The notes beneath the pieces were generated by a model. That model did no database searches and was not told where the DNA came from. It was given only the letters and a program-made list of their open reading frames with translations. From contig OZ244799.1 in assembly GCA_965219955.1 (NCBI GenBank), forward strand, positions 2,528,001 to 2,592,000: a stretch of DNA of 64,000 nt. The letters are read 5' to 3'. This DNA is from a bacterium (GTDB taxonomy: Bacteria > UBA8248). Positions 1-64,000 of the stretch are shown here, one piece after another (positions within the stretch are counted from its first letter, which is position 1; each line of letters starts with the position of its first letter). The position numbers and the translations under genes were made by a program.

Positions 1-656
1 TCCCAGGGATGCTGGGCGTCCAGCCAGGGTTCCTCCCAGATCGAGGAGCGCAGGCCCTCGCCCGCGCACAATTCGTTGAGCGCCTCGTCCATCTCGAGGT
101 TCTCCAGCAAATCGAAGAGCCGGTAGGGCATGACGAACACGCCGGCCAGCACGTAATTGCCCACCTCGCGCTCCACGGGCTTCTCCACGAGGCGCTCTAT
201 CTGCATGTCCTTGCCCAGATAGACCGTGCCGTAGTTCTGGGCATGGGGCGTGTGGCAAATCGCCGCCACGGGCTGGTGAAAGGTGCCGAACGCCTGAACG
301 ACCTGCCGGTACATGTTCTCCGACGCCAGCACGTCCGCATACACCAGCAGAAACGACTCATCCTCCTGAAAGTGCCCTTTCGCGAGGCTGATGGCGTCGC
401 GGATTCCCGTGGGTTCTTCCTGGCGGATGTACTGAATCGTCATCCCGTAGCGCGAACCCTGGCCGAATTCGTTGATGATCCTGTCGGCGCGGTGACCGAC
501 GACGACGACGAGGTCGCTCACGCCGGCGGCGCGTATTTTCTTGAGCGCCGAATGCAGGAGCATCTCGCCCGCCATCGGCAGCATCGCCTTGGGCCGGGTA
601 TTCGTAAACGGATACAAACCGGCCCCGCGGCCGGCCGCCAGAATCAGTGCTCTCAC
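1..656 (-). CDS. Sugar-phosphate nucleotidyltransferase (NTP_transferase family), runs off the left window edge
   Basis: Not in the ORF track. Manual translation from GTG at 656 gives MRALILAAGRGAGLYPFTNTRPKAMLPMAG...VVVVGHRADRIINEFGQGSRYGMTIQYIRQEEPTGIRDAI, the canonical LAAGxG...PK signature. Confidence 0.85.
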   Translation of the reverse strand, partial: MRALILAAGRGAGLYPFTNTRPKAMLPMAGEMLLHSALKKIRAAGVSDLVVVVGHRADRIINEFGQGSRYGMTIQYIRQEEPTGIRDAISLAKGHFQEDESFLLVYADVLASENMYRQVVQAFGTFHQPVAAICHTPHAQNYGTVYLGKDMQIERLVEKPVEREVGNYVLAGVFVMPYRLFDLLENLEMDEALNELCAGEGLRSSIWEEPWLDAQHPW

Positions 657-745
657 GAGATACCCTTCTGCAATAGGCCCAAAACAGCCCCCGAACGGGC
701 TTTTCTCCCGTTTTTTCTATCTTGCGCGGCAAATTATAGCAAATC

Positions 746-1050
746 GGGGTTGTTGAAAAACCCCCATTTCGTGATTCGGCGAACGAAACCGACCGGGGAG
801 AGGGCCCGCAGGGACAGGCCGCGACCTCGGACAGGCGCAGGAGCCTGTCCGCTACAAAAGCAACCCCCTTGTCAGGGCTGTTGAAAAAGTCCGTTAAAGG
901 AAGATTGGCGATTGTAGGGACAACCCTCCGTGGTTGTCCTGCCCTTCGTGGTTGTCCTTCGTCAGGACAGGCACGGAGGCCTGTCCCTACGGTGAACAAT
1001 TCGATGATCGGGATTCCCTCCCTCCTCGCGGAGAACTTTTTCAACGGCCC
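746..1050. repeat. MITE-like element(s) with GGGCTGTTGAAAAA terminal inverted repeats enclosing a GTAG-type REP doublet
   Basis: TIR-like ends at 746, 875-888 (gggctgttgaaaaa) and 1037-1050 (tttttcaacggccc). The internal GTAGGGAC...GTCCCTAC palindrome at 914-990 recurs at 10227, ~17854 and 24407. Confidence 0.75.
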
Positions 1051-1069
1051 CTCGATGCGGGAAAACCGC

Positions 1070-1310
1070 CGTCATTCCGGCAATCAATGCCGACCGAGGA
1101 GGGAGGGATTGCCCGGAATCCATTTTGACTTTTCACCGGGCAGGGCGGCCACGACCTTGTTGTCGCGCGGCGTCGAGATGCAGAACTCAGAAAATTCGCC
1201 TTTCGTTTTTGTCTTCGATTCCGCTCCCCTCCGCCCGGGATTAAATACGTCCAAACGAGGAGGCAAAAAGGCAAAGGCGAAAATGGATTCCGGCTTTCGC
1301 CGGAATGACG
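1070..1310. repeat. CGTC-type REP inverted pair
   Basis: cgtcattccggc...ccggaatcca (1070-1122) and tggattccggctttcgccggaatgacg (~1284-1310), matching the known CGTC REP pattern. Confidence 0.65.
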
Positions 1311-1342
1311 GCGCACTCACTGCCCTCGCACGCCATACTTCC

Positions 1343-1426
1343 CTCATCCCGAGTAGGCGCGCTTGCGCGCCGTATCGAGGGACGCGCCCCTTCGATACGC
1401 GGCTCCGCCGCTACTCAGGGTGAGGA
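1343..1426. repeat. REP-like palindromic doublet (TCATCCYGAG...CGAGGG / CCCTTCGA...CTCAGGGTGA type)
   Basis: ctcatcccgagtag...gtatcgaggg paired in inverted orientation with cccttcgatac...ctactcagggtgag. Confidence 0.55.
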
Positions 1427-1548
1427 AGGTGGGGCTTCGGCGCTGTTCGGGATGAAGTCGATACGGCGGCCAAAGCAGGACGAAGAAAACACACCCACTC
1501 CCGAAAAATGGCTCTTCAACAGCACCGAATCGGGCGGTCATGCGCGCC

Positions 1549-2310
1549 TCAGCCCGCGCGCTTGCGCTTCTCGTAAATCTTCTGCGCCCGTCGCAAGTCC
1601 TCCGGCGTGTTCACGCCCAGCGCCTCTTCGGGCGACGCCAGATCAAGGCCCTGGACAACGCGGCCCTCGGCGCGCGCGATGGGGAAAACGTCGGGCAGGT
1701 AGTACTCCCCCTGGTTGTTCCCGGCCCTGATCCTCGGCAGGGCGGCGCGCAGGAAAGCGGTCTCGAAGGCATAGGCGCCCGTGTTGATCTCGGTAATTGT
1801 CTTCTGTAAATCCGTCGCGTCCGCCTCCTCCACCACGCCGATGAGTTCCGCCTCCTCGCGCAGGGCGCGGCCATACCCGTGCGGCTCCCCCGCGACGGCC
1901 GTGAGCATGGTGGCCGCCGCATGCGCCTCCTCATGCAGGCGCGCCAAGCGCTTCAGAGTAGCCGTTCGTATCAGGGGCGCATCGCCGCACAGGAGATACA
2001 GATGCTTCGCCCCGGCGGGCAGGGCGGACAAGCCCACCTCGGCGGCATGGCCGGTGCCGAGTTGCTCTTCCTGAAGGGCGAAGACGACATCCCCGTCATC
2101 GCCCGAAAACGCCCGTTGAACGTCCCGGGCCCGGTGGCCCACGACGATGACGATGGGCCGGGCGCCTGATTCTCGCGCGGTGGTCACGACGTGGCGGATC
2201 ATGGGCTCCCCGCCGACCGGATGGAGCACTTTCGCCAGAGCGGTTCCCATGCGCCTGCCCTGGCCGGCCGCAAGGATGACGGCGGCGAACCCATCGCCTC
2301 GATGCGCCAA
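1549..2310 (-). CDS. GlmU-like uridyltransferase, N-terminal domain only (no left-handed beta-helix acetyltransferase domain)
   Basis: VILAAGQGRRM...KVLHPVGG, QEEQLGTGHA, GDAPLI, PHGYGR, EINTGAY, NNQGEYYLPD, GVNT motifs of GlmU. The protein ends at 253 aa. Confidence 0.85.
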   Translation of the reverse strand: MAHRGDGFAAVILAAGQGRRMGTALAKVLHPVGGEPMIRHVVTTARESGARPIVIVVGHRARDVQRAFSGDDGDVVFALQEEQLGTGHAAEVGLSALPAGAKHLYLLCGDAPLIRTATLKRLARLHEEAHAAATMLTAVAGEPHGYGRALREEAELIGVVEEADATDLQKTITEINTGAYAFETAFLRAALPRIRAGNNQGEYYLPDVFPIARAEGRVVQGLDLASPEEALGVNTPEDLRRAQKIYEKRKRAG

Positions 2311-2315
2311 AAAAC

Positions 2316-3704
2316 TTATCTCCGGCGGGAGGGGGAAGGCTTGGTGAGGCCGAATTCCAGGAGTTTTCGTCTCAGCGTGTTGCGGTTCATGCCCAGCAGG
2401 CGCGACGCCTGCACCTGGTTCCCGCCCGCTTCGCGGAGCACCAGTTCGAGCAGGGGTTTCTCGACGCTGCGGATGGTGTGATCGTAGAAGTCGCTGCTCT
2501 CCCCGTCACCCAGGGCGGTGACCACCGAGGAGAGCCTGTCGCGGAAAAAGCCCTCGATGTCACCGCCTCCCTTGCCCCGGGGCGTGGGGCTCAAGTCATT
2601 GAGCGAAATCGAGTTGCCCTCGCTCACGAGGAATGCGCGGCATACGGCCATCTCAAGTTCGGACTCGTTTCCCCACCACTTCTGCCCGGAGAACCAGTCC
2701 ATCGCCGCCGGCGTGATCCGCCTCCTCGGCTGCCCGATGCGGCTCGAGAATTCATCCAGAATCCCCTGGGCCACGAGCGAAATGTCCTTTTTTCGATCGC
2801 GCAGCGGGGGAATCTTGATGAAGCGGGTCGTCTCTTTGCGGTAAAGACGCTTGAGAATCGTGTCCTGTATCAGCCTTTCGGGGTCATGCGTGCAGCCGAA
2901 TATCACGCGGAACTCCCGGGAGAGGCTTTTTCCCCTCAACACTTTTGCCAACGCCTTCTGGAGATCCCGGCTGATGAGCTGGGCGTCTTCGATGAAGAGC
3001 GTCCCCCCTTTTTCGACGATGTCCCCCTCTTCGCCGCGCCTCTCTTCCATGCGCCTGATGGCCTTCTCCAGCGTCGAGGCGCGCCGCATCTTCGGCCCCC
3101 AGTGCAGGAACGGGTGCCTCCCGCCGGGATACTGGGAATGCAGCGCGCGGGCGACGAGCCTGAAATTCAGCCCCTTCTCCCCTTCGAGGAGAATCGTGCG
3201 GTATTTCTGCCCCGCAAGCTGGATCGAACGTCTAAGCCTCTCGGCCGCCGCGCTCGTTCCCTCGAACCGCCATCCCCCGGACTCTTCCCTCGCCTCGGTG
3301 CGAAGCCACCTGAGCTCCCTGCGAAGATAGCCCTCCTCGCTCAAGGTGCGTGAAAACTGGAACACTTCCTCGGGATGCACCTCGTCGACGAAAACGGCGC
3401 GCGCGCCCGAGCGGATGCTCGAGGGCGTGAATCCCTTGTCCTCGGGACGCAGCACCGCGGCGAAGGGCTTTCCCGTCTCCGCGATTCTCTGCATCGGAGC
3501 CGCTTCGGCGGTTTCAGCCGCCCCGTAAAGAATGAAGTCGCACCAGTTCATGCGCGAGCGCGCTTTGTTCGGGGTTTCGAAGTAAAGCGTCTCCATGCCG
3601 ATATTCCGCAAGCCGCCGAGCAAACCCTCTCTTCCGGGAGTCAGATGACCCACGAAGAGCGCCTTGGCGCGAGTCGCGTCCTTGTCGATCAAATTCACCG
3701 TCAC
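2316..3704 (-). CDS. Sigma54-activator-like (NtrC/Fis family) regulator with degenerate AAA+ domain
   Basis: IPPLRDRKKDI, WWGNESELE and a C-terminal Fis HTH (GNQVQASRLLGMNRNTLRRKL). Walker A is degenerate and GAFTGA is absent. Confidence 0.8.
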   Translation of the reverse strand: MTVNLIDKDATRAKALFVGHLTPGREGLLGGLRNIGMETLYFETPNKARSRMNWCDFILYGAAETAEAAPMQRIAETGKPFAAVLRPEDKGFTPSSIRSGARAVFVDEVHPEEVFQFSRTLSEEGYLRRELRWLRTEAREESGGWRFEGTSAAAERLRRSIQLAGQKYRTILLEGEKGLNFRLVARALHSQYPGGRHPFLHWGPKMRRASTLEKAIRRMEERRGEEGDIVEKGGTLFIEDAQLISRDLQKALAKVLRGKSLSREFRVIFGCTHDPERLIQDTILKRLYRKETTRFIKIPPLRDRKKDISLVAQGILDEFSSRIGQPRRRITPAAMDWFSGQKWWGNESELEMAVCRAFLVSEGNSISLNDLSPTPRGKGGGDIEGFFRDRLSSVVTALGDGESSDFYDHTIRSVEKPLLELVLREAGGNQVQASRLLGMNRNTLRRKLLEFGLTKPSPSRRR

Positions 3705-3710
3705 ATGCCC

Positions 3711-4016
3711 TCAAAACAGCCGAAACACAGGCCCGGTATCCGAAAGGCCGGAAAAAACCACCTTGTCGCCGATCGACGGCTCACTCTCATCATCATCCGC
3801 CAGGCGGGCGAGAATTCGCCCCCCCTCTTCCAGTTCCACCAACGCGAGCAAATAAGGCGTCGGCATCCCCCGGGCTCCCATGTGAACCGATGAAAAGCTG
3901 TAGACGATGCCCCGCCCGGAGGCCGGCCTCTCCTCCAGTTCGCCGCCGCAATGCCCGCATCGCTGCGAGTTTTCCAGGTAAATCCGCCCGCATCCGGCGC
4001 AAACGAAGGTCTCCAT
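3711..4016 (-). CDS. DUF35-family Zn-ribbon/OB-fold protein (thiolase partner)
   Basis: CAGCG...CGHCG, GIVYSFS, PYLLALVELEEGGRILARL; lies directly after a thiolase. Start moved to ATG 4016. Confidence 0.88.
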   Translation of the reverse strand: METFVCAGCGRIYLENSQRCGHCGGELEERPASGRGIVYSFSSVHMGARGMPTPYLLALVELEEGGRILARLADDDESEPSIGDKVVFSGLSDTGPVFRLF

Positions 4017-4041
4017 GCGTGAGCATCCACCCTTCCCCGCC

Positions 4042-5202
4042 TCAGGCGGTCGCACCCAGAATGTGCACGGCGCACGTGGCCCCGGAACCTCCGAGATTGT
4101 GGGCCAGCCCCACCCCGGCGCCCGGAACCTGGCGCGCGCCCGCTTCTCCGCGCAACTGGAGCGTGAGTTCATGAATCTGCGCCACGCCCGTCGCCCCCAC
4201 CGGGTGGCCTTTCGATTTCAGGCCGCCGCTGGTGTTGACCGGCATCGCGCCGCCGAGCTTCGTCATCCCCTCGAGCGCGCCGCGGCCTCCCTCGCCTTTG
4301 GCGAAAAACCCCAAATCCTCGAGCGCGATGATCTCCGCCATCGTGAAACAATCGTGAATCTCGGCCAGGTCGACGTCCTCGCGGCTCAGCCCCGCCCGGG
4401 AGAAGGCCTCCTCCCCCGCTTTCTGCGTGGCGTAAAACGAGGTGATGTCGCGCTTGTCGGAAAGCGCGGGTGAATCCGAAGCCTGCGCCGATGCCAGAAC
4501 CTCGACCGGTTTCTCGTGATGCACCAAAGCCGTTTCTGACGGGCACAGCACGACGGCCGCCGCCCCGTCGCTGATCAGCGAGCAATCGAAAAGCCCGAGC
4601 GGCTCGGCTACGGGCCTGGCGTCCAGCACCTGGGGGAGCGTCACCTCTTTTTGCATGTGCGCGTTCGGGTTGAGCCTGCCGTGGGCGTGGTTTTTCACCG
4701 CCACGTGGGCGATCTCCTCGCGCGTCGTCCCGTGCTCGTGCATGTGGCGCCGGGCGATGAGGCCGAAAAGGGCGGGAAACGTGGAGCCGACGCTCGCCTC
4801 CACCGCCACGTCCCCGGCGGCGGCGAGGATGGAGGCCGTCTCGTCCGTCTCGGCGGAGGTCATCTTCTCCACCCCCGCGATGAGGGCGAAATCCACCTGG
4901 CCCGAAGCCACGGCCAGCACCCCCTGGCGCAGGGCCAGCCCCCCCGAGGCGCAAGCGCCCTCGAGGCGGGTGCAGGGTATCGCGCCCAGCCCCGCCGCGT
5001 GGGCGACCATGGGCGCCACGTGGTTCTGCCCGGTGAAGGCATGGCCGGCGAAATTCCCCAGGAAGAACGCTTCGATTCGCCCGGGCGCGAGGCCGGCGTC
5101 CTCGAGCGCGTCCTTGCAGGCGATAGCGCCCAGGGCGACCAGGCTCTCCGACCGCACCCCAAAGGGCGTGATGCCCACTCCGATGATCGATACGCCGCGC
5201 AC
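4042..5202 (-). CDS. Thiolase, SCP2-type
   Basis: EGACASG catalytic Cys, EIHDCF, KGHPVGATG, HNLGG. Confidence 0.92.
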   Translation of the reverse strand: MRGVSIIGVGITPFGVRSESLVALGAIACKDALEDAGLAPGRIEAFFLGNFAGHAFTGQNHVAPMVAHAAGLGAIPCTRLEGACASGGLALRQGVLAVASGQVDFALIAGVEKMTSAETDETASILAAAGDVAVEASVGSTFPALFGLIARRHMHEHGTTREEIAHVAVKNHAHGRLNPNAHMQKEVTLPQVLDARPVAEPLGLFDCSLISDGAAAVVLCPSETALVHHEKPVEVLASAQASDSPALSDKRDITSFYATQKAGEEAFSRAGLSREDVDLAEIHDCFTMAEIIALEDLGFFAKGEGGRGALEGMTKLGGAMPVNTSGGLKSKGHPVGATGVAQIHELTLQLRGEAGARQVPGAGVGLAHNLGGSGATCAVHILGATA

Positions 5203-5222
5203 TTTTCACCCCCTCGCTGTAT

Positions 5223-6551
5223 TCACACGTGCGATTCGCGCAAGTCCACGAACCTTTTCGCCTTGAACGTCGTCCGCTCGAAAGAGCCCGCGGGCAAAAC
5301 CTCCACCTCGGGCGTCACCAGGAGCTCCGCCCCGAGCCTGTCGCGCAATTTATCGCCCAGGCCCGAGTTCGCCTCCCCCTCGGCGGCCTCGGCCACGACG
5401 ACGCAGCGGTCCCGCCCCGTCGATTCATCCGGGTGCAGTTCCACGCGGAACTCGTTGCTGAGGCCTGCGAAACTGCGCACCACTTCTTCCACCTGGATGG
5501 GGTAGAACTTCGCCCCCTTGTAGATGACGAGATCGTCATGGCGTCCGAGAATGCCCCCCGGCGAGCGCAGGTGCGTCCTGCCGCAAGGGCTGGGGGAGCT
5601 GTCGACGCGCGCGAAATCATTCGTCCAGTAGCGCAGCATGGGCGTGGCCTCGCGCGTGAGATGCGTGATGACGAGAATGCCCACCTCGCCTTCGGGCGTG
5701 GGCTTTTTCGTCTCGGGGTCGACCACCTCGATGACGTGGTGATCCTCCGCCCAGATGAGGCCGGACTTCGCCACCGACTCGCTCGCGAAGGTCGGCCCGA
5801 TCTCGCCCAGCCCGTAATAATCATAGGCGTCGACGCCGAGGGCGGCTTCGATACGAGCGCGCGTGGAGGGGTTCTGCGCGCCCGCCTCCCCGCCGAAAGA
5901 ACCGATTTTAAGTGGAATCTCACCGGGGTCCACGCCGCTCTCGGTGAGTTTCTCGCCGATGTACAAGCCATAGCTGGGCGTGCTCAGGAGCACCGTGGAG
6001 CCGATGGTGGTGAGATAGAGTATCTGCCGCTCCGTCATGGCGGCGCCGATGGGGATCACGAAACAGCCGATCTTCTGGGTGGCGTAGTGCACGCTCATCC
6101 CGGCGACCCACAGGCCGTAGCTGAAGGCGTTCTGGACGATGTCGCCCGGCCGCACGCCGAAGCTCCACATCGTGCGCGCCGTGAAGTCCGCGATGTTCTC
6201 GACGTCCTGCTTGCTCCAGATCGTGCTCACGGGCACGCCGGTCGTCCCCGTGGAGGGATGGAGCTCTCCCCACGCCTCGGGCGGAGCGACGGTGTATCGT
6301 CCGAAGGGAGGATGCGCCTGCTGCTCGTCCCTGAGCTCCTGCTTGGTGACGAAGGGAATGTTCCGCAGGTCGTCGAGCGTGCGGATCGAATCGGGCCCCA
6401 CGCCAGCGGCGTCCAGGCGTTCACGGTAGAATTCGGATTCCTGATGGCAGCGGCGGACCTGCCGCTTGAGGCGTTCGAGTTGCAGGGAGGCGAGTTCATC
6501 GCGCGCCATGCGTTCGATGCGCTGATCCCAAAAATCGCCGTTTCCCACCAT
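5223..6551 (-). CDS. Phenylacetate--CoA ligase family (PaaK-like) acyl-CoA synthetase
   Basis: STGTTG, YGLWVAG, DYYGLGEIGP, PMLRYWTND, GRHDD motifs. Start taken at ATG 6551. Confidence 0.88.
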   Translation of the reverse strand: MVGNGDFWDQRIERMARDELASLQLERLKRQVRRCHQESEFYRERLDAAGVGPDSIRTLDDLRNIPFVTKQELRDEQQAHPPFGRYTVAPPEAWGELHPSTGTTGVPVSTIWSKQDVENIADFTARTMWSFGVRPGDIVQNAFSYGLWVAGMSVHYATQKIGCFVIPIGAAMTERQILYLTTIGSTVLLSTPSYGLYIGEKLTESGVDPGEIPLKIGSFGGEAGAQNPSTRARIEAALGVDAYDYYGLGEIGPTFASESVAKSGLIWAEDHHVIEVVDPETKKPTPEGEVGILVITHLTREATPMLRYWTNDFARVDSSPSPCGRTHLRSPGGILGRHDDLVIYKGAKFYPIQVEEVVRSFAGLSNEFRVELHPDESTGRDRCVVVAEAAEGEANSGLGDKLRDRLGAELLVTPEVEVLPAGSFERTTFKAKRFVDLRESHV

Positions 6552-6738
6552 GGCCGCGGAACCTTCTAGTAGAGGGAAAAGCGAACAAACCCGTCCCGCA
6601 CCCCACAATCAATATTCAATTCGCTGTCGAAAATCCCGGAAAGAGACACCAGAAAAAATAGCACACCGAAGAGTGGCGTGCAAGAAAGTGTTTTTTCAAA
6701 AGAACTTCACCGCCGTCCCGCCGGGGGGTGCTGAGAGA

Positions 6739-8661
6739 TCAAAGGGTGATCGTGGTTCCCGCCGCCTGCGGGTCGTCGAGCGCGCCGGTGAGCGCCTCCA
6801 TCACGCGGGCCGAGGGGGCGCGGCCCTCGAGATTCAGCATGAACCCGTCCATCAGCTCCCGCCTCATCCAACTCGCGAACACCGCCGCCTCGTCCAGAGC
6901 TTCCGGAGCAGCCCTTGCGCCCTCGAAGCTCTCGTCCAGGAATATCTCGTTTATCTTTTCTTCCAGGGCGCGAAGGGGCGGCGCGCCTCTCTCGAAGGAT
7001 ATTTCATGAGCGAGGAGTCCCTCCCTGATGAAATAACAATACCTCTCCTCGCGCGTCTGCCCGGGCTCGACGATGATGAGTCTTCTCCTCTCGACGGACG
7101 GCCCCGACAGGCCGTACGTCCTCACCAGATGATGCAGACGGGCGATATGGCGCCTCAGCCTGCCCGGCGACGGGCCCTCCTCTCCCCAGGCCTTCTTGAG
7201 AAGGGCAAATACGCTCTCATCCTCTTTCCGGAGACGGCCCTCCAGGATATCCCTCAACATCCCGAAGAGTTCCGCATTTTCCGCATCCGGCAAGCGGGGC
7301 GGTCTCTTGCCGCCCGGGGACCCGCCGCGCTTCCTGGCGCCGCGATTCTCCTCCGGTGCTTCACGGGGGAGCGGAAAAGCGGCGCAAATGGCGTCCAGCA
7401 AATCGGCAAGCTGCGCTTTTTTCCGGAACGGGCCATAGTAGCGGGCGCCGTCGCGAGCGAGGCGGGAGACGAAGGATACTCCCGGCCGGGCGTCATCGGC
7501 GGAGAGCCTCAAAAAACCCCCGCCCGCCACGGCGAGGTTCCCGTTCATGAGGCTCGCTTTTCGCATCGCCCGGAAAGCCTCGACGTTCATGGCCAGTTCG
7601 CTCCGCAGGCTCGTCGCCTCCACACGGCGCACGCCCTTGAGCCTGAGGGCGAATCGACCGGCGGAGCGGTTCTTGGGATAGAACATGTCCCGCACCGCCC
7701 GGTGTATGTCGTTGGCCTTGCCCGCGAACACGAGTTTCTCGTCCTTGTCATACAGGCGGTAAACGCCGCGGTCTCGGGGCAGAGATTCGATTATCGACGG
7801 GTCGAGCCGGATTCCCTCCGCCATCGGCGGCGAAACGCCCTCGTCCGGTTGTTGAAACGCGAGCAGGGATTCGAGGCTCTCCAATCCCAGCAGCCGGCCC
7901 ATCTGCATAAAGCGGATCAATATCTGCGCCGTCGCCTCGGCGTCGCTCAAGGCGCGATGCCTTCCCGCCTCCGTATCGGGAAGACCCAGCGACGCGCTCA
8001 ACTCTCCCAGATTGAAGCGTTTTTGACGCGGCAGGAGCCGGTTCGCCAATTCAAACGTGCAAAGAACCGGAGGCGAAAAATCACGCTCCAGGAACTCTTG
8101 CGCGTAATACTGCAGGAAATGGAGGTCGAAATTCGCGCAATGGGCGACGAACACGCACCCGTCGATGAAGTCCAGAAACCCGGGCAGCACCTCCATCAGC
8201 CCCGGCTTGTCCGCCACCATGGCGTCGGTGATGCCCGTCAGGCGAACGACGTTCCAGGGGATCTCCCGGCCCGGGTTGACCAGAACATCGAGAGAGTCCA
8301 CCACTTCCCCGGCGCGAACCTTGACCGCGGCCAATTCCGTAATCCGGTGCTGGGGGGGACGCCCGCCGGTGGTCTCGATGTCGACGACGGCGAAGGTGGT
8401 CTCGGGAAGATACGGCCGGGAGAGCAGACGGGCGGCCTCTTCCGCGCTCATGAAGCCGTTCCCTCCGTTCGCGGCGCTATTTTCAAGCAGGGGACCGAGG
8501 ATAACGAGCGCCGCTGAATCATCTATCTCTTTAAGGTTCAAAGCTTTGCGGAGATATTCAAACGTGGGCGACTCTTGAATCGCCACACTTTCCTCCCGCA
8601 TCGTTTCCTGAGCCATGGGCCTGCGCTTATGTGAAGACATGGGTTGTGAGTCGATGGACAT
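6739..8661 (-). CDS. DEDDh 3'-5' exonuclease (DnaQ-like) fused to a UvrC/Cho-like GIY-YIG region
   Basis: VVDIETTG, AHxAxFD, HRALSDA, followed by GVYRLYD...VFAGKA and YYGPF. Start codon uncertain. Confidence 0.82.
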   Translation of the reverse strand: MSIDSQPMSSHKRRPMAQETMREESVAIQESPTFEYLRKALNLKEIDDSAALVILGPLLENSAANGGNGFMSAEEAARLLSRPYLPETTFAVVDIETTGGRPPQHRITELAAVKVRAGEVVDSLDVLVNPGREIPWNVVRLTGITDAMVADKPGLMEVLPGFLDFIDGCVFVAHCANFDLHFLQYYAQEFLERDFSPPVLCTFELANRLLPRQKRFNLGELSASLGLPDTEAGRHRALSDAEATAQILIRFMQMGRLLGLESLESLLAFQQPDEGVSPPMAEGIRLDPSIIESLPRDRGVYRLYDKDEKLVFAGKANDIHRAVRDMFYPKNRSAGRFALRLKGVRRVEATSLRSELAMNVEAFRAMRKASLMNGNLAVAGGGFLRLSADDARPGVSFVSRLARDGARYYGPFRKKAQLADLLDAICAAFPLPREAPEENRGARKRGGSPGGKRPPRLPDAENAELFGMLRDILEGRLRKEDESVFALLKKAWGEEGPSPGRLRRHIARLHHLVRTYGLSGPSVERRRLIIVEPGQTREERYCYFIREGLLAHEISFERGAPPLRALEEKINEIFLDESFEGARAAPEALDEAAVFASWMRRELMDGFMLNLEGRAPSARVMEALTGALDDPQAAGTTITL

Positions 8662-8779
8662 CCTCTGAATGTAGCAGAAAGCGCATGAGGATCATAGTCT
8701 GTTACCCATACGCTCGTTCACCAGGCGCGCTTGTTTTGGTATAACCCAAGAACGTGGCCTTTTCCTGAGGAGAGCAGAC

Positions 8780-9238
8780 TTGTTCGGCAGCATCGGAATG
8801 ACGGAGTTGATCGTGATCATGGTGGTCGCCCTGGTCGTCATCGGACCCAAGCGCCTGCCGGACTTGGCCCGTACGCTCGGCAAGGCCCTGGGCGACTTCA
8901 AGCGCGCCACGTCCGATTTCCAGAACAGCTTCAGCATGGAAGACGACTACGATCTCGACGTGCTCGATGAGGAAACGAAGGAAAAGGACAAAAAAGCAGA
9001 CGGAGAGGATTCAAGCGAAGAAGACGCCGACGACGAAGACCACGCCGGGGAAGGCGAGGCGGCGGAGCAGACCGCCGAACAGGATCAGACCGAAACGGAC
9101 GAACCTGCGCCAGAGGCGGGCGAGGCCGCACCTGAGGTGGAGGGCGAGGCCGCGCCTGAGGTGGAGGCCGCCGCCACGGAGAGCGAAGCGGCCGAGGATG
9201 AGACCGGAACCTCACGAGAGGACGACAAGCAGACGTGA
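8780..9238 (+). CDS. tatB: Twin-arginine translocase subunit TatB (TatA/B family) with acidic tail
   Basis: IGMTELIVIMVVALVVIGPKRLPDLARTLGK; RBS gaggag before TTG; overlaps tatC. Confidence 0.88.
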   Translation: MFGSIGMTELIVIMVVALVVIGPKRLPDLARTLGKALGDFKRATSDFQNSFSMEDDYDLDVLDEETKEKDKKADGEDSSEEDADDEDHAGEGEAAEQTAEQDQTETDEPAPEAGEAAPEVEGEAAPEVEAAATESEAAEDETGTSREDDKQT

Positions 9239-10002
9239 GCGGCGAAAGTTCCATGCCCCTCACCGGGCACCTGACAGAGTTGCGCAACAGAATCCTCTAC
9301 ATCCTCGGCACGATTCTCGTCGTGTTCGTGGGCGCCTATTATTTTTCGGGCGAACTGCTGACCTTCATGCAGCGACCCATCGCCGATCAGAAACTCGTTT
9401 TCCTCTCGCCGACGGAAGCCTTTTTCGCGCACATCAAGGTCTCGTTTTTCTGTTCGGTCTTCATCAGCCTTCCCATCATCCTGTTTCAGATCTGGCGCTT
9501 CTGCGCCCCCGGGCTGCTGGACCGGGAGAAACGCTACGTCGTGCCCTTCGTGTTCTTCTCGACGCTGAGCTTCATCGTAGGCGCCCTTTTCTGCTACTTC
9601 CTGATTCTGCCTTACGGCCTCGCATTTCTGCTGAGCTTCGCCACCGAGTCCCTGACGCCCCAGATCTCGATAGGCTTTTACATCTCCTTCGCCTTCAAGC
9701 TCATCTTCACGTTCGGCCTGGTGTTCGAGGTGCCGATCGTCACCATTCTGCTCGTGCAAATCGGCGTCATCACGCCTGAGTTCCTCTCGAAAAACCGCGG
9801 GTACGTCATCGTCGGCGCATTCGTCATGTCCGCTCTGCTCACGCCGCCCGACGTGGTGACGCAGGTGTTCCTCGCAGGCCCCGTCATCGTGCTGTTCGAG
9901 ATCAGCATCATCGTCTCGAAAATCATCATGAAGCGAAAGAAAAAACGCCGGGAGGCGTGGGAAAAGGAATGGGAAGACGACGAGGACGATGATGCGGACT
10001 AG
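9235..10002 (+). CDS. tatC: Twin-arginine translocase subunit TatC
   Basis: MPLTGHLTELRNR, QIWRFCAPGL, FEVP, LTPPD. Confidence 0.96.
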   Translation: MSGESSMPLTGHLTELRNRILYILGTILVVFVGAYYFSGELLTFMQRPIADQKLVFLSPTEAFFAHIKVSFFCSVFISLPIILFQIWRFCAPGLLDREKRYVVPFVFFSTLSFIVGALFCYFLILPYGLAFLLSFATESLTPQISIGFYISFAFKLIFTFGLVFEVPIVTILLVQIGVITPEFLSKNRGYVIVGAFVMSALLTPPDVVTQVFLAGPVIVLFEISIIVSKIIMKRKKKRREAWEKEWEDDEDDDAD

Positions 10003-10347
10003 GCTCTTTCGAATACCCCACCTTTAGGGGCTGATAAAGCCCCTCTTGTCAGGGGACAAAGGCAACCCCCCCTACCCCCCCTTGTCAGGGGGGTATAAAA
10101 AGGCGATTCGCCCCCGCCGGGCTGAGGGGGTTTTGCTTTTTCTTGCCCCCCTGACAAGGGGGGGTAGGGGGGGTTGCCTTTCAACAAATGAGGGGGCAAT
10201 CGAACCGACCGGGGAGGCACCGCCCCGTAGGGACAGGCCTCCGTGCCTGTCCTGACGAGGGATGACCACGAAGAGCAGGACAGGCACGGAGGCCTGTCCC
10301 TACGGCGAACAATCTCGATGGTCGGACAGGACTTTTTCAACAACCCC
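10001..10347. repeat. Composite MITE/REP element: CCCCCCT..AGGGGGG palindromic pair plus GTAG-type REP doublet, ending in TTTTTCAACAACCCC
   Basis: cccccctacccccccttgtcagggggg / cccccctgacaagggggggtagggggg inverted pair (~10066-10173); GTAG REP pair 10227-10303; right end 10333-10347 identical to 24513-24527. Confidence 0.75.
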
Positions 10348-10477
10348 CTTTAGACGCGAAAGAAAAAGGAGGCCCTCTTGAATTCCCCGGACCCCCGCGC
10401 CGAGTTGTTCCCCGCCAACGGAATCATCCGCGCGAGGCCCGTTGCCCGCGCGCAAGCCGGGTGATCACAGATTCGCC

Positions 10478-10759
10478 ATGAAAGAGGAGACGCGGCGGAT
10501 TCGCCTCATCATCCGGGGCCGTGTTCAGGGCGTATGGTACCGGGGCAGCGCGCAGGAGGTCGCCCGCGAACTCGGTCTCACCGGATGGGCGAGAAACCTG
10601 GGCGACGGAAGCGTGGAACTGGTCGCCGAAGGCGAGGGTCCCGCGCTCGAAGCCCTCAAGGTTTGGTGCCGGGAGGGGCCGCCACTGGCGAGAGTCCATG
10701 AGGTTTTCGAGGAGCAGATGACGCCTTGCGGGGAGCCTGCATCGTTCGAGGTGCGCTAA
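10478..10759 (+). CDS. acyP: Acylphosphatase
   Basis: IRGRVQGVWYR, GWARNLGDGSVE, GPPLARV. Confidence 0.93.
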   Translation: MKEETRRIRLIIRGRVQGVWYRGSAQEVARELGLTGWARNLGDGSVELVAEGEGPALEALKVWCREGPPLARVHEVFEEQMTPCGEPASFEVR

Positions 10760-10762
10760 ACG

Positions 10763-11662
10763 CTAGATGCCCGCAAACCCCGTCCAGAAGATGAGATAGG
10801 AAGAAATGGCGTTCAGATAGTTCGAGATCAGCAGAACGCCCACGAGAAGAAGCATCGCGCTGCTCGCGATTTCGACTCCACGGAAATAGCGCCGGAACGA
10901 TTGATAGAACCGGAAGAAATAACCCACGCCCAGGCCACTCAACAGGAACGGAATACCCAGCCCCGCAGAATAGCTCGCCAGCAGAACGACGCCCTCGCCC
11001 GCCGTTTGCTGCGTGCCTGCGAACAGCAGGATGCTGCCCAGAATCGGGCCGACGCAGGGCGTCCAGCCGGCGGCGAAGGTGATCCCGACCAGCATGCTGC
11101 CGAGCCAGCCGGCGGGCTTGCTTTTCAGCATGAAGCGGTTCTCCGAGGAGAGTACAGGCAGAAAAACGGCCAGGAACACATAAAGGGCTGCGGCCGTGAG
11201 CACGCCACCGAGCGTGGGGTAGCCTTTTTGCAGACCCACCAGCCCCGCCAGGAATACCAGGGCGGCGAAAGCGCCGCTCGCGCCGATCGGTTTTTCGGAG
11301 AAAAACATCTGGAGCCTGAAATCAATGGCCCTGTCGCCGACATAGAGCCCGAACATGGTGATCAGGATGCCGCCGAGCAGCCTGACGTGATCCTGGTACT
11401 GAAAGAGCAGATTTCCCGCATAGGACACGCTGGCGCCCAGGATGACGAAGACGAGAGAAAACCCCGCCACGAAGAACAGGGAATTTATCAGGATGACGCT
11501 TCTTACGCGGGCGGCCTCGCCGCTCTCTCTGATTTCCTCGTAGGACAAGCCCGTCAGATAGGAAAGATAGCTGGGAACCAGCGGCAGGATGCACGGGGAG
11601 GCGAAACTGAGCACCCCCGCCGCGAAAGCCAGGCTCAAGGAGACGTTTTCCGGGGCCATCAT
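10763..11662 (-). CDS. ccdA: Cytochrome c biogenesis / thiol-disulfide transporter CcdA
   Basis: AGVLSFASPCILPLVP and GWTPCVGPILGSIL motifs; longer than usual. Confidence 0.9.
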   Translation of the reverse strand: MMAPENVSLSLAFAAGVLSFASPCILPLVPSYLSYLTGLSYEEIRESGEAARVRSVILINSLFFVAGFSLVFVILGASVSYAGNLLFQYQDHVRLLGGILITMFGLYVGDRAIDFRLQMFFSEKPIGASGAFAALVFLAGLVGLQKGYPTLGGVLTAAALYVFLAVFLPVLSSENRFMLKSKPAGWLGSMLVGITFAAGWTPCVGPILGSILLFAGTQQTAGEGVVLLASYSAGLGIPFLLSGLGVGYFFRFYQSFRRYFRGVEIASSAMLLLVGVLLISNYLNAISSYLIFWTGFAGI

Positions 11663-11787
11663 TTTCCCCTATCAAAATCCCGGCGGCTACGCGTGCGATT
11701 CGGTCGGTTACTCCGAATCCCGACAAATCATACTAGCACAGGAAAGCAGAACCCGGACCGAAGTTGTCGGGATTCAGACAATCCGGA

Positions 11788-14392
<2,605 letters not shown>

Positions 14393-14396
<4 letters not shown>

Positions 14397-15997
14397 GAAA
14401 AGCCCAACCTGACGAGGCAGGCGTCATAGACGTGGGGAATGGCGCGAACCTCTTCCATGACGGGCTCGGGCACCGGGTCGTCGAGTATCAGGACGGCGAC
14501 GGCCATATCATGCTGCCACACTCTCCCCAACTGCATGCCGGCGATATTGATGTTGTGGTTCCCCAGCAGGGTGCCCATCTTGCCGATCATGCCGGGCCGG
14601 TCTTCATTCCGGAACACGAGGAGATAGCCCCTGAGCGCCACGTCGACCGAATAGTCGTCGATGCGAACGATTCTGGGATCGTTCTTGCGGAGAAAAGTCC
14701 CCGCCACGGAGCGCTCGCCCGAATCGGTCTTCACGCGAAGCTCGATCAGGTCCGTATAGAGGAGATTCTCCGTCTGAGTCGTCGTCCTCACATCGATTCC
14801 GCGCTCTTTCGCGAGCAGGAGGCCGTTCACCATGTTCACGCGGACGCTCGACAGGAACCGGCCCAGCATCCCCTTGATGGCGGCGGCGGCCAGCGCCTTC
14901 ATGGGTATGTCGATCGAGCCGCCATAGACGACCTCGAGCGTCTGCAATCCCCCGCCGGCGAGCTGGGCCAGAAAATCACCGAGTCGATCGGCCAGATCCA
15001 GGTGGGGGCCGATTTGCTCGAGCATCTCGGGGCTCAGGGAGGGCAGGTTCACGGCGTGTCCCACCACGCCTTCGGTCAGATACGCCACGACCTGTTTCGC
15101 CACGCTGACAGCCACGTTCTCCTGCGCCTCTGCGGTCGAAGCGCCGAGGTGCGGCGTGCAGACGACGTCGTCGCGTCCGATGAGCGGATCGTTCGGGTCG
15201 GGAGGCTCCTGTTCGTATACGTCCACCGCCACGCCTCCGACCTTTCCGCTGTCGAGCGCCTCGGCCAGCGCCTCCCCGTTTATCAGCCCCCCCCGCGCGC
15301 AGTTGATGATGCGGACTCCATCGCGCATCATGGCGATTTCCTCAGGCCCGATGAGGTTCCCCGTCTCGGTGTTCTTCGGCACGTGCAGGGTGATGTAGTC
15401 GGACTTGGCCAACAGTTCCTCGAAATCCACCGGACTCACCCCGCGCTGGGAGAGCACCTCGGCGGAGATGTAGGGGTCGTAGGCGAGTACGTTCATGCCC
15501 AGGCTGCGGGCGAACGTCGCCGCCTGCGATCCCACGCGCCCCATCCCCACCACGCCCAGGGTCTTGGAGGAAAGCTCGCTGCCCACGAAGCGGCTGCGCT
15601 CCCATTTCCCGCCCTTGAGGGAGGAGACGGCCGATGGAATCTTGCGCGCCAGCGAGAACATCATGGCGATGGTGTGCTCCGCCGTGGTGATGACGTTGCC
15701 GTCGGGCGCGTTCACCACCAGGATGCCGCGCATGCTGGCGGCTTCCAGGTCCACGTTGTCCACCCCGATGCCTGCGCGCGCGACCACCTTGAGCGTCTCG
15801 CCTGTACCCAGAAGCTCTTCATCGACCCGCGTGCCGCTCCTCACGATGAGCGCGTCCGCGGTTTTTACGGCTTCTAGTATTTCTTCCCGCGAGGCGGAGG
15901 TTCGGTCGAGGACTTCGAAGCCCTGCTGGTCTTTTAGTATCTCGTGCGCCCTCGGCGAGAGCGGCTCAGAAATCAGTACGCGTAACGTCTGGCTCAT
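14393..15997 (-). CDS. serA: D-3-phosphoglycerate dehydrogenase with ASB and ACT domains
   Basis: RAGIGVDNVD, GMGRVG, INCARGG, TPHLGAST, C-terminal NEDRPGMIG ACT domain. Confidence 0.96.
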
Positions 15998-17133
15998 TTG
16001 TCGAATACCTCCTGCGCCGCTGCGAGACCGCATCCTCTTTGGAGTGAATAGCCCAGATCGGCGAGGGTCGATTCCAGCGCGCCGACCGCCGCCAGCACGT
16101 CGGAGGAATCCACGTATCCCAAGTGCCCGATCCGGAAAATCCTGCCGCTCAAGGCGTCCTGGCCACCGGCGATGGTCACCCCGTGCGCGTCCTGCATCCT
16201 CAGGGGGATCGCCTTCCCGTCCACTCCCTCGGGCACGCAGACGGCGGTAACGGCCTCGCTCCTCGAGTCGCGGGGGAATATGTCAAGGCCCAGAGCCTCG
16301 ACGGCCGCCCCCGTCGCACGCGCAAGCCTCGCATGCCGCGCGAAGACGTTCTCCAGCCCCTCCTCGCGCATCATGTCGAGCGCGACAGCCAATCCCGCCA
16401 ACAGGGAAATCGCCGGTGTCCAGGCGGTGGTGTTCTTCATCTGGCTTTTCCGTTCGATCTCGAGGTCGAAGTAATATCGCGGCGAGGTCGATTCCGACGC
16501 GGCGCGCCAGGCCCGCTCGCTCAGCCAGACGAAAGCCAGCCCCGGCGGGAGCATGAGCGCCTTCTGGCTCCCCGTGATTACCACGTCGAGGTCCCATTCC
16601 TCGGTCTTGAGCTCGTACACGCCCAGGGCCGTGATGGCGTCCACCACCACGAGCGTATCGGGCGATCGCTCGCGGACGACCCTCGCGACGGCCCGCACGT
16701 CGTGCTTGGCGCCGGTGGAGGTTTCGCTCGCCTGCATCAGCAGGGCCTTGTGCCCTCCCCTTGCAAGGCGCGCTTCCAGGGCGCTCAAGTCGACCGAGCG
16801 GCCCCATTCCACCTCCAGGACGTCCGCCTCGACCCCGTATGCCGCGCAAAGCTCCGTCCAGCGTTCGCCGAACTTGCCGCCCTCGACGACGAGCGCGGTA
16901 TCGCCCGGAGAGAGCAGGTTCGCCACCGCCGCCTCCATGCCGCCCGTACCCGAAGCGGCGAGGGTGATGACGTCTCCGCTCGTCCGGAAGAGCCATTCCA
17001 GATCGCGCCGCGCTCCTTCGAAGTGCGCTTCGAACTCCCGCGTACGGTGGTGGATCAGGGGCCGCGCCATGGCTTCGAGCACCCGGTGGGGAACCGGCGT
17101 GGGACCGGGGGCCATGAGGTGATGCTTGTTCAT
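15994..17133 (-). CDS. Class V PLP aminotransferase (serine-pyruvate/alanine-glyoxylate family; probable phosphoserine aminotransferase role)
   Basis: PGPTPVP, SGTGGME, ETSTG, GSQKALMLPPG; coupled to serA. Confidence 0.9.
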   Translation of the reverse strand: MNKHHLMAPGPTPVPHRVLEAMARPLIHHRTREFEAHFEGARRDLEWLFRTSGDVITLAASGTGGMEAAVANLLSPGDTALVVEGGKFGERWTELCAAYGVEADVLEVEWGRSVDLSALEARLARGGHKALLMQASETSTGAKHDVRAVARVVRERSPDTLVVVDAITALGVYELKTEEWDLDVVITGSQKALMLPPGLAFVWLSERAWRAASESTSPRYYFDLEIERKSQMKNTTAWTPAISLLAGLAVALDMMREEGLENVFARHARLARATGAAVEALGLDIFPRDSRSEAVTAVCVPEGVDGKAIPLRMQDAHGVTIAGGQDALSGRIFRIGHLGYVDSSDVLAAVGALESTLADLGYSLQRGCGLAAAQEVFDK

Positions 17134-17358
17134 TTTTCGCTCTTTCCCTGAAGTGAGTCGTTGCGGACGAACACGTGCCCATACGCCTCAAAGGATATAC
17201 CACTCCCCGCCGAACCCCTCAAGCGATATCGTCTGAAAAGCGGGCGGAGGTATGCAAATATGCGTCCCCGCACGGAGAGGGCGAACGCCGCCGTGCTTCC
17301 TTGCGCGCGCGGGGCGCCCCAGTCTATAATGACTCGCTCTATACCGGAGGAACGGCGG

Positions 17359-17703
17359 ATGCCCGCATTCGACACGCTCAAGGCGACGAAACTGCTCAAG
17401 GCGTCGGGGTTCGAGGAGACCCAGGCGGAAGCCGTCGTGGCCACGGTGAGAGACGCCGTCTCGGACAACGTGGCCACAAAGGCCGACATGGGCGAACTGC
17501 GCGCTGAAATGGGCGCGTTGCGCGCCGAACTCAAGGCCGACATGGGCGAACTGCGCGCCGAATTCAAGGCCGACATGGGCGAACTGCGCGCCGAACTCAA
17601 GGCCGACATCGCCGAGTTGCGCGCGAGCATGTACCGCATGGTGTTGACCACCTCCCTGGCGGTCATCGGGGCGACCGTCTCCCTCGTCAAGCTGCTCCCA
17701 TAA
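17359..17703 (+). CDS. DUF1640/CCDC90-like small coiled-coil membrane-anchored protein
   Basis: FDTLKATKLLKASGFEETQAEAVV...ATKAD, (KAD)MGELRAE repeats and a C-terminal hydrophobic helix; RBS ggagg. Confidence 0.8.
   Translation: MPAFDTLKATKLLKASGFEETQAEAVVATVRDAVSDNVATKADMGELRAEMGALRAELKADMGELRAEFKADMGELRAELKADIAELRASMYRMVLTTSLAVIGATVSLVKLLP
17479..17622 (+). repeat. Intragenic 33-bp tandem repeat encoding KADMGELRAE(L/F)
   Basis: aaggccgacatgggcgaactgcgcgc occurs three times, plus degenerate units. Confidence 0.85.
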
Positions 17704-17727
17704 ACAAACGGGGCGATACCTCCGTTA

Positions 17728-17756
17728 TTGACGCTCCATACTTGCACATGTAGATT
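17728..17756 (+). promoter_or_regulatory. Sigma70-like promoter with no downstream CDS
   Basis: TTGACG-17 bp-TAGATT. Confidence 0.45.
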
Positions 17757-17797
17757 TTTCGTCGTTATCCGCTACGCCCGTAGGCGGGCATGTATTT

Positions 17798-17837
17798 CAA
17801 GGCCCTTCACGGATCACCCGTGGGGGGCCTTTTCATT
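17798..17837 (+). terminator. Intrinsic terminator hairpin
   Basis: aaggcccttcacgg-atcac-ccgtggggggcctt-ttcatt. Confidence 0.65.
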
Positions 17838-17853
17838 CCGGGCATGAGCCCAC

Positions 17854-17952
17854 AGGGACGACCCTTATGGGTCGTCCTGCCCTCCGTGGTTGTCCTTCGT
17901 CTTCATCGGAACGAAGGCCTCCAACAGGACAGGCACGGAGGCCTGTCCCTAC
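17854..17952. repeat. Degenerate GTAG-type REP doublet
   Basis: ggacaggcacggaggcctgtccctac right arm and ccgtggttgtccttcgtc spacer, as in the other copies. Confidence 0.7.
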
Positions 17953-18017
17953 GGGCCGGAGGACGGACAACGCGAGGAGGGCCTGTCCCCGCGTTTCGTT
18001 GCATTCTCTCCACGCAC

Positions 18018-18047
18018 AAAAAAACCGGGGGGCCGAAGCCCCCCGGT
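18018..18047 (-). terminator. Intrinsic terminator of porin-like gene A
   Basis: accggggggc-cgaa-gccccccggt with an A7 tract; exact inverted copy at 24199-24228. Confidence 0.9.
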
Positions 18048-18088
18048 CGTCGTCGCGTCAGTTGAGGACGCGAGCGTCCTTCATGTTG

Positions 18089-19318
18089 CTAGAAGATGTG
18101 GCGCAGCGTCCAGCCGACCGCCCAGCCGTCGTCGATCTCACCCTCGTCCACGCCTCTGCCGTAGTCGCCGCGCAGAATAACGGCGCCCACACCGCGAAGC
18201 TCGAGGTTCGAGTGGATCTTCCACTTGAAAGCGGCGTTGAGCTCAGTGCCGAATTCCTTCGCGTCCATCGTGTCCGCCGCGAGGGAAGGTTCGGCTGAAT
18301 TGTAGAGGGATACGCCGCCAGCCAGCGTCAGGGTCTTGCTGACCTTGAAGTCGGCCAGTCCCTCGATCACCGTCGCGCCGTTCAAAGCGCCCAGGTGCAC
18401 GCTTCTGATGCCGTTGCCCAGAGTCGTCCAGCGGCGCGAAGTCATGATGTGGCCGCCGAAGAACCAACCGGAACCGCCTTCCTGAGGCGTCCTGAAGCGG
18501 CCGTCTTCGCCTGCCTTCGTGCCGTCGTTGCCGGAGAGCATCGTGAGGTTGCCGCTGAGCTTCAGTTTGCCCAGGCTCGTGGAAGTCCTCACCAGAACGG
18601 CCCAACCCGAGAGCTCATCGCCGCTCGAGAGGTCACCTTCCTGGATGACGATGGAACCGTTCACGTTGAGGATGCCAACCTTGGTCTTGGCGTGGAGGCC
18701 CAAGAAGCTGTAGTCATAGCCGCCTTCCGCCGCGTCTCTCGAATTGGCCGCCCACGGCGTAACCGTGAGAGTCGGATTCACCTTGATGCCCACGCCGACG
18801 TAGTAGTCCGTCTTGTCATTGTTGTCGGGGCCGGTATCTTCGTTCGCCTTGGTCATGAACGCGCTGAGCGAGAGATTCTTGCTGAGCTTGCCGTAGATCG
18901 CAATGCCCGGCTCACGATGACGGCCGCCGCTGTCGTAGATTTCCTTGTCCGGCGAGAAGTAGTCCGTCCGACCCATGCGCATGCGAAGCGCGCTGCCCGG
19001 AACGGCGAAGTCGATCACCCAGCGGTTGACGCCGACCGTCTGCCGGCCGGGACCGATGGCGAAGCCGCCGTTCGCGCTTACGAACTCGGGTTCCCACACG
19101 GCCGTTACGGCGCCGCTTTTCGCCGTGAAGCGCGGGCGAATGAGCGCGTCCAGGTAATTTCTCTTGTCGTCTGCGTCATCGTCGCCGTCCGCATTGACGT
19201 TTTCGCTGGATCCACGCACCCGGAAGAAGCCGCTGAACTTGAGGTCGGCCGCGTACGAGGGCGCTACAAACGTCGCCAGGAGCGCCAGCGCAAATAGTGC
19301 TAACAGAAGTTTCCTCAT
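18089..19318 (-). CDS. Outer-membrane beta-barrel (porin-like) protein A
   Basis: Signal peptide (MRKLLLALFALALLATFVAPSYA), alternating beta-strand pattern, C-terminal Phe (WTLRHIF), strong RBS gaggag. Confidence 0.8.
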   Translation of the reverse strand: MRKLLLALFALALLATFVAPSYAADLKFSGFFRVRGSSENVNADGDDDADDKRNYLDALIRPRFTAKSGAVTAVWEPEFVSANGGFAIGPGRQTVGVNRWVIDFAVPGSALRMRMGRTDYFSPDKEIYDSGGRHREPGIAIYGKLSKNLSLSAFMTKANEDTGPDNNDKTDYYVGVGIKVNPTLTVTPWAANSRDAAEGGYDYSFLGLHAKTKVGILNVNGSIVIQEGDLSSGDELSGWAVLVRTSTSLGKLKLSGNLTMLSGNDGTKAGEDGRFRTPQEGGSGWFFGGHIMTSRRWTTLGNGIRSVHLGALNGATVIEGLADFKVSKTLTLAGGVSLYNSAEPSLAADTMDAKEFGTELNAAFKWKIHSNLELRGVGAVILRGDYGRGVDEGEIDDGWAVGWTLRHIF

Positions 19319-19405
19319 GTGTATTTCTCCTCATCGAGGTTTCACAAAAAAATGTTGCCGTCTTCCTTCACATGTTCTATGTCGATGTTCTATGTCTTGG
19401 ATTTG

Positions 19406-19462
19406 TCAATTGTTTCTGCATCCGTGCTTCGTCGTCTGCAACAGGGCTTCTCGCTCTCGCAT
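19406..19462 (-). CDS. Putative 18-aa leader peptide MREREALLQTTKHGCRNN upstream of porin A
   Basis: GAGGAGAGGGGGTG immediately before ATG; conserved homolog at 22747-22806. Confidence 0.45.
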   Translation of the reverse strand: MREREALLQTTKHGCRNN

Positions 19463-19580
19463 CACCCCCTCTCCTCAATGCTGCCCCGCACGTCGACAAG
19501 GTCCTATCGAGCGAACCGATATTTGTCGCTTGAATACTTTCCCATTGAAGAAAACCGTCATTTCATTCCCCATTTCCCAA

Positions 19581-19609
19581 AGAATAGAAAAGATGATCCT
19601 CTTTGTCAA
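19581..19609 (-). promoter_or_regulatory. Sigma70 promoter for porin A
   Basis: TTGACA-17 bp-TATTCT on the minus strand, located where homology between the two porin leaders ends. Confidence 0.7.
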
Positions 19610-19897
19610 CAAACAATCCCAAGGGAAATCCAAAAAAATCATTTCCTCAGAATTCGAATCTTCCCCTATCCTCCGGAGTGGGGCTAAAGGTTTAACAATC
19701 CTGAAATCAAGCCTTTACGAAAAATTTCGTGTCATAAAAAAACGACGTAAAATCTATCGCCCTGCCCAGGCCTTTGCATCCCGAGAAAAAATTTTTCGCT
19801 CACCGGGCGAAAAGGCGTCCAAAATAGGCCTTACGCCCCCTGAAAATCCGACCTGTATCCGTTCATCCGGCCTGCGATTCGGGCCGTCCGAGAAATC

Positions 19898-19955
19898 TTA
19901 TTCCCTGATCGTAGAAAAAAGAAGTGGCTTTTCCCGGCGGAGAACGGGCCGGAAT
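19898..19955 (-). other. Degenerate copy of the 3' end of the 24924-26852 gene (att-like remnant)
   Basis: ...gggaaaagccacttcttttttctac--gatcagggaataa versus ...gcgaagagccagcttttcttctacaagatcagggaatag, same strand, starting 17 bp after the recombinase stop. Confidence 0.6.
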
Positions 19956-19971
19956 CCTGCAGCCGACTTTC

Positions 19972-21144
19972 TCAGAATATATCTTCCGCGATACTCCCCG
20001 CAACCCGCTCCGCCGCCTCGTGCGCGGAATTGCGCGCCAGGTGCGCGTAACGCGCCGTGGTCTGCACGTGGGCGTGGCCAAGGAGCTTCGCGATGACGGG
20101 GAGCCCTTCTCCCAGCGCGAGCGCTCTCGAAGCGTAGGAATGGCGAAGGTCGTGGAGCCGCACGTCATCGAGACCCGCCCGCGCGCGGACGGGCCGCCAG
20201 ACGTGATCGAGGCTGCTCAGGCGCGCGCCCGGCTTCCTGCCGGAAATGACCCAGGGATTCCCCTCAACCCGGGGGAGGGCCGCCAGGAGCGCGACCGCCT
20301 GCGGCGGAAGCGGGACGACCCGCGCGCCCGTCTTGGAATCCGGCAGCCTCAGCTCACCCTCGTCCAGCGCCACGTCCTCCCAGCGGAGGGTGAGTATTTC
20401 GGACTTACGGCACCCGGTCAGCATCAGCAGGCGTATGGCGGCCAGGGCGGACGCAGGCGCCCCGCCCCGGTTCTCCATTTCTTCCAGAACGGATCCCAGG
20501 CGCGTAAACTCCTCATCCGTCAGGAACCGCTCCCTCTTGCGTTCGGGGTATTTCACGATCAGGCGGCAGGGGTTGCACCCCTCGGGCGCCAGGCCCCAGC
20601 TCTCGGCCAGCCTGTACATCGCATAGAGGATCCGGACGACCATGTTCGCAACAGCAGGCGTCTCGCAAAGGCCCTGGTGCAGTTCCGCCACCTGCGCCCG
20701 CTCCACCGCCATGATCGGCAGTTCGCCCAAAGCGGGCACGATGTGCTTCCGCACCACCGCCCTGGTCTTCGCGACGGTGCTCGGCTTACAGCGCACCGAG
20801 ACGTATTCGGTGAGATACCGCTCGGCGAGCGCCGCCACCCTGGGCCCGCCCGCGGGCTTCAGCCGCTTCGGGATTGCCTCCTCGCCCGCCTTGATACGGG
20901 CGATGATGAGCGCCGCCCTTTGGCGCGCCTGCTCGGCGCCGATCACGCCGTGGCGGCCCACCGCCACCCGCCTGGGCCCTCCCGGCCCCCGCGCCTGGGC
21001 GACGTAGACTTTTGAGCCGGTGGGATAGACCCTGACGCCGAAGCCTGTGAGATCCCGGTCCCAGAACACCGTATCCTTTTGAACCACAAGCTTCCCGACC
21101 GCCCGGTTCGAGAGCGTTTTCATAACGGGCTTCGCCGTTTTCAC
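19972..21144 (-). CDS. Tyrosine recombinase/integrase B1 (N-terminal arm-type DNA-binding domain)
   Basis: FWDRDLTGFGVRV arm domain; TGCRKSE, DSKTG, HDLRH, LLGH, TTARY catalytic set. GTG start overlaps the stop of A1 (GTGA). Confidence 0.93.
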   Translation of the reverse strand: MKTAKPVMKTLSNRAVGKLVVQKDTVFWDRDLTGFGVRVYPTGSKVYVAQARGPGGPRRVAVGRHGVIGAEQARQRAALIIARIKAGEEAIPKRLKPAGGPRVAALAERYLTEYVSVRCKPSTVAKTRAVVRKHIVPALGELPIMAVERAQVAELHQGLCETPAVANMVVRILYAMYRLAESWGLAPEGCNPCRLIVKYPERKRERFLTDEEFTRLGSVLEEMENRGGAPASALAAIRLLMLTGCRKSEILTLRWEDVALDEGELRLPDSKTGARVVPLPPQAVALLAALPRVEGNPWVISGRKPGARLSSLDHVWRPVRARAGLDDVRLHDLRHSYASRALALGEGLPVIAKLLGHAHVQTTARYAHLARNSAHEAAERVAGSIAEDIF

Positions 21145-22319
21145 TCGAGGTTCCCGTTCGTCAGGTGGGCGCCTATGCTCCCCCCCACCCGGGTGGCCGC
21201 CTCCTTCTCGGCCTTGAGCATCAGGTGCGTGTAGCGCGCCGTCGTCGTTACCGTCGCGTGTCCCAGGAGCTTGCCAATCGTGTAGAGGCTCTCGCCGAGC
21301 GCCAGAGCCCTTGACGCATAGGAGTGTCTCAGGTCGTGGAGCCGCAGGTCGGAGAGTCCCGCCCGCTCCCGGACAGGCCGCCAGTAGTAGTGAAGATCCG
21401 TAAGGTTCTTTCCCGGCTTCTGGCCGATGACCACCCATGGGTTGTCCGGTTGCCGGGGCAGCTTGTCGAGAAGCCCCCGCACGGGATTCGTCAGCGGAAC
21501 CATGCGGGGACCCGTCTTGGCGTCCCTGAGCCTGAGATCACCCGCCGTGCGGTCCACGTCGTCCCATTTGAGGCTCAGTATCTCGCTCCTCCGGCACCCG
21601 GTCAGCATGAGCAGCCTGATCGCCGTGATCGCAGGCGGCCAGATGGAGCCCGCCGCCTCGGCGTCTTTGAGCGACCGGCCCAGGCGACGGTATTCCTCGG
21701 ATGTCAGGAACCGCTCGCGCGGGCGCGTCCTGTAGAGCGTTAGTCTTCTGCACGGGTTCCGCCCGGGCGGGACCAGGCCCCACGCCTCGGCCAGGTTGAA
21801 CATCCTCGAGAGGAGATGGATCGACGTGTTGACCCGGCTCGGCGTATGGCGGAGGCGGTGCTGAAACGCGGTGAGTTCCGCCCGTCCGATCCGGGCCAGC
21901 GCCATCCCGCCCAGGACCGGCAGGACGTGTTTGTCCAGTATGGTGCGGTATTCCACGACGGTGCGCGGCTTCAGGTGCCTTTCCACGTAAACGCGCATGA
22001 AGCGCTCGGCAACCGCCGCCAGGGTGGGTTCCTCCACGGGCGGCTCAAGCCCGGGGTATTCGCCCCGCTTGATGCGGTCGATGACGAGGGCGGCCTGCTT
22101 TCTTGCCTCCCCGGTCGACAACGCCCCGTGCCGGCCTAAAGTAACGCGTTTTATCCCCCCGGGCCCGCGGGATTGCACCACGTAGGATTTCCTGCCCGCA
22201 GAGTGGACGCGCACCCCGAAGCCGGCCAGGTCCCGATCCCAGAAGAGGGTGTCCCGGTTCTTGGTTTTGAGCGCATCGACAGCGCGCTTGGTGAGCCTGA
22301 ACTCACTCCTTCTGGGCAT
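21141..22319 (-). CDS. Tyrosine recombinase/integrase A1 (N-terminal arm-type DNA-binding domain)
   Basis: LTKRAVDAL...FWDRDLAGFGVRV; TGCRRSE, DAKTG, HDLRH, LLGH, TTARY. Start ATG 22319 gives 392 aa, the same length as the paralog at 33366. Confidence 0.93.
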   Translation of the reverse strand: MPRRSEFRLTKRAVDALKTKNRDTLFWDRDLAGFGVRVHSAGRKSYVVQSRGPGGIKRVTLGRHGALSTGEARKQAALVIDRIKRGEYPGLEPPVEEPTLAAVAERFMRVYVERHLKPRTVVEYRTILDKHVLPVLGGMALARIGRAELTAFQHRLRHTPSRVNTSIHLLSRMFNLAEAWGLVPPGRNPCRRLTLYRTRPRERFLTSEEYRRLGRSLKDAEAAGSIWPPAITAIRLLMLTGCRRSEILSLKWDDVDRTAGDLRLRDAKTGPRMVPLTNPVRGLLDKLPRQPDNPWVVIGQKPGKNLTDLHYYWRPVRERAGLSDLRLHDLRHSYASRALALGESLYTIGKLLGHATVTTTARYTHLMLKAEKEAATRVGGSIGAHLTNGNLE

Positions 22320-22346
22320 GGCCCCCCTCGCTGGGCATGGCCCCTT

Positions 22347-22461
22347 CGCTCGACATGTCATCAAAACGCATATCAGCGACATCAGTCGAGAGCGCGTTTA
22401 CGCATGAACAGGCACGCTCTCTCACGCTCGACATGTCATCAAAACGCATATCAGCGGCATC
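22347..22461. repeat. 37-bp direct repeat (78-bp period) in the recombinase promoter/leader
   Basis: cgctcgacatgtcatcaaaacgcatatcagcgRcatc at 22347-22383 and 22425-22461; the core is also present once upstream of the second recombinase pair. Confidence 0.85.
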
Positions 22462-22473
22462 GAATGTGAGCGT

Positions 22474-22502
22474 ATTCAAGCACAAACACGGCAGGCGCGC
22501 AA
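22474..22502 (-). promoter_or_regulatory. Putative promoter of recombinase pair 1
   Basis: TTGCGC-17 bp-TTGAAT, positionally aligned with the TTGAAT-17-TATAAT promoter at 33250. Confidence 0.45.
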
Positions 22503-22746
22503 GAGGCGACGATAAGGAAAATATCGAATTAAAGCAAATAATAACAAATCTTTACATTGCATGAGTACGCTCAGTCGCAACATCCCCGGAGTGATCAGTT
22601 CCTTTCAGTATTACATCTATTCTTTGAGAGATAAAGCACGGAACGGCTGTTTTTTTCAGATGGGGAATTGTCTGCATAAGCGGCAAATACCGGTTCGCAA
22701 GATGGAACCTTGTCGGCGTACGGGGCGGTATGGAGGAGAGGGGGTG

Positions 22747-22806
22747 ATGCGGGAGCGGGAAGTCCTGTCGCAGACGACGAAGTACGGATGCAGCGACACC
22801 GATTAA
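22747..22806 (+). CDS. Putative 19-aa leader peptide MREREVLSQTTKYGCSDTD upstream of porin B
   Basis: Same purine-rich RBS and reading frame as 19406-19462, with two synonymous CGA/CGG changes. Confidence 0.45.
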   Translation: MREREVLSQTTKYGCSDTD

Positions 22807-22873
22807 ACCAGACACAGAACACGAAGGAAGACGGCAACATTTTTTAGTGAAACCTCAATGAGGAGAAATACAC

Positions 22874-24157
22874 ATGAGGAAACTTCTGTTAGCACTATTC
22901 GCGATGGCGCTCGTCGTGGCGTTCACCGCGCCCTCGTACGCGGCCGACCTCAAGTACAGCGGCTTCTTCCGGGTGCGTGGATCCAGCGAAAACGTCGAAG
23001 GTGACGACGGAGACAAGAAAAATTATCTGGACGCGCTCATCCGACCGCGCTTCACCGCGAAGAGCGGCGCCGTCACGGCCACATATGAACTCGACTTCTC
23101 GTCGTCGTATACTGGAAAACTTGACGATGATAACGAATTAGCGACTAATACGCATGCTGGCGCGAACGGCGGATTCGGCACCGCTGGTCGGCACAATGTG
23201 GGTACGAACCGCTGGGTGATCGACTTCGCCGTTCCGGGCAGCGCGCTCCGCGTTCGCATGGGCCGGACGGACTACTTCTCGCCGGACAAGGAAATCTTCG
23301 ACAGCGGCGGTAAGCACCGTTTGCCGGGCATTGCGCTTTACGGCAAGTTGAGCAAGAACATGTCGCTCAGCGCGTTCATGACCAAATCGAAAGAAGACGC
23401 GGGTGGCAGCAACGATGACAAGACGGATTACTACGTCGGCATGGGCATCAAGGTGAACCCGACGCTCACGCTCACGCCGTGGGCGGCCAACACCAGAGAC
23501 GCTGCGGCCGGCGGCTATGACTACAGCTTCCTCGGTTTCCACGCCAAGACCAAGGTGGGCATCCTGAACGTAAACGGTTCTATCGTCATCCAAGAGGGTG
23601 ACCTCTCAGTCAAGGACGGAGTCCAAAAGGAACTCTCGGGTTGGGCCGTACTGCTCAGGACTTCCACCAGCCTGGGCAAACTGAAGCTGAGCGGAAACCT
23701 CACCATGCTCTCCGGCGATGACGGCTCCAAGGCCGGCGAGGACGGCAGCTTCCAGACGCCTCGGGGAGGTAGTTCCGGCTGGTTCGTCGGCGGCCACATC
23801 ATGAGTTCGCGCCGCTGGACGACTCTTGGCAACAGCATCAGAGACAGAGAACTGAAGAAAATGAACGGCGCGGTCGTGATCGAGGGACTGGCCGACTTCA
23901 AGGTCAGCAAAACTCTGACGCTGGCTGGCGGCGTATCCCTTTATAATTCCGCCGAACCTTCCCTCGCGCCGGACACGATGGACGCGAAGGAATTCGGCAC
24001 CGAGCTCAACGCCGCTTTCAAGTGGAAGATCCACTCGAACCTCGAGCTTCGCGGTGTGGGCGCCGTTATTCTGCGCGGCGACTACGGCAGAAAAGTTGAC
24101 GAGGGTGAGATCGACGACGGCTGGGCGGTCGGCTGGACGCTGCGCCACATCTTCTAG
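22874..24157 (+). CDS. Outer-membrane beta-barrel (porin-like) protein B, paralog of A
   Basis: Same signal peptide type and near-identical C-terminal ~65 aa; differences cluster in short loop-like segments. Confidence 0.8.
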   Translation: MRKLLLALFAMALVVAFTAPSYAADLKYSGFFRVRGSSENVEGDDGDKKNYLDALIRPRFTAKSGAVTATYELDFSSSYTGKLDDDNELATNTHAGANGGFGTAGRHNVGTNRWVIDFAVPGSALRVRMGRTDYFSPDKEIFDSGGKHRLPGIALYGKLSKNMSLSAFMTKSKEDAGGSNDDKTDYYVGMGIKVNPTLTLTPWAANTRDAAAGGYDYSFLGFHAKTKVGILNVNGSIVIQEGDLSVKDGVQKELSGWAVLLRTSTSLGKLKLSGNLTMLSGDDGSKAGEDGSFQTPRGGSSGWFVGGHIMSSRRWTTLGNSIRDRELKKMNGAVVIEGLADFKVSKTLTLAGGVSLYNSAEPSLAPDTMDAKEFGTELNAAFKWKIHSNLELRGVGAVILRGDYGRKVDEGEIDDGWAVGWTLRHIF

Positions 24158-24198
24158 CAGCATGATGGACGCTCGCGTCCTCACCTGACGCGACGACG

Positions 24199-24228
24199 AC
24201 CGGGGGGCTTCGGCCCCCCGGTTTTTTT
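24199..24228 (+). terminator. Intrinsic terminator of porin-like gene B
   Basis: accggggggc-ttcg-gccccccggt-tttttt. Confidence 0.9.
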
Positions 24229-24336
24229 GTGCGTGGATGTATGCGCGGCGTCCTCGCGACTTTTTTCTATTATCGCTCCCCCCTTAGGATCATTCTCTCT
24301 TCGACCGGAAATGAATGTTTGTGCAGGGGGCGCAAT

Positions 24337-24527
24337 GGGGCTGTTGAAAAAGCCTGATGCGGGATCGGCGGCAAGGAGGTTCACGCGGCGCAGACGTGAT
24401 GGTTTTGTAGGGACAGGCCTCCGTGCCTGTCCTGCTCTTCGTGGTTGTCCTTCGTCAGGACAGGCACGGAGGCCTGTCCCTACGGCGAACAATCTCGAAG
24501 GTCGGACAGGACTTTTTCAACAACCCC
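24337..24527. repeat. MITE-like element with TIRs enclosing a GTAG-type REP doublet
   Basis: ggggctgttgaaaaa...tttttcaacaacccc; internal perfect arms gtagggacaggcctccgtgcctgtcc / ggacaggcacggaggcctgtccctac (24407-24483). Confidence 0.8.
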
Positions 24528-24542
24528 GCCCTCTCGAATCGA

Positions 24543-24569
24543 CACGCATTTCCCCGCAATTGCCGTCAT
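24543..24569 (+). repeat. 27-bp motif shared with 33022-33048
   Basis: cacgcatttccccgcaWttgccgtcat, 26/27 identical. Confidence 0.75.
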
Positions 24570-24923
24570 TCCCAAATCCGCGGACTGCGCTATCGTGCGC
24601 GCGACGCGGGGAAGGGGTTTTTCCCCGGCGGATTGAGACGCACGGAGAGGAAGCTTTCGCATGGGATGCAGTGATGGAACGGGGAAGAATTACGAAAATG
24701 GATTCGGGAACGGCGCGGAAATAAAAATAATGATATTTTCTGTAAAATTCGATAAATTCAGGGGGTTTTTCGATAAATTCCTGAAATTCACTTCCCGCTT
24801 AACGGTTTGTAATACAAAGGGTTATCATATAAATATGAGCGTCGTGCACTCAGATAAGGCGGTGAAAAAAGTTTTCGGCGCCCCCGCATTTGCCCGCGCC
24901 GGGAGCCGGCGGCGCAAAGAACG

Positions 24924-26852
24924 CTATTCCCTGATCTTGTAGAAGAAAAGCTGGCTCTTCGCGCCGACCAACGGTCTCGAACTCGTCGTCGCCACCACGA
25001 GATCGTCGTAGCCGTCGTTGTCCGCGTCGCCGAAGGTGAAATCCACGATCCCCCGGCCCAGTTTTCTCGAGCGCCAGGTCTCGGTCAAACCGCTGCCGTC
25101 CCAGAGCAGGCTCGCGATCTGCCCGCTCGAAACGCCCAGGCCCGGCGCAATGGAGGCAACGTATTCGTTGCGGATCACCAGAACCTCATCCACCCCGTCC
25201 CTGTCGACGTCTTCAACCAGCACGCGCGAGCGTATGGGGAGATCCGGTGTATGAACCCTGTCACCGGTGTTTTCCGTATTGGCCAGGGAGAAGAATCTAT
25301 GGACGGGCGCGCCGTAGGTTTCAGAGCTCGAGTAGATATCCTGGCCGCTCCTCGAGAACACCCTCAGCCTGTCGTCCTTCCCGACCTCGATGACTTCCTG
25401 CGAGCCGTCCCTGTTGAGGTCCCACAAGCCGAAGCCCAGTATCGTCAAATCCGGCGGAAGCGCATAAGGGGCGGCGGGCGCGAGTTTCCCCCCCGACCAG
25501 CGATAGCTGCGGATGGGGCCGTCGAAAGCGCTCTCGATCCCTTCACTCTGCCCCAGAAGCAGATAGGCTTCCGAGCCAGGAATCTTCTTGCCCTTCTCGG
25601 GCCGCCGCACCCGTATCAGGCGATAAAAAGTCCTGTCGTTCCGGACGAGGGGCGTGAACTTCCCGCCCTTGAACTGCAGGATCATCGAGAACAACTCGTT
25701 CGAGCGATAAGAGGCGAGGTAGAACTCGGGCGCGCCGTCTCCGTTCATGTCGGCGACGTCGAGCCAGCGGAAGTCGTTCGCCGCCCCGCCGTCGAAGCGG
25801 GCGACCTCGCGCATCCGGTTCTCCTCGAAGCGGTTGACGATGACCTCGGTCGGCGTGATGAGAACGACTTCGTTTTTCCCGTCCCCGTCCACGTCCGCCA
25901 CGGACAGCCCCCGGAATACGGCCTTGTCGAACGAGTAGCTTTTCTGGCCGCCTCCTCTGTTTGGTACGCCCTCGCGGGCGAGCACGAAATTCTCGTTCGC
26001 GGGTCCTGCGCGCGTCTCGCCGCCGCCTCGCTTGAGTTCCTGCACCGTGGGCGGGCCCTGTTCGAAGGGCAGTTCATCCGCAATGGCCACGGCCTTGAAG
26101 AGTTCTTCCTTCGTGGTGAGGGACAAAAGGCGGGTGGAGAGAATCTTCTTCCCCCGGATTTCGCGGAGCTCGTTCTCGAGCGCCATGTCGCTCCGCACCT
26201 GGTTTCGCAGGCGAATCGGATTCTCTTTTTCAAGAATTTCATCGGTGGCGACACCCGTCTCGAGGAGCCATACCTGGAGCCTGTCCACGTCGTATACGTC
26301 GAAGCGCCCGCTCCTCAGGAGCTGGCGTCCGAGTTCCCTCGTGAGCGTCTCCATGCTGACGGCTTCTTTCGTCTGATTGACGAAAGGCAGTATCGCCAGG
26401 CGAATTTTCGAGGCGGACATGCGCACCGTGTCCTTGACGCGCGGCGAGAGTTGGCCGCCCGGCGCAAGGCGGACAAGACGCGCGATGGAGAATTTCTCCC
26501 GCACCTCGACGACCTCGATCTCGCCTACCTCCTCTTCCAGCTTGCCGAGAACGACGCCCGTCGTCGGGTGGCGAAACGGCGCGCCCTCGCGGTAGACGCT
26601 CAACTTGACGCCCTTGACCACCTCATCCTTCTCGCCGAGGCTCAAGTAGAGATCCGCCCCTCTGACGGCGACCACCGCGCCGCGCAGATTCGGGAATCTC
26701 TGGTGCAGCTTTTCGCTGATGAGACCGAGGGCCTTGCGGTAGTCGTTCTCCTGGGCGTGGGTCGAGCCGCCGGATGCGCAGAGGACAATCATGAAGGCCA
26801 GCAGGAAGGCCGGCGCCTTCTTAAGGAGGTGAGAGAACATGAAAAACCCCAT
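24924..26852 (-). CDS. Exported protein with FlgT/CsgG-like N-terminal region and FG-GAP/VCBS beta-propeller repeats
   Basis: Signal peptide; DVDGDGKNEVV, DMNGDGAPEF, DLNRDGSQEV, DVDRDGVDEV, DADNDGYDDLV repeats. Start uncertain. Confidence 0.72.
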   Translation of the reverse strand: MGFFMFSHLLKKAPAFLLAFMIVLCASGGSTHAQENDYRKALGLISEKLHQRFPNLRGAVVAVRGADLYLSLGEKDEVVKGVKLSVYREGAPFRHPTTGVVLGKLEEEVGEIEVVEVREKFSIARLVRLAPGGQLSPRVKDTVRMSASKIRLAILPFVNQTKEAVSMETLTRELGRQLLRSGRFDVYDVDRLQVWLLETGVATDEILEKENPIRLRNQVRSDMALENELREIRGKKILSTRLLSLTTKEELFKAVAIADELPFEQGPPTVQELKRGGGETRAGPANENFVLAREGVPNRGGGQKSYSFDKAVFRGLSVADVDGDGKNEVVLITPTEVIVNRFEENRMREVARFDGGAANDFRWLDVADMNGDGAPEFYLASYRSNELFSMILQFKGGKFTPLVRNDRTFYRLIRVRRPEKGKKIPGSEAYLLLGQSEGIESAFDGPIRSYRWSGGKLAPAAPYALPPDLTILGFGLWDLNRDGSQEVIEVGKDDRLRVFSRSGQDIYSSSETYGAPVHRFFSLANTENTGDRVHTPDLPIRSRVLVEDVDRDGVDEVLVIRNEYVASIAPGLGVSSGQIASLLWDGSGLTETWRSRKLGRGIVDFTFGDADNDGYDDLVVATTSSRPLVGAKSQLFFYKIRE

Positions 26853-27062
26853 ATCAGTAACGTGTTTTAGAGACTCCGGTCGAGCCGCCAGCGCTCTGAA
26901 GCAGAGCATGGCCCCGGATAATCAATCAGCCGTTGTATGATATCATGATTTCGAAGACAGAAAGCCCCAAACACCCTCAAATATACCGCGTAAGAAGCAG
27001 AAAGCAAATTTATTCAGGCCGTTCGGAAAGCCGGTCCGTCCAGGCGCAGGCTGCGTTTCGCC

Positions 27063-28958
27063 TCATGGCCGGGTGAGTCCCAGCTCTCTTTTGAGTTTCG
27101 GGTGAAGCGGCGAGCCGAACCTGCCGGCCTCTCTCGCGTGTCTTTGCGCACCGGCGCGGTCGCCTTCCAGGTACAGGGCCAGCGCCATATTGTGGTGGAC
27201 GCCGCCATGGCCCGGCTCTAGCCTGAGCGCCGCCCTGAACTGCGCTATCGCCAGGCGCCTCAAGCCCGCCTTGAGATACAGGGTGCCCAGGTTGAAGCGC
27301 GCCTCCACCAGCGTGGGCTTGAGGCTTATCGCACGCTCGAAATGGGGTCTGGCCAGATCGCCGCGCTCAGCGCCCATATGCAGCGCCCCCAGGGCCAGGT
27401 GCGCCTCGGCGTTCTCATCGTTGAGCCGCAGGGCGCGCTTCAAGGAAGTTTCGGCGCCGGCCGCATCGCCGCTTTGCATCTGCGCTATCCCCAAATCCAC
27501 CCAGGCGTAATCGTAGACGGGATAAATCTCGACGGATTTCCTGAGCGGCGCAACGGCTTCGCGGAACCTGTTCCGGTCGATCAGGGCCTGCCCGTACACC
27601 CTGAGCGCGCGCGCGCTGTTTGGGGACACCTCCGCCGTACGCCGCCAGAAACGAAGCGCATCGCCCCAGTCCTGGTTTCGTTTGAGCGTCAGCGCGCCGA
27701 AGGTCAGGCAGGCGATTACAAGCAGCGACGCGGCGATTCGCCAGTCCCTTTTCGTGAGCAAGACGCCCGCCGTAGGAACGAGGGCGATCAGAAAGCCGGC
27801 CGAGGGAAGATACAGCACCCGCTCCGCCATGATGGTGCCTATGGGGATCAACAGATTGCTCACGGGCAGATACGCGCCGATGAAAACGACCAGTCCGAAA
27901 GCGACCCACGGCATGTCTTTCCTCAGACGCCAGGCGGCGTAGCCCCACGCCAGAAAACCCAGTGCCCCGGCCAGCATCCAAAGTGTGGCTTCCACTCCTT
28001 CCACCGGAATCTGCGCGAAGGAATAATCCATGCTCAACGGCCACGGCCAGACCAGCAGCTTGAAATATCGGCCCAGGACGCCGACCGCGCCCAGGATTCG
28101 CTCGCCGGCCGGCATCAGCGCCAGGACGTTGTCGAGTTTCGACGGGGGATAAGGGCGCGCCAGTACGCCTAAGGCGGCATATCGCATCCACACGTAGACG
28201 ACGAGGACGAGGACGAGCGCGCAGACGGCGATGAGCGTGTGCCTGAGAGGCGGTCGCTCGGTCTCTCCCGATACATAGCGGCCCCAGAGCCACCACAAAA
28301 GGGCGCTGAAAAGCAGGGCGACGCCGATCTCCTTGGACAGCAGCGCAAAGAGGCAAAGCGCGCACGTGAGGCCGACGGGCGCGAGCACCCCTCGACAAGA
28401 GAGGCCTTCTTCGCCCCCCCTCCTGCGGTTCCCCTCCGCAGCGCCCGGTTTCGCCCCGGGGAGCGCGACGCCCATCAGAAGGCCCAATCCCCCGAACACG
28501 CCGGCGGCGGCCATCAGGTCGGCGCGCGCGACGACGGCGTTCACCGCCTCGGTATGAACCGGATGAAGGGCGAACAGCAGGGCGACGGCTCCCGCCGCAC
28601 CGCGCGAGAGCCCGAAACGTATGCACAGCCAGAACAGCGCGAGCGAGGCGAGGGCGTGAAGCAAGGCGTTGATGATTCTGTAGCCGAGCGGATCCAGGCC
28701 GCCCACCGCGTGGTTCAGCGCGAAAGAGGCTATGGTGAGGGGCCGGTAGAGGCGGTCTCTTCTCTCGTTCGTCTCTATCACGGCCCAGTAGTCGTGCTGA
28801 AAGGCTTCCAGCAGGCGGCCGCTCTCGCGGACGAGGGGATTCTCGCCGATGATGGCGATGTCGTCATGCAGAAACGGGTTCGAAAACGTGCCTGCGAAGA
28901 TGAAAAACGCGGCGCCGGCGATGGCGCAGGCCCAACCCCATTTCACGACCGGCTGCAT
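27063..28958 (-). CDS. TMTC-like GT-C membrane glycosyltransferase with C-terminal TPR repeats
   Basis: FLHDD..I..N, YRPL, LFALHPVHTEAV, SKE, PLSMDY, AERVLYLPS, then TPR helices. Confidence 0.85.
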   Translation of the reverse strand: MQPVVKWGWACAIAGAAFFIFAGTFSNPFLHDDIAIIGENPLVRESGRLLEAFQHDYWAVIETNERRDRLYRPLTIASFALNHAVGGLDPLGYRIINALLHALASLALFWLCIRFGLSRGAAGAVALLFALHPVHTEAVNAVVARADLMAAAGVFGGLGLLMGVALPGAKPGAAEGNRRRGGEEGLSCRGVLAPVGLTCALCLFALLSKEIGVALLFSALLWWLWGRYVSGETERPPLRHTLIAVCALVLVLVVYVWMRYAALGVLARPYPPSKLDNVLALMPAGERILGAVGVLGRYFKLLVWPWPLSMDYSFAQIPVEGVEATLWMLAGALGFLAWGYAAWRLRKDMPWVAFGLVVFIGAYLPVSNLLIPIGTIMAERVLYLPSAGFLIALVPTAGVLLTKRDWRIAASLLVIACLTFGALTLKRNQDWGDALRFWRRTAEVSPNSARALRVYGQALIDRNRFREAVAPLRKSVEIYPVYDYAWVDLGIAQMQSGDAAGAETSLKRALRLNDENAEAHLALGALHMGAERGDLARPHFERAISLKPTLVEARFNLGTLYLKAGLRRLAIAQFRAALRLEPGHGGVHHNMALALYLEGDRAGAQRHAREAGRFGSPLHPKLKRELGLTRP

Positions 28959-29298
28959 CGAACCCCCAACACGCAATTCAATCCCTCGTCACGCCCCAAC
29001 CCGGGCAGTACCGATGATTCGCCAAACCCATCGCCTCAACTCGCACATCACTTACCGGAACAACCGGGCTTTCCGCCATGGCGACGGCAACCGCCCGAGA
29101 TAGAACGGTATCCGCATGAAAAGGCTCCCGGTGCCGCGGCTTGGCGCAAGTAATTTCAGAGCCAGCCGAATCATCATGCCGCCATCATGACAACAAAACT
29201 TCCGTCCCGCCACCGAGATTTGTCGATAAAATCACCTTTATGGTTCGGTTTTCCTTTTGACTCCCGGTGAAACGACTGCTAACCTTCGTATTTGCAAG

Positions 29299-29374
29299 TT
29301 CGCTGGGGGTGCCTTGCAGGCTGAGAACAAACCCTTCGAACCTGAACCGGTTAGCGCCGGCGTAGGGAAGCGAC
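29299..29374 (+). ncRNA. TPP riboswitch
   Basis: GGGGTGC...GGCTGAGA...ACCC..GAACCTGA..CGG....GCCGGCGTAGGGAAG consensus upstream of thiC. Confidence 0.95.
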
Positions 29375-29415
29375 AGGTCTTCCACATCCTCCGGTTTCCC
29401 TTCGCCGACATGTGA

Positions 29416-31278
<1,863 letters not shown>

Positions 31279-31305
31279 GCCGAACGATAACCACCACTCT
31301 GCATC

Positions 31306-31341
31306 AAACCCCGCCTGGGCCGACGCCCGGGTGGGGTTTTT
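31306..31341 (+). terminator. Intrinsic terminator after thiC
   Basis: aaaccccgcctgggc...gcccgggtggggttttt. Confidence 0.75.
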
Positions 31342-31426
31342 GTTGTCATTCGAAAATCACCACAAGACTTTGGCGCCGGATTGATGATAAATTCCTCCTA
31401 TCGAAACCGCGCAGACAGGAGCCGTC

Positions 31427-32485
31427 ATGACGCTGAGGATGGGGGTGTGGGCGCCCGTGTGGGGCACGTTTCTGGGGCGGATCGAAAAACCCGAGACGGT
31501 GAAAGAGGCCTCATTCGCCCACAATGCGCGCTACATTCAGCGCGCGGAAGAATTGGGCTTCGAGACCACCCTGCTGCTCGACAGGAGCCTCAACAGCATC
31601 AAGGGCCTGGGCGCGCCCGTTCTGGAGGCCTGGATCACGGCGGCGGCGCTGGCGCCCATCACGAAGAAAATCGAACTCATCATCGCCGCCAAGAGCGCCT
31701 ACCGCCACCCCTCGCTCGTCGCCCAGATGGGGGCGAACATCGACTGCATCAGCGGGGGGCGCTTCGCCATCAACATCGTCTCGGGCTGGTGGGCGCTGGA
31801 AAACGAGATGGCGGGCATCCCCTTCCCCCCGCACGATGAGCGCTACGATCTCTCCGAAGAAGTGATGCACATCCTCAAATCCTACTGGACGAAGGAGCGC
31901 TTCAGCTTCAAGGGCAGGTATTTCGAAATCACCGACGGCGTCACCGCGCCCAAACCCGTCCGAAAGCCCTGGCCCACGTTCTATTTCGGGGGCGAATCGA
32001 CCGCCGCCGTGAAGCTGGCGGGCAAGGCCGCGGACGTTTTCCTGTTCAACGGCCGTTCGCTCGCGGACGCGAGGGAGTTGATGGCCGCCGTGAACCATGA
32101 AGCGCAGGCTTGCGGGAGATCCATCCGCCACGGGATGAGCTCGTTCATCGTCTGCCGCGACACCGACGAGGAGGCCGGGGCGGAACTCGAGCGCCTGTTC
32201 TCGCTCATCACCGAGCCGCCCAGGCTCACGGGCGTCGACAGGGCCGCCCAGCACAGGAAAACGAGCGCGAAGGCCGGCGGCGTCGGTTCGAACGGCGGCA
32301 CGGCGACGGGCCTCGTCGGCTCGCCCGAGACCATCGCCGAGCGCATCATGGCGTTTCACGAGGCGGGGGTGGAGTTGTTCCTGCTCCAGTTCCATCCCAT
32401 GTTCGAGGAGATGGAGCGCTTCGCCTCGCAGGTCATGCCCCTCCTGCCCCTGGGCGGGAAAGCGCCCGGGGCGGCGAAAGCCTAG
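31427..32485 (+). CDS. LLM-class flavin-dependent monooxygenase (SsuD/SfnG-like)
   Basis: AEELGF, LEAWITAAALA, SGGRFAINIVSGW, YFGGES, GLVGSPETIAERI. Confidence 0.88.
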   Translation: MTLRMGVWAPVWGTFLGRIEKPETVKEASFAHNARYIQRAEELGFETTLLLDRSLNSIKGLGAPVLEAWITAAALAPITKKIELIIAAKSAYRHPSLVAQMGANIDCISGGRFAINIVSGWWALENEMAGIPFPPHDERYDLSEEVMHILKSYWTKERFSFKGRYFEITDGVTAPKPVRKPWPTFYFGGESTAAVKLAGKAADVFLFNGRSLADARELMAAVNHEAQACGRSIRHGMSSFIVCRDTDEEAGAELERLFSLITEPPRLTGVDRAAQHRKTSAKAGGVGSNGGTATGLVGSPETIAERIMAFHEAGVELFLLQFHPMFEEMERFASQVMPLLPLGGKAPGAAKA

Positions 32486-32492
32486 CTCCCGC

Positions 32493-32966
32493 TCACTCCA
32501 GGATTACGCGCGCGCCCAGCCCGAAGCCGTTTCTCAGGAACCAGCCCTGGTTCACCTCCAGCACCCGGCGGACCTTGTGGCGCGACGTGTAGGAGGGAAT
32601 CGGCGTCCCCGGCCTGTGGGGCTGTAAGTGTATGATTTCCAGCACCTCTCCGCTCTTGTCGATGAAGGCGAGCGAGAGCGGAATCCGCGTGTTCTTCATC
32701 CAGAAGAACCGCCGCGCGTCATCCTCGTAGACGAAGAGCATCCCGGCGTTCTCGGCCAGCCGCTCCCGGCCCATCAAGCCCTGCGTGCGGGCTTTGGGGG
32801 TATTTGCGATCTCGACCGAAAGCGTCGCCTCGCGCCCCTCCTGGGCGATGCGCACCACGCCGCGCTCGAAAGTCTGCGCGGCGGACGCGCCCATGAGCAG
32901 CGCCCAGACGAGCGAGGCGGCGCAGGCAATCCTGATTCCCGAAATGGACCGCACGTATAACCTCAT
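32493..32966 (-). CDS. DUF192 family exported protein
   Basis: VEIA...RTQGLMGR...GMLFVY...FWMKNTRIPL...VLEVNQG. Start uncertain. Confidence 0.9.
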   Translation of the reverse strand: MRLYVRSISGIRIACAASLVWALLMGASAAQTFERGVVRIAQEGREATLSVEIANTPKARTQGLMGRERLAENAGMLFVYEDDARRFFWMKNTRIPLSLAFIDKSGEVLEIIHLQPHRPGTPIPSYTSRHKVRRVLEVNQGWFLRNGFGLGARVILE

Positions 32967-33189
32967 ATAGAACAGCTGCTTAAAGAGGCCGGCGAAGGCC
33001 AACCACACCGGATATTTTCACCACGCATTTCCCCGCATTTGCCGTCATCGAGCCGCTCTCCGGTTATGGCAGGATTCCCCTGTACTGCGCCCCGGCGGCG
33101 TCTCCTCCCCCCGAAACAATTTGCGGTTATTTATCGAAAGACACGTTAAATATTTCACCCCACGGACAATCGTACGACTGGATACCCTG

Positions 33190-33233
33190 AAGCATGATAA
33201 ATTGCTGTATTCAAAGCGGTAATTATCATGCTT
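33190..33233. promoter_or_regulatory. 11-bp perfect inverted repeat upstream of the integrase promoter
   Basis: AAGCATGATAA-22 bp-TTATCATGCTT followed by a T-run; operator, terminator or recombination site. Confidence 0.5.
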
Positions 33234-33249
33234 TCTTTTTCGCCTCTCC

Positions 33250-33278
33250 TTGAATTTACGTCATATTTACGCTATAAT
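33250..33278 (+). promoter_or_regulatory. Sigma70 promoter of recombinase pair 2
   Basis: TTGAAT-17 bp-TATAAT. Confidence 0.75.
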
Positions 33279-33365
33279 GGACTCATATTTGATGCCGGAC
33301 GTATGCGTTTTGATTACGGATCGTCCATATCCTCCGGCTTGTGACACAATTTCCGGGGAGCGCCC

Positions 33366-34544
33366 ATGCCGAAAAGAAGCGAACGCAAGCTTACCAAACG
33401 CGTCGTCGACGCGCTATCCGTCGAGAAGGACGACGGCGTCTTCTGGGACCGGGAACTGGCGGGTTTCGGGGTGCGGGTCTACGCCACGGGCCGGAAGGTC
33501 TACGTGGTGCAATCGAGAGGGCCGTGGGGCCCCAGGCGCGTGACGCTGGGCCGGCACGGCGAGATGTCCACTGATGAGGCGAGGAAACAAGCCGCACTCG
33601 TCATCGACCGCATCAAGCGGGGCGAGGCACCCGAACCCAGGCCGCCCGAGGCGGAACCCACCGTGGCCGTCCTTTGCGATCGCTTCATGCGCGACCACGT
33701 CGAGACGCACTGCAAGCCCGATACCGCCGCGACCTACCGCTCCTATATCGGGAACCACATCCTTCCGGCGCTGGGCGGGAAGGCGCTCGCCGATGTCGGC
33801 CGGGCGGAGGTATCGGCGCTTCATCACGACCTGCGCGCGACGCCCGTCGCGGCCAACGTGATCCTGGGACTGCTCTCGAAGATGTTCAAGATGGCCGAGG
33901 CGTGGGGCCTGGTTCCGGCCGGGGAGAACCCCTGCCGGGGGCTTCGCCGCTACAGGACGCGCAAGCGGGAGCGGTTCCTGACGCCAGAAGAGTTCCGCCG
34001 CCTCGGAGGTGCGCTCCGTGACCTGGAGGTAGAGGGGAAGACGTGGCCCCCTGCCGTCGCAGCGATCAGGCTCCTGGCGCTGACCGGGTGCAGGCGGGGC
34101 GAGATACTGGACTTGCACTGGGACGACGTGGACCGCACGGCGGGGGAGTTGAGGCTCAGGGACGCCAAGACGGGTCCGCGCATGGTTCCCCTGACCAAAC
34201 CCGTATTGAGGGTGCTGGAGGGGGTTCCCCGCTCGCCGGACGATTCCTGGGTGATCTCCAGAGGGAACGGGAAGGACCGCCCGTTGAGCCTCTCCTACTA
34301 CTGGGAGGCCGTGAGGGAGCGGGCGGGGTTTCATGATGTCCGCATTCATGACCTCCGGCACTCGTACGCCAGCCGGGCGCTGGCGCTCGGCGAGAGTCTG
34401 TCTGCGATCGGCAGGCTGCTCGGCCACCGTCACGTGGTGAGCACGGCGCGCTACGCGCACCTGATGCGAGAGGCCGAGAAGGCGGCGGCCGCCCGCGTGG
34501 GCGAGAGCATCGGCGTCCATGTCACGAACGGGAGGGTCGAGTGA
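33366..34544 (+). CDS. Tyrosine recombinase/integrase A2
   Basis: Arm domain plus TGCRRGE, DAKTG, HDLRH, LLGH, STARY. Confidence 0.94.
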   Translation: MPKRSERKLTKRVVDALSVEKDDGVFWDRELAGFGVRVYATGRKVYVVQSRGPWGPRRVTLGRHGEMSTDEARKQAALVIDRIKRGEAPEPRPPEAEPTVAVLCDRFMRDHVETHCKPDTAATYRSYIGNHILPALGGKALADVGRAEVSALHHDLRATPVAANVILGLLSKMFKMAEAWGLVPAGENPCRGLRRYRTRKRERFLTPEEFRRLGGALRDLEVEGKTWPPAVAAIRLLALTGCRRGEILDLHWDDVDRTAGELRLRDAKTGPRMVPLTKPVLRVLEGVPRSPDDSWVISRGNGKDRPLSLSYYWEAVRERAGFHDVRIHDLRHSYASRALALGESLSAIGRLLGHRHVVSTARYAHLMREAEKAAAARVGESIGVHVTNGRVE

Positions 34545-35710
34545 TGACGAAGTCCATGATGAAAACGCTCTCGAACCGTTGGGTCGCGAAACTGAAAGTC
34601 AAGAAGGACACCGTGTATTGGGATCGCGATCTCACCGGCTTCGGGGTGCGGGTCTACCCCACGGGGAGCAAGGTCTATATCGCCCAGGCGCGCGGAACCG
34701 AAGGACCGAAACGGGTGGCGGTGGGCCGCCACGGCGTGATCCATGCCGATCAGGCGCGCAAGCGCGCGGCGCTCGTCATCGCGCGCATCAAGGCGGGCGA
34801 GGAACCTGTGCCTGAGCCGATGAAGCCCGCCTGCGGTCCCACGGTGGCCGAGCTCGCAAGGCGCTATCTCGCCGAATACGTATCCGTGCGGTGCAAGCCG
34901 CGCACCGTGAAGACGCTCCGCTCCGTGGTCGGCAGGAACATCGTGCCCGCGCTGGGCGCGATGCCGATATCCGCGGTCGAGCGCAAACACGTGGCGGAAC
35001 TCCACCAGCGGCTGAGCGCCACGCCCGCGGCGGCGAACCATGCCGTCCGGGCGCTGTCCGCGATGTACCGCCTCGCAGGTGAATGGGGTCTCGTGCCCGA
35101 GGGCGTGAATCCGTGCCGCGCCATCGCCGAATACCCGGTCGGCCGCCGGGAGCGCTTCCTCACCGAGGCGGAATTCATGCGTCTGGGAAAAACGCTTGAC
35201 GAGATAGAGGCCGGGGGCGGCGCGTCCGCGAGTGCTGTGGCGGCGATCAGGCTCCTGATCCTGACCGGGTGCCGGAAGTCGGAGGTCCTCACGCTGCGCT
35301 GGGAGGAGTTGGCGCTCGATCAAGCGGAACTGCGGCTCTCAGACTCCAAGACGGGCCCGCGGGTCGTTTCGCTCTCAGAGCCCGCGGTGAAACTCCTCGC
35401 GGGTCTGCCGCGCACCCCCGGCAATCCCTGGGTGCTCCCCGGCAGGAAGCCGGGTACGCACCTTCGGAAGCTCGATGACGCCTGGCAGTCCGTCCGCTCG
35501 CGCGCGGGGCTTCACGACGTGCGCCTCCATGACCTGCGCCATTCGTTCGCCTCGAGAGCTCTCGCGCTCGGCGAGGGGCTTTCCACGATAGGGAAATTGC
35601 TCGGCCACGCCCGGATCGAGACCACCTCGCGCTACGCGCATCTCGCGCGCGATTCGGTGCGCGAGTCCGCCGAGCGGGTCGCCGCGAGCATCGCCGAAGA
35701 CCTGCTGTAG
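34541..35710 (+). CDS. Tyrosine recombinase/integrase B2
   Basis: Arm domain plus TGCRKSE, DSKTG, HDLRH, LLGH, TTSRY; GTGA overlap with A2. Confidence 0.94.
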   Translation: MMTKSMMKTLSNRWVAKLKVKKDTVYWDRDLTGFGVRVYPTGSKVYIAQARGTEGPKRVAVGRHGVIHADQARKRAALVIARIKAGEEPVPEPMKPACGPTVAELARRYLAEYVSVRCKPRTVKTLRSVVGRNIVPALGAMPISAVERKHVAELHQRLSATPAAANHAVRALSAMYRLAGEWGLVPEGVNPCRAIAEYPVGRRERFLTEAEFMRLGKTLDEIEAGGGASASAVAAIRLLILTGCRKSEVLTLRWEELALDQAELRLSDSKTGPRVVSLSEPAVKLLAGLPRTPGNPWVLPGRKPGTHLRKLDDAWQSVRSRAGLHDVRLHDLRHSFASRALALGEGLSTIGKLLGHARIETTSRYAHLARDSVRESAERVAASIAEDLL

Positions 35711-35793
35711 GGCGCCGGGCGCAACTACCGGGAATCCGGTCGATGATGATCTGACCGCCGCGCACGCAAGAACCAACCGTGAATGCGGTTTTC

Positions 35794-38631
35794 CTATATT
35801 TCCATCAGGCGATCGAAACGCGTCCTCTCCATCGCAGGCTGCCGCCCTTCACCCGGATGCAGCGCTTCGGTCTGCTTCTCTGTCCCGATGCTCCCGGCCT
35901 TGCTCCCTCCTATCGCCTCCAGAGCCGCGATCCGCTCCCCCGTCGCGGCTTCGAGCCGCTCGCACAGGACCCCCGCATCATCGGTCACGAGTTCCGCCCG
36001 GTCCCGGGCGCGGCTGATCTCGACGTACAGCGTCTTCTGGTTGGTGAGTTCGGGGTGGTTCGCCTCCATCGCGGCGATGACGGTATCGACCGTCCGTCCC
36101 TGAAAGGCATGGACGGTCGAGGCCCAGGCGCGGTCGACGTGGCGAAGCTGGGGATCGGCGGTCGTCATGTCGAGGACGCGCCCGTCCTCGATGCGGAAGG
36201 TGACGCGCCCGCCCCTGACATCCGTCACCTCGGCGGCCTGGCTGTTCATGAGACCGAGGTCCGGGTCGTTCCGGGTCCAGCGGATCTTGTCGCCCTGGCG
36301 CAGCTCCATATGCTCGACCTTGTAGACCTCGACACCTCCGCTGCGCGCCGCGAGACGGCGGGGCTCCCAGCGGATTTCCCGCCCGTGCCTGCCTTCTAGA
36401 ATCACCGCGGCGCCCTTGTGATCGACACCCGCCACACGCAGCTCGTCTCCCTTCTCGACGCCGATGCGCTTGTAGGGGCGGTGGAAGGCGACGACGTCAC
36501 CGGGGGCGTAGTTCGCGGCGAGCGATTTCTCGGGGTTCGTGTAGCCGCGCGAGACGAGGCGTTCCGTGAGGAAGGCCGGACCGTGGACGACGCCCTCCCG
36601 GACCAGGCGCTCACGGACGATTGCGTTGATCTTCTCGCGGATCGCATGGCTCGGCGCCATGAGCCCGGCGTTTGCACGCGCCTCGGGCGGGAGCGCCAGC
36701 CAGCGCGCGGCGGCGGCGCCCGCGAGGTTGTCGGGTTTCACCTCGGCCACGTTGGAGCCCAGCTTCTCGAAGGCGCTCTTCACGTCGCCTGAGAGAGTGG
36801 ACTCGACGGCGGCCTTCAGGTCCTGGTCGCGCTGGCGCATGATCTCCTCCATCACCGCCGTCTTCATGCCTGCGGCCTGCAGCTGCGCGAAGGGTTTGCC
36901 GGCGTCGACGGCGTCCAGTTGTTTCGCGTCGCCCACCAGAACGACCCGGGGCAGGCGCAAGGTCTGCGCGATACGCAGGAGTTTGCGTACCTCGCGCGTG
37001 GAGGCGAGGGAGCCTTCGTCCACGACGAGGGCGGTCTTCGCGTAGCCCGCGCGCAACTGTTTTTGGGCTTTCCTCTTCAGGCGGCCCCCGGCGACATCCG
37101 CGTTTCGCGTGAGGAAGCGCTGCAGCGTCTCGCTCGCGATGCCGGCTTCTGCTTCAAGTGTCCGCGCGGCCGAGGCGGAAGGCGCCAAACCCTTCACGTT
37201 GTAGCCGCGCTTTTCGAGGAGCGCGCGGGCGCGTTTCAGCATCCTGGTCTTGCCGGTGCCGGCGTAGCCCTGCACGCCGACGACCCGGTCGGAGTCCGTG
37301 AGGATCAGTTTGACGGCCTCGCGCTGGCCATGGGTCAGCGGGCCGTTTCTCAAGGCCTTGTCCACGGCGCGGCCGCGCATGGCGGGCGCGCCCCGTCCCC
37401 TGCCGGCCTCCACGAGCGCGATGGTCTCGCGCTCTGCCGCCGCGGCCTTCTCCGTCGTGATCATGTCCTTCACTCCGGGCAGGTCCGCCGCGTGCAGGAC
37501 GCCGGTCTTCTCCAGCCTCCTGACCTCGCGCTGTGCTCCCGCCATCGACACCGCGCCCGGCCGCCAGGCGAGTGCGCCAGCGAGCAGGGCGGCGCGGTCG
37601 AAGACGGCTTCTCTTTCCGCCAAGTGCGCTACGGCCCATTCCACGGCCTCGCGGGCGGGCTCGACGTCCGCCGCGCTCCGGGCGGAGTCGCGGGATACGG
37701 CGCTCCTCGCCATTGCCTGGACGGCGAGGACCCCGGCGTTGAAGCCGAGATCAGCAGCCTGTTTTTGCCATACGGCCGCGATCGCCGTCTTGTCGACGTC
37801 CCGCTTGCGCGCGCGGGTCATGAGCGCGGCCCTCTGGGCTGCGCGCTGGTTCTCCGCCGTCGCGCCAAGTCCACGCTCGGCCATCGCAGCCTCTATCTCC
37901 GCCCGCCGGGTCGAGAACGCCTCGATCACGTCCCTGGGCACGCCCGCGACCTCGAAGCGCCCGTCCGCGTGGGTCTTCTCGACCCGGTAGCCGAGTTCTC
38001 CCAGTTCCCTGGCGAGTTCGGTCCGGTACATCGCGCCGATCAGCATCTTGTTCGCATAGAGTTTTTCGTTGGACATCGTGCGCCACTTGCCGTCCGTCCC
38101 CTGCACCATGTTGGCGATGACGGCGTGCGTGTGGATCAGGGGGTCAAGGTTGCGCGACGTGTCGTGCCGGAATGTCGCGACCACGCTCTTCTGGTCTCCC
38201 GCCCGGACGATGCGCCTGGTCGCAGGGTCGCTCATCCTGGTCTCCGCGACGTTTCGCTCGACCCAGTCCAGGGTGCGCGCGACGGCAACGTCGTGGGCAC
38301 TGATCGCGCGCGCGTCGCCGCCGACGTACGCGAGGAGGGAGACGGATTTCGGGGCCGAGAGGGTGAGGTCGCGGCCGGGGCGGTGGTGGAACGACCCGTC
38401 CTTTCCCGGGCGGCCGAGCCTGCGGCCGGAACCGTCGGGGACCACGCCTTCGAGAACCGCGCGGAAGGTATCGGGGTCCACCGGACCCGACAGTCCCAAA
38501 TCCTTCGCGCCCCTGCCTTGCCAGGCGCTCGCTTCGCGGTGGGCCGGATCGTCCTTCGCATAGTAGCCGTCGCGTTCGTAGTAGGACGCCCCCTGCGCGG
38601 GGGCGGCGACGGCGCCGATGGACGCCACCAT
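35794..38631 (-). CDS. traI: MOBF conjugative relaxase-helicase (TrwC/TraI type)
   Basis: SYY...GYY tyrosines, DLTLSAPKSVS, HDTSRNLDPLIHTH, helicase GYAGTGKT, VVDEGS, TVHAFQG. Confidence 0.95.
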   Translation of the reverse strand: MVASIGAVAAPAQGASYYERDGYYAKDDPAHREASAWQGRGAKDLGLSGPVDPDTFRAVLEGVVPDGSGRRLGRPGKDGSFHHRPGRDLTLSAPKSVSLLAYVGGDARAISAHDVAVARTLDWVERNVAETRMSDPATRRIVRAGDQKSVVATFRHDTSRNLDPLIHTHAVIANMVQGTDGKWRTMSNEKLYANKMLIGAMYRTELARELGELGYRVEKTHADGRFEVAGVPRDVIEAFSTRRAEIEAAMAERGLGATAENQRAAQRAALMTRARKRDVDKTAIAAVWQKQAADLGFNAGVLAVQAMARSAVSRDSARSAADVEPAREAVEWAVAHLAEREAVFDRAALLAGALAWRPGAVSMAGAQREVRRLEKTGVLHAADLPGVKDMITTEKAAAAERETIALVEAGRGRGAPAMRGRAVDKALRNGPLTHGQREAVKLILTDSDRVVGVQGYAGTGKTRMLKRARALLEKRGYNVKGLAPSASAARTLEAEAGIASETLQRFLTRNADVAGGRLKRKAQKQLRAGYAKTALVVDEGSLASTREVRKLLRIAQTLRLPRVVLVGDAKQLDAVDAGKPFAQLQAAGMKTAVMEEIMRQRDQDLKAAVESTLSGDVKSAFEKLGSNVAEVKPDNLAGAAAARWLALPPEARANAGLMAPSHAIREKINAIVRERLVREGVVHGPAFLTERLVSRGYTNPEKSLAANYAPGDVVAFHRPYKRIGVEKGDELRVAGVDHKGAAVILEGRHGREIRWEPRRLAARSGGVEVYKVEHMELRQGDKIRWTRNDPDLGLMNSQAAEVTDVRGGRVTFRIEDGRVLDMTTADPQLRHVDRAWASTVHAFQGRTVDTVIAAMEANHPELTNQKTLYVEISRARDRAELVTDDAGVLCERLEAATGERIAALEAIGGSKAGSIGTEKQTEALHPGEGRQPAMERTRFDRLMEI

Positions 38632-38632
38632 T

Positions 38633-40561
38633 TCAGAAATTCCTCAGGTTTTCCGGCTGCGGCTCCCCGGAGCCGGGCGTGTCGTTTCCACTCTTTTCCG
38701 GCAGGGGAGGAGCAGGTTCGTTTTCGTGATCATCGACCTGCGTCGTTTCCTCACCGGAGAGAACGTCCCCGGTCCCGGGCGCTTCGGTTCCCGCGATTTC
38801 ATTCGCCTCGGGAAGCGTCGCGCCCTCGCGGGGTATGAAACTCTCGGCCGCCCCGGGCCTTTTCACGTAGTCGAGCTCGACCCGCGCCACCGGCCAGGGA
38901 CCCGGGAACTTGAGGTAGCCGTGCAGGTTTTCCAGGCGCATGATCTCGGAGGGCAGCGCCAGGGGGCGCATCTCGCGGCGCTGCGTGAGCGATACGCCGT
39001 CGCGCATGGCGCTCGCGCCGTAGCTCAGCCCCTCCGCGTACTCGGTGACCTCGCCGCGCCCCAGGCTCTCGGCCGACCAGCGCGCCGTCTCCTGGTCGGG
39101 CGCGGCCAGCACCACCCGGGTGCCGCAGAGACCCGATACGGTCTCGGCGCCGTTTCGCCCGTAGAGGTCGCGCAGGGCGGAGATCACCTGGATGCCGAGC
39201 ACGAAACACCCCCCGAACTGGCGGGACTCGGCGAGACCGGGCTGCAGGCTCGGCACCTGGTGCAGGGTGGGAAGCTCGTCGAGCACGATCCATATCCTGC
39301 GCGCGTCGTCCCCGCCGAGGGAGAGGAGCGCGTTCACGGCGATCTCTAGCCAGGTCGAGATGAGGCCCCGGAGGCTCGCGTGCTGGTCCCCGCGCGAGGT
39401 CAGGAACAGGAAGCCGGTCTCGTCCTCGCGCTCCACCCATTCCCTTATCGAGAAGGGCTTCCCTGAGTCGGGCAGGCATTCGAGCGCGCCCAGATGCGCC
39501 GTCAGCATGGCGCGCACCGAGAGCGCCGTCTTGGGGTTCTCGGGGTCCACGATGGACTGCGCCACCGTGCCCTCCATGGCCTCGGCCAGGGAGGTGAGTT
39601 CCGTCTTGAGCAGGTGCTCGACGAGTATCCGGTTCTCCGTCACGCCGCGCTTCCACAGGACGCCCGCGCCGTTCGCGAACAGCTGCCGGGCGGCCGTGAC
39701 CCAGAAGGGGTCCACCGTGTCCTTCTGCTGAGGTATCAGGGCGGCCGCCATCGTGTCGAAGTCCCTGGGCGTCCTGGCTTCCAGGAAGGGGGACCACCGC
39801 GGTGCCCGGGCGTCCAGGGGATTCATCAGGACGTCGCGGGCGGGGTCGAAGAACGCCCGCGTGTAGCTTCCCATCTTGTCGTAGAGGATGCAGCGCTCGC
39901 CCCGTTCGCGTATCTGCGCGACCAGGTCCGATATCAGGACGGTCTTCCCCGAACCCGTGGTGCCCGAGACGATGGTGTGCTGGGTCTCGGCGCGCTTGGG
40001 CCAGGGGACCCCCGCGATGCGGGGTCTGGACTTGCGCGCCTTCTGGAAGAACTTCCCCGCCAGGTGCGAGAAAACGGACTGGACGCGCCTCCCGAGCGCC
40101 CCGGCCGATGTCATCTCCGCACCCCGCACCCTGTGCGCCCTCGCCATGCGCCGGCCCAGCAGCCAGAAGAAGAAGGCGAACAGGGCCACGCCGGCCAGGC
40201 CGAGCCAGAGGCCCAGCCACGCCTTCTTGTAGATGGTATCGAGAATGCGCCTCCTGATCCGCTCGATCCTGGGATCGCTTGCGATGAGGGATATGCGCTC
40301 CACGGTCCGCTCGCCCGCGCCCCACTCGTAGACCTGGCCCGAATCGGGGGAATACCCGATGCCGAGCTTGGCCTCGGCCAGCGTGCCCAGGCCGATGACG
40401 CGCCACTCGTGCGCGCTCGTCGTCCTGAAGACCGTGATCGCGGGCGTCAGGACGACAGTCAGGACGAGTCCCAGGACTGCCCAGCGTGCGAGCTGGCCCC
40501 ACATCCTGGCGTCGTGGAGCAGGGTCTGGCCGCCGCGCAGTGTGGCGTTTCCGATGGTCAT
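38633..40561 (-). CDS. traD: Type IV coupling protein TraD
   Basis: Two N-terminal TM segments, GTTGSGKT, WSPF, DPFW, LDELPTL. Confidence 0.93.
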   Translation of the reverse strand: MTIGNATLRGGQTLLHDARMWGQLARWAVLGLVLTVVLTPAITVFRTTSAHEWRVIGLGTLAEAKLGIGYSPDSGQVYEWGAGERTVERISLIASDPRIERIRRRILDTIYKKAWLGLWLGLAGVALFAFFFWLLGRRMARAHRVRGAEMTSAGALGRRVQSVFSHLAGKFFQKARKSRPRIAGVPWPKRAETQHTIVSGTTGSGKTVLISDLVAQIRERGERCILYDKMGSYTRAFFDPARDVLMNPLDARAPRWSPFLEARTPRDFDTMAAALIPQQKDTVDPFWVTAARQLFANGAGVLWKRGVTENRILVEHLLKTELTSLAEAMEGTVAQSIVDPENPKTALSVRAMLTAHLGALECLPDSGKPFSIREWVEREDETGFLFLTSRGDQHASLRGLISTWLEIAVNALLSLGGDDARRIWIVLDELPTLHQVPSLQPGLAESRQFGGCFVLGIQVISALRDLYGRNGAETVSGLCGTRVVLAAPDQETARWSAESLGRGEVTEYAEGLSYGASAMRDGVSLTQRREMRPLALPSEIMRLENLHGYLKFPGPWPVARVELDYVKRPGAAESFIPREGATLPEANEIAGTEAPGTGDVLSGEETTQVDDHENEPAPPLPEKSGNDTPGSGEPQPENLRNF

Positions 40562-40726
40562 TCTCTTCTCCCTTTAATATCTGATGGATAGTCGAGCTAC
40601 CAGCTTCGATGCCAGGCGATGCGCCGCGCGGAGGCCGAGGAGGGCGTGTCAGGGGCGAAAGAGCGGGGTCCCGGGAGAGTCCGTGGCCCCGTCAACCGAT
40701 GAATGACAACTCATGAGGAGCCACCC

Positions 40727-41074
40727 GTGAAAAACCGGAAACCATCCAGGGCGGCGCGGGCATTCGTCCTCTCCGGACCCGCCATCGCGTTTCTATTCAC
40801 CCTCTATGTCCTCGTGACCGGGAGCGGCGCAAGCCTGTTGTTCGCCGCCTGGTTCTGGGCCGCTGTCTGGATTTTCCTGGCGGCGCTCGCGGGCGCCCTG
40901 TGGCGGGGATTGCGCCGCCGCGACTGGTCCGCCTTAACCGGGTACGAGCTCCCCGAAGGGGACGCCGACAGCTTCGAGTGGGCCACCCGCACGGGGCGTT
41001 ACGCCTGGCGCCGGGACTATGAGGAGGGGGGACTTTACGATGACGATCCCTTCGATCACGGTCCCATCACCTGA
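40727..41074 (+). CDS. Small membrane protein convergent with traG (candidate entry exclusion)
   Basis: RBS gaggag before GTG, two hydrophobic helices, overlaps the traG 3' end. Confidence 0.55.
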   Translation: MKNRKPSRAARAFVLSGPAIAFLFTLYVLVTGSGASLLFAAWFWAAVWIFLAALAGALWRGLRRRDWSALTGYELPEGDADSFEWATRTGRYAWRRDYEEGGLYDDDPFDHGPIT

Positions 41075-43983
41075 TCGCCCGAAAACCCGCTCCCGCCTCC
41101 GCTTTCCTTCTTCCTCTCCGGTTCAGACACGTCTTTCTTCCCATCCCCTCCGGGCGCCGCGTTGCGCGCCGTGCCGTAGAGTTTCCCGCCCAGCCATTCG
41201 CCCACGACGGGCAGGTCCTTCACGACGTGCTCGGCGAGAGGTTTGTCGGTTTCGGCGGCGATTCCAGGGCGTCCCTCCCCGATTCGCTCCCCCGTCACGC
41301 CCCTGCGGGCCGCACGTCCGGCCTCCCTGATGTCGAGTTCGGTCTCGATCTCCGCACGGCCCCGTACCGCCCGTTCACTGGCGCCCCCCGACACCGGCGC
41401 CCCTGCGCCCCGCGCGCGTTCACGCACCGATCCCGACCAGTCCGACCAAGCCGCGTCCGTCCCGCCCGTTTCGCGCAGCCTCTCTCTCGCCTGCTCAAAA
41501 TCCGTCCGGCCGGGAGCCGCCTCCGGCCCTCCGCCCGCCGGATAACGCTCGGCGATGAAGGCGGCGGCGTGGGCGCGCAGCACTTCCGCGTCTTCCGGAG
41601 TCTGTGGTGAGGCGATGCGCATCGCGCCCGCTACGCCTATCTCGCGCCCGTCCGCCCCCTCGCGCGCGGCGAGCCACGAGAAGAAGGGCTGGCCGAGCTC
41701 GCTCTCGATCGCACGGGAGTTTCCGCGCACCCGAGCCGCCTGGCTCGACCAGCTCTCGGCCTCCCTGCGGCTCACGGCCTCCTGCTCGGAGAAGCGGCGC
41801 ATCCGCGTGAGGTTTGCCCCTAAACTCTCATCCAGGCTCTTCATTTCGCTCTCGCCGGTAGCCGTCGCGTAGCGTCTCGAGGCGTCCGAGACACGCGACC
41901 ACAGGTCGAGCAACCCGTGCTGTCCCGCGTAGTCGGTCATCCGGTTCCACGCCTCGCGCGAGAAGGTCTGCCCGCGCCAGCTCGCCGACCCGTCCGCGCC
42001 TACCTTGACGATGAAGTCGAAGCCGCCGCCCATCCTGGCCTCGCCCGTCAAGACGGCGGCCTGCTCCTTCGTGATGCCGCCGGCCTGTGAGAGTTTTTCG
42101 AGGTGGGATTCGAGACGCTGCGCGCCCTGGTTCTCGCTCTCCGTCACCCCCCGCGCGTGGGTGAGGCCCGAGCGCACGTCGTGGGAAAATCGCTCGACCA
42201 TGGCCGCGGAGTCGGTCGCGGCGGCCGTACGCGCGGCGGCGGCTTCCGCCGAGAAGTGACGGGCCTGCTCGACCGCTTCGCCGGCTCTAACCTCGTGGCT
42301 CACAGCCAAAGACTCCGACAATCTGACGCCCGCGGCAGGCACCCGGCTCGTGGCGGAGCCTGCGTCCATCACGGCGCCGCCCTCTCCGGTCACGGTGTAG
42401 GCGGCGCCGCCCGGCGCGAAACCCGTGTAGCGGCCCGTATCGACGTGCGCCGAAGTCCTGAGCTGGTGTCCTTCCATCGTCGCGAAGCGGTGCGTGTCGG
42501 CTGTGGTGTTTCCGAGCGAGATGTTGCCCGTCGTACCCTCCTGCGCGGCGGCGGAGGCCGCCTCCTGTCCGACCGAGAGGACCGAAGTGGCGAGGCTCGT
42601 CGCCCGTCCCACACCGTAGGCGAGGGCGGCGGCGAGGAAGGGCACCGACATCGAGAGGTAGCCCGACATCACGGCCACGTCTGCCGCCACGGCCCGTATC
42701 CCCGCCTGGGCCACGAGCGAGACGCCAATGTCTCCTCCCGGCATGAGCGCCGCGGCGCTCATGCGCTCCGCGGCCTCGCCCATGGCGATGCGGTGAAGAA
42801 TCGCGTAGAGCGGCCCCCAGCTCTGGAGCCAGACGAGGCCCGAGAAGTAGGAGCGGAATATGGCCCCGCCCGCAGGCGTCAGCATCAACAGGACCGCCAT
42901 GGGGAACGCCCCCACGTAGAGGCACTCGAACACGACTCGAAGCATCGGGACCCAGGTTTCCGCCTGCCTGCCGATCGCCCGGTAGGCGGAGACGGTCTGA
43001 GCCTCCGCCCTGGCCTCGGTGTAGGACCTCAGCGCCGCGGCGTTCCCGGCCTCGGCGCTCCATTGTTCGCCCGCGTCGTGCATGGCGTTCAGCACCATCT
43101 GCTGGCGCAGGACCTCGGCCGCGCTCCGCGATACTCCAATCAGGAAGTCGTGTGCGGCGGGAAGCGCCGCCATGAGTTCCGTACGGGCAAGCGCCTCAGT
43201 CGCCGCCCCGGGGAAGAGCCTCTGGCCAAAGACGCCTGTGGCGCGGGTGACCTCCGCCCCCCATAGGACGTCGAGACGCGAGGCTGCCGTGGCGCACGTC
43301 ACGATCTCCCGGTCCAGCGTCGTTGCGCCCGTGCCCGCGAGTGCCCCACGGGTCACGTATTCGACCATGCGCGCGGGCGAGGCGCCCGCAGACGGCGAAC
43401 CCGAGGCGGTGACGAGCGCCCACAGGTCCGTGCTCTCGCGCAGGTCATCGGCGGAAATATGACCGAGCAGCAGGGCATGGAACACGCATTGCCGCGCGTA
43501 GGCTCTCAGGTTCCGGGAAAAAACGGCGTCGGTGACTTCCATCCGGGTCGCGGCGGCGGCGAGCCGCGCGCCGAAGATGAGCCCGTGCCTGCGGTAAACG
43601 AGGTCGTCCGGCAGGGCGAAGGCCTGCTCGCTCAGGCGCGTCAACCCTTCCCCCACCCGGCTCGTGAGCGAGGCGAAGAGCGCGAGTCCCAGCGGCACGT
43701 TCGCAACGACCGCGGGCGCGAGGGCGGGATCGAGGCGGTCCACCACCCGCACCGTCGCCCTGGGAACCACCAGCGCGCCCCAGACGCAGACGAAGAGAAG
43801 CAGCCACTTCGCGTTGTCCTTCCACGACCCGCCGAATGCGGTGCGGAACAGCGCCCAGGCGAGTCCCGTCACGCCCGCGATCTGGGCGAGCGTCACGAAG
43901 GCGCCCCCGCCCGTGATCGCGGCGACCGCGTTCAGGAGGTCGACCAGGTAGGTCCCGCCGCCAAGTGTGAAGATTTCATGCAT
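41056..43983 (-). CDS. traG: Mating-pair stabilization protein TraG (F-type)
   Basis: MHEIFTLGGG..L..LLNAVAA, VANVPLGLA, WLQSWGPLYAIL. Start ATG 43983. Confidence 0.92.
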   Translation of the reverse strand: MHEIFTLGGGTYLVDLLNAVAAITGGGAFVTLAQIAGVTGLAWALFRTAFGGSWKDNAKWLLLFVCVWGALVVPRATVRVVDRLDPALAPAVVANVPLGLALFASLTSRVGEGLTRLSEQAFALPDDLVYRRHGLIFGARLAAAATRMEVTDAVFSRNLRAYARQCVFHALLLGHISADDLRESTDLWALVTASGSPSAGASPARMVEYVTRGALAGTGATTLDREIVTCATAASRLDVLWGAEVTRATGVFGQRLFPGAATEALARTELMAALPAAHDFLIGVSRSAAEVLRQQMVLNAMHDAGEQWSAEAGNAAALRSYTEARAEAQTVSAYRAIGRQAETWVPMLRVVFECLYVGAFPMAVLLMLTPAGGAIFRSYFSGLVWLQSWGPLYAILHRIAMGEAAERMSAAALMPGGDIGVSLVAQAGIRAVAADVAVMSGYLSMSVPFLAAALAYGVGRATSLATSVLSVGQEAASAAAQEGTTGNISLGNTTADTHRFATMEGHQLRTSAHVDTGRYTGFAPGGAAYTVTGEGGAVMDAGSATSRVPAAGVRLSESLAVSHEVRAGEAVEQARHFSAEAAAARTAAATDSAAMVERFSHDVRSGLTHARGVTESENQGAQRLESHLEKLSQAGGITKEQAAVLTGEARMGGGFDFIVKVGADGSASWRGQTFSREAWNRMTDYAGQHGLLDLWSRVSDASRRYATATGESEMKSLDESLGANLTRMRRFSEQEAVSRREAESWSSQAARVRGNSRAIESELGQPFFSWLAAREGADGREIGVAGAMRIASPQTPEDAEVLRAHAAAFIAERYPAGGGPEAAPGRTDFEQARERLRETGGTDAAWSDWSGSVRERARGAGAPVSGGASERAVRGRAEIETELDIREAGRAARRGVTGERIGEGRPGIAAETDKPLAEHVVKDLPVVGEWLGGKLYGTARNAAPGGDGKKDVSEPERKKESGGGSGFSGDQVMGP

Positions 43984-43994
43984 GGATGTTTTTC

Positions 43995-45407
43995 CTAGCG
44001 CGAGCCGGCGGCGCCGCGCGAGAAGGCGAGCGCCGCGCGGAGGTCCGCCGAGAGCGCGCCCGCGAGTTCGGTCTCGATGAGACGCAGTTTCTCGACCACG
44101 GCCAGGGCGGTGTTGAAGCGCTTGAGGCCCTCGCCCCGATGCCTGGCGAGGGCGGCGCGGTTCCTGCGCAGTCCCTCGCGCCAGCGCGTGAGCCGTTCGC
44201 CGTCGGCGACGTCCATGGATCCCGCGCGCTCCTCGATGGTGCGATGCAAGTCCGATATCCAGACCTGCAATACGTCGAGCGCCACCGCTTCGGCGAGCGC
44301 GTCCACCTCCTGTTCCACCACCGCGCCGCGGTAGGCGGCCGCCGCGTTCACGAGCCGGTAGACGGGAAGCGTCGTGAGGTTCACGAGTCCCAGGGCGTCG
44401 GCCGGAGGCGCCGTGTCCGTCCGCACCGCGTCGACCAACTCGCGGAGCAGCTCCGCGACCCGGTTCCGGAAACCCCGCGCCGCGGGCACCGTGAGGCGTC
44501 CGAGCGTGGGGTTGAGACACTCGACGGGCGTGTCGCACCTGTAGACCGGCAGTTCGCCGCCGCCTTCCATCAGGACCTCGGTCACGCGGCGGTCGAGCGC
44601 CAGGGGCTCCAAGACGCGCACGCGGGGACCGGAAGAATCGGCGTCGGTGACCGGCGCGGTCACGATGATCGATCCTGAGACCGACATGGCGAACTCGCCC
44701 AGGTCCCGGTCCGAAGCCAGGAAGCCCGAAGCCCGCATTGCGCGCCAGGCGTAGTTCACGTTGACGGGCGCCTGTTCCTTGAGCGGCCCCGATGCCGCGG
44801 CCAGGGTCGAATTGCGCTTCCCGTCCGCCCCGCAACCGTGGCGCGCGGCGGCGTAGTCCGAAAATATCCCCTGCCGCGTCCCGACCGCGGCGCAGATGGC
44901 CGCACTCGCGCGATCGTTCTTGGACCAGACGGCGCCGACCAGGGCCTGGGCCGTCTCGCAGGAGTTCAGGTTCTGGTTGTTCACCCACTGGGCGAGCGCA
45001 CGGAGTTTCGACATCGTCTCGGCGATCACGGGCGATATGGTCTCCAGCGCCAGTTCGAAGGCGAATCCCGCCGCGTTCTGCGCGACGGCGCGCGCGAAGG
45101 CGATCATCTGGTCAGAGTCGATGAAGGAAAACGCGCCCGCGAACGCGTCGATGCCGCCGCAGCCGGCGCGGTATGAGGGCAGGCTCACAGTTGCGATGGA
45201 TTCGGACCTCACCGGCGCCCTGAGATACAGGTTGCCGAGCGTCCAGTGGCCCGAAGCCTGGCCGTCGAAGGCGGTGGGCCCGGTGGTGTTCACCGCCGCG
45301 CCCCGCCAGAAGTTTTCCATCTCGGAGAGAACGTCCGCGCGTGCGGGGGCGGCAAAAAGGAACGCGGCGCCCAGGATGAGCAATATGAAAATTCGGCTAG
45401 TAGTCAC
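43995..45407 (-). CDS. traH: F-type pilus assembly protein TraH
   Basis: PSYRAGCGGIDAFAGAFSFI, NSCETAQALV. Confidence 0.94.
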   Translation of the reverse strand: MTTSRIFILLILGAAFLFAAPARADVLSEMENFWRGAAVNTTGPTAFDGQASGHWTLGNLYLRAPVRSESIATVSLPSYRAGCGGIDAFAGAFSFIDSDQMIAFARAVAQNAAGFAFELALETISPVIAETMSKLRALAQWVNNQNLNSCETAQALVGAVWSKNDRASAAICAAVGTRQGIFSDYAAARHGCGADGKRNSTLAAASGPLKEQAPVNVNYAWRAMRASGFLASDRDLGEFAMSVSGSIIVTAPVTDADSSGPRVRVLEPLALDRRVTEVLMEGGGELPVYRCDTPVECLNPTLGRLTVPAARGFRNRVAELLRELVDAVRTDTAPPADALGLVNLTTLPVYRLVNAAAAYRGAVVEQEVDALAEAVALDVLQVWISDLHRTIEERAGSMDVADGERLTRWREGLRRNRAALARHRGEGLKRFNTALAVVEKLRLIETELAGALSADLRAALAFSRGAAGSR

Positions 45408-46182
45408 TTCCCACCTCCCTGGCGGTGAGGGCGAAGATGCGCTCCGCCAGTTGGTCCTCGGCCACGACGCCGTAGGAGACCGGGATCGCGCGTTTTATCT
45501 TCGTGTCGTAGAGCACGACGGCGGGCAGGACCGGGGCCTTTATTCCAAGACGAGCGGCGCGGCCGTTGTCCGGGACCGCCTCTGGCCAGCCCTCAATAGC
45601 ACCGCCGGTCATCGAGACGGCGAGAACTTCCAGCCCGTGGCGAAGCGCGAAGGCGCGAAGGAGGGGCCCGAAGACGCGGCATCCCGGACATTTCTCAGAA
45701 CCCAGGTAGATGAGGCCGTAGCGCTCGCCGAGCCCTTTCAGGACGCCCTCGCGCTCCGCTCTTCGCTCTTCTGTCCAGAGCCTCTTGGCCAGCGCGCCAA
45801 CCGGGCGCCTCAGCGTGTAGTCGAGAGCGGGATTCGCCCAGACCGCGCGGCGGAAGGCGTCCGAGAACGCGGCGGCGGATTGTAAGGCCTCCTGCTGAAG
45901 GCGGAGGTAGGCCGTTACGTTCCCGGGCGTCGGCTCCAGGATCGCCTGCGCGCGGGCTTCTTCCAGCGCCCGGTGTGTCGCGAGGATCTGCTCTTTGGCG
46001 CTCGTGGCCGGCGGCGCCTTCGTCGCCTGCGCCTCATCTTCCGTTACCTCCTCGCTCCGGTCGCAATAGAAGTGCCAGCCGAGGGGAGCTTCCGCGCCGC
46101 ACCAGGCGCGTAACTCCCGCGCCTGCGCAGTAAGCGCGCTGAGCGTCATGAGCATGAAGACCAGGATATAGATAACGGTCAT
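45397..46182 (-). CDS. traF: F-type TraF (thioredoxin-like)
   Basis: GWHFYCD, AILEPT, CPGC, PVSYGVVAEDQL. Confidence 0.92.
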   Translation of the reverse strand: MTVIYILVFMLMTLSALTAQARELRAWCGAEAPLGWHFYCDRSEEVTEDEAQATKAPPATSAKEQILATHRALEEARAQAILEPTPGNVTAYLRLQQEALQSAAAFSDAFRRAVWANPALDYTLRRPVGALAKRLWTEERRAEREGVLKGLGERYGLIYLGSEKCPGCRVFGPLLRAFALRHGLEVLAVSMTGGAIEGWPEAVPDNGRAARLGIKAPVLPAVVLYDTKIKRAIPVSYGVVAEDQLAERIFALTAREVGSDY

Positions 46183-46191
46183 GTTCGTTCC

Positions 46192-47268
46192 TCACTTCTT
46201 CCTGTCATAGAAATCGCGTATGCGCCCTCTCATCACGGAGCCGGTATCCCCGGAGTCGGGGAGCGTGACGGAAGGCTCGCTCGCGCCGTCCATGAGATCA
46301 TCGGTGAACTCGGACAGGTCCACGGCCTCGAAGTCGATCCGCTCCATCTCCGAGACTGTAAAGCCCCGGCAGCTGCTCCAGCCGATCCCGAACTGCGCCC
46401 GCGCCGCCTCCTGCAGGATGCGGCCGAGCTTGGACCCGAAGACGCACCAGACCCGCTCCCTGCGGACGCAGACCCCGAATATGCGCTTCGCGCACCGCGT
46501 GCCCAGGTAATGCGTCTTCCCGGCGTGGCGCTCCTGCGCCAGGAGTCGCTCGCCCTCGGTGCAGTCGCCCAGGCCGATGAGGAGGCCCGAGTTCTTGCAA
46601 CAGTTCGCCAGCCCGCCCCAGCGGATCCGGCACGATCTGCGCTCGCCCCGGAAGAAGAGCAGGTTTTCGCGGTCGAATTCTTCGCCGCCCAGTTCGAGAA
46701 CCATGTTGAGTTTGGCCGCAGCGCCCACGAACCCGGTGTTAGCCTGAGAGGTCCTGGTCTCGCAGTCCGCTCCAACGCACCAGGTAACGGAGCCGCAGGC
46801 GCCGCCCGATTCGGCCTGATCGAGACCCAACGCGCAGTCGGATACCGACCCCGACGCCAGGCCTGCGGCACCGAAACGCGAAGCGCCCGGGTCGTCCTGT
46901 ATCTCCTCGCCGCGCACGGGGATCGGGTCGTCCGTTCCGACCGGCGCTTCAGGGCGCTCGGTCGTCCCCTCGATCACGGCGCGCCCTGCGCGGCCGCCCG
47001 GGTCATCGGGATCGGCGAGCGCGCGGGCAGCGGCGTCTTCCAGATCGGCAGCACCCAGGTCCCGCTCGGGCCTGCTCGTTCCCGCATAGCCGGGCACATT
47101 GGATGCCGAAGCGGGATCCTTGGCGACGGCGGCCGCCGCCGACCGTCCCGCATTGCCCATCGCGCGGGCGGCCGCCTTGGGGTCCTCCGCGCGGGCACCG
47201 CCGCCAGCTGCGAGATGAATCAGGAAAAAAAGCAGGGCGGTCACCCCAATCGGTGCGTTTCGCTTCAC
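46192..47268 (-). CDS. traN: Short TraN (mating-pair stabilization)
   Basis: Cys-rich C-terminus FRGE...C...NCCK...HYLGTRC...WCVFGSKLGRILQE...IDFEAVDLSEF. GTG start 47268, 358 aa. Confidence 0.88.
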   Translation of the reverse strand: MKRNAPIGVTALLFFLIHLAAGGGARAEDPKAAARAMGNAGRSAAAAVAKDPASASNVPGYAGTSRPERDLGAADLEDAAARALADPDDPGGRAGRAVIEGTTERPEAPVGTDDPIPVRGEEIQDDPGASRFGAAGLASGSVSDCALGLDQAESGGACGSVTWCVGADCETRTSQANTGFVGAAAKLNMVLELGGEEFDRENLLFFRGERRSCRIRWGGLANCCKNSGLLIGLGDCTEGERLLAQERHAGKTHYLGTRCAKRIFGVCVRRERVWCVFGSKLGRILQEAARAQFGIGWSSCRGFTVSEMERIDFEAVDLSEFTDDLMDGASEPSVTLPDSGDTGSVMRGRIRDFYDRKK

Positions 47269-47975
47269 CTGGAATCTCCTCTTAATTCTGCAAGATGACG
47301 CCGCGCCGTCTCGCGTCCCGGCCCGCCTTCCTGGGCGATCGCAGCGAGCGCCGCTTCGAGGCCGATGTTCCCCCCGATAACTTCGTGGGGAGGTGCTGTG
47401 TCCGCCGAACAACCGCGGGTCGCACAAGGCGGGACGCCGCCTGGAATGACGGCGACGGCGGGGACCGCCTCGATGCCAAACAGCCGGAAAAGGCGCGGGT
47501 CTATGGCGGCGCCGGCATTTGCAGGGAGATACGCACCCACGCGCTTCACCGTAGCCCTGAGTCCTCCCCGCACGACGCCGCGCAGAACCAGCGGCGCGCC
47601 GATCCTGGCCGCCTCCACGCTCCATTCACCCCAGGCCGCTGCGGGAACCGATAGACTCATGAAGACGATGACCTCAGAACCTTGTGGAGGTTCGGAGAAC
47701 CTGCCCGCCAGGCGGCCGGCCTGATCCTCGGCCGGGAGGGGGGCGGGGGTCTCAGGGGCGTTTTTTCCGGCGCGTTCGAGGGCGCGCTCCAGCACGGAAC
47801 GCGACCAGGCGCCCAAGTCGGCGGGTGGAGGTTTTTTCTTGTTCCGTAATGCCCTTTCCACCATATCCCGGGCGGTCTCTTCGGCTGTTTCCTGCGCGAG
47901 GGCCGGAGCAGACAACGCCGCGAGAAGGAGCGCATATGAGAGAACAACGCTTCGCAGAATCAGGAATCGTTTCAT
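47265..47975 (-). CDS. trbC: F-type pilin assembly protein TrbC
   Basis: VFMSLSVP, LVLRG, IDPRLFRLFGIEAVPA, GNIGLEAAL. Confidence 0.9.
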   Translation of the reverse strand: MKRFLILRSVVLSYALLLAALSAPALAQETAEETARDMVERALRNKKKPPPADLGAWSRSVLERALERAGKNAPETPAPLPAEDQAGRLAGRFSEPPQGSEVIVFMSLSVPAAAWGEWSVEAARIGAPLVLRGVVRGGLRATVKRVGAYLPANAGAAIDPRLFRLFGIEAVPAVAVIPGGVPPCATRGCSADTAPPHEVIGGNIGLEAALAAIAQEGGPGRETARRHLAELRGDSR

Positions 47976-47988
47976 CCAATCCACCCAA

Positions 47989-48990
47989 TCAGAGGAGGCA
48001 GCAGTTGCGCTTGCGCCAGAGGAGATAGCCAAAGTTTTCTCCCGCGACGGGAAGTTCGCGGAGCGCCTCCCAGAGCACGGTGGAGCGGCCCGTGGGGTTG
48101 CAGCCCGTGAGCGAGGAGGTGGCGGGCACCGGCTGGGTCATCTGCCAGCGGTACTGTGATTTCTTCATGATGGGCATGGGGTAGCGGCCGCACAGGGCGG
48201 CCGAGCCCGACGTGCCCCAGGCGAGAAGCATGCGGTGCAGGCGGAAGACGAGCCTTTGCGCTGCGAGGAGCGATGCCTGCACGCCGCCCACGTGGGCGCC
48301 CACGTTGCCCGTCAGGGGGTACATCGCGCCCTGACAGCCCGCGCACCAGTAGAGCGCGTCGAGCGGGAGACCCGCAGAGGCCGCCGCGCAGTCGGCGGCG
48401 CAGGCCGCCTGGGCGGGCAGGTCCGCGAAGAGGGCGGCTTCGGGGTTCAGCAGAAACGACAGCTCATCATCCCGCCAGGCGGGGTCGAGTTCCGAGACCC
48501 AGGCGATGTCGAGGCCGCCGCCTTCCAGGCAGCCGAGGTCCAGCAGCGCCCCGATCCACGAGAGCAGGGGATAGACGTAGTAGTGGGCGTGCCATGTGGA
48601 GCCCTGAGCGCCGTCCCCGCCCGATGCGCCCGTCCGACCGCGTCCCGCCGGCAAACCCCCGTCGATGGTCAATCCACCGAGATTCGGAAAACACCAGGGC
48701 GCGCGGCTCGCGTCGATCAGGCGCGCCGGCTCCCAGACACCGAGCGAGAGACCGATCCGGGGGATGGGACTCCCGCAGTAACAGATCGGGGACCCCGGGT
48801 TGGGCGTATCCGGCGCGCCGGCGGCCGCGCCTATCCGGATCGGTCCTATCGATATCGGAAAAAGGCACTCCCAGCACACGTCCGTCACGGGGTTCACGAA
48901 ACGGCCCGTGCACGACTGCGCGGATGCCTTCCCGGCCCAGAGGGCGAAGGAGAGGAGAAGGATTGAAATGAATAAAATCCGGCGCTTCAT
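47989..48990 (-). CDS. traU: TraU
   Basis: CTGRFVNPVTDVCWECLFPI, WCAGCQG, WRKRNCC. Confidence 0.96.
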   Translation of the reverse strand: MKRRILFISILLLSFALWAGKASAQSCTGRFVNPVTDVCWECLFPISIGPIRIGAAAGAPDTPNPGSPICYCGSPIPRIGLSLGVWEPARLIDASRAPWCFPNLGGLTIDGGLPAGRGRTGASGGDGAQGSTWHAHYYVYPLLSWIGALLDLGCLEGGGLDIAWVSELDPAWRDDELSFLLNPEAALFADLPAQAACAADCAAASAGLPLDALYWCAGCQGAMYPLTGNVGAHVGGVQASLLAAQRLVFRLHRMLLAWGTSGSAALCGRYPMPIMKKSQYRWQMTQPVPATSSLTGCNPTGRSTVLWEALRELPVAGENFGYLLWRKRNCCLL

Positions 48991-49652
48991 GGGCGCTCCC
49001 CCGCGCTTTCGGGTTCGTCTTCGAGCGGCACTTCCGTGATCCGCAGGAAGACTCCATCCGCCGCGACCAACGAAGGCGTGGCGACGACGCCCAGGCGCCT
49101 CGCGAGCCTGCCGCCCTGGTCGAAGAAGAAAGCCCGCCCGTGGGCGCGGGTTAGATCTAGCGGACGGCCCGCGAGCAGTACGATGACCGAGGGTTTATCG
49201 CGGGCAAGCGCCCAGTCGACCTCAACCGGACGCGCCCCGTCGATGAAGAGCAGCTCTCGCGTGAGGGGACGTCTTTCGAGCGGATTGATCCGCGTCCCCC
49301 GGGCCGCGACCAGCGTCCCCTCGGCCGTCCTGATGTCCTGTTCGACCGTGACTGTGGGGTCGAACCGCCTGATCCTGAGAAACCGCGCGGGCGCGACGCC
49401 CGCGACGCGGGGAGGCGCCTCGACCCGCTCCCGGGCGCGTTCCACGGCTTCGCGCCTCATGCGGTCCGCCTCGCCCGTGTCCTCCATCGCCTTGAGCCTG
49501 GCCTCGATCTCGCGCAAAAGGTCGGGCTCCTCGATGGGCCATACTGCCCCGCGGACGCCAAGGTCCTTCGCCGCAGCGGTGCCCGCTGCGAGAGCGAGGA
49601 CGCATGCCATCACGGCCCTCATGAGACGTGAATGAAGCAAGTGTCGCCTCAT
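48987..49652 (-). CDS. traW: TraW
   Basis: DLGVRGAVWPIEEPD, FDPT, INPL, FFDQGG. Confidence 0.94.
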   Translation of the reverse strand: MRRHLLHSRLMRAVMACVLALAAGTAAAKDLGVRGAVWPIEEPDLLREIEARLKAMEDTGEADRMRREAVERARERVEAPPRVAGVAPARFLRIRRFDPTVTVEQDIRTAEGTLVAARGTRINPLERRPLTRELLFIDGARPVEVDWALARDKPSVIVLLAGRPLDLTRAHGRAFFFDQGGRLARRLGVVATPSLVAADGVFLRITEVPLEDEPESAGERP

Positions 49653-50203
49653 GGCCGCGCCTCCTCGGGCTTCGCGAGGGGGCCTTGGAGGCCCAGCCAG
49701 GGGAGGTCGGGGAGCGGAAGGGCGCGGCCCCGGATGCGTCCGCGCGGCACCAGGCCGATCTCCGCGTACCGGCTGTCGTGGCTGTCCGCGTGATCAGCGT
49801 GGACGAAGTAGCGGCCGGGCGGGATGACGCCGGGCGCTACGGCGTCCAATTCGCGGCCGTTCAGTGCGCGCCGCTTGGCGATTCCGATGAATTCTCCTCT
49901 CACGAAGACACGGCGCTCGGAATCCACCGCCACGCTGTCTCCCGGCAGGCCGATAACGCGCTTCATGTAGGGGATGGTGGAACCCGTGGCTTCGGGCGGG
50001 TCGAACAGCACGAGGTCGCCGCGCCCGGGCGCGCCCATCACCGGCAGCGAGAAATACCCCCATGCGCCGTCCGACCAACTCGCGTTCACGTGGACGCGCG
50101 AGGCCGCCACGAGCCACAGGCCCGAGAGCACGGCCATCAAGATCAGCAGCCTGAAGCCCCGGGGGTTTTTTCGGTTCGGCGTCTTGTCGTCTATCACCAT
50201 CAT
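49649..50203 (-). CDS. S26 conjugative signal peptidase (TrhF / P-type TraF-like pilin-processing enzyme)
   Basis: VNASWS, YMKRVIGLPGD, SHDSRY. Start ATG 50203. Confidence 0.85.
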   Translation of the reverse strand: MMVIDDKTPNRKNPRGFRLLILMAVLSGLWLVAASRVHVNASWSDGAWGYFSLPVMGAPGRGDLVLFDPPEATGSTIPYMKRVIGLPGDSVAVDSERRVFVRGEFIGIAKRRALNGRELDAVAPGVIPPGRYFVHADHADSHDSRYAEIGLVPRGRIRGRALPLPDLPWLGLQGPLAKPEEARP

Positions 50204-50580
50204 TTGATTTTTTCCTCCTTCTTCGTGGAACCCTTGCGGGATGCGAGCGCCGCCATCGCCGCCTCGACCTCGCGCGTCAAATCCTGTGCGCCCGCGGCGA
50301 CGGTACCCGCCGTGAGCAGGACGACGCCCCGGCGCGCGGCGGTTCGCGCGAGCGCCTCCTCCAGCCGTCTCGCCCAATCGCGCGCCTCGTCCAGGGCCTT
50401 CTTCGAGTCCCCACCATCGCGCAGCGACCTCGTCACGTAGTCCGCCGTGAGGCTCGACAGGCGCACGCTCGCGATACGGGGGATATTTTCGGTGACGAGG
50501 CGCACCGTCACGGCCGATACGGCGGCGGAGACGCCGGCGGCGAGGAGAAGAGCGGCCGCGAACGCGGAAACCCCGTTCAT
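50200..50580 (-). CDS. trbI: TrbI (F-type)
   Basis: N-terminal TM, C-terminal VLL...VAAGAQDLT; position between traC and traW. Confidence 0.75.
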   Translation of the reverse strand: MNGVSAFAAALLLAAGVSAAVSAVTVRLVTENIPRIASVRLSSLTADYVTRSLRDGGDSKKALDEARDWARRLEEALARTAARRGVVLLTAGTVAAGAQDLTREVEAAMAALASRKGSTKKEEKIK

Positions 50581-50888
50581 GGTCGTTCCCCCGCGGTGCA
50601 AAGCGCATCATTCATCTCGACCCATTCCGCGGCGTCCTGACGTCTGAACCAGGCCGTTCCCTCCTCGTCATGAAACATGTAGTGGAACCGGCCCGCGTAG
50701 AGGCGTTCATTGGCGTCGGCCGAGAGCACGCCCGAAGCGATAGCCGCGCGGAACACGGCGTCGGTGTCCTCATACACCCGGATGAAGCGCCCCCGTTCCG
50801 AGTGCCGCCTGCACTCAGGCCGCATCGCGCGAACCTCCCGCCTGAGGCGTCCCTGTTTCCTCTGTCGCCGCTTGCGCTTTCGTGGCAT
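50577..50888 (-). CDS. Hypothetical protein with Arg/Lys-rich N-terminus
   Basis: RBS AGGAGG before ATG 50888; stop overlaps the trbI start. Confidence 0.55.
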   Translation of the reverse strand: MPRKRKRRQRKQGRLRREVRAMRPECRRHSERGRFIRVYEDTDAVFRAAIASGVLSADANERLYAGRFHYMFHDEEGTAWFRRQDAAEWVEMNDALCTAGERP

Positions 50889-51543
50889 GTGGTTCCTCCT
50901 GTCGTGTCGAGTGGTCATCTTCGCCCGGCGCATTCGTTTCGGACGCGCCCGAGCCTGGCGTTTCCCTGAGCGCACTCAGGCGCTCGAGCCAGAGCCTCGC
51001 CGCGCGGGCGGGGTCGAGACTCCTGATGCGCCGGTCGAACGGCGGAAAGGCGACGTCAGGCGCCGGGTTTTCGCTCGCGCCGGGGACGTCGCGCACCTCC
51101 GCGGCTTCCGCCATCCGCGCCACGAAGCACACGAGTTCCGCATGGGCAGAAGTCGGTTTCGTGCCGAGTCCGGCCGCCTCGCGCACGGCCCGGTCTATTT
51201 TTTCACCGAGCCGTCTCAGCTTCGGTGTCGACCGCCTCGAGGGGGCGGCGTCGGGGCCGATCCAGGCGACACTCGCCTCGTACAGCAGGGCATGGAGCGC
51301 CGCCTCCCTCACGTCGCCGCCTGCAGTGGCGGTCAGGTCCTCAATCGCCTCGCTCATCGTCACCCCATGGGCGGCCAGGGAGTGGAAGCGCCTGAGTCGC
51401 CCGTCCCGGCGGCAGGTGTTGGCCAGAACGAAGGCCAGGGCTTCAAAGTCTACCGATTCGGCCGTCAGCGATTCGGGGTCGCCCGGCCAGTCGAGGGGTT
51501 TTTCCTCCGCGCCGTTTGCGGACGCTCTTCTTCTCGCGTTCAT
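50815..51543 (-). CDS. HD-fold (YfbR/phage 5'-deoxynucleotidase-like) protein with degenerate HD motif
   Basis: LANTCR.DG....HSLAAH...ALHALLYEASVAWIG resembles the family pattern LxxxCRFxG...YSVAQH...ALLHDAxEAYxGD. Confidence 0.65.
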   Translation of the reverse strand: MNARRRASANGAEEKPLDWPGDPESLTAESVDFEALAFVLANTCRRDGRLRRFHSLAAHGVTMSEAIEDLTATAGGDVREAALHALLYEASVAWIGPDAAPSRRSTPKLRRLGEKIDRAVREAAGLGTKPTSAHAELVCFVARMAEAAEVRDVPGASENPAPDVAFPPFDRRIRSLDPARAARLWLERLSALRETPGSGASETNAPGEDDHSTRQEEPHATKAQAATEETGTPQAGGSRDAA

Positions 51544-51600
51544 GTGATCTCTCTCCATTCGGGTTGTCGTTCGTTTTCAGGTGTCAGGGATGACGAAACG

Positions 51601-54105
51601 TCACGGCGCGTCCTCTTCCTCGGCGACCCGCTCGACGGCTTCCTCGGTGGTGAGACCCTCGTTTTTCAGTTTCTCGATGGCGGCGAAGGCGGGCCCGCGT
51701 GAGGAGTAGAGCGCCTGCGACCAGCGGTCGAGCGCGAGGCGCGCCACCCGCCAGCCGTCGGGGCCGTGGAGCACGATCTCCGCGTGGCGCCCGTCCACGG
51801 TGGCGAGGCTCTTGAGCGCGCGCTCCATCCCGGGGTCGCAGTGGATGCGCTTCTCCTGCTTGAGGAGTTCGACGGACTCGTCCTTCTGCGCGAGAAATAT
51901 CACCCAGTCGGAGTTGTCCCAGGCCGCCCGGGCTGCTGCGTTCGCGTAGTAGTCGTTCACGCTCTGGGTACCCGTGACGAGCGCGCCCCGGTATTTTCTC
52001 GCGCGCCTTGCGGCGCCTTCCAGGAACGCCTTGCTGTCTTCGCCCGAGAGCAGGTCCCATGCCTCATCAATAACGATCGCCTTGGGCCGCGTCCTCGGGC
52101 CGTGGTACATGCGCTGGGTGGCCAGGAAGACGACGAGCATGAGCACGACGCCCTGGAGGTCGCCGCGGCCCTTGAGCTCGGCGAGTTCGAACACGGTGAG
52201 CGCGGCGTCGAGCGCGGGCGTCCCGCCCCCCTCGAACAACCGCCCCATCGCGCCGCCAGGACACCAGGGTCCCAGCGCCATGCCCAGGTCCGACGCGCGC
52301 CTGTCGCCCGCCGCTTCGAGACCTTTCTGCACAAGGCTCAAATCCGCGTCGTTGCCCGCTTCCTCCCAGGCGCGCGCGATGGCCTCATCGATCAGCGCCG
52401 CCTCGATGTCGTCGATCTGCCCGCGCCTCCGACACATGCGTCCGACCACCGAGGCCAGCATGGCGAAGCATTCTTCCCTGTAGTCGCCGTCCCTCGCCGC
52501 GGTCTCGGCGTCGATCATGGCGAAGGGGTTCAGCCGCGCGGGGTCCTTGCCGAAGGCGATGAAGGCGCCGCCCAGGGCTTCGGCCGTGTGCTGGAAGGAG
52601 CGCCCGTCGTCGATCACGACCGCCTCGCCGCCCGCGCCCGCGATGCCCGCGATCAGTTCCTGCATCAGCACCGACTTCCCGGAGCCGGACTTTCCCGTCA
52701 CGGCCACGTTGTAGTTCCCCGCCTCGTTCGCGAAGGGGGACCAGGGGGCGGGCTGCCCGCGCCTTCCCAGCAACAACAATGCGGGCGGCGCATCCGGCCG
52801 CGCCCGCTGGCCGCGCCACTCACCGTGCACGGGCGCGAGGTTGACGGCCGATGAAGTCAAGAGCGTCTTCATCCGCCCCATCCGGGCGAGGTCGGCGTCG
52901 AGTCCGCCAGCGGGGACCATTGGCAGGCAGGAGAGCCAGCACGGCAGGTGCGCGTAGCGCTCCGCCCCCAGCCGCCAGCCCTGTCCGTGGTAGATGGCGC
53001 GCACCGCCTGTTCGGCCTCGTCTATCGCATCCAAAGGCGCGTAGACCGCCGTCATGTAGGAGGCCCGCACCAGGCGCTCGCCCTCTTTGAGCCGCTCGGT
53101 CACGAAGCGCCAGTCCCGGGCCTTCTCGGGAAGGCCGGGCAGGTAGCGCGCGATGCCCGTCCCCGCCTGCTGCGTCGCGCGAGCTGATTTGAGGAACGCG
53201 CGCTCCCCGTCGGCCGCCTCGCCCATCATCACGGTGAGCGCGGTCAGGACCGGCGCGCCGGGTTGCAGGAAGTCGCGGTAGAAGTCTCCTATCAGGGCAT
53301 TGCCCCGCCAGCCGGGCCAGACTTCGGGGTATGCGCGCGCGGAGAGTACCCGCACGGCCACGTCCGTCCCGTCCGGGTGGTGGAATACGAGGCCTCCGGG
53401 CGCCACGCTCATCGCCCGTCCGGGCGCCGCGCACTGCAGGTGGATTGGATCCCTGGGCGACCAGCGCCTCCCGGGCCGCTCGAGCCCGCCGTCGTGGACG
53501 CCTTCGGTATCCGGCGAGGTGAGTTCCGCCGCGAGCGAGAGCAGCGCGTCCGGCTCCATCCGCCGCGCCCAGGCGCCGATCGAGGCGAGCGCGCCCTCGA
53601 TCGCCCGGCGGAAGCCGCCCAGCGCGGTCTCTGAAACCGGTCCCGGCCGCCCCGGCAGACTCGCCGTGAGGAAAACGCGGCAGTCGTTCATCGTAAAGGG
53701 CGGTCCCCCCGCGTGGAGCGGACGCCAGCCCGCGCCGGTGAACAGCGCCGCGCGGCGTTTCGCCATCACCGCCTGCAGGCCGCCCGCAGCCTCCCTCGGT
53801 CCGGCCCACTCCGCGATCGCCGCGCCGTAGCGCGGGCTCGTCCAGTGGATCACCTGCACCACCGAGCGATCGGGCGCGGAGTCGGCCAGGGTTCCCGCCA
53901 GGGCGTCCAGGGTGCCCTCGTCCACGCCCGCGAAGGGCGGGAGTTCCAGGACGAAGCCCAGGCTCCCCGCGTTCACGTAGAATTCGCCCGCCTCGTCCCA
54001 GGCCCGCCAGGGGAGCAGGTCCACGAGCGGGGCGGGCGTGGCCGGAAGCGTCCAGGGCTGGAGCGCGTCGCCATCGCCGAAGATGTCCTTCAGGCGCTCG
54101 ATCAC
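51601..54105 (-). CDS. traC: VirB4-family ATPase TraC (F-type)
   Basis: NYNVAVTGKSGSGKS, VIDDGRSF, IVIDEAW, RRARKY. GTG start overlaps the traV stop. Confidence 0.96.
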   Translation of the reverse strand: MIERLKDIFGDGDALQPWTLPATPAPLVDLLPWRAWDEAGEFYVNAGSLGFVLELPPFAGVDEGTLDALAGTLADSAPDRSVVQVIHWTSPRYGAAIAEWAGPREAAGGLQAVMAKRRAALFTGAGWRPLHAGGPPFTMNDCRVFLTASLPGRPGPVSETALGGFRRAIEGALASIGAWARRMEPDALLSLAAELTSPDTEGVHDGGLERPGRRWSPRDPIHLQCAAPGRAMSVAPGGLVFHHPDGTDVAVRVLSARAYPEVWPGWRGNALIGDFYRDFLQPGAPVLTALTVMMGEAADGERAFLKSARATQQAGTGIARYLPGLPEKARDWRFVTERLKEGERLVRASYMTAVYAPLDAIDEAEQAVRAIYHGQGWRLGAERYAHLPCWLSCLPMVPAGGLDADLARMGRMKTLLTSSAVNLAPVHGEWRGQRARPDAPPALLLLGRRGQPAPWSPFANEAGNYNVAVTGKSGSGKSVLMQELIAGIAGAGGEAVVIDDGRSFQHTAEALGGAFIAFGKDPARLNPFAMIDAETAARDGDYREECFAMLASVVGRMCRRRGQIDDIEAALIDEAIARAWEEAGNDADLSLVQKGLEAAGDRRASDLGMALGPWCPGGAMGRLFEGGGTPALDAALTVFELAELKGRGDLQGVVLMLVVFLATQRMYHGPRTRPKAIVIDEAWDLLSGEDSKAFLEGAARRARKYRGALVTGTQSVNDYYANAAARAAWDNSDWVIFLAQKDESVELLKQEKRIHCDPGMERALKSLATVDGRHAEIVLHGPDGWRVARLALDRWSQALYSSRGPAFAAIEKLKNEGLTTEEAVERVAEEEDAP

Positions 54106-54605
54106 GGCAGCCTCCAGCCCGCGGGCCTTATGACTGCGCGTACCCAATAACCCTCGTGATAGTTGTTCTGCGCGTCCACGTAGGGCGCTATCCATATCCG
54201 CGCGATCCGCTCCTTCGTGCGGAGGTTTTCATTCGGCTCTACCGGCGTCTCTTCCGAAGCCTGCGTAACGATCAGCGGCTCGGCCGTGGCCACCTCCTCG
54301 TCGTCTTCCTCATCAAGACGGAAGAGTTCTGCGAACCAGGCGAGGATGCCGCCCAGGAACGCCGTACCGGTGGTTTCAACGGAACGGCCCGGGGAGGGGA
54401 GGGTCGTTTCCCGTGCTTCCGCCGTTGCCGCAACGGCGGGGTCCGCCTCCGAAACGCTCGCGCACGCCGTCCCCTGCGCGATGGGGCATTGCCAGCTCTC
54501 GCCCACGTGGCTCCCTCCCGCGCAGCCCGTGATGAGCAGGACTCCAAGGAGCATGGCGAACGCTCGCAAGGGTATTCCGGTTCTTTGTCGGATATTCGTT
54601 TTCAT
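54102..54605 (-). CDS. traV: Lipoprotein TraV
   Basis: Lipobox LLITGC, WQC....GTACASV, RIWIAPYVD. Confidence 0.9.
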   Translation of the reverse strand: MKTNIRQRTGIPLRAFAMLLGVLLITGCAGGSHVGESWQCPIAQGTACASVSEADPAVAATAEARETTLPSPGRSVETTGTAFLGGILAWFAELFRLDEEDDEEVATAEPLIVTQASEETPVEPNENLRTKERIARIWIAPYVDAQNNYHEGYWVRAVIRPAGWRLP

Positions 54606-55831
54606 CCGTTTCTCCTCCGTTTCCTGTCTGTTTTTTTCTTCTCGTGCTGCCCGTCGATCCGGGTCCCCTCGATGAACACGACCGTGACCCGCGTTCCCGT
54701 CTGCAGCTGAATCACCGGCTGGTACTGCTCGGCCCTCCGGATCAGGTAGTCCGCGACGCGCCTGCCGGCCGACCCGGCGCCCGCCCCCAGCCCCGCGCGT
54801 CCCAGGTCGCCCAGGCTCGCCGCGTTCTCGTCCCCCGACGCCCCGGCAGGCGCCTGGAGCACGTTGGCGGCGGTCTCGCCCGCACCCGATACCAGGCCCG
54901 CGAGGAAGGCCTTCTCCACGAGCGCTCCCTCGCGGCTCACCACCGGACCCCGCACGCCGGCCTTGCCCCCGCCCGCCACGAAGCCCGAGACGTTCGTCTC
55001 GATCACGGTCCCGGGGTCGGGACCAGCGCAAGTCATGGTCTGGAGCCGCACGTAGACCTTCTCGGACGACAGATCCCCGTAGGCGGCGCCCGTCAGCGTG
55101 CAGCCCTCGACGTCTGCTTCCATCGCCTTGCCTTCCGCCGCAGCGCTCCGCGCCATGCCCGTGAGGCGAAGCAATACGGGCCGCGGGTCGCCCTGGGACG
55201 ACACGCCCGCCGAGGCGTCCACGCCCGCCAGCACCACCGCCTCAGCGTAGGCGCCCGCGGGCAGCCAGGAGGAAAGGGGGCGCGGGCCAGAAGCAGGGTT
55301 GTTTGTTCGCTCACCTCCCGTTTCAATATGAAATTCCTGGATCATGGGCGGGTTCGCCGATGAGGCTTTCCCGCCGGGAGGGGTGCGGTTCCCCTTCACG
55401 CGCGCCGCAGGCCGCTTCGCCCGGACGGGGGCGACGGGGCGGGTCTCCAGTTTCCTGCGCAGCTCGTCGATCGCCGCCGCCTGGCGGTCGATCACCATCC
55501 GTCCGTCCGCAGCACCCTTGGCGAGGCGCGCCCTGAGCCGCGCGTTCTCCTCCTCCGAGCGCCGGTTCTTCGTCTCCACCTCCCTGAGCCGCGCCTCCAC
55601 CTGTCCAATCCGGCTCTCCGATCGCCTGACCCAGACGGCTTCCGCGGACCCTGCGCCCGCGAGTTCCGCATGGACCCCGCCGCGTGGCGGCGGCGCCTCG
55701 CCGCCTCCCGCCGAGAACCAGGCCGCGAAGGCGATCAATATCGCCGCGGCGATACCCGAGAACAGCAGCAGCTGCCGCCCCCGGACTTTCCGGCTCTCGG
55801 CGTCCATCGGGGTCTTCTCCTGCCCGCTCAT
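54602..55831 (-). CDS. traB: TraB (VirB10-like)
   Basis: LPAGAY.EAVVLAGVDA, GDLSSEKVYVR, GKAGVRG, AEQYQPVI. Confidence 0.93.
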   Translation of the reverse strand: MSGQEKTPMDAESRKVRGRQLLLFSGIAAAILIAFAAWFSAGGGEAPPPRGGVHAELAGAGSAEAVWVRRSESRIGQVEARLREVETKNRRSEEENARLRARLAKGAADGRMVIDRQAAAIDELRRKLETRPVAPVRAKRPAARVKGNRTPPGGKASSANPPMIQEFHIETGGERTNNPASGPRPLSSWLPAGAYAEAVVLAGVDASAGVSSQGDPRPVLLRLTGMARSAAAEGKAMEADVEGCTLTGAAYGDLSSEKVYVRLQTMTCAGPDPGTVIETNVSGFVAGGGKAGVRGPVVSREGALVEKAFLAGLVSGAGETAANVLQAPAGASGDENAASLGDLGRAGLGAGAGSAGRRVADYLIRRAEQYQPVIQLQTGTRVTVVFIEGTRIDGQHEKKKTDRKRRRNG

Positions 55832-56577
55832 CGCACCACCCCCGCGCGGGCGGTATCGAGCACCGCGACCGCGAGCCGTCCTCCCGAGGGAGCGCTCTCG
55901 GGCTTCCCCGTCCAGAGCGCGGCTGCCCCCGGCGCGAGGCCTTGCATGAGGGCCTGAGGGTCGTCGCCCGGGCCTGAGTCCGCCTCGTAGACGCGCGCGG
56001 TGAACCGGCGCCCGCGCCAGGTTTCCAGGAGAGAGATGCCCTCCGGGCGCGGCGTTCCGGATGCCGTGTGAATCACATAGCCGGGGAGAACTTCACGAAG
56101 CACGACCGCGCGGACCAGCGCCACGATCGCGCTCACTCTGCCCTCGCGGGGTCTGCCGGCCTCCGGTTCGTTCGACGCGGCGGAAGCATTTCGAATCAGA
56201 ATCTGCGCCGAGCCGCGCGCGGCGGTCCTCAGCGTCAGCCGGTAGGTGAAGCCCTTCGCCGTCCCGATGAACAGCGTAAGCGGCGCGCTACTCCCGCTCG
56301 CGCGCTCCAGGGGCCGCAGGTATAGGTCGCCGCGCGCCTTGTCGTGTTCCACCATGAAACCGTCCGGGCCCCGGACCACGCGCGCCACCCGGTCACCGGC
56401 CAGCGTTATCCGGCTCACCGAACGGTCCGATATCTCGGCTGCGAGCTCCGCATGGTCTGCGGCGTCGAGTATCTGCATCGCGGACGCCGGCGCCGCCCAC
56501 AGAAAGATCGCGGCCAGGAGGAGCGCCGCGGCCGGCAGGGAAGGGAAGATATTTCGGGTTCTCATCGTTCGCGTCAT
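55828..56577 (-). CDS. traK: TraK (F-type)
   Basis: Signal peptide, IS....SRI, GDLYL, LFIGT.KG.TY.L; position between traE and traB. Confidence 0.85.
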   Translation of the reverse strand: MTRTMRTRNIFPSLPAAALLLAAIFLWAAPASAMQILDAADHAELAAEISDRSVSRITLAGDRVARVVRGPDGFMVEHDKARGDLYLRPLERASGSSAPLTLFIGTAKGFTYRLTLRTAARGSAQILIRNASAASNEPEAGRPREGRVSAIVALVRAVVLREVLPGYVIHTASGTPRPEGISLLETWRGRRFTARVYEADSGPGDDPQALMQGLAPGAAALWTGKPESAPSGGRLAVAVLDTARAGVVR

Positions 56578-56578
56578 C

Positions 56579-57136
56579 TTATTTCTTCTCCTCCAGTTCC
56601 TCGAATCGAAGCAGGCCGATCCGGCCCGCGTCCACGCGGAAGGACAACCGGTAGCGCTTCCGCTCGCGCGAGACCGGCTCGCGCCCCACCCAGGTCGCGA
56701 GCTCCCCGCCCACGACGACCGTCAGCCTCTTGGGGTCCGCCTCGATCCGCCCGGGATAGAACGCCGTCGAGAGGTCGCGCCGCGCCATGCGCCCGGCCTC
56801 GGCCGCGACCCAGGCGCCGATCGCGCCCCGTGCCGAGGCGTGGGCGAGCCGCGCCGCCGCCTCGCGGGCGTGCTCCGCGTTCTCGGGCGTGAGCGTCAGA
56901 AGTGTCACCGCCACGGTCCGCCCCATGTCCTCCAGGTAGCGGAGCCCCGTCCGACCGCCACCGACCTTCCACGCCGGCCCCGCCACCGCGGGCACCAGCA
57001 CCGTCATGCGCTCCACTGAGGCGAGCCCCACGCTCAGTCCCAGGTTGGCCAGCAGCGAGAGGCCGAGAAGTATCGCCAGCGCCGCTCGTCCGTCCCGAAC
57101 GCGCCTGCGCTCGGCTTCCATCAGTTCGCGTTCCAC
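56579..57136 (-). CDS. traE: TraE
   Basis: N-terminal TM, TVLVP, YLEDM......LLTLTP, GEL.TWVG. Confidence 0.88.
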   Translation of the reverse strand: MERELMEAERRRVRDGRAALAILLGLSLLANLGLSVGLASVERMTVLVPAVAGPAWKVGGGRTGLRYLEDMGRTVAVTLLTLTPENAEHAREAAARLAHASARGAIGAWVAAEAGRMARRDLSTAFYPGRIEADPKRLTVVVGGELATWVGREPVSRERKRYRLSFRVDAGRIGLLRFEELEEKK

Positions 57137-57149
57137 GATGATAACCTCC

Positions 57150-57443
57150 TCATCCGATGAAGCGGCGCAGGTGGCTCGGCGGCGCGCCCCTGAAACCCAG
57201 CGCGAAGCCGGGAAGGAACCAGTAGAGCGCGCAGACGCATAAGTCCGCCCCGCCGCCCCGCTTCGCGCGGCGCAACAGCGCCCAGCCCGCGAGACCGGTC
57301 AGCAACCCGGTCAGGAAGGCGTTCGCCGCCAGCCCCAGCAGCGCCGGTCCCAGGAGCGCCGCCGCCTCGTCCAGGGTCCAGAACAGCCAGCGTTCCGGAT
57401 CGTCGAGGCGAGAGGGGATAGCGTGTCTGGCCTGATCGTTCAT
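57150..57443 (-). CDS. traL: TraL
   Basis: IPSRLDDPERWLFWTLDE, YWFLP, PPSHLR. Confidence 0.92.
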   Translation of the reverse strand: MNDQARHAIPSRLDDPERWLFWTLDEAAALLGPALLGLAANAFLTGLLTGLAGWALLRRAKRGGGADLCVCALYWFLPGFALGFRGAPPSHLRRFIG

Positions 57444-57452
57444 CCGTCCCCC

Positions 57453-57752
57453 TCACACGATCGCCGTGCCGACGAGGCCCGTGACGATGCCGGTGCCCGC
57501 ACCCGCAGCGATACCCACCCCGACCGCGCCCGCGAGCTGGGCCGCGTTGAAACGGAGCACCGAGCCCACCAGGGCGGCGCCCACGGCGAGCGCCGCCGCG
57601 AGCTGGCCGCCCGTGCCCCCCACGATCCCGGTCACCGTGTCTAGCGGACCTGAGAACGTCGTGTCCGTCGTCGCCCAGGCGGCATCCAGGCTGCACAACG
57701 CCCAGGCGAGCGCCGCGAGGGCGGCTTTCCCCCAACAATGCGTTCTCATCAC
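57453..57752 (-). CDS. traA: Conjugative pilin (TraA/VirB2-like)
   Basis: Signal peptide plus two hydrophobic helices, immediately upstream of traL. Confidence 0.78.
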   Translation of the reverse strand: MMRTHCWGKAALAALAWALCSLDAAWATTDTTFSGPLDTVTGIVGGTGGQLAAALAVGAALVGSVLRFNAAQLAGAVGVGIAAGAGTGIVTGLVGTAIV

Positions 57753-58486
57753 GCAATCCTCCTTCCGTCATCCGAGGTGGAGGTCCTGCGCCCCGCTGCG
57801 GCCCAGGCCTCAATGTCGGTGAGCAGGTAGCGCACCCTCGAACCCAGACGGTGGAATACCGGTCCCTCGCCGGTCACCCGGTAACGCTCCAGCGTCCTCG
57901 GCGAGAGACCCAGCCAGGCGGCCGCCTCCCGCGTACTCAGGTAATGCTTATCGTTCTCGTTCATGTACATCTCTCCTTCTGTTTCGGTCCCGGCAATCGG
58001 GACCCTTCTGGTTTGCAAGCAGGACGTCGCCCCGGGTAGTGGTTTCATGTCGGCCGTATCCTCTACCCGGGCGCGGATGGTCCGTCGTTCTTCTTCACTT
58101 ACATGAGAAGCCATCCAGGCGCGCACCCGATCGAGCGTCGCAAGCCGCGGCGAATACCCGCGGCGCAGTTTCCACACGAAGGAAGGGCTGCCCGTGGCCT
58201 CCTCGCCCAGCACCGGCGGCTTCGTCCCGGTCACGGCCAGAAAAGCCTCGACCTCGCTTTTGAAGGCCGGACCCAGCGGCGGCTTCCCCATGAAGGCGAG
58301 CACCCGGTCCGCCGTCTTCATCCCCACGGAGCGTCCCCGGCGCAGCGCGTCCATGAAGTCCGGATCTCCAAGCGCAGCCACCCCGAGATATCTCGCACTC
58401 ACGCCGTGGCGCGCGCACCAAGCGGCAACGAAGCGTCTCAATCGGTCATCAAGAAGGATGTCTTTGTTGTGGTCGGACATAATCAT
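57749..58486 (-). CDS. Regulator: two tandem Cro-like HTH repeats fused to an AlpA/Xis-like (HTH_17) domain
   Basis: Repeats ...GDPDFMDALRRGRS...DRVLAFM / ...GSPSFVWKLRRGYS...DRVRAWM; C-terminal YLSTREAAAWLGLSPRTLERYRVTGEGPVFHRLGSRVRY. Confidence 0.8.
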   Translation of the reverse strand: MIMSDHNKDILLDDRLRRFVAAWCARHGVSARYLGVAALGDPDFMDALRRGRSVGMKTADRVLAFMGKPPLGPAFKSEVEAFLAVTGTKPPVLGEEATGSPSFVWKLRRGYSPRLATLDRVRAWMASHVSEEERRTIRARVEDTADMKPLPGATSCLQTRRVPIAGTETEGEMYMNENDKHYLSTREAAAWLGLSPRTLERYRVTGEGPVFHRLGSRVRYLLTDIEAWAAAGRRTSTSDDGRRIA

Positions 58487-58982
58487 GTGATGGTTTATAT
58501 ATAGTCATATTTACAAATACAATATATATTTATATCTAGTTACCTACGTTTTTCACACATTCCTGCTCGGGCTTGCGAACGGCTACGCAGGGATGCGGCA
58601 AAAAAATTTTTCAAAGCGATTGCATCTACGGGAGCAGGACGAAGTCCTGCGAATTCGCACGAGAGGGAAGCTTCCGGGTCAGTCCGGGGAGCTACGCGTC
58701 CCGAAAATACGAATATAATACGAAAATAAATCGATTGCAACGCGGGCCCGAATCGGGAAACCCGCGGTCGCTCGAAATGCATGGCTACGCCTGTGCGGCG
58801 CCTCCGTTGCGAATCACCCCGCCCCGAACGCATGCAAACCCGTAACGACGGTTCACCGCTTTGCTCTCTTGCGTCTCGCCTCTCTCCACCGGGAGGCGGA
58901 GCCGGGCGGGGCGTGGGCGAAGCCGGGAAGGTTCGAGAGCGTTCCCGGCACGTTCCCATCCCATCCACAGGAGGAAATTCGT
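58487..58982. promoter_or_regulatory. Divergent control region; candidate oriT
   Basis: Very AT-rich stretch 58494-58545 and several hairpins between the tra operon and the leading region. No nic site positively identified. Confidence 0.45.
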
Positions 58983-61265
58983 ATGGCTCAGGCTGAACCG
59001 CTTATCCGTTCCATCCCGCTCAGCCGGCTGGAACTCGCGCCGGAGAACGTCCGCAAGACCCCGCCCGACCCCGACTTTTTCGCGGAGCTCAAGGCCTCCA
59101 TCGCGGCCCACGGTCTGATGAAGAACCTGGTCGTCAGGACAGAGGACACAGGCTATGACCCCGGATCGGGTCCGGCTCCGGCCGAGCGCTATGCCGTGGT
59201 CGCCGGCGGACGCCGCCTCGCCGCCATGAACGCCCTGGCCGAAGAGGGCGTCCTCGACGCGGACCACCCCGTGCCCTGCCGGGTGATCGGCGCGTCGGAG
59301 AACGCGGAAGAATTCTCGCTCGCCGAGAACGTGGTGCGCGTCGCCATGCACCCCGCCGACCAGGTGGTCGCGTTCGGTAAGCTCGCGAACGCGGGGATAT
59401 CCGTATCCGCCATCGCGGCGCGCTTCGGCATGACGGATCGCATGGTCGAGCAGCGCCTGAGTCTCGGCGGCGCCGCCCCCGAACTGCTCGACGCCTACCG
59501 GGCCGAAAAGATGGACCTGGACACCCTGAAAGCCTTCACGGTCACGACCGACCGCGCCCGGCAGATGGCGGTCTGGGAGCAGGTGAAGGAATACGGCTAC
59601 GGGCCGAGCGGCTGGCAGGTGAGGCGCATACTGACCGAGGAGAACGTCCCCGCCGTATCGGCCGTGGCGCGCTTCGTGGGCGAAGAAGCCTACGAGGCGG
59701 CGGGCGGTACGCTCACGCGGGATCTGTTCGCCGAAGAGGACGCCCGGGGCATATGGTTCGACGATCCCGTCCTCCTGAACGAACTCGCGACGGAGAAGCT
59801 CCGCGCGGCGGCGGAGGAACTGAAGAAGCGCTGGAAGTGGGCCGATGCGGTGGTCGAGGCCGACTGGAGCGTGATCTCGGGCTTCGGGCGAATCCACCCC
59901 GAACCGGGCGCTCCCACCGATGAGGAGAAGGCCGAGCGGGAGAGGCTGTGGGCCCGCCACGGCGAACTCGTCGAATTGTATGAGGACGACTGGACGGACG
60001 AACTCGGCCAGGAGGCCGAAGCGATCGAGGCGCGCCTGCGCGCGATCGACGAAGCAGTGAACGCGCGGGCCGCCTTCCAGCCGAGCGATTACGAGTTGGC
60101 GGGCTGCATCGCCACGGTCGGCCACGACGGCGAGCTCAAGATAGTCGAGGGCCTCGTGAGGCCCGAGGACATGCCCGAGCGCACGGACGCGGGCGACGCG
60201 AACGGCGCCGGTCCGGGCCGCGTGGACGCGCCGCTCGCGTCGCCGGCCGACCCGCGCGCGAAAGCCCGCAAGGAGACGGGGATCGGGATCGGACTCGCCG
60301 ACGATTTGCGCGCCGTTCGCACGACGCTCGTCAAGGCGCACCTGTCGGGAGACTTCGAGGCGGCCTTCGACCTCACGCTCTTCCAGCTTGCCCGGGCCGC
60401 GTTCGCCGATGACCACATGGCGGGCGCCCTCGACATCGTCTTCAAGGAGACCGCCGACAGGCCGCCTTCGAGGGCGGGCGACGAGGATTTTTCCGCCTGG
60501 AGTCCTGGCGAGGTCATGCTGGCGGAACGTCCGGACCTCTCCCTGGCCTGGATGGAGAACGAGGACGAAGACGCCGCCTTCGCGGCGATGCGGGCGCTGC
60601 CCCAGGCGGAGAAAGAAGCCATCTACGCGGCGGCGGTCGCTCGCTCGCTCAAGGGACAGCTCGCCTTCGAGCCCGACGCCCGGCCCGTACTCGAAGCCAC
60701 GATAGCCCGCCTCGACGTCGACTTCGCGAAGCACGTGCGTCCTTCCGCCGCGATGTTCTGGTCGCGCATCACGAAGGCCCGCATCCTCGCCATCGCGCGC
60801 GCGACGCTGGGGCCCGTCTGGACCTCCGCCCGCGCGAAGTACAAGAAGGCCGACCTGGCCCTGGCGATGGAAGAAGCCTTCACCGCCGACCCGCCCGAGA
60901 ACCTGACCCCGAGGGTCCGTGCCGTTTTGGCCTGGACGCCGCCGGGGTTCGCGCCCTTCGACAAGGGACTGGTGGGGGAGGCCGTGGACGAAGACCCGCC
61001 GGCCGAAGATCCCGGAACGGAAGCCGTCGATGAAGAGGCCTCCGGCGCAGACGGCGGCGACGCTCTCGCCGACGCGGAATCAGGCCCCGGCACGGACGAT
61101 ACCGCCGGTGGCGACGCCCCCGCGGGCGGGGAACTCGCCCGGGCGGTCGACGCGATGAACGCGGTGCCCACCGCGGACGGCAGTCCGAGGGTGATCGTGC
61201 ACGGAATCGATCTCGCAAACGGCCAGGGGGAGCAGGAGAACGACGTCCCCGAATTCCTGCGCTGA
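58983..61265 (+). CDS. Long ParB/Srx-domain protein typical of conjugative leading regions
   Basis: NVRKT, SIAAHGLMKNL, VVAGGRRLAA, SLAENVVR.AMHPAD; RBS ggagga before ATG 58983. Confidence 0.88.
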   Translation: MAQAEPLIRSIPLSRLELAPENVRKTPPDPDFFAELKASIAAHGLMKNLVVRTEDTGYDPGSGPAPAERYAVVAGGRRLAAMNALAEEGVLDADHPVPCRVIGASENAEEFSLAENVVRVAMHPADQVVAFGKLANAGISVSAIAARFGMTDRMVEQRLSLGGAAPELLDAYRAEKMDLDTLKAFTVTTDRARQMAVWEQVKEYGYGPSGWQVRRILTEENVPAVSAVARFVGEEAYEAAGGTLTRDLFAEEDARGIWFDDPVLLNELATEKLRAAAEELKKRWKWADAVVEADWSVISGFGRIHPEPGAPTDEEKAERERLWARHGELVELYEDDWTDELGQEAEAIEARLRAIDEAVNARAAFQPSDYELAGCIATVGHDGELKIVEGLVRPEDMPERTDAGDANGAGPGRVDAPLASPADPRAKARKETGIGIGLADDLRAVRTTLVKAHLSGDFEAAFDLTLFQLARAAFADDHMAGALDIVFKETADRPPSRAGDEDFSAWSPGEVMLAERPDLSLAWMENEDEDAAFAAMRALPQAEKEAIYAAAVARSLKGQLAFEPDARPVLEATIARLDVDFAKHVRPSAAMFWSRITKARILAIARATLGPVWTSARAKYKKADLALAMEEAFTADPPENLTPRVRAVLAWTPPGFAPFDKGLVGEAVDEDPPAEDPGTEAVDEEASGADGGDALADAESGPGTDDTAGGDAPAGGELARAVDAMNAVPTADGSPRVIVHGIDLANGQGEQENDVPEFLR

Positions 61266-61287
61266 ACCGCATCCCCGTTCAATCACG

Positions 61288-61326
61288 GCGCCCCGCGGCA
61301 TTTGCTGCGGGGCGCTTTTTTGTTTT
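61288..61326 (+). terminator. Terminator-like hairpin after the ParB-like gene
   Basis: gcgccccgcggca-tt-tgctgcggggcgc-ttttttgtttt. Confidence 0.75.
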
Positions 61327-61348
61327 CACGTCTAAAGGAGTCCAGGAC

Positions 61349-63058
61349 ATGAACGACACACCGAATGTTTCACCGCGTCCCGAGCGGATCCGCGCCCGGA
61401 TCCACGAGGGCGCCCTTCATCGCGTCACGAGGATGTACACGGCGCGGCTCGCCGACGTCTTCACCGAGGCGCTGCAGAACAGCCGCCGGGCGGGAGCGAC
61501 GCGCGTCCGCGTCGCCATCGAGGAGGCCTCCGGCGCGCAGGCCGTCACCATCACCGACGACGGGGCCGGGATCGCCGACCCCGCCGTGTTGCTCTCCTTC
61601 GGCGAAAACGGCTGGAGCGAAGAACTGGTAAGGCGCGAGGACGCGGCGGGGATGGGGTTTTTGAGCCTGGCGCGCCGCGGCTGCACGGTCGCGTCGAGGA
61701 CGCCCTCGGGCGCCGGCTGGCGCGTCGAACTCACGCCCGCGCACTTCCGGGGAGAGGCGGAGGCGGAAGTCCTCTCAGGCGCTGATGCGCCGGAGCCCCA
61801 CGGGACGGCGGTCCGCTTCCGTACGGAAGAGAACCGCGAGGTGATCCGGCGCGCGCTCGAAAACGCGGCCCGGCACTACCCGCTCCCGGTCATGCTGAAC
61901 GGCGGATCCCTCCCGCGCCGGGATTTTCTCGAAAACGCCGTCCACACGGAGTCCTGGCGCGGCCTCGCCTTCGGAGTCTTCGCGAACAGAAGCCGCTACC
62001 GCGACGAACCCGACCTGAACTTCCACGGCCTGGTCCTGCCCGTGCGCCTGCCCACGGTCCATCCCGTGGACGGCCCCGCCTGGTCGGTCAGGGCCGATGT
62101 CGCGAACTGCCCGGAACTCGAACTCGTCCTGCCGGCGCGAAAGGAGGCGGTCGAGACGCCCTTCCTGCAAGACATGCGCGAAGCGGCGCGGACCGCGATC
62201 TACCGGGCGATGGCCAAGGCCGAAACCGCACCCGTCATCGCATTCGAGGAGTGGCGGCGCGCGCGTGCGGCCGGGGTCGAACTGCCGGCGCCTTCGCCCG
62301 CGCTTCGCCCCTGGCGGCCTCCGATCGCCGATATCGACAACTGGCTCGCGGGACCCGCGCCCGCACCCCTGCCCGCAGACGCGCTCCTGATGGATACGGA
62401 ACTCGGACCCCCCGAAGCGCAGGCGCTCTGGCGCGCGGCGAAACGCGGCGGGACGGCGCCGAGGCTCTTCGAGAGCGACCGCAGGTTCGAGGGCTACCCC
62501 TGGTACGACGCCCTCCCGCGCGTCAAGGACGTCCGGACCGATGTCGCGCTCGGCGGCGAGGCCCGTCCCCTCGAGGATTTTCAGGCCCCGTCCGACCGGT
62601 CGAGTCCCTCCGGTGAGCCGCCGCCGCGTCCGGATGCGATCCGCATGAGCCTCGACGTCGAGGGCCCGGAGGATGCGAGCGAGACCCTGGCGCTCGACGC
62701 CGACCTCGTCTTCGCCGGGGAGGCCTGGGCCTGGCTCGCGGACGTGGAGCCGCTCGTTACGGCGGACAGCGCCATCGAGCCGGCCGAACTCGCCGACGTC
62801 CTGCGCGACGCCTGGTTCTCGCCGTCGGACGAGGCGGACGCGGACAGCTGGGATACCCAGCGCGCCCGCTTCGAGGAGGAAGCCCTCCACCTGGCCATCG
62901 GCCTTTTGTGTTCGGAAGAGGAGGCGCTCAGGCGCACGATCGCCTGCGCGGTGCGGCGCGAGCTGTTCTGGCTCATTCCCAAAGACCGCGCCGTCACCAT
63001 CACCGTGCGAGGCGGCGCCGTCGTCATCGACCTGGCCGAAGAGGAGGTATCTCCATGA
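61349..63058 (+). CDS. GHKL (HATPase_c) ATP-binding protein with uncharacterised C-terminal region
   Basis: EALQNSRRAGA, ITDDGAGI, AGMGFLS, GTAVRF. Confidence 0.8.
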   Translation: MNDTPNVSPRPERIRARIHEGALHRVTRMYTARLADVFTEALQNSRRAGATRVRVAIEEASGAQAVTITDDGAGIADPAVLLSFGENGWSEELVRREDAAGMGFLSLARRGCTVASRTPSGAGWRVELTPAHFRGEAEAEVLSGADAPEPHGTAVRFRTEENREVIRRALENAARHYPLPVMLNGGSLPRRDFLENAVHTESWRGLAFGVFANRSRYRDEPDLNFHGLVLPVRLPTVHPVDGPAWSVRADVANCPELELVLPARKEAVETPFLQDMREAARTAIYRAMAKAETAPVIAFEEWRRARAAGVELPAPSPALRPWRPPIADIDNWLAGPAPAPLPADALLMDTELGPPEAQALWRAAKRGGTAPRLFESDRRFEGYPWYDALPRVKDVRTDVALGGEARPLEDFQAPSDRSSPSGEPPPRPDAIRMSLDVEGPEDASETLALDADLVFAGEAWAWLADVEPLVTADSAIEPAELADVLRDAWFSPSDEADADSWDTQRARFEEEALHLAIGLLCSEEEALRRTIACAVRRELFWLIPKDRAVTITVRGGAVVIDLAEEEVSP

Positions 63059-63534
63059 AAAAGACCTGGACCGTCCGGTGCGGATACGCGGCCCGCTTCG
63101 CCGATTCGTTCACCGTGGAGGCGGAGACCCTGGAGGAGGCGCTGGAGAAGGCCGTCGAGAACGCCCATGCAGACCGGGGGGCGAGCGTTCGTTGCCGCAG
63201 GGTTTTCGTGGACGCCGCCTGGGAGGGCGCCGATACCCGGGACCCGGACGCGGAATGGCCGGTCCCCGACCGGTTCACCGAGCGGGGCGAGCCGCCCCTC
63301 ATCACCCTGACCGATCCCGGCCGGGCGGGCGGCGGCGCCGTCGAGGTGTCCCGGGGGCGGGTCCTGCTCCGCTTCGAGACACCCGAGGCCACGCTCACGA
63401 ACGAGCTATCCGATCCGCCCCATCCGCCCCGCAACAAGCCGCTCGTGACGATCCGCCGCCGCGCCGACGGCGCACCCGACGTCACCGTGACCGGGGGCCG
63501 GGCGCGGGTACGGTTTCTCGGCTACCCGGCCTGA
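63055..63534 (+). CDS. Hypothetical protein
   Basis: RBS gaggagg, ATGA overlap with the upstream stop; MKKTWTVRCGY... Confidence 0.7.
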   Translation: MKKTWTVRCGYAARFADSFTVEAETLEEALEKAVENAHADRGASVRCRRVFVDAAWEGADTRDPDAEWPVPDRFTERGEPPLITLTDPGRAGGGAVEVSRGRVLLRFETPEATLTNELSDPPHPPRNKPLVTIRRRADGAPDVTVTGGRARVRFLGYPA

Positions 63535-63592
63535 CTGTACCGGAATCCCTTCACTGTTTCCGTTTCCGTATTTCACCTAAAGGAGAACGCCG

Positions 63593-63976
63593 ATGGAACT
63601 CGTCACACCGGAACAACGCGAGCAATTGCTCGCAAACGGCGCCAGGCGCGGCGCCGACCACGTGCCCGTGGTCAAGCTGTTCAACCCCTGCGGCGCAGGG
63701 ACCTGGTTCGTCACCGAACTCGACCCCGAGGATGAGTCCATAGCCTTCGGGCTCGCCGACCTCGGCTTCCAAACACCGGAAGTCGGGAGCTTCAGTCTCA
63801 GTGAGCTGGAAGCCTTCCAGGGGCCGTTCGGCCTGGGAATAGAGCGCGACCTGTACTTCGAGGCGAAGTTCACCCTCTCCGCCTACGCCGAGGCCGCCCG
63901 CGCCGAGGGCCGGATCGTCGAATACGGCACCGAGCTCGAGGCCGCCGGTCGCGGAAAGGCCGTCGCCGGTGGCTGA
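63593..63976 (+). CDS. DUF2958 family protein
   Basis: PVVKLFNPCGAGTWFVTELDP...AFGLADLG..PEVGSFSLSEL...IERDLYF. Confidence 0.9.
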   Translation: MELVTPEQREQLLANGARRGADHVPVVKLFNPCGAGTWFVTELDPEDESIAFGLADLGFQTPEVGSFSLSELEAFQGPFGLGIERDLYFEAKFTLSAYAEAARAEGRIVEYGTELEAAGRGKAVAGG

Positions 63977-64000
63977 CCTGTCCGTTTCCCGTACACATTC

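Follow-up and report, generated by a model that had tools for sequence, protein, structure and literature searches.

In the Campylobacter fetus sap locus, opposed homologous surface-protein genes flank a segment carrying a single promoter, inversion of which picks the gene; the inversion is RecA-dependent, and no recombinase genes are known in the invertible segment. The fim switch of Escherichia coli sets one operon ON or OFF through a 314-bp element, outside which lie FimB and FimE, recombinases not known to have an arm-binding domain. In vsa/vpma-type loci, site-specific inversion at a conserved 5' sequence joins promoterless intact genes to one expression site, and inversions select outer-membrane protein variants in Dichelobacter nodosus Omp1. 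Tandem recombinases occur in RIT, BIM and Tn554-like mobile elements, and arm-domain integrases in islands of the lambda/P4 type. Published work describes a Xer-like recombinase for the vsa/vpma-type surface-protein loci of Mycoplasma (PMC2268961), invertible promoters and SusC/SusD outer-membrane-protein shufflons in Bacteroides fragilis (PMC4747536), and elements with two tyrosine recombinases (PMC9345347).

The locus reported here, from a sponge-symbiont genome, combines parts of these systems. Like sap, it places a promoter segment between opposed homologous surface-protein genes whose conserved 5' regions may serve as recombination substrate, but here two integrase genes lie inside the segment, only the -35 element is in its unique part and the second gene is island-borne. 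It resembles the fim switch in having two paralogous tandem tyrosine recombinases beside a promoter element bounded by short inverted repeats, although here the recombinases carry Arm-DNA-bind_3 domains and are encoded within a segment of 3 kb, and the putative choice is between two genes. One expression site together with intact promoterless surface-protein genes with conserved 5' sequence is a likeness to the vsa/vpma loci, which, unlike this locus, encode lipoproteins of wall-less bacteria, use a single recombinase and are not known as mobile islands that duplicate their target site. With the B. fragilis shufflons and D. nodosus Omp1 it would share the selection of outer-membrane protein variants by DNA inversion, whereas those systems use other recombinase (sub-)families and short dedicated inverted repeats and are not known to have a tandem arm-type pair. 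Arm-domain integrases at the island end, a gene's 3' end as the insertion site and an orphan gene end recall lambda/P4-type islands, and several recombinase genes in tandem as a mobile module recall RIT, BIM and Tn554-like elements. Our literature search found no description of a two-gene arm-binding (Arm-DNA-bind_3) integrase module, nor of such a module with a porin cassette lacking a -35, and a promoter divided between an island and a resident paralog has, to our knowledge, not been reported.

Anatomy of the porin locus

Within the window (the whole 64,000-nt stretch of DNA that was analysed), two outer-membrane porin genes stand head to head: porA, the resident type A porin (18089-19318, minus strand; 409 aa), and porB, an island-borne cassette with an intact ORF (22874-24157, plus strand; 427 aa), which share 85% identity. 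The preliminary description had placed both in an imperfect inverted repeat over leader, coding sequence and terminator, and the ORFs and repeat arms bear this out. Arm I2 (18009-18384/23862-24237; 376 nt, 95%) holds the near-identical intrinsic terminators located by a terminator scan for porA (18023-18048, minus; an 11-pair stem followed by a T run) and porB (24198-24223, plus). Further arms extend to 19546-19588/22616-22658 and take in the coding sequences and the leaders, delimited by alignment, of porA (19319-19577, minus; a 5' UTR of ~260 nt conserved across the genus, with no Rfam family matched) and porB (22627-22873, plus). In 50-column windows, identity stood at 90-100% through the terminator and the final ~350 nt and dropped to 18-68% in short segments, in keeping with the alike 3' ends and clustered differences noted earlier; the conserved block of leader and signal peptide showed 80-98%. 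Between the porins lies a unique 3-kb middle segment with the sole -35 and two integrase genes, an interval in which an orphan piece of the 3' end of an FG-GAP gene and ~310 bp of the ancestral DNA upstream of porA are also found. Every element of the preliminary description was confirmed at its position.

The porA product is predicted to be an 18-strand outer-membrane channel; its Pfam matches, to Porin_4 and SlpA_C, were weak and both under the cut-off. The AlphaFold2 model of the porB product has 18 strands (pLDDT 72.9), with best Foldseek matches to AlgE, C. jejuni MOMP and OccK/OprD (E 1e-15 to 1e-11). By predicted region, the two proteins differ at 51 of 152 residues in outward loops, 27 of 227 in strands and 0 of 23 in periplasmic turns; this structure-based check, proposed earlier for the variable segments, indicates that porB differs from porA mainly in its predicted outward loops. 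The dN/dS ratio was 0.15-0.23 for porA, 0.31 for porB against its G011 orthologue, 0.20 for the N-linked porin G013-R (linkage is defined below) against G008, 0.12-0.36 for int1 and 0.12-0.38 for both integrases, and no copy contained a stop codon; all parts of the locus are under purifying selection.

Two intact tyrosine recombinases had been noted between the porins, and both int1 (19972-21123, minus; Phage_integrase 2.5e-23) and its upstream partner int2 (21141-22319, minus) carry the same three Pfam domains, Phage_integrase, SAM-like and the arm-binding N-terminal Arm-DNA-bind_3. They are 52% identical; their likely starts, 21123 and 22319, make both shorter than the longest ORFs, and the int2 start MPRRSEF is consistent with the alignment of other elements. 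The pair was present in 63 of 80 loci examined and is the core of a selfish, multicopy mobile module widespread among sponge-symbiont genomes, several of which have 12-23 int2/int1 matches in total. Porin-linked int2 sequences, one per genome, form a single clade of seven (SH-aLRT 99) inside this multicopy family, and a second int2-int1 copy in the window has no flanking inverted repeat. As judged by sequence comparison, int1 and int2 are not a dedicated invertase pair. Upstream of int2, an element-derived stretch without a -35 that we term the N side (22320-22615, plus) shows homology to the DNA that precedes int2 in other int2-int1 elements and contains two copies of GTCATCAAAACGCATA (22357-22372 and 22435-22450), candidate arm-type sites that form direct repeat D4; the repeated motifs of the N side lie ~170-270 nt from the core described below. 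The window holds three matches to GTCATCAAAACGCATA, a number reached in 0 of 100 shuffles, and the third precedes int2 of the second element.

An island in the 3' end of an FG-GAP gene

Comparison with relatives shows that porB and the integrases make up a ~5-kb island, which has entered the adjoining FG-GAP gene at its 3' end. The insertion site is empty in four relatives, and the porA orthologue is the sole porin at the corresponding site in G002, G022, G008 and G014. On the left, ancestral porA upstream DNA (19610-19898, minus), with a terminator-like hairpin at 19793-19813 (minus) found by the terminator scan, is collinear with G002 (to 19747) and G022 (to 19850), which have a single porin. 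It gives way to the left island junction, where the final ~55 nt of the FG-GAP gene recur as an orphan copy (19899-19957, minus), recognised by comparison with the empty sites. Direct repeat D12 pairs 19899-19924 with 24925-24950, and G016 retains a 69-nt copy of window positions 24924-24992 beside int1. On the right, the island tail (24224-24923) carries units of a multicopy 28-nt palindromic repeat (24407-24434 and 24456-24483), with a summed contig depth of 540-3080 in the island-tail bin across four runs, and abuts the FG-GAP/LpoB-like gene (24924-26909, minus), identified by Pfam and by the empty sites. CTCGAACTCG at 24976 corresponds to CCGGAATCC of the orphan copy; the right junction probably lies near 24976-24990, and the present last ~50 nt of the gene would be island-borne. 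Between G000 and G016/G012, integrase dS was 0.10-0.13, lower than the 0.30-0.40 of the flanking serA and aminotransferase genes; the island has therefore moved or been exchanged between species. Porin islands also occur at other sites in G014 and G012. The island in the FG-GAP gene, the multicopy module with its porin-linked clade, and the one-promoter rule and G020 flip set out below are new relative to the preliminary description.

Promoter asymmetry and junction states among relatives

Homology upstream of porA and porB begins at an 11-bp core, TCTATTCTTTG, whose only two matches in the window, core A (19578-19588, minus) and core B (22616-22626, plus), are the inner inverted-repeat ends and the proposed crossover sites. 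Each holds TATTCT, the -10 of porA (19581-19586) and a -10-like copy ahead of porB (22618-22623), in keeping with the claim that leader homology ends at a shared -10. That only porA has TTGACA 17 bp upstream also held: a promoter scan returned one 10/12 site, TTGACA-17-TATTCT (19609-19581, minus), with its -35 (19604-19609, minus) in the unique middle segment, and found no site ahead of porB; the region gave 4 sites against 1.3 ± 1.2 in shuffles. This only complete sigma-70-type promoter is assigned to porA by consensus and conservation. Among 16 aligned porin upstream regions from 10 genomes, 10 have GTTTGTTGACAAA-17-TATTCT and 6 have the N side instead (N-linked); the core is common to all, homology always starts there, and GTTTGTTGACAAA is kept in 10/10 promoter-type regions and at further loci. 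The -35 was absent from all nine N-linked porin copies examined, and exactly one full-promoter copy was found in each of the eight genomes with the module, seven of which (G000, G011, G013, G016, G020, G014 and G021) pair it with one N-linked porin and one (G012) with two. On these alignments the promoter asymmetry and the architecture are real and conserved. The cassette without a -35 may be silent. Inspection of the core surroundings by eye revealed no clear dyad-symmetric core-type binding sites.

The order porin-integrase-integrase-porin recurs in independent assemblies of G011, G013, G016, G020 and G012. In G020 the order is amT-porin(N side)-int2(+)-int1(+)-(-35)-porin, opposite to that in G000, G011, G013, G016 and G012: its middle segment is flipped relative to the flanks, with the -35 ahead of the other porin. 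Misassembly of G020 is unlikely because its two porins share only 48% identity. L121, a metagenome contig from a close relative of G020, is unflipped; the two are 95-96.5% identical through amT, porin and leader up to the core, past which L121 has the -35 side and G020 the N side. The difference begins inside the 7-bp TCTATTC, a single-T difference directly after it stays with each leader, and the differences between G020's own two leaders begin directly after TCTATTC, with no chimeric leader at the junction. By this comparison, the middle segment is joined to either porin across relatives and both junction states exist, with the break inside the core; a single orientation throughout, named in the preliminary description as evidence against a flip, was not what we found. 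L121 and G020 belong to different island lineages and so are more than one flip apart. The same orientation relative to the flanks in seven of eight orientable cases (G000, G011, G013, G016, G012, G021/L035 and L121, with G020 opposite) fits rare events.

Porin types change linkage between genomes. Type C, N-linked in G013, is the only promoter-linked porin of G008 (88% identical); G020 and G012 both have an N-linked type A porin, and in G012 the N side is joined at the core to an A-type leader; type D is promoter-linked in G012, G020 and G021. Leaders are homogenised, the two of G013 being identical and the island leader of G014 matching its resident leader. As read from these leaders, gene conversion between them clearly occurs, and a conversion tract that stopped where homology stops could look like a break at the core. 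Between G012 and G016, coding sequences appear swapped and leaders stay in place.

Within populations, X1, X5 and X6 are the runs whose contigs reach across the porA-side junction, in X5 and X1 also across the porB-side junction, all in the window's order; one X5 contig covers 19007-23080 and one X6 contig 19305-22505. The second orientation was not seen within any population in the assembled contigs of four runs, which drop rare variants, and contigs of X1, X5 and X6 had no strand-changing joint at 19586 or 22617. Of the A/B chimeras suggested earlier there was one hint, a right-hand allele in X5 that is porA-like beyond 23080. The earlier suggestion that a flip of the central segment moves the promoter is partly supported, by the architecture, the asymmetry and the two states in relatives, but not by the single orientation within populations.

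Candidate explanations for the locus

We tentatively favour, at just under even probability, an inversion at the core that swaps the promoter, is probably catalysed by the integrases and probably happens seldom. The locus is composite: resident porA keeps its ancestral sigma-70-type promoter, and a ~5-kb integrative island has inserted into the FG-GAP gene ~50 nt short of its 3' terminus. The island carries int2 followed by int1, the N side with its candidate arm sites and a complete porB cassette without a -35, whose homology to porA starts precisely with the -10 box. If the two inverted cores recombined, the 3-kb segment would flip and the -35 would come to stand before the other porin. The cell would then make one porin at a time, with its particular surface loops, and hold the second as an intact reserve. 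We infer that the island's own integrases would catalyse this intramolecular reaction, the N side plus core acting like attP and the promoter core like attB, and that flipping would be infrequent.

It is quite possible, if somewhat doubtful, that a tandem-integrase island carrying a porin integrated beside the resident one and has no switching function, porB being plain cargo or constitutively expressed from a weak or activator-dependent promoter using its own -10, and the species differences being rare by-products of homologous recombination, gene conversion or horizontal replacement between inverted paralogs. The empty sites in four relatives, the orphan target-gene end, the integrases at one end, the low integrase dS, the porin islands elsewhere, the multicopy module and the single orientation in contigs of three populations all suit such a static island, and purifying selection on porB is also expected of an expressed second porin. 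However, cargo homology starts exactly between -35 and -10 in both island lineages, the -35 occurs in 0/9 N-linked copies with exactly one full promoter in 8/8 genomes, porin types with the promoter in one genome have the N side in another, and the G020/L121 break is confined to 7 bp flanked on one side by non-homologous DNA, a poor RecA substrate.

We consider unlikely a sap-like, RecA-driven switch in which the segment flips and cassettes swap through homologous recombination or gene conversion at the conserved gene ends, the integrases serving island mobility only. The long conserved blocks at both gene ends (80-98% and 90-100%), the homogenised leaders, the apparent swap between G012 and G016 and the X5 right-hand allele speak for it, but the G020 junction, with no chimeric leader and leader differences beginning directly after TCTATTC, and the porin-linked integrases, kept intact, single-copy and in one clade, speak against it. 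The concern that the inverted duplication came from collapsed or joined strain haplotypes was rejected as extremely improbable: the genome is a metagenome-assembled single contig and close strains with a different right-hand allele exist, but other species, assembled independently, have the same architecture, junction-bridging contigs occur in X1, X5 and X6, the long X5 and X6 contigs extend over 19007-23080 and 19305-22505, and the porA and porB protein sequences differ by 15%. If the favoured promoter-swap inversion is true, the locus would be a switch between surface proteins that a small mobile island brought in.

The porin pair and its split promoter

The resident porin gene porA (18089-19318, minus strand; 409 aa) and the island-borne porB (22874-24157, plus strand; 427 aa) were identified from the ORF list and share 85% identity. 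Their preliminary description as an inverted repeat covering leader, coding sequence and terminator was borne out by this list and by a repeat finder, which returned a chain of inverted arms running from the terminators to the leaders: 18009-18384/23862-24237 (376 nt, 95%), 18404-18616/23630-23842 (88%), 18627-19048/23186-23607 (85%), 19183-19369/22823-23009 (90%), 19411-19531/22678-22798 (85%) and 19546-19588/22616-22658 (72%). Scored in 50-column windows, identity was 90-100% across the last ~350 nt and the terminator and 18-68% in a few short segments, matching the description of near-identical 3' ends and terminators with differences clustered in short segments. These two are the only porin copies in the 4.28-Mb single-contig genome of the window (G000), a homologous porin is present in all 22 other genomes of the genus, and the runs containing window DNA are sponge, coral and marine metagenomes.

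Two further features were observed around the pair. A 28-nt perfect palindromic unit (CAGGACAGGCACGGAGGCCTGTCCCTAC) flanks both porin terminators (17925-17952, 24407-24434 and 24456-24483); the summed contig depth in its bin, 540-3080 in four runs, marks it as a very abundant REP-like element, and it was also the source of spurious miRNA-like Rfam matches. The gene at 17161-17703 (plus strand) encodes a small coiled-coil protein that has a CCDC90-like match in Pfam, with 33-nt tandem repeats (17503-17624) encoding the recurring motif ADMGELRAE; G011, another genome of the genus, also has the gene, but it was not found between the aminotransferase and porin genes of several relatives.

By sequence, the porins fall outside the Pfam Porin_4 and NCBIfam DESULF_POR1 families: the Pfam matches were weak, with Porin_4 (21.3 bits against a cut-off of 27, porA alone) and SlpA_C below cut-off, and DESULF_POR1 scored 48.4 bits against a cut-off of 250. 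With 18 homologues as input, AlphaFold2 modelled porB as an 18-strand barrel (pLDDT 72.9, pTM 0.71), for which the best Foldseek matches were AlgE, C. jejuni MOMP and OccK/OprD channels (E 1e-15 to 1e-11), with TM scores of 0.65-0.67 to AlgE and 0.59 to MOMP. Judged from this model, kinship to known channels is at the level of the fold only, and the signal peptide, predicted β-barrel fold and C-terminal aromatic residue (protein end ...RHIF) are those of an 18-strand outer-membrane channel. Taking the loops after odd-numbered strands as outward-facing, we found that 51 of 152 loop residues differ between the two porins in the predicted porB structure, compared with 27 of 227 strand residues and 0 of 23 residues in periplasmic turns, and the extra segment of porB falls in loop 2 of the model. 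This concentration of differences in the outward loops supports the earlier assignment of the differences to 'loop-like segments'.

Upstream homology between porA and porB starts, in the alignment, at the 11-mer TCTATTCTTTG, which occurs in the window only as core A (19578-19588, minus strand) and core B (22616-22626, plus strand); the two inverted cores are the inner ends of the ~1.6-kb inverted repeat that bounds the middle segment. A promoter scan found one strong site, TTGACA-17-TATTCT at 19609..19581 (minus strand), and none before porB, and together with the upstream alignment this confirms that porA alone has a full promoter and that leader homology ends at the shared -10. The -35 (19604-19609) lies inside the segment, reading outward, while the -10 lies in the repeat. 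On the basis of its consensus and conservation, the site presumably functions as the porA promoter. Among 16 porin upstream regions from 10 genomes, ten read GTTTGTTGACAAA-17-TATTCT, including those of all four single-porin genomes, and the other six carry instead the N side, which is the element-derived DNA upstream of int2 (22320-22615 in the window) and has no -35. Homology between these promoter-linked and N-linked regions always starts at the core. With further loci the same two classes hold 14 promoter-linked and 9 N-linked porin genes, and all eight genomes that have an N-linked porin have the full promoter on exactly one porin copy, G012 having two N-linked copies.

Across the genus, conservation is higher in the ~250-nt porin leader (19319-19577 and 22627-22873) than in the coding sequence, with GAGAGGGGGTGATGCG...GAAGCCCTG nearly invariant. 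An Rfam search of 17700-24800 (E<=1) returned only chance hairpin matches far below gathering scores, and the leader therefore belongs to no known RNA family; a structured-RNA leader found no support from RNAalifold on 15 leaders, where two of 37 pairs had compensatory changes.

The integrase pair and its island

The interval between the porins encodes int1 (19972-21123, minus strand) and int2 (21141-22319, minus strand), with likely starts at 21123 and 22319 and 52% identity to each other. Arm-DNA-bind_3, SAM-like and catalytic domains all scored above cut-off in both proteins (PF00589: 83.2 bits for int1 and 74.1 bits for int2; curated cut-off 27.1), and LTGCR(K/R)SE, HDLRHSYAS, LLGHA and TTARY align in both, which we take to be the catalytic residues R...H-x-x-R...H/W...Y of tyrosine recombinases. 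Domain search and motifs thus agree with the view that both recombinases are intact.

The pair belongs to a wider module. An int1 search, restricted to one genome per species and with 80 loci fetched, revealed an adjacent int2-then-int1 pair in 63 of the 80 (L031-L110), the genes lying ~20-60 nt apart, in Nitrospinota, Alpha- and Gammaproteobacteria, Gemmatimonadota and other hosts, mostly sponge-associated MAGs. The module is often multicopy and sometimes arranged in tandem arrays; in one genome the copies are 98% identical over 3.5 kb, including ~1.1 kb of DNA upstream of int2, and total int2/int1 matches per genome amount to 12 in G000 and 20-23 in G002, G012 and G020. A second int2-then-int1 pair in the window (33366-35710, plus strand) is 66% and ~52% identical to the porin-linked pair. 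No flanking inverted repeats were found around it, nor an empty site in G002, G022 and G008, where synteny simply stops near 32.9 kb; upstream of its int2, the motif GTAATCAAAACGCATA (33302-33317) is the same as that of the N side. Conservation across int2-int1 elements extends over ~230 nt ahead of int2 and takes in the motif GTCATCAAAACGCATA; the N side is therefore element DNA. No clear common core emerged from the int2-upstream regions of 13 other loci and the copies within two genomes. A quick maximum-likelihood tree built from 40 int2 sequences placed the seven porin-linked ones in one clade (SH-aLRT 99) with two sub-lineages, one in G000, G011, G016, G012 and G014 and the other in G013 and G020. 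Each of these genomes has one porin-linked pair, with integrase dN/dS values of 0.12-0.38. Full-text literature searches found no description of the porin-integrase locus or the two-integrase module.

Four relatives (G002, G022, G008 and G014) carry a single, integrase-free porA-like gene between aminotransferase/serA and FG-GAP/TPR genes, so that the porin and FG-GAP genes are directly adjacent, as at an empty target site. These genomes align to 18007-19747/19850 of the window and next at 24924, and this jump from ~19.9 to ~24.9 kb identifies the intervening DNA as an insertion. The island spans ~5.0 kb in the order int1, int2, N side, core, leader, porB, terminator and repeat units. The stretch adjoining the int1 stop (19899-19957) duplicates, in degenerate form, the final ~55 nt of the FG-GAP gene (69 nt in G016) and is a direct repeat of the intact copy from 24924 onward. 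This orphan gene end, with an integrase at the same end of the island, reads as a signature of integrase-mediated insertion into a gene 3' end, and the FG-GAP gene would also have received a substitute 3' end from the island. Between G000 and G016/G012 the integrases have a dS of 0.10-0.13, while dS of the flanking serA and aminotransferase genes is about three times as high at 0.30-0.40, indicating that the island has been exchanged between species.

Candidate excision or circle junctions at 17901>24740 (X5), 17956>24337 (X1) and 24527>17000 in metagenome contigs were considered but not counted as such, as they fall within the multicopy repeat units; their sides, where listed, are short (22-59 nt). 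A resemblance of the FG-GAP stop region (CTATTCCCTGA) to the promoter core (CTATTCTTTGA) was dropped as a shared att core since the island junction lies ~50 nt further in.

The island also occurs in altered settings. In G014 it is ~16 kb away from the resident porin, with TPR, ThiC and a luciferase-like gene in between, and its N side is interrupted, between int2 and the porin gene, by an IS66-family transposase gene (locus L034, 3222-6539). The second N-linked porin of G012 (locus L152, G012:C2:1064000-1080000) lies beside FG-GAP/TPR, 1.6 Mb from the main locus and with no integrases nearby; its N side is complete, with two full motif repeats and part of a third, and the arrangement points to a large-scale rearrangement that broke where the N side borders int2. 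In G016, the contig ends in another int2-like gene (66%; L024, 11457-11987), which starts ~700 nt downstream of its right-hand porin and may be a further element inserted beside the island.

Exchange at the core and its possible mechanisms

Both orientations of the middle segment exist among species. With the aminotransferase on the left, G000, G011, G013, G016 and G012 read porin (minus), -35 side (the porA-side DNA with TTGACA), int1 (minus), int2 (minus), N side, porin (plus), and G020 reads porin (minus), N side, int2 (plus), int1 (plus), -35 side, porin (plus). The closest view of a change of partner comes from L121, the sole close relative among 23 loci in a metagenome contig scan, which matches G020 at 95-96.5% identity over the end of the aminotransferase gene, the porin and the entire leader. 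From the core on, L121 runs into the -35 side and int1 and G020 into the N side; no difference separates the two from TCTATTC-TTTGAG on. In G020, each leader keeps its own version of a one-T difference immediately following TCTATTC, which places the exchange within about 7 bp. Exchange at the core has therefore occurred historically, and since the islands of L121 and G020 come from different sub-lineages, the two are more than one event apart. In G012, the N side meets at the core a leader and a porin of type A, and the promoter is linked to a D-type porin. Porin types occur in either linkage state: the N-linked porin of G013 is of type C, as is the only porin of G008 (88% identical); G020 and G012 both have an N-linked porin of type A; and in G012, G020 and G021 the promoter-linked porin is of type D. 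Every N-linked porin is intact, with dN/dS of 0.20-0.31 in the pairs computed (porB 0.31, G013-R vs G008 0.20, G012 copy 0.26, G020 copy 0.24).

We favor, with somewhat less than even confidence, an integrase-catalyzed inversion at the cores that swaps the promoter between porins. It builds on established features: the promoter is split, the cores are inverted, the -35 is movable, the reserve cassettes are intact and the arm-domain integrases are retained. The integrases would recombine core B with core A, where core B and arm sites in the N side, in which repeated motifs lie 170-270 nt from core B, would constitute an attP-like partner and core A an attB-like one. As the cores are inverted, the outcome would be inversion, whereupon the porin facing the -35 would be transcribed; the rate of inversion is probably low. 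The earlier proposal that a flip moves the promoter between the porins is matched among relatives by the flipped order of G020, but contigs of the sampled populations show one orientation. These population data are assembled contigs (Logan) from four runs, and contigs cannot reveal minor variants. In those of X1 (the likely source sample), X5 and X6 (strains of ~98-99% identity) the junctions are bridged in the same order as in the window, and no strand-changing joint at the cores was reported among them. X5 and X6 lack contig cover (at 93% likeness or above) over 23248-23815 in mid-porB, while porA is covered, and the right-hand gene of X5 is porA-like beyond 23080. Close strains therefore differ, over 23081-23815, in their reserve allele, which turns over faster than the expressed one.

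Seven of the eight cases that can be oriented relative to their flanks share one orientation. The single orientation of the contigs speaks for a static mobile island, a reading to which we give a substantial minority chance; the G020/L121 break mapped at the core speaks against it. An assembly artefact is very improbable as an explanation of the locus, and for G020, whose two porins have just 48% identity, a flip made in assembly is implausible. A switch driven by RecA appears unlikely, the retained integrases speaking against it. Gene conversion between leaders is evident in G013 and G014, and conversion tracts stopping at the end of homology would also yield junctions at the core. Building on integrase-catalyzed inversion, we consider a broader and rather doubtful scheme in which the locus would be a mobile 'plug-in' for surface variation. 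A tandem-integrase island would bring a -35-less reserve porin together with its own recombinases; the -10 box of the host porin would serve as the attB-like crossover site and the N side with its arm sites as the attP-like one; integrase inversion would re-join the single promoter between resident and imported porins; and exchange of island and cassettes among sponge-symbiont species would give an expandable archive of porin alleles, as in G012 with its two reserve copies.

Relation to known inversion systems

Most known cases of surface-protein switching through DNA inversion come from pathogens and gut commensals. In C. fetus sap and Mycoplasma vsa/vpma, one expression site is joined to reserve genes by inversion at a conserved 5' sequence, and the fim switch has two tandem tyrosine recombinases. 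Functionally, sap and vsa/vpma are the closest systems to the porin locus, and fim resembles it in the two tandem tyrosine recombinases. The porin locus differs from all of these by its split promoter, the arm-type integrases inside the segment, its island origin and its exchange between species.

The logic of an inversion switch would here be found in an uncultured Nitrospinota sponge symbiont and at its main outer-membrane channel, whose variation falls in the outward loops, the parts that a phage or a host cell would encounter. If the switch is real, its promoter would be unusual in being divided between the movable piece (-35) and the repeat (-10); its recombinases would be the arm-type integrases of a mobile island and not a small dedicated invertase; and the whole switching device would itself be horizontally exchanged. 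Should there be no switch, the locus still documents a mobile island spreading porin alleles between species. If there is one, a member of an undescribed and very abundant two-integrase family in sponge-symbiont genomes would thereby gain a function at the level of the host.

Follow-up and report, generated by a model that had tools for sequence, protein, structure and literature searches.

The stretch of 64,000 nucleotides analysed here (the window) carries two pairs of integrase genes, one on each strand, and at both loci the TGA stop of integrase A (392 aa) overlaps the GTG start of integrase B (389–390 aa). The four genes are:

19972..21144, minus strand: integrase B1, 390 aa; its GTG, inside GTGA, overlaps the A1 stop (Pfam matches; falls in the B clade)
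21141..22319, minus strand: integrase A1, 392 aa (translation; three Pfam domains, for arm binding, core binding and catalysis; member of the A clade)
33366..34544, plus strand: integrase A2, 392 aa (translation, Pfam, phylogeny)
34541..35710, plus strand: integrase B2, 389 aa; begins at a GTG that overlaps the A2 stop (Pfam, phylogeny)

Longer open reading frames of 413 and 488 aa are upstream extensions of integrase genes and were rejected as genes. A1 and A2 are 65.3% identical (256/392) and B1 and B2 71.5% (278/389), whereas identities between A and B are 51.0–52.6%. All four proteins score above the cut-offs for Phage_integrase (PF00589; E 5e-18 to 1.5e-23), Arm-DNA-bind_3 (PF13356; E 3e-8 to 8e-11) and Phage_int_SAM_3 (PF14659). 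Across 47 A and 43 B sequences, each of the catalytic R, K, HxxR, H and Y columns is conserved in at least 90%, and in the 20-row alignments all are invariant; judged by these residues, both partners look active. The same 47 A and 43 B sequences are told apart by 13 fixed differences and by distinct C-terminal tails. In the two pairs of the window, A ends ...TNGxxE and B ...IAEDxx. All this agrees with the preliminary description of the locus, which had given the coordinates and common architecture of the two pairs, the closer likeness of A1 to A2 and of B1 to B2 than of A to B, the R-K-HxxR-H-Y set with an N-terminal arm-type domain in all four proteins, and the endings TNGxxE and IAEDx.

Pair 2 had been described as heading an ICE, and an F-type conjugation set indeed lies downstream of it. 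The features of this element, together with an unoccupied copy of its target, are:

24768..24778, minus strand: unoccupied copy of the attB-bearing repeat, the 11-mer followed by an intact right repeat half
33129..33139, plus strand: attL core of the pair 2 ICE, ATTTATCGAAA, an identity stretch with the dispersed repeat serving as attB
35794..58486, minus strand: ICE conjugation block (Pfam)
58869..64000, plus strand: further ICE genes, for a ParB-like protein, a HATPase protein and DUF2958 (Pfam); the ICE continues beyond the window
116875-116885 (window-equivalent positions): attR of the pair 2 ICE, the ATTTATCGAAA repeat

The conjugation block encodes a TrwC relaxase, a TrwB-type coupling protein, TraG, F, N, U and W, an S26 peptidase, TraC, TrbI/TraB, TraK, E and L, and an HTH_17 protein (57749-58486) which we take to be a candidate excision factor, the fold being one known from excisionases. 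Between the att repeats there are thus genes for an integrase, a relaxase, a coupling protein and mating-pair formation, the hallmarks of an ICE. The element measures 83.7 kb, has the same core at both ends and extends past the window end; since the interval also contains insertion sequences and a nested pair, it is composite. A right end at window-equivalent position 75720 was rejected, as it marks only the end of similarity to a sister element. This sister element, of 35,774 bp, has ATTTATCGAAA at both attL and attR, and its P arm is homologous to that of the pair 2 ICE, both bearing TTTGATTACGG.

The 11-bp core occurs 59 times genome-wide against 0.26 expected and lies inside a dispersed short repeat of about 47 copies. 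The empty site of the sister element, seen in a sister species (G011), holds one copy of ATTTATCGAAA, its left side matching attL at 36 of 40 positions and its right side attR at 74 of 80. The att core and the empty site are established for the pair 2 subfamily only. In contigs from three other studies the sequence breaks off at 33129 or 33139; the joints listed for contigs of public runs lie in repeats or link paralogous integrase genes, and are not used as evidence of excision or inversion. A tRNA gene was rejected as the target, there being none in the 64-kb window, and so was a 27-nt direct repeat (24543-24569 and 33022-33048) as an att pair, being a dispersed repeat of about 30 copies. 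Inspection of attP by eye gave no clear asymmetric or inverted pair of core half-sites.

Is the pairing of A with B a general feature? The host genome contains six A–B pairs and one distant pair (pair 7). Searching five complete related genomes with B2 yielded 96 matches, grouped into 51 clusters: 33 intact A-then-B pairs, nine with a degraded member, eight lone fragments and a single lone full-length gene. A precedes B in 42 of 44 fetched loci (22/24 and 20/20), the two others being a contig end and a broken copy, and the junction is an NTGA overlap in 37 of 48 cases. A two-gene unit that recurs in this way throughout the host genome and its relatives is far beyond chance. Within the genus, sixteen genomes of 3.3–4.6 Mb bear pairs, up to about 10 intact ones each, and five have none (four of 2.9–3.1 Mb, one of 3.7 Mb); the class-level and phylum-level searches covered the same 51 genomes.

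In the phylogeny, 48 first genes fall into a single clade (SH-aLRT 98), in which a solitary A from a contig end (L022) is also placed, and the sister clade unites 48 second genes (97; the two together 99). The subfamilies of the two clades mirror each other, and the identity matrices of A and B correlate with r = 0.905 over 42 pairs, a value reached in none of 500 partner shuffles (maximum 0.24). One module (L024) joins an A from one subfamily to a B from another, which indicates that partners are at least sometimes exchangeable. Tight linkage alone would yield co-inheritance and mirrored trees. The closest single-gene relative, on a Tritonibacter plasmid, is 45–46% identical to A and to B, and this integrase presumably works alone. 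We regard the A–B pairing and its age as established. The duo proposed at the outset is, in this lineage, practically obligate; its homologues do not mostly occur singly, and A and B are old sister clades with mirrored subfamilies, not recent independent tandem duplications.

The conserved unit is larger than the two genes. It consists of a leader of about 220 bp, A and B; similarity between copies begins some 205–240 bp upstream of A and often ends within about 10 bp of the B stop, after which the cargo differs. Relaxase or T4SS genes follow in 11 of 38 loci; the remaining loci carry adhesin-like, ankyrin or transport genes or insertion sequences, and several elements have HTH_17 genes. Module boundaries this sharp, next to so variable a cargo, are established, and they uphold the earlier view of a portable module. 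The leaders contain these features:

22320..22615, minus strand: pair 1 leader, its outer end abutting the inverted porin copy (leader alignment)
33140..33365, plus strand: pair 2 leader, proposed P' arm (kept across 20 leaders; motif scan)
33250-33278, plus strand: promoter-like TTGAAT-17-TATAAT in the pair 2 leader (sequence; leader conservation)
33288-33297 and 33309-33318, plus strand: two candidate arm-type motifs in the pair 2 leader (motif scan)

Alignment of 20 leaders revealed a conserved promoter-like sequence and two conserved motifs, TTTGATGCCG and TTTGATTACG. The form TTTGATKMCR occurs four times in the window, always within the two leaders, against 0.53 expected. The pair 1 leader has a 78-bp internal duplication (22347-22410 and 22425-22488) with one TTTGATGACA motif per copy. 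The motifs, which lie downstream of the -10 hexamer but ahead of the start codon, are predicted to be arm-type binding sites.

We propose that A and B are two subunits of one integration module, probably acting as a heteromeric complex of the lambda Int type, and that pair 1 is a stranded copy of the same module; we give this reading a probability of about 55%. Leader, A and B would be expressed as one translationally coupled operon, and the leader, through its arm-type motifs, would at the same time provide the attachment site with its P' arm. The module stands at one end of quite different elements, namely a conjugative ICE, mobilisable elements with a relaxase only, and adhesin-like or ankyrin islands. 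Members of the pair 2 subfamily insert at the ATTTATCGAAA core within the short repeat, whose roughly 47 copies offer many alternative landing sites; this fits the presence of up to about 10 intact pairs per genome. As with XerC and XerD, each partner may be bound to one core half-site and be responsible for one of the two pairs of strand exchanges. We infer that the motifs serve as arm sites, that the module regulates itself, that A and B form a heteromer, which is likely, and that strand exchange is divided between them. A predicted complex of A with B scored 0.51 against 0.00 for the best control, a result rated as weak support: of 157 solved complexes 116 reached the mark, as did 2 of 215 mismatches, and scores that passed at 0.60 or below comprised 18 of the 157 solved complexes and both passing mismatches. 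The runs had at least 53% of contacts in common, with a partner pLDDT of at least 79. Because multimers of tyrosine recombinases have already been solved, the prediction may merely reproduce known structures, and the pass does not separate hetero- from homo-oligomers. A more specific form of the proposal is that A and B are an obligate heterotetrameric arm-dependent integrase which splits the two strand exchanges, reads two kinds of arm site and, by targeting the repeat, has seeded up to about 10 islands per genome, with pair 1 as a domesticated version; this we hold only tentatively, at somewhat less than even confidence.

Could A and B instead be separate homo-oligomers with divided roles, both useful to the element, one for integration and one for excision as in FimB/FimE, or each with its own att specificity? 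Both have full catalytic sets and arm domains, so each could in principle act alone; single-gene relatives exist, L024 shows partners swapped between subfamilies, and the difference between TTTGATGCCG and TTTGATTACG could mean two independent binding specificities. However, the frequent NTGA coupling, the fixed order and the ratio of 33 pairs to one lone gene suggest that the two are needed jointly and in step. The HTH_17 genes, should they encode excision factors as we presume from the fold, would also make a second integrase for direction less necessary, and we consider separate enzymes rather unlikely. It might also be that one partner is mainly architectural or regulatory, shaping the intasome or repressing the operon, while the other does the chemistry. 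Given the position of the leader motifs, binding there would repress the operon, and recombinase folds that lack the catalytic motif are known elsewhere, in Tfp of SEs and GinC of GInts (PMC10214605). Since all six catalytic positions are conserved in A and in B alike, and dN/dS is equally low for A1 and B1, this seems to us very unlikely.

Pair 1 raises questions of its own. As the preliminary description held, no transfer genes occur at its locus; the pair has no cargo at all and is flanked by inverted copies of a porin-like gene:

17874..19588, minus strand: left arm of the inverted duplication, in ancestral position and orientation (inverted repeats)
19581..19609, minus strand: promoter-like TTGACA-17-TATTCT of the left porin gene (10/12 matches)
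22616..24485, plus strand: right arm of the inverted duplication, with a porin-like gene at 22874-24157 (plus strand)

The left arm holds a porin-like gene (18089-19318, minus strand) with its terminator and 5' region and is collinear with the single porin locus of three other genomes (G008, G001 and G007). The left promoter straddles the inner end of this arm, and both its hexamers are conserved in G008; in the right arm the -10 is kept and the -35 is absent. The same arrangement is found in G011 and G016, and among 53 pairs, with 9 kb viewed on each side, long inverted repeats occur only at this locus (G000, G011 and G016). Compared with its G011 and G016 orthologues, pair 1 has a dN/dS of 0.15–0.38, and it is conserved under purifying selection in three species. 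Perhaps, then, A1 and B1 are domesticated recombinases within an invertible 3-kb segment, which move the -35 from the left to the right porin gene and so switch between two variants. A unique stretch of 3,027 bp (19589-22615) does lie between inverted arms of some 1.7–1.9 kb that are 72–100% complementary by segment, the porin -35 falls just inside this stretch with a -10 in each arm, both genes are intact and under the selection just described, and the arm motifs are doubled in the pair 1 leader. Yet G000, G011 and G016 all have the one orientation, and no other was seen in public contigs, which reveal no rare variants. Furthermore, ancestral sequence reaches the B1 stop at the left junction, leaving one novel junction only, and the two boundaries have no core-like site in common besides the arms. 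We think an invertible switch clearly unlikely and favour, as part of our main proposal, a module that was stranded without cargo in the porin locus and is still under selection.

A single integrase is usually enough for a mobile element; why should some require two? Arm-type integrases are textbook single-protein recombinases, and to our knowledge XerCD, which has no arm domains, is the only well-understood two-subunit tyrosine recombinase. The A–B module is a natural case of this question. Old and strictly paired, with about 50 sequenced variants, a defined att site and a leader, it would permit a direct test of a heteromeric arm-dependent intasome and of what such an enzyme gains, be it in control of direction, in the choice of target or in regulation. 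The module also accounts for genome architecture in an uncultured, sponge-associated lineage. The islands headed by the pairs carry eukaryote-like repeat proteins (ankyrin, cadherin, LRR and Calx-beta), which are typical of sponge symbionts, and the repeat-borne att site provides a simple rule for locating the ends of such islands.

The preliminary description had assumed that known multi-recombinase units differ from the duo in architecture and that typical ICEs use one integrase. The first part holds; the second is weakened, as ICEPmu1, ICEMh1 and ICEHpa1 of the Pasteurellaceae carry, according to excerpts of their published descriptions, two paralogous tyrosine recombinases beside a relaxase gene, 47% identical to each other in ICEHpa1 (PMC6861422, PMC7438473). 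In the same excerpts these ICEs are flanked by direct repeats of 11–13 bp and their integrases are described as Xer-like and targeting tRNA-Leu; the authors suspect joint action and state that 'other experiments are necessary' (PMC6861422, PMC7438473). They are a published, uncharacterised precedent for two integrases, which we liken to A–B by these descriptions only. SEs (intA-tfp-intB-srap), GInts (ginABCD), RIT trios and Tn554 resemble A–B in having at one end a movement module with two or more tyrosine recombinase genes, often with short overlaps (PMC10214605, PMC3414803). Each of them depends on further conserved genes as well (tfp and srap; ginC and ginD; a third recombinase; tnpC), whereas in A–B the two genes overlap with nothing between them and copies cease to resemble each other at the B stop. 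That the module might belong to a family already described had been considered, and RIT, Tn554, Xer, SE, GInt and BIM do not accommodate it. RIT was rejected because there are two recombinases, not three, followed by an opposite-strand relaxase (pair 2) or ancestral intergenic DNA (pair 1); Tn554 (tnpA, a long tnpB, a small tnpC) because A and B are both about 390 aa with no conserved third gene; SE because no gene lies between A and B and none is conserved after B (PMC10214605); GInt, with four genes, because there are only two; BIM, which has one recombinase and a conserved SMC-domain protein (PMC3414803), because both genes are recombinases; and IntDes, with a shifted first Arg and a first His changed to Tyr (PMC8138268), because A and B have the canonical HDLRHS. 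Nor do the 'two integrase genes' beside tmexCD-toprJ match the module.

Tandem pairs of arm-type integrases also occur on proteobacterial plasmids, those of Aurantiacibacter, Polymorphobacter, Paracoccus (pTAV1) and Photobacterium, with a toxin-antitoxin pair after the integrases in three of the four. These pairs and pair 7 are adjacent genes with overlaps of 4–11 nt, as in A–B; the Pfam arm domain is present in five of six scanned genes (pair 7, Aurantiacibacter, Photobacterium), the first gene of pair 7 being the one without it. Their identity to A and B, however, is only 33–43%, and the tree places them in a clade of their own (support 98), so that the tandem state either arose more than once or has been homogenised by concerted evolution.

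In build, A and B are closest to integrases of the lambda Int/P4 type, known from phages, ICEs and genomic islands, with the same arm-binding, core-binding and catalytic parts; the lambda Int chain 1z1b aligns over profile positions 51–363. The likeness extends to a gene at the element end, a short core at attL and attR and candidate arm-type motifs in both arms. In contrast to that type, A–B elements use two translationally coupled paralogous integrases, always together, and their target here is not a tRNA gene but a dispersed repeat. XerC and XerD are two paralogues that form one heterotetramer in which each performs one pair of strand exchanges, and they are the working model that we propose for A and B. 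Against the NCBIfam models A and B score 50.6 and 59.8 bits for XerC (cut-off 335.15) and 49.6 and 64.2 bits for XerD (cut-off 329.6), and they differ from XerC/XerD in having arm-binding domains, in being element-borne and multi-copy, and in having att rather than dif as their site.

Two integrase pairs lie in the window, each made of a first gene (A) and a second gene (B), and the four genes are placed as follows:

22319-21141, (-) strand: A1, first gene of pair 1
21144-19972, (-) strand: B1, second gene of pair 1, with its GTG start in GTGA
33366-34544, (+) strand: A2, first gene of pair 2
34541-35710, (+) strand: B2, second gene of pair 2, with its GTG start in GTGA

These positions bear out the preliminary description, as does the coupling, since each locus has a GTGA that contains the TGA stop of A and whose GTG starts B. 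The two A proteins (65.3% identity) and the two B proteins (71.5%) are, as claimed, more alike than A is to B (51.0-52.6%). We also found the anticipated arm-type build in all four proteins (Arm-DNA-bind_3, Phage_int_SAM_3 and Phage_integrase), together with the full catalytic set of Arg, Lys, HxxR, His and Tyr. A and B are told apart by 13 fixed differing positions, the loop preceding the HxxR box and the C-terminal tails. The transfer genes ascribed to pair 2 are present downstream of it (a TrwC relaxase, a TrwB-type coupling protein and an F-type mating apparatus), and none occurs in the surroundings of pair 1, again as described. The core segment between the pairs carries a TPP riboswitch (29295-29385; 71.4 bits, gathering score 54.3) upstream of thiC (29515-31278). 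A coiled-coil open reading frame at 17161-17703 contains tandem 33-nt repeats (17449-17624), and related repeats are scattered in the sister genomes.

The integrase pair is real, old and widespread. The window belongs to a genome of 4.28 Mb in a single contig, in which tblastn revealed six A-B pairs, one of them with a frameshifted A, along with one distant tandem pair and a few fragments. When every match of B2 in five complete genomes was taken, the 96 matches fell into 51 clusters: 33 intact A-then-B pairs, nine pairs with one or both members broken, eight lone fragments and one full-length gene without a partner, which agrees with the claim of a conserved duo. The A-then-B order was seen in 22 of 24 fetched loci of one set and in 20 of 20 of another, the exceptions being L022, at a contig end, and L023, a broken copy. 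Start and stop overlap as NTGA at 37 of 48 junctions (ATGA 24, GTGA 12, TTGA 1); at the other 11, A stops with TAG or TAA and B starts a few bases beyond. Among 51 genomes of 15 genera sampled across the phylum, A2 had matches at E <= 1e-80 in 19 genomes from three genera. Within the genus, sixteen genomes of 3.3-4.6 Mb have 2-23 such matches each; five others, four of 2.9-3.1 Mb and one of 3.7 Mb, gave none at this threshold, and likewise one assembly rounded to 8 Mb. Pair content and genome size go together across the genus. The metagenomes carrying the stretch are mostly from sponge, marine and coral sources.

A maximum-likelihood tree inferred from 111 sequences (quick IQ-TREE, LG+G4) resolved the separate A and B clades that the preliminary description had foreseen, with the same subfamilies repeated in both. 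One clade (SH-aLRT 98) unites the 48 first genes with a lone contig-end A, and its sister comprises all 48 second genes (support 97; 99 for both jointly). This topology points to one old duplication as the source of A and B in this clade. Pairwise identities among A proteins follow those among their partner B proteins (r = 0.905, 42 pairs), a value reached in none of 500 partner shuffles (maximum 0.24); as such a correlation is expected from linkage alone, it is evidence of co-inheritance and not of contact. One locus, L024, is a recombinant module, its A belonging to the subfamily of pair 4, a further pair of this genome, and its B to that of pair 2.

Outside the lineage, the best plasmid matches are single Rhodobacterales genes, 45-47% identical to A and to B. 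Six regions of more distant plasmid matches were inspected, two with single genes and four with tandem pairs overlapping by 4-10 nt (Aurantiacibacter, Polymorphobacter, Paracoccus pTAV1 and Photobacterium). Those four pairs and the distant tandem pair of our genome form a separate clade (support 98), in which four of the five first genes cluster together. The separate placement suggests that either tandem arm-type pairs have more than one origin or their likeness has been kept by concerted evolution. In three of the four plasmid pairs (L030, L031, L032) a toxin-antitoxin gene pair directly follows the second integrase (RelE/ParE, HipA, BrnT/BrnA). The distant pair (L071; genome positions 1869119-1871690; 379 and 480 aa, 11-nt overlap) immediately follows a copy of the 71-75 kb segment belonging to the ICE, the conjugative element headed by pair 2. 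Its first gene has relatives at 71-76%, the few named ones being labelled as MAGs from other phyla (Rhodospirillales, Gammaproteobacteria and Bryobacterales).

How far does the portable module extend? Similarity between copies begins about 205-240 bp upstream of A and in many comparisons stops within about 10 bp of the B stop. Twenty of these upstream leaders align well and have in common promoter-like hexamers (TTGCAT-17-TAnAAT), and the block just 3' of them contains TTTGATGCCG and TTTGATTACG. The motif TTTGATKMCR occurs four times in the window, always within the two leaders, against 0.53 expected, and none of 100 shuffles reached four. For the cargo, up to three open reading frames within 9 kb downstream of B were scanned at 38 loci, leaving aside two orthologues of pair 1 and two loci with no qualifying frame. 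A TrwC relaxase was found in 11 and a coupling protein in six; elsewhere we observed very large Calx-beta, cadherin or LRR proteins, an ankyrin protein, ABC transport genes, regulators and many transposases. Since cargo differs so widely, the leader-A-B module is the common head of very different islands, and the claim of portability stands. Very large Calx-beta, cadherin, LRR and Spondin_N proteins and an 891-aa ankyrin-repeat protein are encoded at L010, L011, L014, L016, L041 and 90034-96039 in window numbering continued past its end (window-equivalent). Eukaryote-like repeat proteins of such kinds are known from sponge symbionts.

Relative to a 3.1-Mb sister genome, the region from about 32.9 kb of the window to 130.6 kb is an insertion. 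Contigs from three unrelated sponge or marine studies end at 33129 when coming from the element side or at 33139 from the core side, and the 11 bases spanning 33129-33139 are ATTTATCGAAA. A sister element elsewhere in the genome is headed by pair 3, whose A and B share 85% and 94% identity with those of pair 2. It carries ATTTATCGAAA 237 bp before its A, with a second copy 35,774 bp downstream. The corresponding site of G011, the closest relative, is empty with one copy of ATTTATCGAAA; its left 40 bases agree with attL at 36 positions and with attR at 8, and its right 80 bases with attR at 74 and with attL at 18. The proposal that att sites could be derived from flanks thus yielded an 11-bp core, for the pair 2 subfamily alone. 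Where base composition predicts 0.26 copies of this core, the genome holds 59. About 47 of these lie within one dispersed short repeat, and an unoccupied copy is at 24768-24778. This repeat family, found genome-wide and in the window at 24407-24485, 24543-24569, 24751-24778 and 33022-33139, has on its left a 25-nt motif (about 30 copies), and on its right ATTTATC recurs at intervals of about 21 nt. Upstream of pair 6, another A-B pair, is a different repeat that is far more abundant.

The right end of the ICE lies beyond the window at window-equivalent 116875-116885, 83,746 bp from attL, and its P arm, which contains TTTGATTACGG, shares about 300 bases of homology with the P arm of the sister element. 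The interval holds a 43-kb conjugative backbone, insertion sequences, a 2001-aa adhesin-like gene, a serine recombinase and a further A-B pair, contents that mark the ICE as composite. The nested pair (pair 5; window-equivalent 101116-103459, (-) strand) has the opposite orientation and lies among IS256-, IS110- and IS66-type transposase genes, a serine recombinase gene and a DruA gene.

In three related genomes (G008, G001, G007) a single porin-like gene lies between serC and an FG-GAP gene. At the pair 1 locus the left porin-like gene (18089-19318, (-) strand) retains the ancestral upstream region as far as the B1 stop, followed by B1, A1, a 296-bp leader with a 78-bp internal duplication, and then:

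22616-24485: inverted porin copy, including the terminator and 270 bp of the 5' region

G008 conserves the two hexamers of the porin promoter (TTGACA-17-TATTCT). At 22595-22623, the right gene has TCAGTT in place of the -35 TTGACA seen in the left copy and in G008; the right copy ends between -10 and -35, so that the right gene keeps the -10 and lacks the -35, and the duplication breakpoint split the promoter. Our guess at the origin of the inverted duplication, which would fit the junctions, is that an aberrant excision took the adjacent porin gene and was followed by re-insertion. The same arrangement occurs in G011 (95.8% identical, collinear over 12 kb) and G016, and contigs from three other studies bridge it. 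Its presence in three species, among which A1 and B1 have dN/dS of 0.15-0.38, argues that the cargo-less pair 1 is old, settled at its site and subject to continuing selection.

Judged by domain build, position at the element end, the short repeated core and motifs on both arms, the pair has the traits of a lambda/P4-type integrase system. On the simplest reading, A and B would be two paralogous subunits, always made together, of one heteromeric enzyme. A rival reading makes them two homomeric enzymes that share out the roles. When A(95-392) was folded with B(95-389), the complex scored 0.51 against 0.00 for the best control, rated 'weak support', a result that does not separate hetero- from homo-oligomer. 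The runs have at least 53% of contacts in common, with partner pLDDT of at least 79. Of 157 solved complexes, 116 passed the mark, as did two of 215 mismatches, and passing scores of 0.60 or less came from only 18 of those 157 complexes and from both passing mismatches; as recombinase multimers have already been solved, the pass may stem from structures that the model had learned. It may also be that one partner is catalytic and the other architectural; this is less favoured by the catalytic residues, each of which is conserved in 90% or more of the 47 A and of the 43 B sequences. The heteromer is our proposal, and the mechanism of the pair should be directly testable by experiment.

Neither A nor B reached the cut-off of the Xer models. 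Nor did the module match an already described family, a possibility raised in the preliminary description, as far as the available portions of the published accounts set RIT, Tn554, SEs, GInts and BIM apart. According to those portions (PMC3414803, PMC10214605), RIT needs three recombinases, Tn554 tnpABC, SEs intA-tfp-intB-srap and GInts ginABCD, and BIM combines one recombinase with an SMC protein, whereas the pair module has no third recombinase, no such gene sets and no SMC gene. IntDes, in the accessible part of its description (PMC8138268), has altered catalytic residues, unlike A and B, whose set is complete. The 'two integrase genes' mentioned beside tmexCD-toprJ in excerpts of PMC8547460 and PMC11448381 were considered as the same module and rejected, as they appear to be SE genes according to passages of PMC10214605 and a preprint listing. 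In the full-text literature searched, which lies outside most subscription journals and supplementary files, no account came up of a module consisting solely of two arm-type integrases. Going by its published description, the ICEPmu1/ICEMh1/ICEHpa1 group, with two paralogous integrases beside a relaxase, comes closest to the pair.
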